The position numbers and the translations under genes were made by a program. The notes below the pieces were generated by a model. That model was not told where the DNA came from. It did no database searches and saw only the letters and a list, made by a program, of their open reading frames with translations. Source: Dendrobates tinctorius (taxonomy: Eukaryota). From it: a stretch of 64,000 nt of DNA. Of this stretch, positions 1 through 64,000 are shown piece by piece (within the stretch, counting starts at the first letter, position 1; each line of letters starts with the position of its first letter). The stretch covers positions 30,566,001 through 30,630,000 of the forward strand of contig NW_027361752.1 of the NCBI RefSeq assembly GCF_039654945.1, written 5' to 3'.

Positions 1-385
1 CTTAGATAACTCTTTCGTATTGGCCATGGTGGATAGGTTGGAGTGTGATTGATTGGGTGTGCTGAAAGGTGTATTTTACACAGTTAATGAGTTCAAACTG
101 GTGCAATTTATCCAGATAATGAGTGCAGAGTAGGAGGGCTTCTTAAAGAAAAACTAACAGGTCTGTGAGAGCCAGAATACTTGCTAGTTGTTAGGTGATC
201 AAATACTTATTTCATGCAATAAAATGCAATTTAATTATTTAAAAATCATAGAATGTGATTTTCAGGGGTTTATTTATGTTTAGACTGTCCCTCACATTTG
301 AAACATATGATAAAAATTACAGACCTCTCCATTCTTTGTAGGTGGGAAAACTTCGGCAGTGTATAAATACTTATTTTTCTCACTG
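1..385 (-). mobile_element. Tc1/mariner (IR/DR type) terminal fragment, cut by the window edge
   Basis: Ends ...aaatacttatttttctcactg followed by TA (386-387). The aaatacttattt motif is repeated (~201 and ~365). Layout resembles the end of the Tc1 at 34492-36980. Confidence 0.8.
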
Positions 386-1339
386 TATATGATTGTGATC
401 AACACTTGTAGCTACAGTACATGACCGGGTATATAAAACTGATCGGTTTATTCAGTAGCATAGATAGAAACATTTACTTTATATTAGCACAAAGCCCCTA
501 AGTAATCACAAATGGTGTTCTCGTATCACTTTGTTTACTAAAACAAACTACAATTAATCACCTAAATTATGGATGATGTATTACAATTTATGAGGCTTTT
601 CATTTTAAATGCCTTATTTGCACTGTACTAATGCTTAGAGACTGTCACATTTTCCTGACTTACATTTTCCATAATCACATCCCAGATGTGGCACAGAGCC
701 AAAAGTTTGCTTTCATTTGTATCTTTTCACTGAAATAACCTTATTTTTGATTTATTACAGAACACTTTCAGAATATAAGAAAAACGCTTGTCTGCCACAC
801 GTTTGGTGATCAACGGTTCATGTTTTTATCTTTAGGGTCATTTTTAGGTATTTTTCAGAATTATCGGCAATTATTTGATATTCACTAGATGCTTTTCCGG
901 TTCTTATATTTGCCAGCCAAGCTTAATGGAAAATATCTAATATTCTGTAATATTATGTGCAGTTATCATATTTTTCTCTCTTTTAACCTTTTGCAGTTCA
1001 CTCATTAGTCTAGCTGCCCCCTATGCTCCTTTGCCAGGTCCTCCAATCCTCTGTTGCATCATATCTTGCACCACTGTTCACTCTAGGCCGGGACTTCCAG
1101 CAGCGAGCAAGCCCCATAGTTTATTGCCCATGTGTAGTTAACTCTGAGGCTTGCTCATGGCCAAAGACCTGGTTTAGGATAAACACCAGTCCAGATATGT
1201 GACACAACGGAGGCTCAGTCTTCCCATGTGTATCGCATTGTCTAAGGTGAAGTTTTCAAAACTATCATTGACCTCATTAAGATGACTAATTTTTCTTGTA
1301 TGTAAAGACAAGGACTGTTGTTTAAAACTGTTTTGGATT

Positions 1340-1906
1340 TGTCACAGACGAGTCAGAGGCAGCAAACTGTTGCTCTGCATCTTGCTGCAGAAAGTCTCAG
1401 CAGTTTGCTTTGCAGACTTCTGCATGGTCCTTCTGACCCTAGTACCCAGTGGCCACTTCCCCCGGCTCTAATTCTTACACCTGGATCTGGGTGTTTATAA
1501 CTCCCAACTTGTTCTTGGGAGTTGCGAGTGAAAATGTCTTTTATTCTTCCTTATTTGCACTTCCCTGTTGAGGTTTTGAGCTCTCTGCTAGCGTATTCTT
1601 TGGAGTTCAGAGGGCGCCGCTGTTTCTCTCTGAGTATACTCAAGCTGTTTCCCTTGTTTTGTCTATCCTAGTTGTCTTTAGATTTAGAGGGGTTCGACCA
1701 GCGGTCACCTCTTCTTTCCCTAAGAAGGACTTACTGCTAGGGTCAGGCAGGGTTTAGGTAACCTGCTGGGTCATAGGGTCTCTTAGGGCAGATAGGGTGA
1801 CGTTAGATCTGCCTAGGAGTCTCCATTCCCCGCTTCCCTAGTGTTGGGCCCCCCATCCCCTTATCCCTTTCTGTTGCACTTTGTCTGTCCTACACTGTGC
1901 ATGACA
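1340..1906. mobile_element. Solo LTR
   Basis: Termini TGTCA...TGACA with a perfect 5-bp TSD GGATT (1335-1339 / 1907-1911); no internal coding region. Confidence 0.85.
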
Positions 1907-2910
1907 GGATTCGAGTTTCCTTAGGGTTTGCTGAGTTTGTCACCATCAATTTTCACCAGTGAAAAAAAGTGAATAAATTACAGAAAATTTCAATTCTGGA
2001 ATTTTGATTTGTGTTTTTTTCATTATTGAGTTTACCTTTGGTTAATAAATGTTATATTTTGACAAACTGGACTTTTACGGATGCAGCAATCCTAAATATG
2101 CTTATTTTTCTTAACGCCTGCATTTTTGGATTTGGAAAGGGTTTTTTTCACTTGAAAAAGTTAATCCAGCATTGAAATGCATTATGGAAATAAAAACCGT
2201 TTAACTCATCTTGGTCACAAGGATTCTTTATTACAGCAGCGCAGCCCAATATCGTGTAAACGTCCAAACTGCTCAATTATCCTGGATGTGATCATCCCCC
2301 AGCCATGTGGCCGCAGCAGCTGATATCATCAGGTGTTCATAGGAGTTGTGCCTGCACACAACCTGCTCAAGTGAACACCTTCCTTTTACTTTCCTTTGTA
2401 GCTAAAAGGGTATCACCTGATGGTCTTGTGCGCTTTTTGTTCCACCATAGCTTTTATGGTAAAATATTTGGCATACCACATCAGGTGCTCCCACAAGCCC
2501 CAACCATTTAAGAGACAGACAATAGAATCTAAATGGTTAAACAGCAGCTCCTTGAAGTTAGCTGTGAGGCCGGCGTCAGACTAGAGAGAAATACGAAGGC
2601 GTGAGAGGCATAAAAAAAACGCATTGCACACGGACCAATGATTCTCTATTGGGTAGCTCCCATCAGCCGTATTTTTATCACGTATTTTTTATGGGCCGCT
2701 TAGCATAGTAAGCCTGTATTACGCCAATGCAATGGGTGCACAAAAAAAATGCATTACACATGGAACACATGTGTGACTTGCGAGAAATACGCAAGACTTC
2801 TCCTGGTGACAGGAAATGGGCCAATCCATCATCAGGAAGCTTAGACATGCAAATTTGCTCAAAAAGTGCTCCAGACCTCCAGGAACTACGCCTCCACGGA
2901 GTACAGCAGC

Positions 2911-4517
2911 ATGTCTACCCACATTAATATGGAGCTGTTGATTGTTTTGGTCCAGGAGAGGCCCAAAATTTGGGACCAACGGGATGCCCATTATTCCGAC
3001 AGGGCCAGAAAAGAGGCGGCATGGAGGCGCATCTGTGTGCAGATGTTTCCCAAGTTTGGGCAATGGCCACGTGAGGAGCAACAACAAATTCGTAAGTAAT
3101 TGCCTTTTTTACCAATCATCTTAAAGGGCATAAGTCACCTTTTTTTAAAGTAGGCCCTAAAATCCTATACTGTGTATGTAGTTATTCCTGTTTGCTAACA
3201 AAAATTTATGAAAAAAAGCACACCCTACTAGGCCACATGACTATGTGAAATGTTAGGAACATTGCTTGGAACATTTCCCAAAGGTTAAAGTCCATTTTCC
3301 CTTCACATTGCAGTTGAGGATGTGATGTGATGAGCATCCGCGACCAGAACCGGCGGGAAAGACAGCAGAGGGCCAGGAGTGGGGCAGCAGCACCGACCAA
3401 GTGAAAATATTTTTATTTTGACCACTTGTCTTTTTTGGCACCCATTATGAATCTCAGACCGTAAGTACAGACATCACACCACATGATATATGCTGTATAG
3501 GGTCAGAGCTACATTTTTTTTTTATTATTACATTTCCTAACAGAACTCAGTCCAACCTCATAGAGAGGGAGACAAGGTCGGATTCTGAGGCCATTATAGA
3601 CCCTGCTGGGGGAGGTGAAGAGGTGGCTGGCCCATGTTCTGACCCGAGCATTTGCAACCCCCAAGCTCCACCAGCACCAGGACCAGCATCAGGTTCTCGA
3701 CCTGGTTCAGAACCAGCAGGGCCACCAGCACCCAGCAACGTCGAAGACCCCGGCAACAGCAGCAGCCCTAATGGCCGTCTTGAGGGCACCCCCCAGCCTG
3801 CAGCCATAGGCCGCCATGGGAGACGGAGAAGAGACAACCCTGCCTCTGATACCCGGAGGCATGTAGACACAGGTGTCCTTAATTACCTGTCCAGGGCTGC
3901 CCAGGATGAGGGTGAAGAGGCATATTCACGAAGCCTGGCCTGGTACCTCCGTTCCGTACCCTGTAAGGTGAGGCTACGTGTGCGAGGATCCATTCAGATC
4001 CTAATTGATGCATGCTCACACCCCAATGACCCATATGAGGTGTTTGAGTATCTTGAGAGGTGGCAGCCCTCACCCCGTTACCACCTCCACCTTGCCCGAC
4101 AACCAGATGTGCATGCTCAATTAGGATCTGAAGTTCTGTCTGCACATGTGCCTACACCTCCACCCATTCCCATTCAAAACCAACCTTGGCCACAACAGGG
4201 CCAAATGGCAGCCTATAACCAACTTGCCCAATATGGCCACTTGTACAGACCCGGTGTTGGAGGCTGGCCCCAACCTGGGTTTGGACGACATTGTCATATT
4301 GGGGGGGTATGATGGACGTGGCTACAATCAGCCACAGGAGTATAATCTCCATTTTTCTTATGGCCACTTTGGCGCGCAGCTACATGACCATGGCCACATA
4401 TTACCACAGGGCCAAGACCATCCACCCCAACAGGGTGATGGTCAAGCTGGGCACCCCAACCCCCAACAAAGAGATGGCCTCCTGCCATCACCTCCGCCAA
4501 GCTACCAGCAGTTGTAA
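2911..4517 (+). pseudogene. Harbinger MADF/Myb-SANT DNA-binding protein, 3 exons (2911-3091, ~3314-3460, 3544-4517), disrupted
   Basis: MADF motif LIVLVQERPKIWDQRDAHYSDRARKEAAWRRIC; gtaagt donors at 3092 and 3461; BESS-like EEAYSRSLAWYLRSVP. Stops in exon 2 and an apparent frameshift at the G-run near 4281-4288. Confidence 0.8.
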
Positions 4518-4834
4518 AAAAAAAGTTGGTTATTTGTTTGCGTTAGCAAATGTTTATTTCTTGTTGCCTATTTGGTTGTCCAAATAATGTGCAATACTGT
4601 ACACAAAAGCCCCAATGTTCAGGGCAATATCTGCCATATGACAAAAATAAGGTAATCACTATCATAAGTTATTTTTTGCATTTACAAAAAAAATTGGAAA
4701 ATGCAACTTTTGGCCTCTTTCATTATTTTAAGCATTCTAATAAGTAATACTACTTTAGGCCATATAAACAGAACACACAAACCATAGGACAGTAAAAAAT
4801 CATATTTATATACACACACATATAAATATCACAA

Positions 4835-5048
4835 CATAGATACATAGTAACATAGTAACATAGTTATTAAGGTTGAAGGAAGACTTTAAGTCCATCTAGT
4901 TCAACCCATATCCTATCCTAACTTGCCCTAACATGTTGATCCAGAGGAAGGCAAAAAAACCCATGTGGCAAACAGTAAGCTTCACATTGGGGAAAAAAAT
5001 TATTTCCCGACTCCACATACGGCAATTAGACTAGCTCCCTGGATCAAC
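4835..5048 (-). mobile_element. CR1 LINE 3' end, 5'-truncated
   Basis: Minus strand ends ggttgaactagatggac...ttcaacc followed by (ctatgtta)n octamer repeats, the typical CR1 3' tail. It sits at the 3' end of the Harbinger transposase. Confidence 0.75.
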
Positions 5049-5049
5049 G

Positions 5050-5904
5050 CAATAATCAACAGCCTGATCTTGCCAGGTAGTAGCACCCTGAGGTGAAACA
5101 AAATACTGGGTGAACACATCACAGACTTTGATTCCTGAGGGAGGACGATGTAAAGGGAGCACATGTGGCCTAGGCCTATCCTCATTGTCCACCACACCTT
5201 CAGCCACATCAGATGAGGAGCAATCATGCAGTCTAGTGAAGTTATGGAGGACCACACAATCTTTCATGACCTCATAGACATTGGCTTCACTCAGCTGAAT
5301 GGCAGACTGAAGAACACGCCATTTGGCACAAAGAATGCCGAAGGTGCACTTCACCAGCACGTGAAAGGCGCAAATTAAAAATCCTGCGCCAGTGGTCAAG
5401 GTTTCTGGGCGGGTATAGCCTCATTACATGCCTGGTTAATTGTACGGCATCATCCCCCACTAGGACATAAGGCACGGCTTCTTGATTTGAGCCTGGCAGC
5501 TGACGTGGTGGTGGTAGGTCCAACTGGTTATTGCGCAGCCGCCGACCCATAATGGAAGAATTGAAGACTTGAGAGTCTCCAGTTCTTCCATAAGCCCCAA
5601 TGTCTACAATTATAAACCTGTAGTTACTGTCAACCAGAACCAACAAAACTACAGAAAAATATAGTTTATATTTATAGAATTGGGACCCTGAGTTCGGCGG
5701 CTTACGCACACGGATGTTCTTCCCATCCAGGGCTCCAATACAATTGGGGAATTGGCAGTGCGACTCTTTGGCTCTGGCATGACCAGTTGATGAAGTCTGG
5801 TCCAGATTTCCGAATATGTAGCCCGAACGATGCCAGATATTATCGATCGCCCAATCAAAAACTCCAGATGGAGTGCGGCATAAGAAAGGGCAGTTGTGAG
5901 GAAC
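5050..5904 (-). pseudogene. Harbinger DDE transposase (HARBI1-like), exon 2, frameshifted
   Basis: Motifs across frames: RFLTT..LHLEFLIGRS, FSVVLLVLVDSNYRFIIVDIGAYGRTGDSQVF, VGDDA, CTFGILCAKWRV, CVVLHNF. AG acceptor at 5905-5906. Confidence 0.9.
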
Positions 5905-6684
5905 CTACAATTAAACAAATGGAGAAAATATATACATTACTACATGCTAAAGGATGCACACATTACATATGGATCACCAGAACAGTGTGTAAGTAAGAAG
6001 CTAGGCTAACACTACATATACACATGTAACACGGCTTTGTAATGTGTAATAAAACATTATAGTACAGATGAGCAACTTTGCCTTTTTTCGGGTCGAGTCT
6101 GGTTTCATGAAACCCGACTTTCGCAAAAGTCGGGTGGAACGAAATCGGCCGACTATAGGGAAAAGTCGGAGGCCAACTGAAACACGAAACCCAATGTAAG
6201 TCAATGGGGAAGCAAAGTCGGCAGGGAGTGGAAGACAGTAAACACACCTACAGTGCCCATTTCAATGCCAAAAACATCAATTCTTATAACTGAAGCTTGT
6301 CAACCTTAATTTACTACCTAATAATAGTTACGCATTGAAAATTGGGGGTTATTTGGCTAAAGTTGGGGGGGGGTTGGGCTGGCTCCAGGTTTTCGTGTGC
6401 CCTGGGCCAAAGAGTGTCAGTGCGCCCCTTTAACACATACCACAACTCATGATGCTCCGATACGCCACAGAAATATACTGTAGGTATAGTACAATGACAC
6501 TGCTTACATGACATGACTGATCTATTTTAAATTGTACAATAGCTCAAAAACAGGACAGTATATTACTCCATACAGTGTTATGGCCACCACATTGTGCGCC
6601 ATACAGAATAATGAACCCCATATATTTCTCCATACCAAATAATTAATCACATATAATGTTCCATACAGTATCTGATGAGCTCCT

Positions 6685-7264
6685 CATAATGCTCCATATA
6701 TAATGGGCCCCATTTGTAATGCTCCAGTGTATAATGTGCCCCTTAGATGCTGCTTCAGTGTCTGATCTGCCCCATTTACATTGCTCCAGTACATGATGGG
6801 CCTCATGGATACATGGATGATGCTCCAGTGTATGATGTGCTCCAATAATGTTCTATATATAATGGGCCCCATTTGTAATGCTCCAGTGTATAATGTGCCC
6901 CTTAGATGCTGCTCCAGAGTCTGATCTGCCCCATTTACAATGCTCCAGTACATGATGGGCCTCATGGATGATGCTCCAGTGTATCATGCGCCCTAATAAT
7001 TCTCTAAATATAATGGGCCCCAATTGTAATACTCCAGTGTATAATGGGCCCCTTAGATGCTGCTCCAGTGTCTGATCTGCCCCATTTACATTACTCCAGT
7101 ACATGATGGGCCTCATGGATGATGCTCCAGTGTATGATGGGTTGCAATAATGCTCCATATATAATTGGCCCCATTTGTAATGCTCCAGTGTATAATGTGC
7201 CCCTTAGATGCTGCTCCAGTGTCTGATCTGCCCCATTTACATTGCTCCAGTACATGATGGGCCC
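6685..7264. repeat. Minisatellite, ~151-bp unit, ~3.7 copies
   Basis: taatgggccccatttgtaatgctccagtgtataat-like motif recurs at ~6701, 6860, 7011 and 7162; units are built from atgctccagt sub-repeats. Confidence 0.9.
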
Positions 7265-7739
7265 TATTTTTAATTAACCCAGGCATGGTATGTGAAAAGA
7301 GCTCCATGGAGTAATCTGAGGTGTGTGCTTCCATATCCTTCACTTTTGGTGTGGGTGAAGGACACAAGGAAAGGGGTTGCTCCTTACAAGAAGCCTGCAG
7401 TTATGACTCAGTGCTTGCATTTTTTACAACTTCAGAAGAGGAAGCGATAGAGCTGTAGGATGTTTCAGCAATGTAAGCCACAAACAGTTCCTGATACTCC
7501 GGCTTTAAAAGCAGTCTACCAACTCCCAGAAAAGGGAGCTTTACAGGCTTTCCAGAGCTACTCTATGATGCTGGCTCAACACCTCCTGCCTTAGCTGCTA
7601 TTGTGTTTTTGGCACTACCAGCAGATGCACCACCACCACCATCAGTACCAGGTGGCCCTCCACTCCCACATCCGCATCCTCATCAACCATACTTCCTCGT
7701 GTTTTGGAAAATGGACCCAAAATACCAGCAGATATATGA

Positions 7740-9470
7740 TACTGTATCAGAAGTGTACAGCTCTATACAGTCTATGGATAACAGTAAATCTCCACATATA
7801 TTTCATGAGGCATACACAGACGCTCACAGGCTCAGCATGGATTACCCAATAAAATAGCAAGTTGAAAAAGGGTACAATATCACCAGATACAAGGTATATA
7901 TACAGTAGTATAGTATAAACATTCTGATTCTCCGTATACATTTCAGGAGGCAGAAATAAATGCTCTCAGGCCCAGTATGGATTACACAAGAATATGAAAA
8001 GCTTTAAATGTGTTATGTAACACAATCATACAGCTGTCTACAGTGTTGGGGTAATCTTAAAGTTCCAAATATATTGCCGGAGTAATAGACAGACGTTTAC
8101 AGGCTCAGTATGGATTACACCAGAATCTAAATAGCTAAAAAGGTTACTGTATCAGAAGCGTTCTACTGTATACAGTGTTGGCAAAATTGAAAATATCGGT
8201 ATATATTTCTGTAGTCACCCTCAGACGCTCACTCAGTTTGGTTTTGACCATAATAAAAAATGTTGTAATAAAGGTCCTGGATAACAAGATAGCAAGTATA
8301 TATTTTTTAAGGTACAATTGGAATCTCCATATAAATAGTCCCGTAGTCACTCTCAGATGCTTACACAGTATGGATTTGACCGTAATGCTAAATGTCAAAC
8401 AAAGGTACTGTATAACAAGGTACAAGCTGTATCGAGTATAGTGTAAAAATTTGTTTCTCTGATTCACCGTATATATAGAAAGCGTAACCCACACACACTC
8501 ACTCACTATGGATGATGTAGGGAAGGTGGACTGACAGACAAACCAGCCTGTAGTGAGAAGCAGAGGTGTAGCGCAGTGTAGGTGTGAAACCGCTAAGATA
8601 AAGAGAAAGGGTGCAGTGTTTTAGCTTGCCCATTGGAGGGCAGTGGAGAGTGTAGGAGTGGGACTGAATAACTGCCATTGGTCAGAGAAACTGTTAGGTG
8701 ATGGTGGGCGGGGTTACCAGAACTGGAAGTATAAAAGGCTGAGGAAAGGTTCTGGAAGAATCAGTCAGCGAAGGGAGCACAGTAAAGAGGAAGTTCTGCT
8801 GAGGAAATAGAGACAGTGGAAAGGCTCCAGAGAGGACTGACAGTTGAGGCGGTCATGGGGGGATGGCTCAGAGGACAGTAGCCGCAGACGAAGACGGCCT
8901 GGGGCTATCATATGGACGGTGTGCTCAGACTGGTGCAGCGCTGTGGTGGTTGGGCCTAGGCCAGCAACAGTGGAAGAGCCACAGAGGACACCACGATTAT
9001 AGTTACAAAGGAAGTGAAGGTACTGGGGCCTGTGTACAGAGAAATGTGAAACGGCTGTGGTGAATTGCTGTTGTCGACAGAAGGATGGGCACTAAAAACG
9101 GACCTGTTCAATACAAATTCTGTCTCAGTCTCGTGTTTGTCTGCGGCAAGAAGAGGGTCCCCCCCACAGTTGGTTATCCTACAGATGATACCTTAATACA
9201 AATTTTTGAAACAAGGTACTGTATCAGCACATACCAGGTGTGTCCAGTCTAGGGTTAAATTTCCGTCTATACTTCCGGAGTCAGACACAGACACTCACAG
9301 ACTCACTATGTATTACACCAGAATTAAAAAAGTAGAAAAAGGGAAAGGTATTCATAGCGTACACCAGTATACAGTGCTGTGGTACTTTTAAATCTTCGTA
9401 TATATTTCAATCTCAGTAAGTCGGTCAAGAATCTCCGCTACTGGAGACTACATGGATACAAGTATAGACG
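7740..9470. repeat. Degenerate tandem repeat (~120-bp units) split by a solo LTR
   Basis: Recurring tactgtatca...acagacgctcacaggctcagtatggattac-like motifs on both sides of 8516-9183. Confidence 0.65.
8516..9183 (+). mobile_element. Solo LTR
   Basis: TGTAGG...CCTACA termini; 5-bp TSD GATGA (8511-8515 / 9184-9188); TATA-like gtataaaa near 8729. Confidence 0.85.
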
Positions 9471-9569
9471 CAAAGTGGAGTGTTAGCAGAAATTTTGGAA
9501 TTAATCATCGCGGGAAAACCTCCCGGTAGATGTTGCAGACCCCCAATTACTGTGTCTGTGGAGAAAGCT

Positions 9570-10003
9570 AAATAGGTTCTTTGTGAAGAAAGGATTGCTT
9601 TATCGCAGTAGCGTGGATCACATCACTGTTACTCGTCTCCATCAAATTGTGATCACAGGGAGAGAAGTACCCATGGTCCTCACTGCCTATCATGATGTGT
9701 CTGGTCATTTTGGAGTGCAAAACACAGAAGTCACAGGCCGTAGGCAATTCTATTGGCTTGGCATGAGAGGAGACATTGCAAAATGGTGGCAAGAATGTCA
9801 CACGTCTGTGACTATCACAACTGTGAAAGGTGATCATAAACCACCACTGCATCCGCTTGCAAGTTGACGTCCATTTCAAATGGTAGCCATTGATCATCTG
9901 ATGGTACAGGCCAGCAGGACAGGCCATAGCTACATCTTAAAAATCATTGATCAATAAACCAAATTTCTAGTGGCCGTCCCTGTGAAGGATTTAACTGTCC
10001 AGA
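9570..10003 (+). pseudogene. Gypsy integrase fragment (H2C2 zinc finger and start of core)
   Basis: GLLYR...YHDVSGHFGVQNT...FYWLGMRGDIAKWWQECH, then PFQMVAIDHL and TKFLVAVPVKDLT after stops. Confidence 0.8.
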
Positions 10004-10431
10004 CTACACAGCGGTGGAGCAGGGAGAGGTAAGTATTGCAACTTGCAAGTGCTGTGGCCATGACCAAGCAGGGGGGGCACGATCGTGGTCGACGGTACTG
10101 GCATAGGGCCCCTCATAGTACGCTGGTGTGTCTGATGGCGAGAAGGCCCTCCCACCGTCTGATACACTGTATTGTACTATGAGGGGCCCTGAGCCATTGC
10201 CGTCGGCCATCAGTGGGCCCATCCACCTATTCAGAGCAATGGCACTTGCCCGGGTGCGCCAGGTCTTGACCCCAGCTGTTGGGGGAAGGGGTGGGTAGCC
10301 CAGTTAAGGAGGTTTAAAAATTGGCATATGTAGGTGTGTTGGCTGGACATTCAGCTGCTGCAAAGGGCGTAATTGGGCAAGTCCGAGGAAGAGGAGGAAA
10401 AAACCAAGGCACTTTTCTGGTAACCTATGTG

Positions 10432-13400
10432 TCATTCAGGGGAAGGTGGGACAAAATCCTTAGAAACCCATGCATGGTTCATTTTAATGAAGGTTACATC
10501 ATCAACATTTTGGGTTGACAGAGGGGTCCTTTTTTCTGTCAGGACTGATCCAGCAGCACTGAAGACTCTTTCAGATAACACACTAGCAGCAGGGCAAGCG
10601 AGCTCCTGTAAGGCATATGGTGCCAATTCAGGCCAGGCGTCCAGTTTAGCGGCTCAATAGTCAAAGGGGAATGACCTCTGAGGGAGAACATCGATATGGG
10701 AGGAAAAGTAGTTTGTAACCATAGTTGACAACTGCTGCCTCCTGTCACTTTTAATCGATGCAGTATTAGCAGTCGTGTGAGCGGTACTTGAGAAATCATT
10801 CCACAACATGGTTATTAAACCCCTGTCTCCCATGCCACTTCTGCTGTGTGCACCACGAACACCTCTTCCATTGTGCCCACTACGGCTCAAGGGAGAACCA
10901 GCACCGCTGCTGTGTGCTGGGAAAGCCTCAAACAAACGGTTTACCAGAGTTGCTTGTTTGCTTGCCAATATTATCTCTAGGTTCTCCTGTGGCATGATGT
11001 TGTGTAATATGCCTTTGTAGCGTGGATCGAGGATGCTGGCAGCCAGTAGTCGTCATCCCTCATCAGTTTGGCAATGCGGGGGTCCCTTTTTAGGATCCGC
11101 AAGGCATAATCGCACATGTGGGCCAATGTTCCAGGTGTCAATGATGCACTGCCACTGCTGGGTGGAGGAGCACTTTCTAGCTAATCCACATCACTACAGT
11201 CACGCACAAACACTGTCCCTGACCTTGGAACACCAACGTTTTCTCTTGCCCCCTGAGAAACATCCTCCTGCCCAAAACAATCATCCCCCTCATCCTCATC
11301 CTCCTCCTCTTCCTCTTCTACCTCTACCTTATCCAGGACAGTTCCCTGACCAGACAGAGGCTGACTGTTATCAAGGCTTCCCTCCTCCTCCTCCGCTGCA
11401 GACGCCTGATCCATAATGTGCGTCAAACTTTGCATGAGCAGACGCATGAGTGGGATGCTCATGCTTATGATGGCATCGTCTGCGCTTACCAGCCGTGTGC
11501 ACTCCTCAAAACACTGAAGGACTTTACAGAGGTCTTTCAGCTTTGACCACTGCACACCCAACAAATTTCCATGTCTTCCCTCAAACTGCCTGCCCAGGTA
11601 TCCTCCCACAAATGCATTACAGCCTGCCTCTGTTCGCACAGCCTCTCAACCATGTGCAGGGTGGAGTTCCACCTTGTTGCAACGTCTATGATTAGGCGGT
11701 GCTTGGGGAGGTGGAGCAATCACTGCAGCTTCTGCATACTAAGTTTATGGAGTGTACGGCCGAGCGACGGATGTGCGAGCACAGTCTTCACACCTTATGG
11801 AGCAGGGATGTTAACTCCGGATCATTATTATGGAAGCACTGCACCATCAGGTTCAAAGTGTGAGCCAGGCAAGGTATGTGTGTGAGTTTTGCACGGGCTA
11901 TGGCTGCCACAAAATTACGGCCGTTATCACTGACTACCTTGCCTGCCTCAAGATGTAGACTTCCCACTCATGACTCTGTTTGTCGCTGAAAGTAGTCGGC
12001 AAGTACCTCCGCGGTGTGTCACCCAAAGACATCATCTTTAACACAGCCTGCTGACGCTTACCACTAGCTGTTCGATAGTGGGACACCTCGTGTGCAACAC
12101 TGCCAGCTGCGGATGTAGTGCTCGTGCGACTGCGCTCTGTGGACGAGCTTTCGCTGATAGACGAGGAGGAGGAGGAGCGAAAGCCTACAGCCAACTCTTT
12201 CCTATACCGTGGGCTAGGCAGCACTGTTCCACCGCCGCTGTCCCCAGTGGAGCCTGCATCCACCACATTAACCCAGTGTGCAGTGATGGACCCGTAACGG
12301 CCCTGACCATGCCTACTGGTCCATGCATCCGTTGTGAGGTGCACCTTTCCACTCACTGTCTGTTTTAGTGCATGGACAATGTGGTCTTTCACATGCCGGT
12401 GGAGGGCAGGGATGGCTTTTCAAGAAAAGAAGTGCCGACTGGGTAGGTCATAGCGTGGGACAGCGTAGGCCATGAGCTTGCGGAAATCTTTGCTTTCAAC
12501 CAAATGGTAGGGCATCATCTCTAATGAGATTAGTTTGGCAATGTAGGCGTTCAAACACAGTGTATGCGGATGAGAGGATGAGAACTTTCTTGTCCTACTC
12601 AGAGTGTCTTGTAGGGTGAGCTGGACTGGAGAGCTGCATATGGGGGAAGTAGCGGTGGACAGGATGGAGTGAGAAGGGATTGGTGATAGTATTGGTGGTG
12701 ATGGCCTCGATTCAGTGTTGTGTTGCAAAACCATTGTGATTCCCTGAGTGCTTTGACCTTGAGACGACACCTCCACATTTAGTGCTGGTGGTGTGCTTAA
12801 TGTTGTGCTTAATGGTGGCGGTGGCCTTACAGTGGGGGTAGCGATGGAGCATTATTGGCTACCTTCAGTCGGAGCAGGTGCACATGTGCTACCTGAGGTT
12901 TTGTAGTCCGTCCACGCTTGCAAGTGCATGTTGATTTAATACCGAATCAGCAATCGAGAAATAACATAAAACATAACTTTTAATAATAAATGTAAAAGCT
13001 ACCAAAGATAGTAGTGCAAATGAATCACTAAATCAAAAACCACAAAAAATAAAGGAGGTAACTGTATGAATCTCTATGACAGATTACTACCAATATATAC
13101 ATGTGGCTATTCCAAGTCCAAAATTTTTGAGAGATTGGACCAGAAAAATACTTGGACTAAACCAGTGCAAAAAAGGCCAAGTAAAAAATGAACAGTTTCC
13201 TTATCAGAGGAACTAAAGAGGCCTCTACCCTGTAAAGGTTATCAAGGAATATGCCTATTCATGTATATAATAAGGACATAACAATAAACCCATCAACAAA
13301 GAAATGTGAAAAGGAAAGATCTCACCACATGAAGATGGAGGATGTCCAGGATCAGATGTCCCATCAGAGTCATATCAGGTCAGGAAAAAAGGGGGATTCA

Positions 13401-14470
13401 CCCTATAACAAGCCCTGTTTGAACTATAACTGAAACCCATGACTCCCACCCTAACAAGGGCAGTCCACATCTAATCCCTATAAACCATAGCCCTACAGGG
13501 CTATGGTTTATAGGGATTAGATGTGGACTGCCCTTGTTAGGGCGGGAGTCATGGGTGTCAGTTATAGTTCAAACAGGGCTTGTTATAGGGTGAATCCCCC
13601 TTTTTTCCTGACCTGATATGACTCTGATGGGACATCTGATCCTGGACATCCTCCATCTTCATGTGGTGAGATCTTTCCTTTTCACATTTCTTTGTTGATG
13701 GGTTTATTGTTATGTCCTTATTATATACATGAATAGGCATATTCCTTGATAACCTTTACAGGGTAGAGGCCTCTTTAGTTCCTCTGATAAGGAAACTGTT
13801 CATTTTTTACTTGGCCTTTTTTGCACTGGTTTAGTCCAAGTATTTTTCTGGTCCAATCTCTCAAAAATTTTGGACTTGGAATAGCCACATGTATATATTG
13901 GTAGTAATCTGTCATAGAGATTCATACAGTTACCTCCTTTATTTTTTGTGGTTTTTGATTTAGTGATTCATTTGCACTACTATCTTTGGTAGCTTTTACA
14001 TTTATTATTAAAAGTTATGTTTTATGTTATTTCTCGATTGCTGATTCGGTACTTTATATCGTGAGAATTTGTGGGTATTTAAACCCACTTTTTTGCTGTT
14101 TATCATGTTGATTTAATGTCTAAGCATGCAAATTTCTGAATTGTTTACCTCGGCTAAATGTCATTCCGCACTTCTTACAGGTAACCTTTGCCTCATCAGT
14201 AGGATTTTGGACAAAGAAGTGCCACACTGCAGTCTTCCTACTATGGTAAACATTTTCTGGCCTTGCACGCTGTGCTAAGTTAATCGCCTGGTCAAGCTGT
14301 CCTGCAACTCTTTTAGTTTTTGTTCCACGTTTTAGGACAGCTACGGGCCTGCTAGATAACTGCTGCTGCAATGTCAATGCTTGCTGTGGATCCTTCTCCT
14401 TATCTGAACTATTGCCAGCGCCACTCTCCTCCCCCCAATGGATACCAATCCGGGTCCAGAACTGGGTCAT
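10432..14470 (-). pseudogene. hAT transposase (BED finger, DDE core, dimerisation domain), fragmented
   Basis: BED: VWHFF..VTCKKC; YDLPSRHFFS; VHLTTDAWTS..ITAHWV; DVATRWNSTLHMVERL; ACPAASVLSERVFSAAG..FIKMN. Many frameshifts; interrupted by the insertion at 12941-14103. Confidence 0.92.
12941..14103. mobile_element. Fold-back insertion (555-bp arms, 2-bp spacer, ~52-bp tail) with 14-bp TSD; probable Penelope-like pLTR
   Basis: 12940-13494 is the reverse complement of 13497-14051 (2 mismatches seen). catgttgatttaat is duplicated at 12927-12940 and 14104-14117. The family assignment is inference. Confidence 0.75.
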
Positions 14471-14529
14471 CCATCACCTCCTCATCAAAGTCATCTGCAC
14501 CTTCCTCTTTACCTTCCTCTGTGTCACCG

Positions 14530-15215
14530 TATACGAAACTGTTTGAAAAAAACGACACGACTCTAAGGTGTAGGTCTGGAAAAACAGAAAAACCCAGCAG
14601 TTTTTTTTCAGAGTCACGCACAGGTAGCTTCTATTTGTCCGTGCTAGAAGGCGGTACACGGTAGTGTGTGAGGAGTGTACACCGCTGTACGGTGTGTGTA
14701 AGTAAAATTGTCAAGCTCCGTGTATTTGTATATGGACTGACAAATGCTGTCTCTGTCTAGTTTAGACCGTGATCAAACAGCAGATATACGAAACTGTTTG
14801 AAAAACGGACACGACACTAAGGTGTAGGTCTGGAAAAACGGAAAAACTCCTCTGATTTTTTTTCCAGAGTCACACACAGGTAGCTTCTATTTGTCCATGC
14901 TAGAAGGCGGTACACGGTAGTGTGTGAGGAGCGTACATCGCTGTACGGTGTGTGTATGTAAAATTGTCAAGCTCCGTGTATTTGTATACGGACTGACACA
15001 CGCTGTCTCTGTCTAGTTTTGACTGTAATCAAACAGCAGATATACGAAACTGTTTGAAAAACGGACACAACTCTAAGGTGTACAGTAGATCTGGAAAAAC
15101 GGACAAACTCCTCGGCTTTTTCTTCCAGAGTCACACCCAGATAGCTTCTATTTGTCCGTGATACCAGCCAGTACACGGTAGTGTGTGAGGAGCGTACACC
15201 GCTAGACAGTGTGTG
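14530..15215. repeat. ~255-bp tandem repeat, ~2.7 copies, upstream of the hAT transposase
   Basis: tatacgaaactgtttgaaaa recurs at ~14530, 14785 and 15041. Confidence 0.9.
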
Positions 15216-15958
15216 AAAAAATGAATGCTCAGTAACTCACCAGGTCAAAATAATAAAATTTGGAGTGCTTTGAATAAAGCAGTTTGAACAGCAGTGTGCA
15301 CACAGCAATGCAGCTAGCAGGTAGCCTTAAAAGGCAGCCTAATCACCACCAGCGCTGCTGCACACAACAAAAATCCTCCCCTTTCACTGCACGCTAACTG
15401 TAAAGTGAAAAGCGCTATCAGCAGAAGCAGTTTTTTTTTCTTCTTCCCTGCCTAACGCTCTCCCTGTTCAGAATCAGCAGCAGCACCTTTCACTATTGTA
15501 AGATCGTCAGAAGTAAGATGGCTGTCGGCATTCACAGCCTTTTATATCCACTGTGACGCCACACAAAGCCAGCCAATCACTTCAATGCCCTTCTCTAAGA
15601 TGGTGGTGGCCGCTGCACATGTCATCGCGTTGCCCACAGTGTGCATCCTCCATCATTGGGTGAGAAAAGGCGCTGAAAGCATAATTTGAAACGCGACATT
15701 GGCACGCTGATCGGTGACCTTATGGCCGACCTCACGCTAGGGTCGGGTTTCAATCGGCGAAACCCGACTTTGGCGAAAGTCGGCTATTTTTTAATCTGAC
15801 CGACCTGTTTCGCTCAACTCTACATCATAGTATTCATACTTAGAGCATAGATTTGGGAAACAGTAATAATGTCACTCAGCCAAAAAGGTGTCACTGAGTA
15901 AGAGAATTATTTTGAAAATGAATCATCTACATACATTCTGTAGCTGAGGAATACATAC

Positions 15959-16292
15959 CGTAACGTAAGGAGAAGCCGCTCCTCCGCAGAGATACATTTG
16001 CGCATGCGGGTGTCCTGGAAGGTGATCCCTGGGTGCACTGTCTCCAACAAAACATCAAAGGTAGAAACGGTCATCCGACAATAGAGGAAAGACTTGTCGG
16101 GATGTGTCCTCAGAGCTGCATAAAGCCTGTGAAAATGGCCTTTAGTGAGGTGTTGTCTCAAATGCGGATGCACCCACATTCGTCTCCTCCTCCTCAGATC
16201 CAAAACCACTGGGTATGGCTGGCTAAAGCAGCGGGACAAACCCAGTTGAACAGAACACGGTCAGTTGGGGTGAACTGAAGTGTGTCTGACAT
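15959..16292 (-). pseudogene. Harbinger transposase exon 1
   Basis: RRRRMWVHP...HPDKSFLYCRMTVSTFDVLL...ISAEERLLLTLR, then donor gtatgt at 15958. Splices in phase 2 to 5904 to give LTLR/FLTT. Confidence 0.85.
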
Positions 16293-17312
16293 GTTTGCTA
16301 ACAACCACCAAGACACCAACACAAGCACAGCAACAAAATGGGCATATTGGAGGCTGCCACCTGGTGGAGAGTCAATAAACAGGGTTGGTGCTGATGATGA
16401 TTATGTGCAGGCCTCAAAACTGTTAAATGTCCATTTTGCAAGGTTGCGAGAAAAAAACGCTCTACGGATCACATACGGATTACGTACGGATGCTTACATG
16501 GGAAAAATACGCGGCCACAACCTGACAAAGGCTGATATACGGATCACTATTTAGGGACCATTTATGTGTATTTCGGCCGTACAATATGGTCCGTATTTTT
16601 ATACGTTGTGTGTGACGCCAGCCTTAGTTGCAGACTTTGACTGTATTACACAGATAGCACCCAACCTGTATGGACCAGGTTCAACTCTTGAACCCACTCC
16701 ACACATTGCACACAATGCAGGATGAACAAATACTTCCAATGATGGAAAGGAGCTGTTGTGATTTTTAGTTTTGACATAAAATACTGAGAAAGTGCCTAAC
16801 TTTAATTGGTTAAGTTTGTATAATAAAAATAACAAATACGTTGAGTTTGCTAAAGTTAAACAGCTTCAGGGGAGACGGCCTCATTAAGGAAGCCAGCTGT
16901 GTATAGAGTCTTATTTGCAGCATTCAATTAAAAACAAAATATTACGAGAAAAACTTATGTATCACTTATTGGAGGTACGGTAGCTACGTTTTCAGTCACT
17001 TCCAGATGCCAATTACAGATAACTGTTTTGGGGTACACCAAACAACAGTGTTTTTGAGAATCAGGTAGAATACAGGTATAGAATTAGAGAGCTAGACAGA
17101 GACATTGCTTTTTTGTCTGGTAGAAGAACCTTAGTTTCCATCAACTGGATATTTGCAGATACTGCTTTCCTGAGCAAGTGGCCAAAGATGAGCAGCATTG
17201 AATAAACATAATTTTGCATTACTCTTTTGAAATGCTACCCTATGGTTGTTAAATGAGTTAAGTCCCATCAAGAGTTTTAATCATGTTGCAATACATTTTT
17301 GAAATTTGTAAG

Positions 17313-17662
17313 TAGGTTTGATCGAATAGCTTCGGATAAGAGCTTATCCGAATAGCTATAGCACTTACCGAATAGGCGCATCAGGAATCCGGATACCTGG
17401 AGTGCTCCCGAGGATCAGCTGTTCGGCGCCGCAGCTGCATGTGTCGTGGCTGTGTGACAGTCACAACACATGCATGGAGAGCCTGTTTGTTGGCCTCTAC
17501 ATACATGTGTGGTGACAGTGAAACTGTCACTACACATGCAGCTGCACGCCAAACAGCTGATCATCTGGAGCTCTCAAGGTATCCAGGTTCCCGATGTAGC
17601 TATTCGGTAAGCGCTTTAGCTATTCGGATAAGCTCTTAAATGAAGCTATTCGCTCATCCCTA
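17313..17662. mobile_element. hAT MITE (palindromic)
   Basis: Ends taggtttgatcgaatagc / gctattcgctcatcccta; perfect 8-bp TSD tttgtaag; long internal inverted repeat. Confidence 0.9.
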
Positions 17663-18979
17663 TTTGTAAGCTGACATAGATTGCAAGTGCAATAAATACT
17701 TCCCACATTACAGAGAAGTCTTATTTTCTCTTTAAAAAAAACTCATCACCCCTTGTTAAGCAAAATAAAACTTAATAGGTAATTGCTGGTGATCAAACTG
17801 TCTCCCGTCAACCACACAACCCTTCAATTATTTCTCCTTGCCAGAAATATAGTACAGACCCGCCAAGCATGTGTTCACAAAGAAGTATTACAGTATATTT
17901 TCAAAGTGAATAAATAGAAAGTTCTTAATTAGCATAACATCCAAGGTTTTGCCCGTAATGGCTACTTCTGAGATGCTAATGTTCAAGGAAGGTATTGATA
18001 CAATAATATATTCAATTTGTATATTTAGAAATAGGAGTTCTACAAAACAGATAATCTATCTTTTGATGGGTGTATGGATTAGTTCATTTCATTAGTCATA
18101 TTGTAGGGTTCTTTAAAGGGTCGGAGATTGACTTACGAGGTAGGTATCTCCTGTTGGTGACACTTCAGAAATAGTTTTCTCTTTTCTTTCTTTCTCGTCA
18201 TTATGGAATTTTCCTTTCTTTCCTTTCTGGCAGATTACCAATTAGCTCGTATTCAGATAGTGTACAGCCAAACTTTGCTTTGCACTGATTATTCTGCCTT
18301 CAGGCACGCTGACACGATGTGCCATCCAGCATACAGTATAAACCACAGCTCTGCCTTCCAAAAAAAGCAGACTGTTCTCTGTAGTCTAACTTGTTTATTT
18401 GTGAAGAGTATAGAACATGCGCGGTAAAACTACAAGGAATACAAATAACATGCATAAGTATTGGGCAGATGATCATAGCTAACACAATCACAGAAGTTTA
18501 CATTGAGATGCAAACATTACATAGGAATACATTAGTTTATGATTACATTTACTGAGAACTGGCAACTAAAGGGGTTAATGACATCTCTTGGCTGCTAGAC
18601 AGCAAATAACACCTCTCTGAATCACTGCATTGCAAGAAAACACTGACTCTTACCAGATATGCTTTAGCCGGGTAGTGACTCAAGTAGAGAAGTTGCAGGA
18701 AAAACAAAGGTTACACAGGAGGACAAATAACATGTGCATCCTATGAGATCCAAAGAAGCAAAATGGCCCTTCTTCATCCCAGAATACATTGCTTCCTTCC
18801 TACAAAGCACTGCTTTAATCCCATAGTGCATTGCTTCTGTTAAAGTCACAGGCTTTATAATGCTATTGAAGACACTGCTATAAATTCAGCCACCACTAGA
18901 TGGTGCTATAATCAACCCAGCACATAATAAAACATTCTTTGCCCTATTAAGAGGGCAGAACACTCCCCACTTGGCATTA

Positions 18980-21900
18980 ACTAATGCCACTTACAGGCTC
19001 TTTAGGCGAAAGCAAAAGAATTAGCTCCGCAACTGGTCTGAGGAATAGTTTACTCTCTCCAACCTTCCACACTTTGACCTCGACCTTGCGCACCTTCTCA
19101 TCTTTGCTTGGGAAAACCTTGGTGATGAGGCTAAGAGGCCAGTCATTTCAATGTGACTGACTCTCCTTCATGAGCACAATATCACCGGGTTTGATGTTCG
19201 GCTTATTGATCTGCCACTTCTTCCTAGTCTGTAAGGTGGAGAGGTATTCCTTTCTCCATCTGTCCCAGAAAGTATTAGAGAGACTTTGAACTTGTCTCCA
19301 TTGACATCTGTAGAGGTCCTTGCTGCTGAATTCTCCCAGTGGAGCGCTAGGAGTGTTGGTTTTCTGAGTGAGTAACATGGTGGGAGTGAGAATGGTTGGA
19401 TCTTCAGCATCACTGGAGAGTGCAGTCAGCGGTCTGGCATTTATGATGGCTGAAACTTCTGCCAAGAATGTAGTCAAACCCTCGTGTGTGAGTCTTGTGC
19501 TACCTTCTTGTAAGAAGATAGAGTCGATGATTCTGCATGCTATTCCTATCATCCTCTCCCAAGCACCTCCCATGTGAGAAGAGTGTGGTAAATTGAAGGT
19601 CCAGGTACATCCCTGTTCACTCAGGTATCTTTCCACACTGGTATTGTCTAGGTTGGAAGGAATTTGGAGGTCTTTCACTGCTCCTACGAAATTTGTGCCT
19701 CTGTCAGAGCGAATGTGTTTCATGGTGCCTCTGATGGCAATGAAGCGTTGGAGTGTATTTATGAAACTTGATGTATCCATGGATTCAATCACTTCGATGT
19801 GGACATGCAGGTAAACATAACTGCCCAGCGTTTTGTGTTGGCTTGGACTCTTCTAGTATGCCGTGCAACCACAGACCACGGCCCGAATACATCCAGTCCA
19901 ATGTTGGTAAAGGGAGGATCCATACTAAGTCTGTCTGATTGGAGATTGGCCATATTTGGGCTTTGAGTCGCACCGCGGAGTTTGCCACAAGTCACACAGT
20001 TGAAGATGAATTTACTCACACATCTCTTTGCTCCGACTATCCATAGTCCAGCAGTTCGTAGATTCCCTTCGGTACACAATCGGCCCTGATGTTTCACCAA
20101 AACATGATGGTGCAGTACGAGCAGAGTAGTCACATGGTGATGACCAGGAATTATTACAGGGTGTTTTTCCACGAATTCCACCTTGGCTTCCTGAAGACGA
20201 CCTCCAATTCTTATCAGCCCCTTTTGGTCAACTATTGGATCAAGCTTTTTCAAGACACTGCCTCTAGAAATGGGTTGACCTTTGTTAAGGTTGTCTACTT
20301 CTTTGGCATAACACTCGCGTTGTATAGTACAAATTATCGTGTTTTTGGCGTTTTCCAGGTTAGGAGCGGTAAATGCGTGTTTGCAGTGGTGCCAACCTTT
20401 ACAAGACTTCTGACTGGTGGGTGAGCGTTGCTTTTGGGGTTTAAATGGTAGAGGGGCCATCCAACTCTTTGACTCATCTCTTACCATCTCTCGATCCATG
20501 ATGTCCAAAAACAGTCTGTCTTCTGTGGACATTGCTACCTTGTTGTCCTCTCTTGTTCTGTGGAAAACTGTGCACCCTACGTGATCTTGGTCACGGTCAC
20601 ATGAGTGGTCTTCACATGAAGGATCAGCTAATGGACAAGGTAGAGGAGCATTGTGTGGCAACTCTTTTACAAGGAAGCTACTCTTACATGATTGGAAGAG
20701 AGACGGACCTCCATTTTCAAGAGTATTGGTAAGCATGCTGTCAACTAAGGCTGGCTTGTGTGCTCCTCCTAGGCAAACGTCTCCTATGTTGACCCATCCA
20801 AGGTCGAGCCTCTGTGTGTACGGAGCGGTCCTGGAGCCATTTATACATTCTCTAGCCTTGTGGACTTGTAGAACATCTCTCTCCAGAAGTAGAGCTATTG
20901 GGGTTCCTGGATCTAGTTCAGGTATCAGGTGGGCTATACGCTTTAGATGGGGGTGATATGTTGCCACCTCCCGTGAAGGTATTTCTGACCTGTTGTCAGG
21001 AATCTGGTTACACTCCAGGATGGTCGGTAATGATAGGCAGGTCTGGCCATCTATGGACTCCACTTTTTATCCAGCTGCTTTTCTCCCCGTCGTCTCAGCG
21101 GTACCTGAACACGTCCTCAGGGTGTAGGGAGAACCAGGGCCTATGATGCTGAAGTTTTCAAAGAAGATGGACCTGGCTAGAGATCTGTTACTTTGGTCAT
21201 CCAGGATTGCATAAATCTTGAAGGCTTTGTCCTTGTGGCCTGCAGGATAGACTCGGACAAGGCAGATTTTTAAACAGGACCTTCTTCCTGTAAGTCCTCT
21301 ACAGATCTCATTACATTTAGTGCTGACCTCAGGGGTGTCTTCGCCAGTGTCCTTCTGCTTCCCATCGTGCTCCTCTGCATGCGACAACACTCGTGGAGTT
21401 GATCCAGGGTGCAAGGCTGTATTGTGATCCGTGCTGCTGCAATCTGCACATTTCACGCTAGCTTCACAGTTCCTGGTGAAGTGAGAGGTTGTGGCTAGAG
21501 TTGAGCGACTTTGGTCGGATCGGGTTTCATGAAACACAATTTGTTTCAGATTAAACTGGTCCGACTAGGGCAAAAAAAGTCGGAGTTTCATCCGAAACCC
21601 GACCCCAATGCAAGACAATGGGGAATAAAAGTCGGCATTGAGTGGATGAATGTCATCCGCTCAATGCCGACTTTTATTTCCCTTTGACTTGCATTGGGGT
21701 CGGGTTTCGGACGAAACTTCGACTTTTTTGCCCTAGTCGGACCAGTTTCATCTGAAACAAATTTTGTTTCATGAAAACCGATCCAACCAAAGTCGCTCAA
21801 CTCTAGTTGCGGCACAACATTTGAAGCAGATGTTGTTCTCCTTGAGGAAACCTTTGCGATCCTCTAAAGACTTCTCCCTGAAGGCTCTGCATTTTAGTAG

Positions 21901-23415
21901 AGGATGTGGTTTCTTGTGTAGAGGACAATATTTACTGACATCCTGAGGTTTGTTCTCGTCTGGAGGGGGTTTATTCACCTTGTGAGGAGGGCCTGTGGAA
22001 TCAATGTTAGTTTTGTGGACTGCCACAAGTGTCTTACCAGATTTGACACCAGTGGCAGTGGAACACGACAGAGTAAAATCAAAACTAGGGTCATTTCTAA
22101 TCCTAGATTGTTTGGTGACAAAATCAACAAATACAGTGAAAGGAGGAAATGATACATTATGATTGTGTTTGTACTCTGAACCATAGGTAATCCACTTTTC
22201 TTGTAGGTTGTAAGGAAGTTTCTATACTATCAGATTGACACCCTTAGCGGTGTCTAAGAATGCCAATCCGGGTAAGTCTCCTTCCTGCTGAGCAACCTGC
22301 AACTCATTCAATAAATCTCAGTTCTCTAAGATTTAGATAGCCTTTAGGTCCTATCTTAGGAAAATCCTCAATTCTTTTATATAAAGCATTCTCTATGACT
22401 TCTACTTCCCCATAGCATTCATTGAGTCTTTCCCACACCTTATGTAGGGCTGTGCGAGGATGCTTTACATTAATGTCTCTCAGTCTTTTGGCATGCTCGA
22501 CTGACTCACTTCCGAGCCACTTTACCAGGAGATCTAACTCCTCACCACAAGAAAGGTCCAGACCATGAATGGCGTTCCGGAACGAGGCTTGCCATGACCG
22601 ATAGTTCTCGGGTTTGTCAGTGAACTTTAAAATTCAATTTGTAACCAGTTCTTGGCGGGCAAGGAACTTTGCAAGGTCCTTCATGGCTCTGTCAGTGCTG
22701 GCACGAGCCGGTGTGTGATAGTCGTGTCTAGTGTGTGGTGCATCACCATACCTGTAAGATGCTTGTGACTCTGGATAGTCTGTGCGGTACCTTGTTGGTG
22801 AACAAGGTGTCTCTTTAAGGCAGGATGGGAGCTGTACCTTCTTTTCAGTGGAACGGTAGCTGTAGTCGACATCTCTGTGCTGGACGTCTCCTCGCCTATG
22901 GTAGTGAAGCTCGGGGTTGGAGCGCTGGTAATCGGCATGGGCTGATCGATATGATGCGCCAGGGCTGTCATCTACGCTGGAATGTTGATGGACGTACTCT
23001 GCGACGTGTTGCGCTGGATCTTGCTGCTCTAGATCTGGTCCGAGAATGCTGCTGTGTCTCTCAGAATCAGGATCTTTCATAGCTTCCAAATACTCTGCTT
23101 TAGCTATTGCAGCTGCTGTCTCTTTGTCTGATGCAAGTCTTTCTAGCTCTGCTTGCAAACATGCAGCTTCTGCCTCTCTTTCTGCCTGCAGACATGCGGC
23201 TTCCATCTCTCACTGACTGCAAAAAGGCGGTTTTGGCTTCTTGATCTGCTTGTCTCAGCTTTAGATGCATCTCTCGTTTGGCGAAGGAGGATCTCACTTT
23301 GGCTGCTTCGGCCTCGGCACGAGCGACAGCAGTTAGCTCTGCTAAGGATGACCTGCTGGAACTTGCTCTTGACCTTGTTTTGAGTGAAGATGTATTTTTC
23401 CGAGACATTGTGCAT
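18980..23415 (-). pseudogene. BEL/Pao gag-protease-integrase polyprotein, RT/RNase H missing
   Basis: CPLHKKPHPLLKC, CFKC, CADC..H..H knuckles; protease YAILDDQSNRS; GLIRIGGRL; IGLDVFGPW; IRSDRGTNFVGA; HMGGAWERMI; FWDRWRKEYL. Jumps from WMAPLPFK directly to the pre-integrase region. Confidence 0.9.
21496..21805. mobile_element. hAT MITE (near-perfect palindrome) inserted in the BEL gag
   Basis: TIR tagagttgagcgactttgg; TSD gttgtggc / gttgcggc; shares termini and subterminal motifs with the hAT at 6063-15822. Confidence 0.9.
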
Positions 23416-25901
23416 TTAGCTGAGTGCTGCTTAGTATATTGGCGGGAAACAATCTATGTATGGCAGCTTCCGCGTGGCGGGAAAGTTATAGCACTTCTTG
23501 GCGGGTTGCGGTAGCGTTCTGCGGCTGTATTGCAGCTGCTGTGATACCCGTATGCGGAGCCGTGTGGGTGTTAGCGGTCCCCTACAGTCTATGCAATCTC
23601 CGCGTGCGACCGGCGGTCCTTTACTGAGCCCTGGGCTTGTCTCCCGCAGCTGTATGGCGGATGCTGTAGTACCCGTATGCGGAGCAGTCTGGGTGATAGC
23701 GGTCGCTTACAGCTTGAATTCACTGTTGCAGGCATATGGTGATCTGTTTTACTATTCTGCCTTCAGGCACGCTGACATGATGTGCAATCCAGCATACAGT
23801 ATAAACCACAGCTCTGTCTTCCAAAATAAGCAGACTGTTCTCTATAGTCTATCTTGTTTATTTGTGAAGAGTATAGAACATGAGCGGTAAAACTACAAGG
23901 AATACAAATAACATGCATAAGTATTGGGCAGATGATCATAGCTAACACAATCACAGAAGTGTACATTGAGATGCAAACATTACATAGGAATACATTAGTT
24001 TATGATTACATTTAATGAGAACTGGAAACTAAAGGGGTTAATGACATCTATTGGCTGCTAGACAGTAAACAACACCTCTCTGAATCACTGCATTGCAAGA
24101 AAACACTGACTCTTACCAGATATCCTTTAGCCGGGTAGTGACTCAAGTAGAGAAGTTGCAGGAAAAACAAAGGTTACACAGGAGGACAAATAACATGTGC
24201 ATCCTATGAGATCCACAGAAGCAAAATGGCCCTTCTTCATCCCAGAATACATTGCTTCCTTCCTACAAAGCACTGCTTTAATCCCATAGTGCATTGCTTC
24301 TGTTAAAGTCACAGGCTTTATAATGCTATTGAAGACACTGCTATAAATTCAGCCACCACTAGATGGTGCTATAATCAACCCAGCACATAATAAAACATTC
24401 TTTGCCCTATTAAGAGGGCAGAACACTGATGAAGAACAAGTCCTTTAAAATAGCTGTTTGAAGATGGGAGTCTGACTTGGCGATTATTCTTAGCTAAGTT
24501 TCAAGTCTCAGTAAAAAGCTTTCCTTTTAAATTACCTATAATTGGTGGAATCTTTCTGAGACTGACATTAATGTGCACATAATTTTAGGAACCCTTATAT
24601 ATCCGCAATAATAATAGTCAGATAAATTTAAGATACTACTCACACCACGATCACTCAAAGCGCTCAGATCAAATCAACCGAAACTGGTGTTGACATTTCA
24701 TGTTTATGAAGGAATTATGTAGCGATGGAGCTGGAGAGTACACCACTGACAGCTGAAATTAGATGGCAATTCTTGCTGAGAGCATATATTAAACAAGCCC
24801 TGGATTATACAATGGCTACGGAGTCTACATCAAGGAGTAGAAGTGTTACACAGCAGATGTTTTTTTACCATTTAAATGTATTTTGAAAATCAAGTGAATT
24901 ACACGTAGGCTCTCTGTTGCCTTTGAATATGGATGTGGATTGCAGCTTCAAAGATATTTTAAAATGTCAAAGGTACTGGGGGAAAAACGCAGGGGGTAAG
25001 ATTTAGAGAACAAAGGAAATTAAATTAGGAAATTCTGATTTATTATGCTTTTAGTCACACCGAAGAAATAATGAACAATTCTCCATCTAATGAAAAGTCA
25101 GAGTGGACGAGTTATGTCCATAAACACTGTGCATTGTCTGTAATAAACCCTGTGTGTGTGCCTCCCCCAGGTGATATACAGTGATATATGAGGATTCATA
25201 TGTTTTTATGGTCAATGATTTCTAAGTCATAGACTGCATGAAATAGTCTCACTAACAGATTTTCCCATCGTCCGGAAAAAAAGGTGAATGTCTGTCCTTT
25301 AACTATGTGTCATTTTTAGGCAAACTATTATGTGCTTGTCATCATTTCCTTAATTGGATTTTCCTATTCCTTGAAAAAGCATAAATTATTTAAAGTTCAT
25401 AATGAAATTCTGTCTGTCTGAGGCCACCAAAAGGGAGCCTAGAGGATGTGTCACAAAGCTATCCCCTTTACTAATAGAAGTTGTTTCCATGATGCGTTGA
25501 TCAGTTTGGGTTCTGCCATTGAAATAAATGGTTGGTTTGATACAAAACACATAAATCGGCCATAGCTTATCTTTGTAAGCAGCTATTATTGGCTTAAAAA
25601 GGGGATCCCTAAAATATGTACCCTTTCCACAAGCCTATATAAACTAAGAGAATAATATCCTTAATGCAACCCTCTACCATAGGGCTGAAATGTAACTCAA
25701 AATTTCTGTTGTATTGTCGACGTATCTGGGCCCCTTTTTTGCTTCCCACTGCCTCCTCTACTTAGAACTGCATTCCTTTCCTCCCAGTGCCAAGATTGCT
25801 ACCACAGTAGTATTGGGGAGTACAACAGTAAGTCTAAACCATATCTCCATCTTTCAATCCTATCCCAAAGCAGAGGTAAAAACAGGGGATGCATGGTTTA
25901 A

Positions 25902-27115
25902 CCCCTTCACTAGTACTGTGCATACCGTGTCTCTCCCTTTGATGTGGGCTCCGGTGCTGAGCCCACATCTTTCCTGGCACATGTCAGCTGTTTTTAACAG
26001 CTGACATGTGCCCACAAGATCCACGGGTGGAATCGTGAACCACCCGCAGTTGTTAACCTATTAAATACTGCTGTCAAACTCTGACAGCGGCATTTAATGA
26101 TCGCTTCCAGAAAGCGCATCGGAAATCCTGCCCATCGGTGACCCCATCGCGTGTCAACGATGGGTTGGCATGACAACCAGAGGTCTCCAGCAGATCTCTA
26201 TGGTTGTCACTGCCGGATTGCTATAAGCGCCGCCCGGTGGTCGGCGCTCATAGCAAATTAGCAATTCTGCTACATACAAGCGATCTGATCATCGCCTGTA
26301 TGTAGCAGAGATGATCGGGTTATGGCAGCTTTTAGTCACCCATGGAGACTATTGAAGCATGCCAAAAGTAAAAAAAAGTTTTAAAAAATATTAAAAAAAT
26401 ATAAAAGTTCAAATCACCCCGCTTTCAAATAAAACAATTTAAATAAAATCAAACATACACATATTTGGTATCACCGCATTTAAAATTTCCCAATCTATCA
26501 ATATAGAAAATGAATTAACCCAATTGCTAAAAGGCGTAACGTGAAAAAAAAGTCAAAACGCCAGAATTAGGGTTTTTTTAGTCGCCGCAACATTGCATTA
26601 AAATGCAAAAGATTCTATCTACACTAAAATGGTATCATTAAAAACGTCAGCTCGGTGCGCAAAAAATAAGCCTTCACCCAACCCAAGATCACAAATAATA
26701 GAGATGCTACAGGTATCCGAAAATGACACAAATTTTTTTATCAAACTTTCGATTTTTTTTTCACCACTTAAATTAAAAGAAAACTAAACATGTTTGGTTT
26801 CTATAAACTGGTAATGAGCTAAAGAATCATCATGGCAGGTCAGTGTTAACAGTTGGTGAACATGGTAAAAAAAATCCAAAAAACAGTTGTGGAATTGCAC
26901 TTTTGTTTGCAATATCACCAGACTTGGAATTTTTTTCCCATTTTTGTGTACACGATATGGTAAAACCAATGGTTTCGTTCAAAAGTTCAACTCGTCCCGC
27001 AAAAAGGAAACCCTCACATGGCTATATTGACAGAAAATTAAAAAAAGGTTATGTATCTGGGAAGAAGGGGAGCGGAAAACAGAAACGCCCAAACGAAAAA
27101 GGGCTCAGTCATGAA
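25902..27115. mobile_element. Non-autonomous piggyBac-like (TTAA) element, right end degraded
   Basis: Starts ttaa|ccccttcac; internal hairpins; ends near agtcatgaa without an intact ggggttaa terminus. Confidence 0.55.
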
Positions 27116-27872
27116 TGCCATTGTGGTAGTGGTCTTGGAAATTGGTGAAATGGAACGCCGTTCTGAGCAGGGGCGGTAACCGGGAACCTGGCCACAAACC
27201 ACGATGTGCTCAGTCAGCCTCCAAAGCTTGCCGTCAAAACTCAGCAGGAGGTGAAGTGTGTCATAATTTGAGAAAGAAACATCTTTCTCTGGTAAGACGT
27301 ATTGCAGAAATGATGATATTTTCTACCACTAGAAATTTGGCTCTTTATGAAATTCACCATGATGTTTGTGATAAGGAATTTTTTATGGTAACAAGGACTA
27401 ATTTAAATTATAGCAATATCAGCACTCCAATATTTTGCCATTTCCTAAATAATGGAAATAAATTAGCTAGAGGATGGTTAAGATCATGGCAGCTACTTTG
27501 TAGTGGAAGAAGCCAATAAGGCCTCTTTCACACATCAGGTTTTCGCCGTCAGGCGCGATCCGGCGCTTTTGACAGAAACCGGATCCGGCGAAATGCAATG
27601 CCGGATCCGGTTTCCCCCCCATTGACTTGCATTTGCACCGGATCGCACCGGATGGCCATGCGTTTCATCCGGTTTTCGCCGGATCCGGCAATGTGTCGCG
27701 ATCCGGCGTCTGGAAAAAACGGTGACTGTAACGTTTTTTGTCTCCGGCGAAAAAGCCGGACACGCCGGATCCGGCGCGTCCGGCTTTTTCACACAATGAA
27801 AGCCTATGAGCGCCGCAATGCGCCGGATCCGGTTTTTTGGTCTGAGCATGCTCAGTAGCTCTGCCCACAAGA

Positions 27873-27884
27873 CATATATAAAAG
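27873..27884 (+). promoter_or_regulatory. TATA box of the MADF gene
   Basis: catatataaaag about 40 bp upstream of ATG 27916. Confidence 0.5.
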
Positions 27885-27915
27885 CAAGACAGTGGGACCC
27901 ACAGCCACACCCAAC

Positions 27916-30657
27916 ATGCCACCCAAGACAGCAACCAGGCGCAGGAGAAGGCAGGAGACCACTGCAGCACCATCCGCACCACCACCACCCCAAATGGAGC
28001 AGCAAATAGAACATGCTGAGGAGGGGAGGCCAGCAGCAGATGAGAGACGGTAATTATCAAATAACCCATTCCTCCAAACTAGGGCTATTGAATATCAAGA
28101 TATTCATTGGCCCTTTGTTTCTCTTTATTCAACAGCCGCCCAATAGATGCAGCAGCAGCAGCAGCAATGGCAGCAGCTGGAACACCACCCACAGGCATGG
28201 AGTGTGGCCACCAGGAAGACAGCACATCATCTTCTGGGAGCCCTCCCTCGCATCGTCAGCGTTTGACGGTAAGTTTTTATTTCCAAAATCCATCTTCTCT
28301 GTAATATATGTCTATTCATTGCCTTTTATTTCAAAACAGGAATCACAAGATGAAGAGGAGCTCCCAGAAGAAGAAGGAAGGGGTGGACAGACACCTGGAG
28401 TGGGCTCACAATTGGTAAGTTTTTTGCATCAAACGCAGAAACACAACATCACACTACACACAACACATAGAAAACAATGTTCTGCAGACCACACACAGCA
28501 AACAAATGCCTACATCCAAAGACATAACATTTTTTTTTTCTTCTCTAGTCTTCCCAATCTGGTGCTTGGCCAAGAGGTCCTCGCAGTGCCTCCCAGGGTC
28601 GTCGGCGACAGCAACGCGGCGGTCACCAGCGTGTAAGTATAAATATTTTTGCTTTTTTTTTTGCACTTTTTATTTCATTTCTTTTGTGGAGGCTAATTAT
28701 GTTATTTTTGTCTTTTTCTTTAATAGCCTTCACAGCGTGCTCCCGACTCTGACGGTGAGGATGGAGGGATTGATGTGGACCGCCTCATCGATCTCGTCAG
28801 AGAAAGGGAGCCGCTCTGGAATATGGCTGACCGCCGCCACGCTGACCTGATCGTTACCCAACGACTCTGGGAGGAAATCTGTTCGCTCCTTGTGGGCCGC
28901 TGGGAGGACCTCGAAGCTCGGGCCCAGATTAAAGAGCGTAAGTATATACAGTACCGATTGCTTGATGTAAACCAGTGTTTCCCGAACTCCAGTCCTCGTG
29001 GTCCCCACGGATCATGTGTTCAGGATTTCTATTTACTATAGAAATCCTGAAAACATGACCCCTGGGGACCATGAGGACTGGAGTTTGGGAAACACTGATG
29101 TTGTATACTAACCACTCCTTTCTCGTTTCAGGGAACAGAATTGTGAATCGGTGGCGGTCTGTGAGAGATCGTTTCAAGAAGGAGTTCAATAAAGAGATGC
29201 GGGCCCCGAGTGGATCTGGAGGACGCAGGAGCAAGTACAAGTACGCAGAAGCCCTGTCGTTCCTCCGGGAAACAATGGTCACCAGAAGGTAAATATTACA
29301 CACCACATGTGAAAAAAAATGTTATATGTAAAAATTTTTTTCAGCCAGGGCCATACCATGTCAGTATTTTAATTGTTTTTTTTTCTCTTTATTCCACAGC
29401 ACGGTGAGCAGCACTCGGGAGCCGGCACGATTGGACCCTTCTGAGGCGATCCCTGAGGAGACCGGCACCGAGGGACACTTCGACCGCCCCGGTACATCTG
29501 CACCATCCACCAGCACAGGAGCATCGTGGCCGCCTACATTACATGAAGCTGCTGGTGAGGAGATCGCTTTCCCTTTACCCCACCGTTCTGCCCCTGCCAC
29601 CTCTAGTACACCTGCGGGTACTGGGCGGCAGCGGCAGAGGGGTCAGGAAAAGACTTATGCGCCAGAGTTCTTGCATCTGAATGCATCTTTCCAGAACTGT
29701 CTAAAAGTCTTGTCAGAGCAAATCTCCGCAGGCTATCAGCAGATCAACTCCAGCATTCTGGAGGTGAAGACACTTCTGCAAACCATGCATTCAGAAGCAA
29801 GATCTTCGCCAAACCACACCTTTTTCAGGTCTGTTGTGGAGCGCATGGAAACGCTCTCTCCTGCCCAGCAGATGCATGTAATGCATTCATGCCACGCTGC
29901 TCTCCAGCAAGTTACCTCCCAACCTCCTCCTCCTCCCACCACAGTAGTTCCTCCACCTGCACCCCCTCCAGCCACTTTCCATCCTCCCCCTCCTATTACA
30001 TCTACACCCCCTCCAGCCACTTTCCATCCTCCCCCTCCTATTACATCTACACCCCCTCCAGCCACTTTCCATCCTCCCCCTCCTATTACATACCATCCAC
30101 CTCCAGCCACTTTCCATCCTCCCCCTCCTATTACATACCATCCACCTCCCCAGCACCATCCACCTCCCCAGCACCATCCACCTCCCCAGCACCATCCACC
30201 TCCCCAGCACCAGCAACCTCCCCAGCACCAGCAACCTCACCAGTACCAGCAACCTCCACAGTACCTGCAAACTCCCCAGTACCAGCAACCTGCCCCGTAC
30301 CAGACATCTCCCCACTTCCAGCAACCTGCCCCGTACCAGACATCTCCCCACTTCCAGCAACCTGCCCCGTACCAGACATCTCCCCACTTCCAGAAACCTG
30401 CCCTGTACCAAACTCCTTCCCCATACAACTTGCCATCAACATCATCTGCTCCTACAGTCCCTGCCCAACCCTCCACTCCACCACCCACCACCTCTTCTGC
30501 TTCCCACATGTCCACCCATTCTGTAGTTTTTTCCACACCTTCACCTCTAACTGTTCCTTCCCCACCACGATCCCAGTCCTCTCTCCACACTCCCAGTGTC
30601 GAAGTGTCCCACAGCCCCTACAGCAGTATTTCCACCACACACTACACAGAATTATAA
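27916..30657 (+). CDS. Harbinger MADF/Myb-SANT protein with BESS-like motif and P/Q/H/Y repeat tail; exons 27916-28049, 28136-28268, 28340-28414, 28549-28632, 28727-28937, 29132-29288, 29400-30657 (683 aa)
   Basis: All introns are GT-AG with compatible phases; spliced length 2052 nt with no stop seen. MADF motifs LIDLVREREPLWNMADRRH..WEEIC and RWRSVRDRFKKE; basic N-terminal NLS-like RRRRR; aataaa at 30670. Confidence 0.85.
28973..29097. mobile_element. Short hAT (Charlie-like) MITE in intron 5 of the MADF gene
   Basis: TIRs cagtgtttcccgaactccagtcctc / gaggactggagtttgggaaacactg; TSD only partly conserved. Confidence 0.75.
29960..30410 (+). repeat. Coding tandem repeats: PPPATFHPPPPIT(ST/YH) x4, PPPQHH-type x~5, QQPAPYQTSPHF x3
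   Basis: In-frame tandem units (42, 18 and 36 bp) in the last MADF exon. Confidence 0.9.
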
Positions 30658-31157
30658 TGTGTGTATTTAAATAAAAATGACCAGTTTTATGGTTTCAGTT
30701 TTATAGTTTCAAAGTTTTATTAAACAAGTTTATTAAAATTTTAAAAAAGTTTACTAAAAAAAACATTTTTCAATAAAAGTTAAATTATTTTACACTGGTT
30801 GTCTGTCATTTCTTTCTGCGGAGAAAAAGGTTAAATACAGGGTATTTAAAAGGTGAAATGGTATTCAAAACTAGGTATATAACTGTGGGTAAATTTTAGC
30901 TTTTTGCCACAGTTGTGTTCCTGGTTGTGCTTGAAGCAAAGTATTTCACCTAAAAAGTTGTGTTTATTGTTGGTGATTTCCTAACAATGTACACAACTTT
31001 TGTTAAAAGGTGAAATACTTTGCATAAAACACAACCAGGTACACACCTGTGGCCTAAAGCTAAAAATAGAGACCATGACAAGATAGCCAACTTTGGTTGG
31101 CAAAGGAATATACTGTTGGTACAGAAGGTACACAAGTTTGGTTAGGGCACAAATCTT

Positions 31158-32575
31158 TCACACTCTGTCATCCTGCCAGTGTACTCTGCCTTGAGGTGAC
31201 ATAAAGTATAGTGCAAAATTGTCCCTCATTACTGAAACCGTCACAGAACTTCTAGTGGTAATGTCATGGTAATCTTGCAAGGTGGTTTCTTCAGAGGTGT
31301 CCTCAATGGAAATGGGTTCCTTGCAGATAACAAAATTGTGGAGTACCACGCACGCTTTGATCACCTCGTCCACAGTTTCTGTCTTGAGGTTGATCGCAGT
31401 CAATAGGACCCGCCATTTGGCTGTCAGAATACCAAAGGTACATTCAACCATTCTTCTTGCTCTTGTGAGGCGGTAATTAAAAATGCGTTTTGGTCTTGTC
31501 AATCCTCTGCTAGAGTACGGTTTCAAAAGGTGTTCTGACAGCTGGAAGGCTTCATCCCCTACACAGACAAATGGCATAGGTGGACCAGATGTTTGCGGCA
31601 GCGGCCTAGGTGGTGGGAACTGGAAGGTGTTTCCATACAGTTTACGCCCCATGGCAGACAGTTTGAAAACTTGAGAGTCATTGGAGCGGCCATAGGCCCC
31701 AATATCAACCGCAATAAATTTGTATTCCGCGTCAGCGATGGCCATGAGGACAATTGAAAAATATTTCTGGTAATTGAAATATTCCGATCCCGATCCAGCT
31801 GGCTTTACAATGCGGATATGTTTCCCGTCCACAGCGCCAAGCAGTTGGGAAACTGACATATCTGTTGAAACTTGTCAGCAATTTCAATCCACCTCTCTGT
31901 TGTGGGCTCTGGTAAAAACTCTTCAGCTAAGGAGTCCCACAGTGCACGGCATGTGTACTTCACAATTCCAGATATGGTGGAAATCCCGAGTCTGTACTGG
32001 AAATGCAGTGACGAAAGGGATTCTCCAGTTGCAAGAAATCTGTGGGGAATTAAAAAACAATAAATTAGTTTTAAATCACAGCATTACATACCAAAACTGA
32101 CCTATAACACTTGGAGATACAAATTACCACCAACAAGATTGCAGTGAAAGTGTGCTCTGATGCGATCATATCCAATAAATGTGGCTTACCTTAAAGTCAC
32201 CATCAGACGCTCTGCGGGTGAAACAGAGAAGCGGCAATAGGTGTCCGCTTTTCTTATGAGGTGTGCAATGCGCTCCACCAAGTAATCAAAATTCTCCATT
32301 TTCATCCTAACATATCCAAAAAATTTATCCGGGTTTCGTCGAAGGTCCATGCATAGTGTAGAATAGACCCCACGCGTCATTCTCTTGGCTGTGATGGGGT
32401 GGATCCACAAACGTCGTCTACGATGCCTGATGCGCTGCTGTCTCGCTCTCTCCTTCTCCAGAACAATCACCCTCAAACGATTTGCCTCCGCTGTAAAATC
32501 CGCCAAATTCTTCAAAATATTTCCAATGACAACATCCATCTTCGCCAGTAACTTGCTCTTCTCTCCAACCTGCAC
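31158..32575 (-). pseudogene. Harbinger DDE transposase, 2 exons (32190-32575, 31158-32039), single frameshift near 31840
   Basis: LMVTLR/FLATGES across a GT-AG intron (32040-32189); GAVDGKH, DIGAYGRSNDSQVF, VGDEAF, RARRMVECTFGILTAKWR, CVVLHNF. One base missing in FPNCLGAVDG. Confidence 0.93.
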
Positions 32576-34164
32576 TTTCTCCTCTACAACCTGTCAAAGA
32601 AGGGCTGTAGGAACATGCTATATATAGTTTTCCAGTAGCCAATCCCGTTCGGAAGGCCACAAGGGTCAATTTTAAAAACCGGATCCGGCGTAATCCGTCG
32701 AAAAACGGATAGAAAAACGGATGAACCGGATGAGACGGATCCGGTTTTGTCTGTCAAGAAAAAGACGGATCCGGCAGAAAACCGGATCCGTCACATCCGG
32801 TTTTACGAAACATTTGCCGGATCCGGCGTTCCGGCACGACGCCGGATCGCGCCTGACGCCGAAAACCTGATGTGTGAAAGTAGCCTAAGACTGATGATTA
32901 CACCATTTATAATGGTGTGTTATCAAAATAGTTCTGAGGAGACGGTAGACTTTAAAAAAAATGTCCACATAAATAGATGATGCTTTGCACAGCTCAACTC
33001 CTACGCAATAATGATTATATTTGCAATTATTATTGGGAATATCTGAATATACATTGAAATCGTACACAGTAGCAGTAGTTTTTACAAAGTAAAGTTAGAA
33101 GTAATAGAAAACTAGAGGAAACAATGGAAAAAATAGGTGTCTATTATTATGTGGGTGTAGGCGAGACATTTCTTTTTCTCTTTCAGCGTGAGATCATTAT
33201 ATAAGCTTGTTTACTCAAACTTTTAATGCATTGTCTCTGTGTGCCTACCAGTTATACTTAGCATCCTCCAGATCTGTTTGCCTTTTATTCCCATTTTCTG
33301 TGCCCTTCTGTTGCCAATTTGATATTGCACATAGCTGATATGACACATTATCTGCAAGTTGTTTTGTGAGTGGTAATTTCCCCATGGTGCTGCATCCCAG
33401 GGCTCCTATAATATGTGAACATTATGTTGCATTTTGAAAACAAATATACTTTGGCTGAAGGACTCTGCTGCTGTGTGATTTATGCATCTACAGGATTAGA
33501 AAAAAATAAAGTAACAACAACGAAAGTAATGGGAGAGACATCTACAAGTCATCCAGTATCTAAAAGGTTAAATAACACTTTCACTAGCATAAGAGATGGT
33601 CTCTGAGGAATAAATTAAGACATGATATATGTCAGTCTTAAAGGGGTATGGTAGATAAGTTCACTCGGCTGCACATGGAGGTAGACATAGATACACTGTC
33701 AGTTTAAATCTTCTACTGGTTTATTATATGGATGCAGCATAAACCAGTGTGAAGTGAAAGAGAAACATGGCCCTTCAGGCAAAACAATATACAACAACAC
33801 AAAATGGTATACAGTCTCTGCAGCTGTGGGAATCCACCCACTCAGGATATAACAACCAGGTTCAAAACAGTTTAACACAAAACACTTCTCTGGAGCTGCC
33901 AGCTCCAGACACATCCAACACCAATGAGTCACATGGCTGACTATTTACCTTCTAAACCCCATCCTGGGGTGGAGATATGGAGAACACCCTACCACCCCCT
34001 CTTCAGCTATTCACTGAAAAACTTAACCCTTAAAAATGGCTGATTAACCCCTCTCAGCACTTAGTGTACTGGAGCAAACTTCTAGGTTACAGATCACTGA
34101 AGCTAACAGACTCAGTGAAACATATCTCCCCTCCAGTACTTTGTCACTGATTTTGTCACATTCC

Positions 34165-34489
34165 CCCCTTTGCCTAAAGCCAGGGGTTTGGGCACTTTCA
34201 ATAACCAAACATGGAAGTCTAGAAAGGGCTTCTGCATTACCATGTATCTTACCAGGCCTGTGCTCCACATGAAAACTAAAGTCACCTGGGAATTCTTCCC
34301 CTTCCTTTCCCTCATCCAACTCAGTAGCGCATGATATGACGCTAGCCGGAACTTTCAGCCTAAAAGGTAGCACCTGAGAGTGTCAATTGCCCATTTGATG
34401 GCCAAGCACTCTTTCTCCACAATAGCATAGTTCTTTTCATAGGAGGAGAGTTTCCTACTCAGGCATTGGACTAGATGTTCATCCCCATC
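34165..34489 (-). pseudogene. Gmr1-like RNase H C-terminal remnant
   Basis: SRKLSSYEKNYAIVEKECLAIKWAI; FHVEHRPGKIHGNAEALSR; runs into the PPT and LTR. Confidence 0.8.
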
Positions 34490-34774
34490 TACAGTGGGGA
34501 AAAAAAGTATTTAGTCAGCCACCAATTGTGCAAGTTCTCCCACTGAAAAAGATGAGAGAGGCCTGTAATTGACATCATAGGTAGACCACAACTATGAGAG
34601 TCAAAATGAGAAAATAAATCCAGAAAATCACCTTGTCTGATTTGGTGAGATTTATTTTTCAAATTGGTCACCTAAAAACATGCAAGATTTCTGGCTCTCA
34701 CAGACTTGTAACATCTTCTTTAAGAGGCTCCTCTGTCCTCCACTAGGCATTGCTCCTACTAGCCAGTTTCCTAC

Positions 34775-34818
34775 TCCACACTGATGAGGGGCAATACCCC
34801 GAAACAGCTGTCTGTGGA
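34775..34818 (+). ncRNA. Type I hammerhead ribozyme, copy 1 (predicted cleavage after C34812)
   Basis: uccaca-CUGAUGA-GGGG caaua CCCC-GAAAC agcu GUC-ugugga: full conserved core, stems I and II, short palindromic stem III. Confidence 0.93.
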
Positions 34819-35126
34819 TGGATACCATGTTTTGGCATAGGTGGTTTCCTTCATTGGAGACTGCCCTTCCCGTGGTTGTTCCTTCCCGGTGAAAGACCTG
34901 GCTAGTCATTGCTTGCATTGAGAAACATGTGATGGTGTCTCCGCGGCTGTTGATTTACATGTTTTTGCATATTTCCCATAAGGGATGGGGGCATTGCTCT
35001 AGAATCACTGCGTTGAGAAACATGTGATGGTGTCTCCGCAGTGTCGGATGTTGATCTCCATGAGGTCACTCTTCCTCATTTTCACAGTCTTTTACTAGGC
35101 ATTGCTCCTACTAGCCAGTTTCCTAC

Positions 35127-35170
35127 TCCACACTGATGAGGGGCAATACCCCGAAACAGCTGTCTGTGGA
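35127..35170 (+). ncRNA. Type I hammerhead ribozyme, copy 2
   Basis: Identical to copy 1. Confidence 0.93.
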
Positions 35171-35478
35171 TGGATACCATGTTTTGGCATAGGTGGTTTC
35201 CTTCATTGGAGACTGCCCTTCCCGTGGTTGTTCCTTCCCGGCAAAAGACCTGGCTAGTCATTGCTTGCGTTGAGAAACATGTGATGGTGTCTCCGCGGCT
35301 GTTGATTTACATGTTTTTGCATATTTCCCATAAGGGATGGGGGCATTGCTCTAGAATCACTGCATTGAGAAACATGTGATGGTGTCTCCGCAGTGTCGGA
35401 TGTTGATCTCCATGAGGTCACTCATCCTCATTTTCACAGTCTTTTACTAGGCATTGCTCCTACTAGCCAGTTTCCTAC

Positions 35479-35522
35479 TCCACACTGATGAGGGGCAATA
35501 CCCCGAAACAGCTGTCTGTGGA
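35479..35522 (+). ncRNA. Type I hammerhead ribozyme, copy 3
   Basis: Identical to copy 1. Confidence 0.93.
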
Positions 35523-35751
35523 TGGATACCATGTTTTGGCATAGGTGGTTTCCTTCAATGGAGACTGCCCTTCCCGTGGTTGTTCCTTCCCGGTGAAAGA
35601 CCTGGCTAGTCATTGCTTGCGTTGAGAAACATGTGATGGTGTCTCCGCGGCTGTTGACTCATTAGCTGTAGTAATGGCACCTGTTCGAACTTGCTATCAG
35701 TATAAAAGACACCTGTCCACAATCTCAAACAGTCACACTCCAAACTTCACT

Positions 35752-36766
35752 ACGGTGAAGACCAAAGAGCTGTTGAAGGACACCAGAAACAAAATTATAG
35801 CCCTGCACCAGGCTGGGAAGACTGAATCTGCAATGGGCAAGCAGCTTGATCTGATGAAATCAACTGTGGGAGCAATGATAAGAAAATGAAAGACATACAA
35901 GACCACTGATGATCTCCTTTGATCTGGGGCTCCACACAAGATCTCACCCCGTGGGGTCAATATGATCACAAGAACAGTGAGCAAAAATACCAGAACCACA
36001 CAGGGGGAATGACCTGCATAGAGCTGGGACCACTGTAACAACGGCTACCATCAGTAACACTCTAGGCCGCCAGGGACTCAGATCCTGCAATGCCAGACGT
36101 GTACCCCAGCTTAATCCAGTACATGTCCAGACCCATCTGAAGTTTGCTAGAGAGCATTTGGATTATCCAGAAGAGTACTGGGAGAATGTCATATGGTCTG
36201 ATGAAACCAAAGTAGAACTGTTTGGTAGAAACAAAACTCGTTGTGTTTGGAGGAGACAGATTGCTGAGTTGCATCCAAAGAACTCCATACCTACTGTGAA
36301 GCATGGGGGTGGCAAACGCATGCTTTGGGGCTGTTTCTCTGCAACGGGACAAGGATGACTGATCCGTGTACATGAAAGAATGAATGGGGCTATGCATCGT
36401 GAGATTTTAAGTGCAAACCTCCTTCCATCAGCAAGGGCATTGAAGATGAAACATGGATGGGTCTTTCAGTATGATAATGATCCCAAATACATCACCAGGG
36501 CAATGAAGGAGTGGCTTCATAAGAAGCATATGAAGGTCTTGTAGTGGCCTAGCCAGTCTCCAGAACTCAACCCCATAAAAAACCTTTGGAAGGATTTAAA
36601 AGTCAGTGTTGCCCAGTGACAGGCCCAAAACATCACTGCTCTAGAGGAGATCTGCATGGAGGAATGGGCCAATATACCACCAACAGTGTGTGCCAAACTT
36701 GTGACGACTTACAGAAAACATTTGACTTCTGTCATTGCCAACAAAGGATAGATAACAAAATATTGA
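35752..36766 (+). pseudogene. Tc1 transposase, inactivated
   Basis: VKTKELLKDTRNKIIALHQAGK; WENVIWSDETKVELFG; TVKHGGGKRMLWGCFS; FQYDNDPK; WPSQSPELNPI. Start codon lost; stops and frameshifts present. Confidence 0.92.
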
Positions 36767-36982
36767 GATGAACTATTGTTAATGACTAAATACTTATTTT
36801 CCTCCATAATATGAAAAATAAATCTTGCCAAATCAGACAAGGTGATTTTCTGGATTTGTTTTCTCATTTTGACTCTCATAGCTGTGGTCTACCTATGATG
36901 TTAATTACAGACCTCTCTCATCTTTTTAAGTGAGAGAACTTGCTCAATTGGTGGCTGACTAAATACTTTTTTCCCCACTGTA

Positions 36983-38790
36983 TTTCCTGGGACAGCATAG
37001 CTCCCAAACTGACATCGGAGGTGTCCGTCTGGACCACGAGCTCCTTAGAGAAGTCAGTTGCAACCAAGACTGGCTGTTTACATAGAGTGAGCTTCAACTC
37101 CTGGAACACCATCTCTGCTTCAGAGGGCTATTTGGGCTTCAATGCTTCATGCACTTAAGAAGATATATCAGGGCGGAGGCTATCATGGATAAATTAGGGA
37201 TAAATCACCAACAGTATAGCACAATTCCCAGAAACTCCTTAACCTGCTTCTTGGATACCGGCTGCGGCCAATTCTAGATTGCCTCCACCTTCTTAACTTG
37301 TGGCATTATTTCATCCTTTCTGACAATGTAGCCCAAGTATTTTGCCTTTTGTTTCCCCATAGAACACTTCTTTAGGTCTATGCTTCCTTAGCGTATCCAG
37401 TGCCGCCTGGACCTTCTGCAGTTGAATTCCCCAATTCAGGCTAAAGATCACTATGTCGTCCAGGTAAGCTGCGGCGTATTTTTTGTGAGAGGCCCTCTGG
37501 AATGTAGCTGAGGCTCCCTGCAGTCCAAAGGACATCCTGGTATACTGAAAGCACCCATCAGGTATAGAGAAAGCCATCTTCTCCTTGGGGGATTTGCCAT
37601 TACCCTTTCGCTAGGTCCAGGGTGCTGATGTATCTGGCTATCTCTAGACTCTCAATGAGTTCATCAACATAGAACATCAGATGTGAATAGAATTTTGATA
37701 CCCTATTTAGCTTCCTGTAATTGTTTCATAAGTGCCATTCTCCATCAGGACAATGGAGCTTGAACAGACACTCTTTGAATCCTCTATAATGCCCAGATTC
37801 ATCATTCTCCTCACCTCATTCGAAATCACCTCCCAACATGCTTTGGGGATTCGATAGTGCTTTTGATTCGCCTGCACATGAGGTTCCATCAAGATCTCAT
37901 GCTCAACAACCTGCATACGTCCTGGCAACTTGGAAAACAGGTCTCGGTTTCGCTAAAGCTGTTCTCAGCACTGTTGTTTCTGGGCCAGTGTCAGTGTCTC
38001 TGACACTATTACATCCTCAACCTTGGCTTCAGGACTGGCCCCTAGGCACATTGCTTCCACCAATTCCCTGTCTCTCTATGGAGAATAGGCAATCCCAGTT
38101 TTGGCCATCCTTCTCCATGACCTTCTTAAGCATTTATTTCAAGGTCTTTTTGAATATTTCCACCACGCCATCCATCTGTAGATTGTACACCGACAGCCGG
38201 AGTTGTGTAATCTGGAGAGCCTTACACAACTCCCTCATCACTTTGGATATAAAAGGAAGTTCCTTGGTCCATCCGGATCTCTTATGGCAGGCCCGTCCTG
38301 GAGAAAATATAGACTAGCTCTTTGGCTATACTGCTGGCATAGGAGTTTCTTGATGATACCGACTCCGGATACCGTGTTGCATTGTCCATCACCACCGACT
38401 TAACAAAAGGCACAACAAGGTCCATGGCAATCCGGACAAATGATACCTCTATAACAGACAATAACAATACAGGACTGCAGAAGTGGGATATGGAAGCAGT
38501 TAGCTGACAGGCAGGGCATGACCCACAGTAGTTAACAATATCTCTGTAACACCCAGGCCAGTAAAATCTCTGAATGACCCGCTCTTGAGTTTTATCTACT
38601 CCCAGATGCTCAGCAAAGACATGAGAATGGTCTGGTTCTAGTATCATACGCCTATAGGCACTCGGTACTAGCAACTGCTCTATTACTTCCTCTCTCAGTT
38701 TAGTGACCCAATCTAGCAGCTCCTTATTTAAAACAAAATGTGGAAACCTAGTGTCTGCCCCTCGGCTCTTGAGCAACCCCATTTATCACA
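36983..38790 (-). pseudogene. Gmr1-like integrase followed by RT and RNase H start, degraded
   Basis: HSHVFAEHLGVDKT..FYWPG..CGSCPAC and IAMDLV (38282-38782) lie upstream of MSFGLQGASATFQR..AYLDDIVIFS (37311-37577) and QTDTSDVSLGAMLSQ. Confidence 0.88.
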
Positions 38791-38961
38791 GTCAGAAAAA
38801 AGAAAGAAAAAAATTCCAGCTACTATAAGATCCATTTATTGAGTGAAAAGTAAGACAGAGTTCACATGATTGTCTCTATTACGCGTTTCGAACACCCAGC
38901 TTTTTTGATAAAGAACACAGTGTGGGTGTTCGAAACGCGTAATAGAGACAATCATGTGAAC

Positions 38962-41900
38962 TGTTATGATTGAGTCACCGTAGGAGGCAAAAATAGAAAT
39001 GCTAGCTAAGTCCAGAAAACCAGAGAAGTTGGCAGCTATCGGATTGCAGACCCCTGAACCTATCAACACAACTAGCAGTAGCCGTGGGGGGCTCCTACGA
39101 TGCCCTAGGCCCCTCGATCACAGCCAGAGGACTACATAGCCTAAAGACAGAAAGGGAAATCTAAACTACCCCAGAGCAGACCCCAAAGTAAAAGGCAGCC
39201 CCCCACATATAATGACGGTGAAGCAAGAAGAAAGAACAAAACACAGACAGAAAGATAGACTGAGCAAAGATGGGGCCCACGCTAGCTTAGATAGGAAAGG
39301 ACAGGAAGGCTGCTGTCTGCAATCCGTGAAAACCCCTATGAAAATAAGAGCCAACAAACTGACAGTAAAAAAGGCCCTGAAGACGCTAGGCTTCAAAAAA
39401 GCTATGTCAGTACTCAGGAATATTCTGAAGACAGAGCAACAGGCAAAAGGAGATTCAGCTCTCCCCAGCAGGGAATGGCAGAATCCAGAAAAGCAAGGAA
39501 AACAAAACACTAATGCAAAAAGGCAAAGCAGAAATCTTAGCTTTAGATGAGCAGGAATCAGACTGGTTTCCTAGAAGTCCACAGAGAAATCACCCGCAGG
39601 CCAGAAGGGCGTCGGCAGCCTTATATCCAGTCATTAACTCCACTCAGCCAGTCATCATCATCAGCCCCAGGTGTTTGACAATCAGGCTCACTACCTTTCT
39701 TCACCAGAAGAGGGAGTTCCTCGGGCCTCAGTAGTGAAGGGGAAAATGAACTCACAACAGTACCTCCCCCTTGAGGAGGGGTCACCGAACCCTCAACCAC
39801 GCCACCAGGGCGATCAGGGTGAGCCCGATGAAAGACACGCACCAATCTTTTGGCATGAATATCAGAGGCAGAGACCCAGGAATTATCCTCCTGACCATAA
39901 CCCTTCCACTTAACCAAATACTGGAGTCTCCATCTAACCAGATGGGAATCCAGTACTTTCTCTACCTCATATTCCATGTTACCTTCAACCAATACAGGGT
40001 CTGGAGGTGCAACCCCCTGAACAACAGGTTCAACAAACCTATTCAACAAAGATTTATGGAACACATTATGGATTTTAAATGTGACAGGAAGAGCCAAACG
40101 AAAAGAGACCGGATTAATAATCTCCAAAATCTTGTAAGGTCCAATAAATCTAGGCTTAAACTTAGGAGAAGCCACCTTCATAGCAATATTTTTTGATGAT
40201 AACCACACCATATCACCAACCTTAAATTGGGGATCAATGGTCCTATGTCGGTTGGAACACCGCTGGGCCTTTTCCTGGGAGAGAGATAACTTATCCACCA
40301 CTTGGTCCCAGATCTGGTGCATTCTCTCCACCACAGTGTCAACCCCTGGGCAGGCGGAGGGCTCCACCTGCCCTGAAGAAAATCGAGGATGAAACCCAAA
40401 GTTAGAAAAAAAGGAGACATCAAAGTGGCAGAATTAGCTCTATTATTTAAAGCAATTTCGGCCAAGGGCAAAAATGAAACCCAATCATCCTGATCAGCAG
40501 AAATAAAACATCTCAAATATGACTCCAAGGTCTGGTTTGTTCTCTCTGTCTGCCCATTGGTCTGAGGGTGAAAAGCAGAGGAGAAGGACAACTGAATTCC
40601 CAGCTTGGAACAGAAAGTTCTCCAAAATCTAGACACAAACTGGACTCCTCTGTCAGATACAATGTTCTCAGGAATCCCGTGCAAGCGAACCACCTGTTGT
40701 AAAAACAGGGGCACCAATTCAGAGGAAGACGGCAACTTAGGGAGTGGTACAAGATGAACCATCTTAGAGAACCTATCACAAATCACCCAAATAACAGTCA
40801 TCCTTTGAGAGACAGGCATATCAGAGATGAAATCCATTGAAATATGGGTCCATGGCCTCTTGGGGACAGGCAAAGGCATCAACAACCCACTAGAGCGACA
40901 ACACGATTTAGACCGGGAGCACGTCCCACAGGAATGCACAAAATTCCTGACATCACGAGACAAGGCGGGCCACCAAAAAGACCGACTCACCAGATCTCTA
41001 GTACCAAAAATACCTGGATGACCAGCCAAAGCAGAGCAATGAACTTCAGACATCACTCTCTTCTTCCACTGGTCAGGAACATACAACTTTCCACTGGGAC
41101 AACGCTCAGGTTTGTCCTCCTGGAACTCTTCCAGAGCACGTCTCAAATCGGGCGAGATGGCAGAAAGAACTACCCCTTCGCCTAAGATGGTAGCAGGCTT
41201 GGTCACCACAGGAGAATCAGCAAAGAAGCTCCTAGAGAGGGCGTCAGCCTTGACATTCTTAGTTCCAGGAAGAAAAGAAACCACAAAATCAAAACGTATA
41301 AAAAACAAGGCCCACCTAGCCTGTCTAGGGTTCAAGCGCTTAGCCGACTCTAGGTAAATCAAATTCTTGTGGTCAGTGAGGACCACGACTTGATGCTTAT
41401 CTCCCTCCAACCAATGTCTCCACTCCTCAAATGCTCATTTCATGGCTAACAGTTCCCGATTCCCCACAACATAGTTACGTTGAGATGGAGAGAACTTTCG
41501 GGAAAAGAAAGCACAGGGATTCATTTTAGATGTTACAGGATCCTTTTGGGACAAAACAGCTCCTGCACCAATCTCAGAAGCATCCACCTCTACCTGGAAC
41601 GGAAGTGAGACATCAGGTTGCCGCAAAACCGGGGCGGAGGTGAATCTTCGCTTCAGCTCCTGAAAGGAAGAAACAGCCTCCGGAGACCAATTTAACACAT
41701 CAGCACCCTTCTTAGTCAAATCTGTCAATGGCTTGGCAATACTAGAAAATTTTGCTATAAATTTCCTATAAAAATTAGCAAAACCCAAAAACTTCTGGAG
41801 GGCCTTCAAAGAAGTGGGCTGAACCCAATCGTAAATGGCCTGTACCTTGGCCGGGTCCATTTCAATAGTTGACAGGTACAAAATAAATCCCAAAAAAGAA

Positions 41901-44745
41901 ATCCTCTGTAATCCAAAAAGGCATTTAGATCCTTTGACATACAGGGAATTCTCCCTCAAGATCCGGAACACAGTCCGAATATGTTCCACATGAGAATCCC
42001 AATCCTTGGAGAAGATCAAAATATCATCCAGATAGATAATCCAAAATTTATCAACAAAATCTCGGAAAATATCGTTCATGAAGCACTGGAAGACAGAAGG
42101 GGCATTAGTGAGCCCAAAAGGCATCACCAGGTACTCAAAATGTCCCTCCGGAGTATTAAACGCCGTCTTCCATTCATCCCCATGCTTAATGCGAATAAGA
42201 TTATATGCCCCCTGAGGTCAAGCTTGGTAAACCAGCAAGCACCTTTAACTCTGGAGAATAGATCCGAAATCAGGGGTAACGGATACTGATATTTAACAGT
42301 AATTTTGTTGAGAGCACGATAATCAATACAAGGTCTTAATGATCCATCCTTTTTGGCTACAAAAAAAAAAACGGCACCTAAGGGTGACGAGGATGGTCTA
42401 ATATGACCCTTCTCCAACGCCTCCTTAATATAGGATCGCATAGCCTCGTGCTCGGGTACAGATAAATTGAAGAGCCGACCCTTGGGAAATTTACACCCCG
42501 GGCTCAGTTCAATAGCACAGTCATAACTCCTATGAGGAGGCAGAGACGCAGACTCATTCTCACTAAATACATCATAAAAGTCCGCCAAATAATCAGGAAC
42601 ATCATGCGACTGAGGAGAGGTGGAAAACACCGGAGCCTCACTAAAGGCACACCGACAACCCCAACTCACCACAGACACAGATTTCCAATCCAAAACTGGA
42701 TTATGAATTTGTAACCAGGGAAACCCCAGAAAAATAGTATCATGCAGATTATGTAACACCAAAAACCTGCAATTTTCTTGATGGTCTGGGGCGACCCACA
42801 TTACCACCTGGGTCCAAAACTGAGGTTTATTTTTAGCCAAAGGAGTAGCATCAATCCCCCTCAAAGGGATAGGCGTCTGCGGAGGGGTCATTGGAAATCC
42901 ACAATGTTTAGCAAAATCCAAGTCCATTAGGTTTAGAGCTGCTCCCGAATCCACAAAAGCCTTGGCGGAAAATGTGGACAGGGAGCAGATCAGAGTAATA
43001 GCCAGAAGAAACTTAGGTTGAACACCACCAACAGAAAACGTGTGTGCAAAGCGTTTCTCGCATTTAGGACAGACAGAAATAATATGCGAGGCATCTCCAC
43101 AGAAAATACACAACTTATTACGCCTTCTGAACTCCTGACGCTGTTCTCTGGAGAAAACTCTATCACATTGCATAGGTTCAGACATCTGTTCAACAGGTGG
43201 CAACACCTCTCGTGCAGCTCTGCGTTTGCGTAAACGCCGATCAACCTGAATGGCTAAAGACATAGAATCGTCAAGACCAGAGGGAACAGGAAATCCCACC
43301 ATAGTATCTTTTACGGCTTCTGACAACCCCTTCCGAAAGAGAGCAGCCAAGGCATTATCATTCCAGGTAGTAAGTACTGCCCACTTTCGGAATTTTTGAC
43401 AGTACAATTCTGCAGAATCACGACCCTGGTTCAATGCCAGCAGGGTCTTTTCAGCCTGATCAATGGCATTAGGTTCGTCATACAACAACCCCAAGGCCTG
43501 AAAAAATGCGTTCACATTAGTCAGAATAGGATCATCTGGTTTCAAATAAAACGCCCAATCCTGGGGATCGTCACGCAGCAAAGAGATGACAATTTTAACC
43601 TGCTGCGTGGAGCTCCCTGACGAGTTAGGCTTCAAGGCAAAAAATAATTTACAATTATTTTTGAAATTCAAAAATTTCGACCGATCCCCAAAAAATACAT
43701 CAGGTGTAGGAATCTTTGGTTCAGCAGCATGTGAATGAGCAAGGTAGGCGGAAATTCCCCGCACTTCCGCAGCGAGCTGCTTCACACGATCAGACAATTG
43801 CTTTATCTCCATTGAGAGAAAAAAAAAATTCCCCCTACGGCCTCAGAGATATAGAGGAAAAAATATACACACCTTTTTTTTTTTTTTTTTTTTACAATTC
43901 TTTCCTGCTATTGAGTACCCTAGAATCTGCGGTATGGCGGGTGATTCTGTTATGATTGAGTCACCGTAGGAGGCAAAAATAGAAATGCTAGCTAAGTCCA
44001 GAAAACCAGAGAAGTTGGCAGCTATCGGATTGCAGACCCCTGAACCTATCAACACAACTAGCAGTAGCCGTGGGGGGCTCCTACGATGCCCTAGGCCCCT
44101 CGATCACAGCCGGAGGACTACATAGCCTAAAGACAGAAAGGGAAATCTAAACTACCCCAGAGCAGACCCCAAAGTAAAAGGCAGCCCCCCACATATAATG
44201 ACGGTGAAGCAAGAAGAAAGAACAAAACACAGACAGAAAGATAGACTGAGCAAAGATGGGGCCCACGCTAGCTTAGATAGGAAAGGACAGGAAGGCTGCT
44301 GTCTGCAATCCGTGAAAACCCCTATGAAAATAAGAGCCAACAAACTGACAGTAAAAATGGCCCTGAAGACGCTAGGCTTCAAAAAAGCTATGTCAGTACT
44401 CAGGAATATTCTGAAGACAGAGCAACAGGCAAAAGGAGATTCAGCTCTCCCCAGCAGGGAATGGCAGAATCCAGAAAAGCAAGGAAAACAAAACACTAAT
44501 GCAAAAAGGCAAAGCAGAAATCTTAGCTTTAGATGAGCAGGAATCAGACTGGTTTCCTAGAAGTCCACAGAGAAATCACCCGCAGGCCAGAAGGGCGTCG
44601 GCAGCCTTATATCCAGTCATTAACTCCACTCAGCCAGTCATCATCATCAGCCCCAGGTGTTTGACAATCAGGCTCACTACCTTTCTTCACCAGAAGAGGG
44701 AGTTCCTCGGGCCTCAGTAGTGAAGGGGAAAATGAACTCACAACA
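38962..44745 (-). mobile_element. Full-length chromoviral Gypsy (Tf1/sushi type), recent
   Basis: 798-bp LTRs (38962-39759, 43948-44745) TGT..ACA with 2 differences seen; TSD gtgaac; PPT aagggggaggtac; gag-PR-RT-RH-IN-chromodomain. Confidence 0.96.
39760..43812 (-). pseudogene. Gypsy gag-pol polyprotein with chromodomain, few lesions
   Basis: [14 protein letters not shown]; FVDSGA; LRPCIDYR; YLDDIL; EVDAS; HISMDF; SDRGVQF; GPY; YEVEKVLDS..YLVKWKGY..NSW. Frameshifts near 42210 and 40410, stop at 41435. Confidence 0.93.
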
Positions 44746-45207
44746 GTGAACTCTGTCTTACTTTTCACTCAATAAATGGATCTTATAGTAGCTGGAATTT
44801 TTTTCTTTCTTTTTTCTGGAGTAACTGCACGCTGGACGACGTGATTCCTTGCTCCCACACACCACAGGCTGTTTTCAAGTGAGCTGGTAAGACCCTTTTT
44901 TCTCTATTTATCACAGTCACATTGTCAAATTCCCCTTTTAAAGTAAGGTCATGCATTTGAGCAGTCAAAAAAATTCCCCCAAAAAACACTAATTCAGGAA
45001 TCTCAACCTAATTGGTAACCGTTTAGTCCTCATCACTAGCAAGGACACTCAGGGGGAACTCATCTGACTTTAACTGCAATGGGTATTCATCATGGTTGAA
45101 TCAGCTCCTTTCTTAGTCACTTGGTACTCCCACTTTCTGCCATAAGTTTCAAAAGAAGCTAAAGTCCCACCCTATTATATACTGGTGTAGCAGGTCTTTA
45201 CCCACAT

Positions 45208-45539
45208 TTATTTTATGGCACGTGTCTGTAGCACCTCACTGAGCTGCCAGTCCACACTGCAGGTATAGGCATAGTACAAACAGCGCCTCCCTATGCTGCA
45301 GTCCATCTGTTCAGAGGACATAAGCCACTGGGTGGCTTTGTGTCCAGGACCATGACATCTCCAGCAGAACAAACCTTTACTTGTGGCTTTTAACAACCCC
45401 TCAGCGACTCCTTGGGACCTCAGACTCCCTCCACTGGTTGCTCTTCTGCCCCTTTTGATATTTGGCTCTTTCTATGTACCCCATTATAGGGATGCACCAC
45501 CACTTGGCTTCCATAGGGACCTTTCAACCACCTGGTACC
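45208..45539 (-). pseudogene. Gmr1-like gag C-terminus with zinc knuckle
   Basis: CWRCHGPGHKATQW; continues the gag interrupted at the GTACC TSD. Confidence 0.7.
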
Positions 45540-48500
45540 TGTTAGGCGTCAGATTCCTGGCACTGCACAGCGGGAATCCAGAGCCAGACATCCTGTGGTC
45601 TCCCATTCGCCTCTGACCACTCAAGCTCCTGCTCAGCAATCACGGCGAGCCAGGCAATCTCCTCAGACTCGTTCTGCGAGCCTGGATGTTGCTGCCACCT
45701 CCAGTGCAGCAATGGTAGCGCAACCTGCTTTGCAGGGAGCCGCTCCAGAAGCTAAGTCCTCGTGCCGTGCTACTGGGCATGTCCGCAATGTGCCCTCTCA
45801 GTGGAGAGCAGGGGTCACATGTGCAGGTCCTGTGTCGGATCTGATTGGTCCTTCCCACAGTATTGGAAGGTCCCGGAAGCTCATGGCTATAAAAACCCCG
45901 CATGGCGGCTCGGCCATGCGCTAGTGTAGCATATTATTCTGTGTGTGTATGGTGATGGATGCATGGACTGGTGTTTGACTCATTATGAAACCCCTACCCT
46001 CTGATATTACGAGTGGTGACTGAGTGTGTATAGTCAGCTCCAGGGTTGTGGCAAGCTACACGCCACTTGCTCCACGCCTACACTAGCGTCCATCGGTGCC
46101 CGGTCCTCGGCGCCGACGCTTGCGGCTTTCTCTGCCGCTGCGCTGTAGTAACAGCAGCTATTGGTGTTCGCGGCTGCGACGCCACATGCAGGCCCCTGTG
46201 ACGCTAACAGGGCCCGCGCCTTTGCTTTAGTGTTCGCCAAGCGACTCTGTGTTTGTACGGAGCCGCTCTTAGCGTTCGGGTGACGTTAACCCGAGCGCAG
46301 TACCGCACCTACTAGGTGCATCTGCCATTGTTCAGCAGCGGTCTTGTCATCTACCGCACGGTGGACCCCAGGCGGCGAACGCACCTACTATTATTTAGAT
46401 TTGGTGCGTTCCGCCGACCCTAACATTACACTAGCGCCAGGGTCTGGCTGGCAATGGCAGACGTGCAGCAGCTGCAGCGCTACATTCGGCAACTGGAGAG
46501 CAGGTTGGCGGCTATTGAGAGCACCAACTCAGCTGCAAATGCTGCGCTAGCTGCTGCTCAGACAGTCGCCGAGGCTGTCTCACGTGCGCCCACACTTTTG
46601 CCCTCGCCGACAATTTCTCGCCTCCCGCTCCCCGAAAAGTTTTCGGGTGACAGCACCACCTGTAGGGGATTTGTTAGCCAGTGCTCCATTCAGGTGGAGT
46701 TGCTGGCTGCACGGTTTCCTACAGAGCGGGCTAAGGTGGGGTTTATTGTCTCCTTGTTGTCTGGCCGGGCATTACAGTGGGTCACGCCATTGTGGGAACG
46801 TGATGATCCCGTGGTTCAGAGACCTGCTCAGTTCCTCGCGGCTCTGAAGCAAGTCTTCTTGGGACCACGGGTCACACACGATACGGCTCTCCAACTGTTA
46901 TCCCTAACACAAGGCTCACTCTCGGTTAGCCATTATGTTGTCCGGTTTCGGACACTGGCTTCCGAATTAGAGTGGCCGGACAAAGTCTTAGTCCCGGTGT
47001 TTTGGAGAGGCCTGGCTGAGCACGTCAAGGATGCTCTAGCCACTAGGGAGATTCCCACAAATCTGGAGGAATTGATCGCCGTTTCCACCCGCATCGATCT
47101 CCGCTACGCGGAGCGCGGGTTGGAACGAGCGCAATCCAGACGTAGGGTTAATTTGGCCCCCACCTTTACCGTGCCGCTGGAAGACCCCGCACAAGAGCTC
47201 TCTTCCTCTGAGTCTATGGAGGTGTCTCGCACCGGCACTAAGCCGCGTCCGATGCGATGCTCTGTGCGCTGTTATCAGTGCCGATAGTTTGGCCATTTGG
47301 CTGGCACATGTCCTCAGCGACCGAAAAGACGACCACGTCCAGTGGTCGTAGGTGGTGGTCAATCCAAAATGGGACCCTTTTCACCCAAACCGGTGTTCCG
47401 GGGTACTTTAGATACCTGGGAGGCAGAGGTCACCCTGGATTCCGGGGCCGAGGGGAACTTTATGTCCTCGACTTTTGCCCAGAGTCACGCTATCCCTCTG
47501 GTGTTACTTTCTCAACCTCTGTCCATTAGGGTCGTAAATGGGGCACCGTTATCGTCTCAGGTGATCCATCAGACAGTCCCACTCGGACTCTCTATTTCAC
47601 CCTCGCATCAGGAGACTCTGTCCCTGCTTATCATGCCCAATGGCATCGATCAGGTGCTCCTCGGAGTTCCCTGTCTTCGTTGCCACTCCCCTCACGTTGA
47701 CTGGGTTTCGGGGAGGATACTGGGCTGGGGCAAGGACTGTTAGGGAAGGTGTCTGAGGGGCAGTGTTCAGGTGGCTTCCACTGAAGTGCCTGCGGATCTC
47801 TCCGCGCTCCCCAGGCCCTACCACCAGTACGCGGACATCTTCTCTAAGAAGTTTGCGGAGACGCTCCCGCCGCACCGTTCCTATGATTGCCCGATCGATC
47901 TCCTGCCAGGTACAGAGCCTCCCCGAGGCTGTGTTTATCCGTTATCACTCCCTGAGACGTAGGCTATGTCTCAATATATCCGGGAGAACCTGGCTAGGGG
48001 TTTTATCAGGAAATCTGTGTCACCGGCTGGTGCAGGGTTCTTCTTCGTACAGAAGAAGAATGGAGAGTTCCGTCCCTGCATTGACTACAGAGGTCTCAAT
48101 GCTATCACGGTTAAAAACAAATACCCCCTACCATTGATCGCGGAGTTATTTGACAGGTTGCGGGGGGCCCGGATCTTTACTAAATTAGATCTGCGGGGGG
48201 CATACAACCTGATCCGCATTCGCGAAGGAAACGAATGGAAGACAGCTTTTAATACCAGGGATGGCCATTACAAATACCTGGTTATGCCCTTTGGCCTTTG
48301 TAATGCGCCAGCTGTCTTCCAAGATTTTGTCAACGACGTCTTCCGCGACATGCTCTCTACCTTGGTGGTGGTCTATCTGGATGACATACTCATCTTTTTG
48401 CCAGATATTACCACCCACCGGAGAGACGTCTGCAGGGTCTTCGACCGTCTGCGGGCGAACTCGCTATTCGCCAAGCTGGAGAAGTGCCAGTTTGAGCAGG

Positions 48501-51437
48501 AGTCCTTGCCGTTCCTGGGCTATATCATCTCGGCCCAGGGGCTGGCCATGGATCCTGCCAAACTACAAGCGGTAATGAACTGGCAAGAACCCCATTCCCT
48601 CAAAGCGGTGCAGCGCTTTTTGGGGTTCGTGAATTACTACTGCCAGTTCATACCACACTTTTCCACACTGGTGGTTCCTTTGGTTGCTCTCACCAAGAAA
48701 GGAGCTAACCCCAATGCTTGGTCGGAACAGGTCTCCAAAGCCTTCTCGGCTATAAAATCGCATTTTGCTGGCGCTCCCATATTACATCGTCCCGATGTGG
48801 ATAAGCCGTTTATCCTTGAGGTAGACGCTTCTTCCGTCGGTGCAGGAGCAGTCCTTTATCAAAAGGATGCTCAAGGTCGAAAGCATCCCTGCTTCTTCTA
48901 TTCCAAGACCTTCTCACCGGCGGAGAAAAATTACTCCATCGGCGACAGGGAGCTGCTAGCCATGAAGTTGGCTTTTTCCGAGTGGAGACATCTCCTGGAA
49001 GGAGCCCGGTTCCCCTTTTAGGTATATACAGACCATAAAAACCTGGTCTACCTACAGACGGCCCAACGCCTGAATTCTCGTCAGGCCAGGTGGTCGCTCT
49101 TCTTTTCCCGATTTCGTTTCACCCTGCACTACCTCTCTGGAGAGAAGAACGTCCGTGCGGATGCTCTCTCACGCTCGGTGGTTTCAGTGGAAGAAGGAGA
49201 AGCTGAGCCTCGGTTAATTCTCCTGCCGGAGAGTTTTACGACCGTGGCTCCAGTCGCTCTCGAGTCAGTACCACCGGGCAAGACCTTGGTGCCTCCTCAG
49301 CTACGGCCGGAGGTCCTCGCCTGGGCACATGACTCCAGGGCGGGTGGCCATTATGGCAATAAACGGACCACCGAACTCCTGGCAAGGTCATATTGGTGGC
49401 CACATATGGCTCGAGATGTCAAGGAATATGTGCAAGCATGCGTCTCGTGCGCTCGGAACAGACCCTCTAGACAGAGGCCGGCGGGGTTGTTGTTTCCCCT
49501 GCCAGTGGCGGATAGACCATGGGAGATGGTTGGCATGGATTTCATAGTTGCCTGCCCAAGTCTGGTGGCAGTACGGTGATCTGGGTGGTCACCGACCATT
49601 TTTCCAAAATGGTGCATCTGGTGCCACTCGCACTCCTGCCTTCCGCTCGAGGTCTGGCCACCTTGTTCATTAAGCACGTATTCCATTTACATGGCATGCC
49701 AGACAAAATCGTGAGTGATCGAGGTCCTCAGTTTGCGTCTCGGTTTTGGAGGGAGCTCTGCAGTTTACTTAGCATCGAGCTAAATCTATCCTCCGCCTAT
49801 CATCCCGAGATGAATGGCTTGGTCGAGAGAGCCAATCAGACATTGGTCACCTATTTACGGCATTTTGTCTCTGCCAGGCAGGATGACTGGGCATCCTTGC
49901 TACCTTGGGCTGAATTTGCCCTAAACAATGCGGTGGCTGATTCCACTGGTCAGATGCCCTTTCTCCTAAACTATGGTCAACATCCACGCGTCCCTGTCCC
50001 GATGCCAGTGTCCTCCACTGACTCCAGGGTGGCAGACTGGGCAGTGGAGGCCCGGGACATTTGGGATCGCACTCAGGATGCTATCCGGGCATCTAAAGAA
50101 AGGATGAGGGCGTCCGCCGACATGCATCGGCGGCCAGCGCCAAGCTTCTCCCCTGGCGACATGGTATGGCTCTCTACCCGAAATATTAAACTGCGGGTCG
50201 AGTCTCCCAAGTCGCACCGCGATACATTGGACCATTCAAGGTCCTCGAGCGACTTAGCTCGGTGGTCTACCGCCTGGCTCTTCCTCCACATTTGGCCATT
50301 TCGGACGTGTTCCATGTGTCCCTCCTCAAACCAGTTCACATGATCCGGTTTTCTGAGTCATCTGCCGGGTCATCAGACTTATCGTCTGACGAGTTTGAGG
50401 TTAACGCCATCGTGGGGCGCAGGTTTGTCCGTGGCAAAATATTTTATTTGGTGGACTGGAGGGGTCATGGTCCCGAGGCTCGGACCTGGAGCTGGTGGAA
50501 AATATTCATGCACTGTTCCTGATTGCGGCCTTTGAGCGCAGTGAGGCCCTAGGGGGGATAATGTTAGGCATCGGATTCCTGGCACTGCACAGCAGGAATC
50601 CAGAGCCAGACATCCTGCGGTCTCCCATTCTCCTCCGACCGCTCAGACTCCTGCTCAGCAATCACGGCGAGCCAGGCATTCTCCTCAGACTTGATCTGTG
50701 AGCCTGGATGTTGCTGCCACCTCCGGTGCAGCAATGGTAGCGAAACCTGCTTCGCAGGGAACCGCTCCAGAGGCTAAGTCCTTGTGCCGTGCTACTGGGC
50801 ATGTCCGCAATGTGCCCTCTCAGTGGAGAGCAGGGGTCACATGTGCAGGTCCTGTGTCGGATCTGATTGGTCCTTCCCAAAGTATTGGAAGGCCCCGGAA
50901 GCGCATGGCTATAAAAGCCCCGCATGGCGGCTCGGCCATGTGCTAGTCTAGCATATTATTCTGTGTGTGTATGGTGATGGATGCATGGACTGGTGTCTGA
51001 CTCATTATGAAACCCCTACCCTCTGATATTACGAGTGGTGACTGAGTGTGTATAGTCAGCTCCAGGGTTGTGGCAAGCTACACGCCACTTGCTCCACGCC
51101 TACACTAGCGTCCGTCGGCGCCCGCCAACACTTGCGGCTTTCTCTGCCGCTGCGCTGTAGTAACAGCAGCTATTGGTGTTCGCGTCTGCGATGCCACACG
51201 CAGGCCCCTGTGACGCTAACAGGGCCCGCGACTTTGCTTTTGTGTTCGCCAAGCGACTCTGTGTTTGTACGGAGCCGCTCTTAGCGTTCGGGTGACGTTA
51301 ACCCGAGCGCAGTACCGCACCTACTAGGTGCATCTGCCATTGTTCAGCAGCGGTCTTGTCATCTACCGCACGGTGGACCCCGGGCGGCGAACGCACCTAC
51401 TATTATTTAGATTTGGTGCGTTCCGCCGACCCTAACA
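45540..51437 (+). mobile_element. Full-length chromoviral Gypsy (Tf1/sushi type), second family
   Basis: LTRs 45540-46425 and 50562-51437 (TGTTAGG..CCTAACA); 5-bp TSD GTACC; PPT aggggggataa. Confidence 0.96.
46454..50550 (+). pseudogene. Gypsy gag-pol with chromodomain, multiple stops and frameshifts
   Basis: LPEKFSGD; CYQCR*FGHLAGTC; TLDSGAEGNF; [10 protein letters not shown]; YLDDIL; EVDAS; SDRGPQF; FEVNAIVG..YLVDWRGHGPE. Confidence 0.93.
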
Positions 51438-52442
51438 GTACCTTTTCATTAGCCCAACCAGGTCATCTGAATTTTGGGGATCCCCTTGGGCACTCCAGGT
51501 CTGCACCAGCCTTGGAAGTGAGTGAATAAACCTGTCCATTATGACCAGCTCTACTATCTGGGCTGGGGTACAGGACTCCAGCTGAAACCTTTTCTGTACC
51601 AGATGCAACAGATTAAACATTTGGGAGTGTAGGGGTTTATCACGGCAATATGCCCAGTGTTGGACCCTTTGAGCTTGGGCAGACATTGTCAATCCTGAGT
51701 GTGCCAATATCTTAGTTTTTAATTTGGAACATTCCAGGGCACCCTGTAAGGCAGGGGTGGGGAACCTCAGGCCCCAGGGCCATTTACGGCCCTCAAAGAC
51801 TTTTTATCAGGCCCCCGAGCAGATTCTCAGGGACCGCATTCTTGGGCAGGGAGCTGTATTTTGATTGCCACAAGCTCATTAATTTCTTCTTGCTCTGTTG
51901 GCACACACACGCAGCGTTCACTACTGAACATTGAAGGGCAAGCAGTGAAAGATTAAGTAATGAAACCAGTGCCAGAGTCAGGATGTACTTTGTGGGAGGA
52001 GTTTGTACGACCCCCAAAGGAAGGTATAAATATCCAAATGGCCCTTGGCAGAAAAAAGATTCCCCACCCCTGCTGTAAGGCCAGGTCATAATAAGCCTTC
52101 TGGGGCTCAACAGTTCGATAAGGGGCCAGCACCTCTGCCCACTGCTGCGGCAACAGCTTCTCCCATTCTGCCACCCTTTCAAATACAGTCAAAAAAATTT
52201 CTATATCATCGGGGTCATTTTTTGCATCTCTCGTCTTACCACCTTCCAGACGTATATATTTCATCATCTGGACTTGGGGAAGGGGCTACCAGTCTCCCAC
52301 GAACCGCCTCTGCAAGTAACTCAATTTGCTGCTGCTGTTGTCGGTTCTGGTCTTGTTGTTACTGCCGCTGTTGAATCTGTTGCATAAGCATCTGACTTGT
52401 CTCCAGCTGTGATTTCACAAGGTGCTTAATCAGGTCCTCCAT
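51438..52442 (-). pseudogene. Gmr1-like gag with SCAN-like capsid segment
   Basis: DDIEIFLTVFERVAEWEKL..QWAEVLAPY; TPAQIVELVIMDRFIHSLPRLVQTW..QGDPQNSDDLVGLMKRY. Confidence 0.8.
51752..52072. mobile_element. hAT Charlie-like MITE
   Basis: TIR caggggtggggaa(c/t)ct; perfect 8-bp TSD ctgtaagg. Confidence 0.9.
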
Positions 52443-52804
52443 TCTTACTTCATTTCCTGGTTTATGGCTAACTTCCCCCAGGACATTCAGTTTGTCCACC
52501 GCTGTCAAATGTGCTTCCTAGGGAAATTGTCTGCACTTCTAGCACCAATTATCAGAGATCGGCTCATTCGGCTACACACATGGCCCTTCGGGCAAAGCAG
52601 GAACATTTCAGCAAAATGGTATACAGTCTCTGCAGCTGCAGGAATCAGCCTGCTCAGGATATAACAGCAGAGATTGGCATGGCTTAACAGAAAACACTTC
52701 TCTGGAGCTGTCACCTCCAGACACACCGAACACCAAATGACTCACAATGAGTCATGATCATTTAGCTTCTAAACCACACCCTGAGGAGGAGATACGGTGA
52801 ACAG

Positions 52805-53213
52805 TAGGGTGACCGCAAAAAATCGATGTCGGAATTTTGTCCGTCTGGACCCCACAAAACGATTCCCCTTTCCAGATATTGAGATAGCCAAAATTTGAGC
52901 TCGATCAAACGACGTTAACCCGTGCCGCTCGTCGCTCAAAGTTTGAAAAAATCCAAATTGAGGTATTTTAAGATTTAGGTATTTTGCATAGTCTGTTAGA
53001 CTATAAAGAATGTGACAACAACATTGCAGAAATAGCCCTGACCAAATTTTCGAACCATTTGTGGTATTTGAATGCAGAGTTGGTGGGATTATCGTTTTTT
53101 GATCCCACCATTACAGACAATGAAAAGTTGTTAATGGCTAATAAATTGCTCAGTAGCACAGACGAACAAGATTCTGACATTTTTTCCCCCCCATATGAGA
53201 TCCGGTCACCCTA
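52805..53213 (+). mobile_element. Internally deleted hAT (hATm-like) element retaining a transposase fragment
   Basis: TIR tagggtgacc / ggtcacccta; perfect 8-bp TSD gtgaacag; open frame KFSNHLWYLNAELVGLSFFD. Confidence 0.8.
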
Positions 53214-54454
53214 GTGAACAGCCTCCTACCCGCTCTTCATCTGTACACTAAAAAGCCTAGCTCTTAAACATGGCCGATTACCCCTTCTCCGTCATACTTT
53301 GAGATCACTGAAGCTAACAGCCTCAGTGAAATATACTCTATCTCCCCTTCATTACTTTGTCAGCAATTTTTTAATTGGGGTTATCTACTTTATTGATATT
53401 GATCACCTATTCTTCAAATAGGTCATTAGTATCAGAGAAGTGTAGTATGTTACCCGGCGCCCCTGCTGAAGAGTTATTGTAAGGTCTTGGTGTAAACAAT
53501 GTATGGAGGAGAACATCACAACCCCTGAATATTGTTTAGTGGGTGTTGAAGAGAACTGCTGCTTAGCTAAAATTTAATGTTTATGAGGTGCAAGTCCCAT
53601 AATAATTGTAAGGCTCACCTTGTTAGATGGATCCTCTAAACCTTAGGTCCATGTGCGCACATGAACCCCAGGCATTTATGCAGCAAGCAGTGAGGAAATA
53701 GAACACTCAGGAATCTTGATGGCAGCAGTATCAATGAAATAGAAACCAGCAGGCATTGAGGTAAGTTAAAGGATGGTATACACAGAAGGTGGAGTACACC
53801 TAACATAGACTCAGTCCCAAGACACAAGTCTGTGCCTTAATTCTCGATGTATTGATTCAGGCTGGGCAAATTGTGAAACATGACATGGAGCACAACAGAG
53901 GGAAGGAGACCCAGGGGAATATAAAAGAGCCTGGAATACCTGGGACAGGCATGTAGCAATAATTTTGGAGCAAGTAATGAACTGGTGTAGATTTGATATT
54001 TGACCATGCTCCTTTTGCCAAGCTCCACCATTACTTACAAAGAATGGGACGTGCAAGCCTCCTGGACCCAAATTTTGTGGTTTGATCAGATTGGTACATG
54101 CTAGACTGAGGCTAGTAGGCACAAACTTTTCTGATGTGTTCATCTTTTACTTTCCATGAATGCTGCTACAAAGTCAAATTTCTCATGACACAAAGAAGCT
54201 CAATACATTAACGTGACATGTTAGGAAAACCAGTGACAGGCTGAAATTAACATCACAACCTCTGTGTGGCCACACAGACACGTAGAAAAAAAACATCTGT
54301 ATCACAAAAATAGTTTTTTCAAAGTTGGCTGTAATTTTTTGCTAATCTTAGTATATTTTCAGACATACCGTACCCTAGAATCATTACTAAAATTTTGATA
54401 TGGTCAAATATTTTCCTTTCAGTGGCCCCTACAAGCAAAATATAGCATTTAAGA

Positions 54455-54722
54455 TGTGTGAAAAAGTGTTTGCCCCCTTCCTGAGTAACTAGTTTTCCAC
54501 ATATTTATCACACTTAAATATTATAGATCGCCAAACAAATTTAAATATTAGACAAGTATAATACAAGTAAACACAAAATGCAGTTTATAAATGAAGGCCT
54601 TTATTATTAGGAAAGAATAAATCCAACCCTACAGGGCCCTGTGTGAAAAGTGATTCCCCTACCCCCTTAAAACATAAATTAACTATGATTTATTACATCT
54701 TTGGGAAGCTGAGTTCAAATTT
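54455..54722 (+). mobile_element. Tc1 terminal fragment
   Basis: Motif tgtgaaaa(a)gtg(t/a)tt(g/c)cccc repeated at ~54458 and ~54642 (IR/DR layout). Confidence 0.6.
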
Positions 54723-55996
54723 CCATTGGGCATTCTGACAAAGGCTAGACCGAAACGTGCGTCGGGGCGGACGTGCAGCAAATTGCAGCCTCTGCATACA
54801 CCGGTGTTCAAGGTACTTTACAAACATATTTAGTCTGTATTACTGGGAACAGCTGGCCTGATCATTATTGTTTATTCTGTCTACCAAACCTTAACACCAT
54901 ATTTATTGTTTACCAGGATAGAACTGTTGACATAATTTAATACAGAATTTTTTCTACAAGATATTTCATGATATGAATATGTTGTTCATATGTATATAAA
55001 TACCATCACACACATGTTTTTGTTTCTTCCATCCTGCATGTACATTTTTAGCAATTAATATTCTATTTTTGAACAATACTTGGGACATTTTGTATCATGC
55101 ATTTTAGTCCTTACATCATTGGCATTATGAATGTGTTATTTTATGATGGCTTAATTATATATACTTGTTGAATATGCCAATTCTTTCTCTGAGTATATTG
55201 TACATCTAGACAAACAGAAAAATAAGAAGGAACACATCTGTAGATTTTCAACCAAAGGGCTCTTATAACTGCAACATTCTGGACAAGTTTCATTTTGCCA
55301 ATTCCCCTTAAGAGGCCTATAAAAGTTTTACTGTACATGCTTGGTATTCACGTAAAACACGATCAAGTTGGGTCTGCCAGATTGGAATAAGATATTACTT
55401 AGCGGCTTTCATTATTACCTTGTGATGGGATACCCTCTGATCCCAATTTGGCAAGTAGACCAGTGTTATCTTTATAAGGAAGTCCCTTCTCCTCCCCCCG
55501 AAACTCCTTTACTTTCTAGAAGGTGGTCTCATTCACTGGTTTGGTGAAAAATATGTTGCTCTTTTGTATGCATAAATAACTTTTCATACAAATTACAAGG
55601 ATTTCAGGTACTATAATTTTTTTGAGAATGATTAAGGGTTAAGCTTGTATTACAAGTCAAGACACCAATTGCAGTTGCTGCTTGTTCTGTGGTGGTAGGG
55701 CAGCAACTAAACATGACCTCAGAGAACAAAACCAAGAAAATATGTATTAACCTCAGTAACCTCCAGCGGTTTAGTTATTGGTCATGTCAAGTTTGTGGAT
55801 TACAGTATAATCCTATGAGGAGCTTATTTTCTCTCATATAAACTAGCCTACTGATCACATAACAAATTGAGAAACACTGACCTCATGTCTTATATTATAG
55901 CAAAAAAAAACAAAAGCATCTTAATAGAAAATAGGATCATATGTTAATTTCAACTATGAAATTCGGTTGATTTTTACATAGCGCAATATGATACAT

Positions 55997-56590
55997 TAGA
56001 GATGAGCAAATCACTTCAAACTCACCTTGAATTTTACCCAAAATTTGTATTCTCCAAAATCTCATTTTGTTCCTTTTTTATTTGCCTGAACCTAGCAAAA
56101 TTATTGTGCATTAAGAGCTGGTAATGGGTTTAAAACAATTCTGTAGACACTGCTTTGACCTCCACTGGGCCATTTTTGGCATCTTCCAGGACGCGTCACA
56201 ATCTGCATCTCCCATATAGATTGAGCCACAACATCAACACGTCATCATGATGTCACATGATCCACACCGTGCATTATCCTACGTCATTACAAACTACTGT
56301 AGTTGGCATGGGAGTTGCTGAACATGTTAAGTGCAGAAAGACTCCAAAGATTGCCCAGTGAAAACCGCACCAGTGACTGGACTGAAGTAGTTGACTGGAC
56401 CGAAACATGGTGTTTTGGGGGGAGAAGTGAGTATAATTATTTTTTTTCTCTTCATATGTCTATACTCTTGGATCTGGACAGACTTCAAAAAGTAAAAATG
56501 CACATTAAATTCATGGTCAAAGGATTTTTTATTTAAATTTTAGCAAGCTACCTAACTCAAATTTTAGCCGATTCAGTCATCAGCGTAATG
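55997..56590. mobile_element. Degraded hAT MITE
   Basis: Left end tagagatgagcaaatc resembles the other hAT ends; right end degenerate; no clean TSD. Confidence 0.45.
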
Positions 56591-57275
56591 TATCATTGAA
56601 ATGTACACTACTATGGAAATTATCTAACTATACATTAGCTTATGTTAAATGCTAAAAACAGACTAATATATGGAGGGAAGAACAAAGTACTATACAGATC
56701 TTTGGTTCCTAATCTTTCCTTTTGGCTCGGCGTATCAAAGATGAGGAAGAGATGACCATTTTTTTTTCAACACTTGATTTTCCAATACTCTATTAATTAT
56801 GCTATGTCTGTGTATTTGTGTCCACTTGGTTGTTGTAATGTGAATTGCAGTAAGTGGAGGGTTTTATTAGTATGATGCAAGTACATATAGATTTTGTTTT
56901 AAGAGAAATTGGAATTCTTAATGAAATTCTTGACACAGGAGTGGTGGACACATCTGTATGTACTCTTGGTATTAATTTCACTAACCATTAGCCAGGTGGT
57001 ATCTACCAGTTTTAAATTCTACTCACATGGCATTTGCAAATTATTAAAAGGGACTGAAATAATGATCTGTGGTTGATGTGGAGAAGGAATTTACAATGAA
57101 ACTAGATAATGCTCACCCAACTTCGGAAGCTTGTAGCCAGATTTGATCCCTATCACTATCCATAGTGGGTCATGTGAGGCATAAGGCAGGTAGCGCTAGC
57201 AACAAAGGATTTTCGTCCAAACAAAGACATGCCGATTTGGCAAGTGCAACTACTAAGTCATACATGAATTTGTAT

Positions 57276-57590
57276 CAGGGGTGGGCAACCAATTTTCTGC
57301 CAAGGGCCATTTGGATATTTATCCAGTACCATTATCCCCAAGCTTTAGAACATTATCAACTTATAAATTATTCTTCTATATTTATTTGGTCAAACAGTTA
57401 ATTAACTAATTAACACCCCCTAATGAGATGGATTGAACTGTTTCTCTTCGGTGAGGGGTGTGATTTTAGGTGGCAATGATGATGTTGCTACTCACAGCTT
57501 CTTTTCCGGATTTGATTTGGTCTGGAGCGCAGTCGATTCAGATAAATTATTGAAAGAACTCAAAGCAGTAATCTGTTCTGAACACAGATA
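57276..57590. mobile_element. hAT Charlie-like terminal fragment
   Basis: caggggtgggcaacc..ttctgccaagggccatttggatatttat matches the end of the MITE at 51752-52072. Confidence 0.6.
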
Positions 57591-57661
57591 TCTATTACAG
57601 TGCATGTATAAGACTCTACTGTATAGGATACACCAATAATGCGGTATACACATCACGTAAA

Positions 57662-58263
57662 CAGGGTTGGGAAAAGGTATTTTGATGCCCTAGGCAGAGG
57701 TAGCTAGTGGCAACCCCATCCCCCTGATGATCCCTCAGCACCAAAGCAAACAAATAGGTCAGAGACTAAGGAACCATGACCCCTAATGCAACCCACTCTC
57801 CCCCTCCAATGAGTAAGACAACAATCTATTACGACCACTACCAATAGAATTGTTACTTTTGCACCAAACAATATCAACAAAAGTGAAAAGGTAGTGCACT
57901 TTAGGGGTGAGGCTCAAAAAGGAGTGCAATTTCTAAGTTAGAAATAGAATCATTTATTGATTGGGGACCATTCACATAATAGAATAGACAAATAGCAATA
58001 GCCATTCCTGCCATCCCATAGTTTATATGTCAGACACAAGAACAATCATGGAAACTAATACCGCTTAACTGTAACATTGGCCTGTGTGCCTGCACCCCGG
58101 CTGTCAGCGTGATGAATGCCTATGGCCGGAGGAAAATGCCGAGTAACCACAGGCATTTAGCAATGCAAAGTTTTTTTTTCCCTCAAAGGGCAAAGCCCTC
58201 GGGTTGGCAGGAGGTAGCACCCTATCTAGGTGCCTACCCTGCCTACCCTTTGTCCCAGCCCTG
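57662..58263. mobile_element. hAT MITE within a degenerate minisatellite
   Basis: TIR caggg(t/c)tggga; flanks cacgtaaa / cacgtagg; surrounding tatagatcac..gagacactgagact repeats extend to ~58450. Confidence 0.6.
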
Positions 58264-59099
58264 CACGTAGGAGACAGTGAGACTGCTATATAGATCACTT
58301 AGGAGACACTGAGACTGTTGTATACATAACATAGAATAATATAAGATTTTACTGTATACAACACATAGAATGCAAAAGGACTGCTATGTATAGATCTCAA
58401 AGGAGACATTGAGACTACTGTATAGATCACGCAGGATACACTGAGACTCGTTATAATTGGTCAATGTCATACAAAGAGAGGAAGTACATGCTTTCAGTGA
58501 AAACTATCTGATAATACTCAATTGAGCTTAAAACTTAACTCATTAGGTGCCAAATAATTTCATTGCTTATATCTCCATAATGGAGAGGCAAAGTTAAAAA
58601 GCTTTATTCAGTTCTACAGCAATTGTGTGTTTAGTTCAACATAAAAAATGGGAAAAGGTTCTTTTTAAGCCTTTTGATGACCTCAAGTTGAGGTTGAAAC
58701 GCATTGTTCTTTGCTGCCATTGAAAATACCCAAGATCAACTGAGAATTGTTCATAAAGCCACCTGTCCAATAAAGTTCCAATTAGCAGTTATGGGCAAGG
58801 TTGCCATTTGTGACCGTATGTGTCCAGCACTTTTGGTTTTGATTTTGGGTCAATGGATGTCGCAATTGCAATTCATAAGTATTTTTCTACATTTCGGTTA
58901 ATTTGCTAATTATCTCCACCATAGAAGAAAAGAGAACTATCTTGCCATGTGTTATCCTTTAACAAGTCGCACAACGGATATCTTTTTTTAGGAATAAAAT
59001 GGTTCTCAACAGATTATCGAATGAGATGACCTTAACACAGCTTTGGGAAGGGACTGGCTTTACAGCTGATTGTGAAGACTTATTGGCATTGCTCCACGA

Positions 59100-59237
59100 C
59101 AAAGTTTCCCAACTGCACAGCTAAAGAACCATCAACAGATTATGTTTTCAAGATTTCCTTACTATAGGCTAGGTGATAATTCCATACCTAGGAAATCCTG
59201 AAAACATGAACTGTTGATGATGGAGTTGGGAAAAACA
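59100..59237. mobile_element. Degraded short MITE related to 28973-29097
   Basis: Inverted tgttttcaagatttcct / aggaaatcctgaaaaca core and tttcccaact / agttgggaaa ends. Confidence 0.5.
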
Positions 59238-60156
59238 TACAAATTTGCTCTCTCTCGTAAGAACAAAGAACTCTTTGGGGCTGTATGTCTGTAGATGGGT
59301 ATTTGGTTTGGCAAATAGCTTTGTACCTCTTGTAATGCTTGTAAAGGAGTTGGGCATTGACTTACCAGGCAATTTACTTTATATGTGACAAGCTAGATAG
59401 ATTTTTTTCTAGGAGGGAACTCATTTGCATGTTTGTTTTTTCCCTATGGATCATCGCCAATAAGACTCACATAATCTAGAGTCTTATTGGCACCTAAAAT
59501 AAGATAAATGTAGTATAAAGCATCCCCCAAATGAACCTTTCTTTGAACAAATGATGTACCCAATTATAGAAGAGAAATATGAACCTTCCCATTACTGCAA
59601 CTAAGAAATATCGAGCCAGTACTCAACACGTCGGTGGTGAATTTTCGCTCAAGCGCTATTTGGTTGATATTGAAATAAAAATAATAAGTGATTGACCTCC
59701 AGATTTCCAGGACAGAAAATGAGCTATATTTTTTTTATACATATTTATTTTGAGCCACAAAATAATTGGTTCATTAAAGATACATGATATTTACTGCTGT
59801 CAATCACTCATTGAATTAGCTGTGTCAATGGTCAATGAATTATATATGGAGCCACAAATACCTGCACAAACACAATCCTCAGTAGATTTGCTATAAATGA
59901 CCCCCCCACACACAGTCTAAAACTAAAATTTGCCTATAAACATCAATACAGTCAAATTTTCATTTTAGACTGGAGGTTTGCTTTAATATTTTCCTGCAGA
60001 TACTGAAATGATTTGTAATCTAACCTCATGAAAAATAATATAGACTGGACCCATCAAAAGTGGAAAATAATTAGATTTCTATCTAACATTTGCCACAAGA
60101 AATGTAAATGTGTGCTATCAACGCATATACTTATATACAAGTATTCACATATTTAA

Positions 60157-61870
60157 CCCCTTAGGGACATAGACAATTTTCATTTTTCCTCTTCTATAAC
60201 ATTTCTATTTATCTGTCAACATACAGTATAAAGGCCATTCGTTTTCACGTTTGTTCTAACAAGAAAAAGTAAAAAAAAAAAAGTCCCAGTCGTGTTAACT
60301 GGAAAAAAAGGTGATTCCATCATTGATTTTTGGGTTTCATTTTTATTGCATTCAATGTGCAGAAAAATGTACCTGTCTAAATGAGTCATCATGTCTGTAT
60401 GATTACAGCTTTAACAAACTTGAAGAGGCTTTTTTTATTATTATAATGGCTTAAAAAAAATTACGAATTTTGTGAAAAAAAAAAATTGGGCTTTTGTTTC
60501 CCCACTTTCTGAAACCTGTAACTTTTTTTAATCTTTTTTTATATTGATAGACCCATGAGAAAATTGTTTCTTATTTGCAAGTGGAGCTGTAATTTTTATT
60601 GTTTTCATTGTGTATGTATGACATATTGTTTGCTTTGTATTGCATTTTGAGGCAATTGCCACCGCTGGTGTTTCCATTTTATTTCTTTGCAGCAATTAAC
60701 TTTTGAGTAATTTCATGCAATACTGAATATGTTATTCTCTTTTTGCCTTTTATTTTTGAATGGAGTAAAGGGATGATTCAAACCTTCATGTTTTAGTAAC
60801 TTTTTCATATATTTTTAAATCTATTTTCAGTTTATTTTTTTGATTTTCCAAGGAACCTTGAACTTGGAAAATATGTAGCACGTGTGCCGACTGGGGGGTA
60901 GTCCCTTTTTGGCGGCTGAACAGACTGGAGCCAGAAACAGATGAACGTTCAATCAGGTCCCCTTTATTGGTTGTCTTCTCCGACATCCACATCAATACGA
61001 CAGCTCCTCCAAGCTGGCCTGGGTACCTGTCACCTCCTCCTTCTCCTGTCTGCGACGGCCCTCTAGGTTCTTTCACTGTGGCTGCCATTAGGCCCACGGC
61101 CACAGCGCTTCCCCTCGTCGAGTCCGTCTGTCTGGTACCCTAGGCGTCCTCTGTCTGCAGCTGTCCTGTCGGGGCCACCCCACCGACTGTCTGCCTCTCC
61201 CTCGGACTCTCCCTCCTTTAATTCCTTCTCTCTGGAATTCCCCATCTCAGTTTCAAAACTCTGCCCATCATCACTCTTTGTTTCCTAGCCTTCAGCTGCT
61301 GTTAAGTCCTCTGCTCACTGTCCTGTGTCTCCCTCTAGTGGCCAACCCTCAGTACTACACCGTCTCTCACTAATTCTAGCTGTTTCCTCACACATATATA
61401 CAATTTTCTGTCAAGCATTGTACACTGTACATTTTACATTCACTTTTTCCATCAGACAGGTCCACATATCAGTCCACCCTCCTACACCTACATTCATTGG
61501 CTCTTATGAAGCCTTTTCCAATGGCTGGCCTTTATAGTAGCATGAAGATGGAGGCGATTAGGTCTTTAGCAGGCTCCCAGCTGCAATGGCAATTAATCAG
61601 CACTTTTTTGTGTGTCTTTTGGGGATGATAAGCACCTGAACAGACACCCTTTCACAATCAAGTCACGTCAATGACGCTATCAGAGACTGACAGCAGCATT
61701 TACTTGTATAGAAAGAAGAAATTTAAGCTGTGGGTAGAGGCAAAAGACAGCTGTATGATGCAGCCAGCACCAGCAATGTGTGGAACAAGGTCAGATCCTG
61801 AACCCACTGGACTGAATACACCAGCCTCCCTCCATGATAGAAATATTCATTTGGGATCATGAAGGAGTTA
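60157..61870. mobile_element. Old piggyBac-like non-autonomous element with an LTR-like insert (~60874-61500)
   Basis: ttaa|cccctta left end, degenerate tcatgaaggagtta right end; GC-richer insert begins tgtagc; no TSD found. Confidence 0.4.
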
Positions 61871-62216
61871 GAGGATAACAGCCTGTGTCTATGTAACTAA
61901 CTAAAGGGGTTCTACCATGTCGGACATTTATGGCATATCTAAAGCTAGGATCAGCTTCTATCTTGAAAGCATGGCCCTGTCACACTCCATCAACAATCTA
62001 AAGGTGGTTGCTAATTTTTTGTTTTGCTTTGACTTTAAATATTACAGAAAAATATTTTTGGCTACTGGAATGTAGCACCAAGCAGGATATATGCTATTGA
62101 TGGACTTTATTGTGATTATGTTCTTGGCTTATGTGTAATGCCCCAACATTGCGGATTGCATCAGTGTTTTTATTATTCTATTTGAACTTTTATTATAAAT
62201 TAAAATACTTGACTTA

Positions 62217-63055
62217 GGCTAAGTTCACATTAGCGTTCAGCTGAGCTGCGGAGGTCTGCGTACTTACTCAATTAAGCTCCGCCTACTTCTGCTCTGCATC
62301 CGTTTAGCTCCGCCTACTTCTGCATGCATCCTGTGTGCCTATCTTTAACATTGGGTATGCAGGACATGTGGATGTGTCGTTTTTACATGCATGCTGAACT
62401 CACAGAAACACAATGTTGCATTTCTGTGCGTTCTGTGGGCACGTCAAAACAACGCATCCACATTCATCTGCATACATCCGCATGTCCTGCATACCCAATG
62501 TTAAAGATAGGCACACAGGACGCATGCAGAAGTAGGCAGAGTTAAACAGAAGAAGTGCAGAAGTAGGCGGAGCTTAATTGAGGAAGTACGCAGACCTCTG
62601 CAGCTCAGCTGAATGCTAATGTGAACTTAGCCTAAGTCAAGTATTTTAATTTATAATAAAAGTTCAAATAGAATAATAAAAACACTGATGTAATCCCCAA
62701 TGATGGGGCATTACACGTAAGCCAAGAACATAATCACAATAAAGTCCATCAATATCTTTAACATCGGGTACGCAGGACATGCGGATGTATGCAGATGTAT
62801 GCGGATGCATTGTTTTGACGTGCCCACCAAACGCACGGAAACGAAACATTGCATTTCTGTGCATTCGGTGGGCATGTAAAAACAATGCATCCACATATAT
62901 CCGCATGTCCTGCATACCCAATGTTAAAGATAGGTATGCAGGACACATGCAGAAATAGGCAGAGCTAAACGGAAAGAGTGCAGAAGTAGACGGAGCTTAA
63001 TGGAGGAAGTACGCAGACCTCCGCAGCTCAGCCAAACGGTAATGTGAAACCGGCC
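62217..63055. mobile_element. Harbinger-type palindromic MITE carrying an internal inverted duplication
   Basis: tta|ggctaagttcacatta ... taatgtgaaaccggcc|tta; an extra mirrored left end and flank lie inside (to 62754). Confidence 0.8.
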
Positions 63056-64000
63056 TTATTGCATTGTTTGATTGTGCAGTATTCAGCACACACTAAAAGG
63101 TTAACTTCAACACTTATCTTGCATGTAGGAAAGAGTTAAGTGGGTGAAGTTTAGTTTATAAATTTCTGCAAATCTAGTTAGAGTTTAGTGGAGCGAAGAG
63201 CAGCATGTAGAATAAGGAGGAGCAGCAAGTACACAAGATGATTAAAAACACAGCAGAACTTTCTGTGGAACATATAGTGCAATATTCCTGTGTACCTTAA
63301 ATAGGAGGACTGCCCTGGTCCACACAGATGGCAAGCAGCTGTGCTAGAAGAAGCCGCTGAGGCCCAGGAAGGCAAAGAAGCAGATAATTAATCTGATCAT
63401 GTAATGAAGATTAAAAGGTAGTGGAATTTGGAGGCCCACTATGGTGCAGCAATCCAGTATAGCGTGTAAGATATTCAGGAAAATGGGCATTTAGCAAAGT
63501 CTTCCAGGTTAAGAAGCAGCTCCTGTGGACTGTCTTGGAACATACTCTGCTGCTTTCCCACTTATTGCCAGTATGGGCTTGTGTAGACAACCGTAGTTTT
63601 GGTTCAAGTGTGATCTGTGGAAACATTGCATCACACTGGGACTAATGTTATTCAATGAGTCCGTGCACATATCTGATAGCAATAGAGTGTGGTCTGATTG
63701 TCACAGACAATTGAAATGGAGAAGATGAAGAAACATCTTTTTTAATTGTTCACAACCAAAAAAATTGGCTCTCACTCTGATCAGAATATGAGTAGTATAA
63801 TCGGCCCAATTCTATTGTATGGAAGACAATTGGCTTACATGGGTTTACTGTGACAGAGAAGAGCCAGAAGACTGCAACATTTGATTTCTCCTACTACTGC
63901 ACTGGTTAGAAGCACTTCACCCTCATATTAAACGGTGTAAGCCTCTTTTATCAGTGGAGAGATTAATCTGTCAGTTGAGAGCTCCTGAAAGCTTTTGCTG

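What the first reader, a model, noticed from the sequence alone, without database searches (positions are those of the whole stretch)
34745..35656. Tandem 352-bp units each with an intact hammerhead ribozyme: a candidate retrozyme / circular-RNA replicon
Seen: three identical type I hammerheads exactly 352 nt apart, each with the full CUGAUGA..GAAA core, a GUC site, a 6-bp stem I extendable past a UAC bulge and a stem II loop CAAUA. The units show no recognisable coding capacity, and the ~2.6-unit array starts and stops at arbitrary points in the unit. Established: non-LTR retrozymes and newt satellite 2 are tandem hammerhead repeats processed to monomeric RNAs that can circularise. Inference: transcripts self-cleave to 352-nt monomers, and this copy arose by rolling-circle reverse transcription of a circle. 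Near-identity of the units indicates recent insertion. The class is known, but this family may be undescribed.
Basis: partly seen in the sequence, partly recalled or inferred. Interest (0 to 1): 0.9.

Follow-up and report, generated by a model that had tools for sequence, protein, structure and literature searches.

The report
Frog hammerhead retrozyme array, ordinary copy
This is a 915-base insert made of 2.6 head-to-tail copies of an abundant 352-base non-coding repeat. Each full copy carries an intact self-cutting hammerhead RNA motif, so it is a clean example of an already described class of animal mobile element (a non-LTR retrozyme).

Summary
A 352-bp tandem repeat of 2.6 units lies at 34742-35657. 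It carries three identical type I hammerheads with complete cores, a 6-bp stem I, a UAC bulge and a CAAUA loop 2. The predicted cuts fall after 34812, 35164 and 35516.

Helix III is only A-U plus C-G, capped by the palindrome AGCU. Two copies co-fold into a double hammerhead, the form known from newt and axolotl repeats.

Rfam Hammerhead_1 aligns end to end but scores 20.2 bits, below its threshold of 34.

The array is an insertion. It interrupts a decayed Tc1/Sleeping-Beauty-like transposon, and contigs from uninterrupted copies of that transposon run straight across the site. Only a 2-bp CT is duplicated there.

The family is very abundant in this organism's DNA and occurs in at least two others. 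A diverged relative of the ribozyme-proximal ~165 nt turns up in an RNA library of a fourth organism.

Transcription, cleavage, circles and rolling-circle reverse transcription were not shown here. They are inferred from the published retrozyme model.

This scan has already noted the same 352-nt family several times elsewhere in this genome. The class is known in amphibians, frogs included, so interest is low.

The parts
34742..35657 (+). Tandem array of the 352-bp retrozyme unit, 2.6 units. The inserted DNA is 915 nt: 34745-35659 if CT counts as a target duplication, or 34743-35657 if CT is microhomology.
   Evidence: TRF; blastn of the unit against the window; empty-site contigs.
34770..34821 (+). 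Hammerhead 1 (type I). CUGAUGA 34781-34787; stem II/loop 2 34788-34800; GAAA 34801-34804; palindrome ACAGCUGU 34804-34811; C17 = 34812.
35122..35173 (+). Hammerhead 2, identical to hammerhead 1; C17 = 35164. Rfam Hammerhead_1 aligns at 35127-35170 (20.2 bits).
35474..35525 (+). Hammerhead 3, identical to hammerhead 1; C17 = 35516.
34813..35164 (+). Predicted 352-nt monomer RNA 1, from cleavage site to cleavage site. Folded linear: -122.1 kcal/mol, z -3.4. Folded as a circle: -116.5 kcal/mol, z -2.9, 62% paired.
35165..35516 (+). Predicted monomer RNA 2. It differs from monomer 1 at 5 positions (unit positions 78, 79, 105, 200, 260), none in the ribozyme.
34913..34961 (+). First copy of an internal direct repeat of about 50 nt within the unit. 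Its partner lies at 35008-35062, about 90% identical with a 6-nt indel. The same pair recurs in each unit.
34743..34744 (.). CT at the left junction, repeated at 35658-35659. It is either a 2-bp target-site duplication or junction microhomology. ACT at 34742-34744 fits both the Tc1 sequence and the unit.
   Evidence: Contigs of uninterrupted Tc1 copies read CATTACCTGTAGTAATGGCA directly after 34744, which matches window 35660 onward. A diverged Tc1 copy at 60-180 (- strand) is collinear across the site.
34490..36983 (+). Host element: a decayed Tc1/Sleeping-Beauty-like DNA transposon. Inverted repeats lie at 34497-34665 and 36808-36976 (93% complementary). The HTH_SB domain is at 35755-35889. 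The array sits in the element's 5' leader, in the same orientation as the transposase remnant.
   Evidence: the left end at 34490 is taken from 413 contig loose ends.

Best explanation
This is one genomic copy of an abundant non-LTR retrozyme family, in what earlier scan notes call a frog. A 915-nt multimeric copy (2.6 units) of a 352-nt non-coding RNA was inserted into the 5' leader of a Tc1/Sleeping-Beauty-like transposon. The sequence shows that each unit boundary carries an intact classical metazoan type I hammerhead with a near-absent helix III capped by the palindrome AGCU. The rest is inferred from the published model. Read-through + strand transcripts pair two neighbouring ribozymes through the 8-nt palindrome ACAGCUGU into a double hammerhead. 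[quoted passage not shown] A host tRNA ligase circularises these RNAs. A reverse transcriptase, probably of a Penelope-like element, copies the circle for more than one round. The resulting multimeric cDNA, with arbitrary phase at both ends, is then integrated.
For: - Array and ribozymes: three identical complete hammerheads lie 352 nt apart, against a chance expectation of 0.01 per window.
- Rfam: Hammerhead_1 aligns end to end with all core positions matched. Its own consensus has a loop-less, palindrome-type helix III.
- Independent architecture check: 105 distinct hammerheads from metagenome contigs, unrelated to this unit outside the ribozyme, show the same build. Stem I is exactly 6 bp, 84-94% paired with several pair types. 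Then comes a UAY bulge (78 of 105) opposite a U (97 of 105), then pairing resumes.
- Dimer form: co-folding two 67-nt ribozyme segments gives the double hammerhead as the minimum-energy structure, -46.1 kcal/mol. The single hammerhead fold is -12.5 and loses to a non-catalytic fold at -20.3. This matches axolotl HHR_Amex1 and newt satellite 2, which cleave well only as dimers (PMC7229834).
- It is an insertion: contigs of uninterrupted Tc1 copies in four runs continue after 34744 with the sequence found at 35660.
- It is multi-copy: summed contig depth over the unit is about 1e6 in the DNA run, like the Tc1, against a few hundred to about 2,600 in the flank before it. Go-back-352 joints show other tandem copies. 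Runs of organisms B and C also hold it.
- Ends: neither end of the insert coincides with the cleavage site, so the template was not a cleaved linear monomer or multimer.
- No coding capacity, 48% GC.
Against: - Rfam score is below threshold.
- No evidence here for transcription, cleavage or circles. All runs were contigs. The two 'RNA?' runs may be DNA. The one certain RNA library, from another organism, holds only a relative of 34742-34906 and may carry DNA.
- Only 1 of 9 predicted Xenopus retrozyme dimers cleaved in vitro in Li et al. 2026, so a good motif does not guarantee activity.
- The junction shows only a 2-bp duplication. Published animal retrozymes have target duplications longer than 4 bp when present, and other copies in this genome are noted with 12-15 bp (unchecked scan notes).
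- No Penelope-like element lies in the window.
Confidence: 0.85

Rival explanations
1. The family is the same, but this copy was copied from a linear, uncleaved multimeric transcript of another genomic array, not from a circle.
For: Multimeric retrozyme RNAs exist in axolotl tissues. A multimer also gives arbitrary end phases. The single hammerhead fold is disfavoured, so some transcripts should escape cleavage.
Against: Every difference between units is private to one unit, and at least two are CpG transitions. That fits units identical at insertion, as a single circle would give. A multimer from a homogeneous array would look the same, so the test is weak.
Confidence: 0.25
2. This copy entered by repair of a DNA break, which captured a retrozyme cDNA or an extrachromosomal circle of satellite DNA by end joining. 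It did not enter by endonuclease-driven target-primed reverse transcription.
For: Only CT is duplicated. A 3-nt overlap (ACT) joins the target and the unit at the left junction. There is no overlap at the right junction.
Against: Penelope-like elements are said to give target duplications of variable length (my recollection, not checked here). One junction pair cannot decide between the two routes.
Confidence: 0.2
3. The hammerheads are inert relics. The array is ordinary satellite DNA that grew in place by unequal crossing-over.
For: 8 of 9 predicted Xenopus dimers did not cleave in vitro. Li et al. discuss local amplification of such repeats.
Against: The whole 915 nt is absent from paralogous Tc1 copies, with a clean junction. 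The listed variants among genomic copies avoid the core and stems; only loop 2 varies (34795 T>C, insertions after 34792 and 34795). The segment 34890-35093 has at least eight common variants (15 rows of that table were not shown). The ribozyme-proximal part is kept at 95% or more in another organism while the rest has diverged.
Confidence: 0.08

Closest known systems
Axolotl non-LTR retrozymes Rtz_331 / HHR_Amex1 and Rtz_353 / HHR_Amex2 (Cervera and de la Pena 2020, PMC7229834)
   Same: Tandem non-coding units of 330-350 bp. Type I hammerhead with a single extra base pair in helix III capped by a palindromic tetraloop (the Amex1 type). Loop 1-loop 2 contact motifs. Weak as a monomer and efficient as a dimer. 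Very high copy number.
   Different: Here the Amex1-type helix III rides on a 352-bp unit; in axolotl the 350-bp unit carries the Amex2 type with a 2-bp stem. Sequence similarity of the unit bodies could not be tested, because no axolotl sequence was to hand. Expression and circles are shown for axolotl, not here.
Newt satellite 2 (about 330 bp; Epstein and Gall 1987; Forster et al. 1988, cited through PMC7229834 and PMC7761336)
   Same: Tandem repeat with a type I hammerhead that is active as a double hammerhead.
   Different: It was described as satellite DNA in salamanders. This copy is a short dispersed insertion with a defined empty site.
Xenopus non-LTR retrozyme families, including REP4_XT (Li, Clavereau and Pollet 2026, bioRxiv 10.64898/2026.07.22.740005)
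   Same: Frog tandem hammerhead repeats. This array meets their criteria: two or more consecutive complete hammerheads and MFE below -5 kcal/mol. They propose derivation from, and mobilisation by, Penelope-like elements.
   Different: Identity with any of their 57 Xenopus families could not be checked; the consensus sequences are not in the held files. No similarity to a Penelope pseudo-LTR was tested.
Minimal hammerheads in pseudo-LTRs of Penelope-like elements (PMC4209133; Lunse et al. 2017, cited in PMC7761336)
   Same: Type I topology, tandem arrangement, cleavage as dimers.
   Different: Those variants lack helix III and the loop-loop contacts and belong to an RT-encoding element. This one is a full classical hammerhead in a non-coding unit.
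Plant LTR retrozymes (PMC4918200)
   Same: Non-autonomous elements with hammerhead-delimited RNA that circularises.
   Different: The plant elements have type III hammerheads, LTRs, a primer-binding site and polypurine tract, 4-bp TSDs and 600-1000 nt circles. None of these is seen here.

Membership tests
Hammerhead ribozyme, type I | Conserved core: C3 U4 G5 A6 N7 G8 A9, G12 A13 A14, the A15.1-U16.1 pair, and H17 at the cleavage site | tested here: met
   CUGAUGA, GAAA and GUC are present and identical in all three copies.
Hammerhead ribozyme, type I | Three helices around the core, with helix I open (type I topology) | tested here: met
   Stem I is 6 bp plus 2 bp beyond the bulge. Stem II is 4 bp and begins with G10.1-C11.1. 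Helix III is A-U plus C-G only. The metagenome set shows the same architecture with covarying stems.
Hammerhead ribozyme, type I | Rfam RF00163 score at or above the gathering threshold (34 bits) | tested here: not met
   20.2 bits, E 0.0056 in an 86-nt search, full model 1-45 aligned. No hit at gathering score in the window.
Hammerhead ribozyme, type I | Self-cleavage after position 17 | not testable with these tools
   This needs in vitro transcription or mapping of RNA ends. All runs available were contigs.
Amphibian dimeric (double) hammerhead | Helix III reduced to one extra pair capped by a palindromic tetraloop, so that two copies can form an intermolecular helix III | tested here: met
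   ACAGCUGU is self-complementary. The co-fold minimum-energy structure is the double hammerhead: -46.1 kcal/mol against 2 x -20.3 for the separate segments. The feature is as described in PMC7229834.
Animal non-LTR retrozyme | Tandem units of roughly 170-400 bp, each with a type I hammerhead; two or more consecutive complete hammerheads | tested here: met
   Period 352, three hammerheads.
Animal non-LTR retrozyme | No protein-coding capacity; GC below 50% | tested here: met
   The longest stop-free stretch is 79 codons. GC is 48%. The array is bounded directly by Tc1 sequence on both sides, so it has no LTRs. I did not search for PBS or PPT motifs.
Animal non-LTR retrozyme | Dispersed multi-copy family whose copies are insertions | tested here: met
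   Empty-site contigs, very high summed contig depth over the unit and go-back-352 joints elsewhere. Runs from 10 studies hold it.
Animal non-LTR retrozyme | Target-site duplication longer than 4 bp, when one is present | tested here: not met
   Only CT is duplicated. The published wording is 'when present', so this does not exclude membership.
Animal non-LTR retrozyme | Expressed as linear and circular monomer RNAs | tested here: inconclusive
   Contigs of an RNA-seq library from another organism cover a relative of 34742-34906. The 'RNA?' runs may be DNA. Contigs give no RNA ends and cannot show circles.
Animal non-LTR retrozyme | Relatedness to pseudo-LTRs of Penelope-like elements, or co-occurrence with such elements | not tested
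   No Penelope-like element in the window. No Penelope sequences of this genome were to hand.

The most novel reading that the evidence does not exclude
The roughly 165 nt around the ribozyme (34742-34906: the hammerhead plus about 95 nt downstream of the cut, including a strong hairpin) may be a selected RNA module with a job beyond cleavage, for instance recognition by the ligase or the reverse transcriptase. It shows few common variants among this genome's copies. It is kept at 95% or more in an RNA library of another organism, while the rest of the unit there has fallen below 85%.
Probability: 0.15. Interest if true: 0.45.

Novelty: new member of a known kind. Interest (0 to 1): 0.15.

Why it matters
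It matters little on its own. It is a tidy, well-bounded example of a non-LTR retrozyme. It has an empty site for comparison, intact ribozymes and a near-absent target duplication. It could serve as one data point in a genome-wide study of how these elements integrate and which part of the RNA is under constraint. The class, its dimeric hammerhead and its presence in amphibians, frogs included, are already published.

Tried and rejected
- Rfam at gathering score on the whole window gave nothing. In E-value mode on 1.2 kb, clan competition left only a poor Hammerhead_3 match of 16 bits. Only an 86-nt search exposed the Hammerhead_1 alignment.
- Exact-pattern scans for this family's ribozyme found nothing in metagenome or viral contigs. 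A looser pattern returned 120 contigs that share only the ribozyme, with blastn alignments of 47 nt or less. I used them solely as an independent check of the architecture.
- A hammerhead on the minus strand, which RNA-to-RNA rolling-circle replication in both polarities would need, was not found.
- A Penelope-like partner in the window was not found. The neighbours are Ty3/gypsy, BEL/Pao-like, Harbinger and Tc1 elements.
- The supplement of Li et al. held only an oligo order form, not family sequences.
- Reads: all runs are kept as contigs, so RNA starts, ends, strand and level could not be read. I laid only 34200-35093, which holds one unit length, to avoid sending a long tandem repeat.
- Findings look-ups by sequence and by expression words were blank.
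- Complex prediction, structure prediction and the protein searches were not relevant.

Full report
**1. What is there**

Tandem Repeats Finder reports a single array at 34742-35657 with period 352, 2.6 copies, 98% matches and no indels. The 25-nt string CTGATGA-GGGG-CAATA-CCCC-GAAAC occurs three times, at 34781, 35133 and 35485, on the + strand only.

I wrote a descriptor for a complete type I hammerhead: stem I of at least 5 bp, CUGANGA, stem II of at least 3 bp, GAAA, a helix III, then U and a non-G. It hits just these three places in the 64-kb window on either strand. It places the cleavage nucleotide C17 at 34812, 35164 and 35516. In 300 dinucleotide-preserving shuffles of the window it hit 3 times in all, or 0.01 per window.

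- a 6-bp stem I (UCCACA/UGUGGA);
- a UAC bulge opposite a single U, followed by CC/GG;
- a 4-bp stem II that starts with the conserved G10.1-C11.1 pair;
- loop 2 of CAAUA.

The three copies are of course not independent, because they are one repeated unit.

**2. Rfam**

At gathering score nothing in the window matches any Rfam family. On 1.2 kb in E-value mode only a poor Hammerhead_3 alignment survives clan competition, at 16 bits.

On 86 nt around the second ribozyme, Hammerhead_1 (RF00163) aligns over its whole model (1-45) at 35127-35170 with every core position matched. The score is 20.2 bits against a threshold of 34. The Rfam consensus itself has a helix III drawn as four pairs with no loop (GAAAC-GCGC-GUC). 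That is the same palindrome-type arrangement as GAAAC-AGCU-GUC here.

**3. Independent check of the architecture**

A pattern that fixes only CUGAUGAG and CGAAACAGCUGUC returned 120 metagenome contigs. Outside the ribozyme they are unrelated to this unit; blastn alignments reach at most 47 nt.

Their 105 distinct hammerheads show the following:
- exactly six stem I pairs, 84-94% paired, with several pair types at each position;
- an abrupt drop to 8-13% pairing at the next three positions;
- a UAY triplet there in 78 of 105, opposite a U in 97 of 105;
- resumed pairing beyond it (76-79%).

The window's ribozyme has each of these features. It is therefore a member of the classical metazoan type I class with the stem I bulge-loop 2 contact, not a chance look-alike.

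**4. Double hammerhead**

Beyond the obligatory A15.1-U16.1 pair, helix III has one C-G pair and the tetraloop AGCU. The stretch ACAGCUGU (34804-34811 and its repeats) is thus self-complementary.

- Folded alone, a 67-nt ribozyme segment prefers a non-catalytic structure at -20.3 kcal/mol. The hammerhead fold is worth only -12.5.
- Two segments co-folded give the double hammerhead as the minimum-energy structure, at -46.1 kcal/mol. It has an 8-bp intermolecular helix III and stems I formed in trans.

This is the behaviour published for newt satellite 2 and for axolotl HHR_Amex1. [quoted passage not shown] An earlier scan note on this same stretch (s1-364618) reached the same reading.

**5. The unit**

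The 352-nt unit has 48% GC and a CpG ratio of 0.39. No stop-free stretch over 79 codons occurs in the array, and there is no ribozyme on the minus strand.

It contains an internal direct repeat of about 50 nt, at unit positions 101-149 and 196-250, about 90% identical.

The monomer folds more stably than shuffled controls. Linear, it reaches -122.1 kcal/mol with z -3.4. As a circle, it reaches -116.5 kcal/mol with z -2.9 and 62% of bases paired. Stem I closes the main domain.

**6. It is an insertion, and where**

Both flanks belong to one Tc1/Sleeping-Beauty-like transposon (about 34490-36983). Its inverted repeats lie at 34497-34665 and 36808-36976 and are 93% complementary. A remnant HTH_SB domain lies at 35755-35889.

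Logan contigs from four runs align to the Tc1 up to 34744. They then continue with CATTACCTGTAGTAATGGCA, which is the sequence at window 35660 onward. A diverged second Tc1 copy at 60-180 on the minus strand is likewise collinear across the site.

So 915 nt were inserted between CCACT and CATTAG. Only CT (34743-34744 and 35658-35659) is present on both sides. ACT at the left junction fits both the target and the unit, and there is no overlap at the right junction.

Counted from the cleavage site, the insert runs from unit position 282-285 to position 141, about 2.6 turns later. Neither end lies at the cleavage site. The array has the same orientation as the transposase remnant and sits in its 5' leader, which would allow read-through transcription. 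That last point is inference.

**7. Age**

Units 1 and 2 differ at 5 of 352 positions. The partial third unit differs from them at 2 and 3 of 141 positions. The first partial unit is identical to the others.

Each of the 7 differences is private to one unit. At least two are CpG to CpA changes. At 34917 the other two units and most genomic copies carry G. This fits units that were identical at insertion and have decayed by about 0.8% since. The insert is young, and younger than its host transposon, but it is not brand new.

**8. Family and distribution**

Twenty public runs from ten studies hold part of the array. They include runs of organisms A, B and C with 43-83% of the sampled words. Several are very small runs (21-51 million letters), which implies high abundance.

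In the DNA run, summed contig depth over the unit is about 1e6. That is similar to the Tc1 and far above the few hundred to about 2,600 of the flank before it. The tool warns that this figure is not a copy number.

Go-back-352 joints in two runs show further tandem copies.

Among the listed common variants, the ribozyme region shows only loop 2 changes (34795 T>C, insertions after 34792 and 34795) and one insertion after 34758. The segment 34890-35093 has at least eight variants at 13-82%. Fifteen rows of that table were not shown, so this contrast is provisional.

A true RNA-seq library of a fourth organism (X17) has contigs matching 34742-34906 with about two differences and one or two gaps per 81-89 aligned letters. 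It has nothing at 85% or more for the rest of the unit. The letters before 34742 in those contigs are only about 63% like the unit. Its family is therefore related, with the ribozyme-proximal part the most conserved.

This does not prove transcription, because the library also holds the Tc1 at high depth and could contain DNA.

Earlier notes of this scan call the genome a frog and list several other copies of a 351-354-nt hammerhead unit, some with TSDs of 12-15 bp. I did not verify those notes. The transposon content of the window is consistent with a lower vertebrate: Tc1/SB, Ty3/gypsy with chromodomain, BEL/Pao-like and Harbinger elements.

**9. Mechanism, and what is shown versus inferred**

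Shown by sequence:
- intact, identical classical hammerheads at unit spacing;
- a strong preference for the dimeric form;
- a non-coding unit;
- a bona fide insertion with permuted ends;
- a multi-copy family.

Inferred from the published retrozyme model (PMC7229834; PMC7761336; bioRxiv 10.64898/2026.07.22.740005):
- read-through transcription;
- co-transcriptional cleavage to 352-nt RNAs with 5'-OH and cyclic-phosphate ends;
- circularisation by a host tRNA ligase;
- multi-round reverse transcription of the circle;
- integration by the machinery of a Penelope-like element.

Cautions:
- Li et al. found cleavage for only one of nine predicted Xenopus dimers.
- An uncleaved linear multimer would give the same product as a circle.
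- The 2-bp duplication leaves open capture at a DNA break for this particular copy.
- No Penelope-like element is in the window.

**10. Comparison and verdict**

It works like, and by every sequence criterion I could test belongs to, the animal non-LTR retrozymes. Its ribozyme is of the newt / axolotl Amex1 type. The unmet items are the Rfam threshold and a TSD longer than 4 bp. The untestable items are cleavage and circles.

The class is known in amphibians and was surveyed in frogs in 2026. This scan has already met the same 352-nt family elsewhere in the genome. I file it as a new member of a known kind, of low interest.

The only mildly novel lead is the stronger conservation of the roughly 165 nt around the ribozyme.

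Noticed in passing
window 12940-14051: A perfect inverted repeat: two 555-nt arms, 100% complementary, with 2 nt between them. Another first-reader note (s1-364619) flags it as a hairpin insertion with a 14-bp TSD. My hammerhead scan found no motif in it.
   Followed up: no
window 38793-44818: A Ty3/gypsy LTR retrotransposon on the minus strand. It encodes gag, RT, RNase H, integrase and chromodomain, and its LTR segments at 38961-39260 and 43947-44246 are 100% identical. It is bracketed by 73-nt arms at 38793-38865 and 44746-44818 that are 100% complementary. A scan note (s1-364620) speaks of a fold-back with a variant hammerhead. My descriptor found no hammerhead there.
   Followed up: partly
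window 45540-51422 and 18290-24052: Two further LTR elements. One is a Ty3/gypsy on the + strand, with repeats at 46111-46410 and 51123-51422 (97% identical). The other is BEL/Pao-like (DUF5641 plus integrase), with repeats at 18290-18589 and 23753-24052 (96% identical). A Harbinger/PIF DDE transposase lies at 31158-31859. The window is almost wall-to-wall transposons.
   Followed up: partly
window 29900-30430: Proline- and serine-rich 18-nt and 45-nt tandem repeats lie inside a 417-codon open frame (29404-30657, + strand). The frame has no Pfam match. It could be a repetitive exon or a simple minisatellite.
   Followed up: no
loci L001-L120 (metagenome contigs, e.g. L051, L069, L077): More than 120 metagenome contigs carry classical type I hammerheads with the same GAAAC-AGCU-GUC palindrome and the UAY bulge. 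Three contigs have two ribozymes 713-790 nt apart. They are probably retrozymes of host animals in host-associated metagenomes.
   Followed up: partly
window 34913-34961 and 35008-35062 (and the same in each unit): The internal direct repeat of about 50 nt is spaced 95 nt apart. 352 minus 95 is 257, and a scan note (s1-389106) mentions a 257-nt hammerhead unit elsewhere in this genome. The 352-nt family might derive from a shorter one by internal duplication.
   Followed up: no
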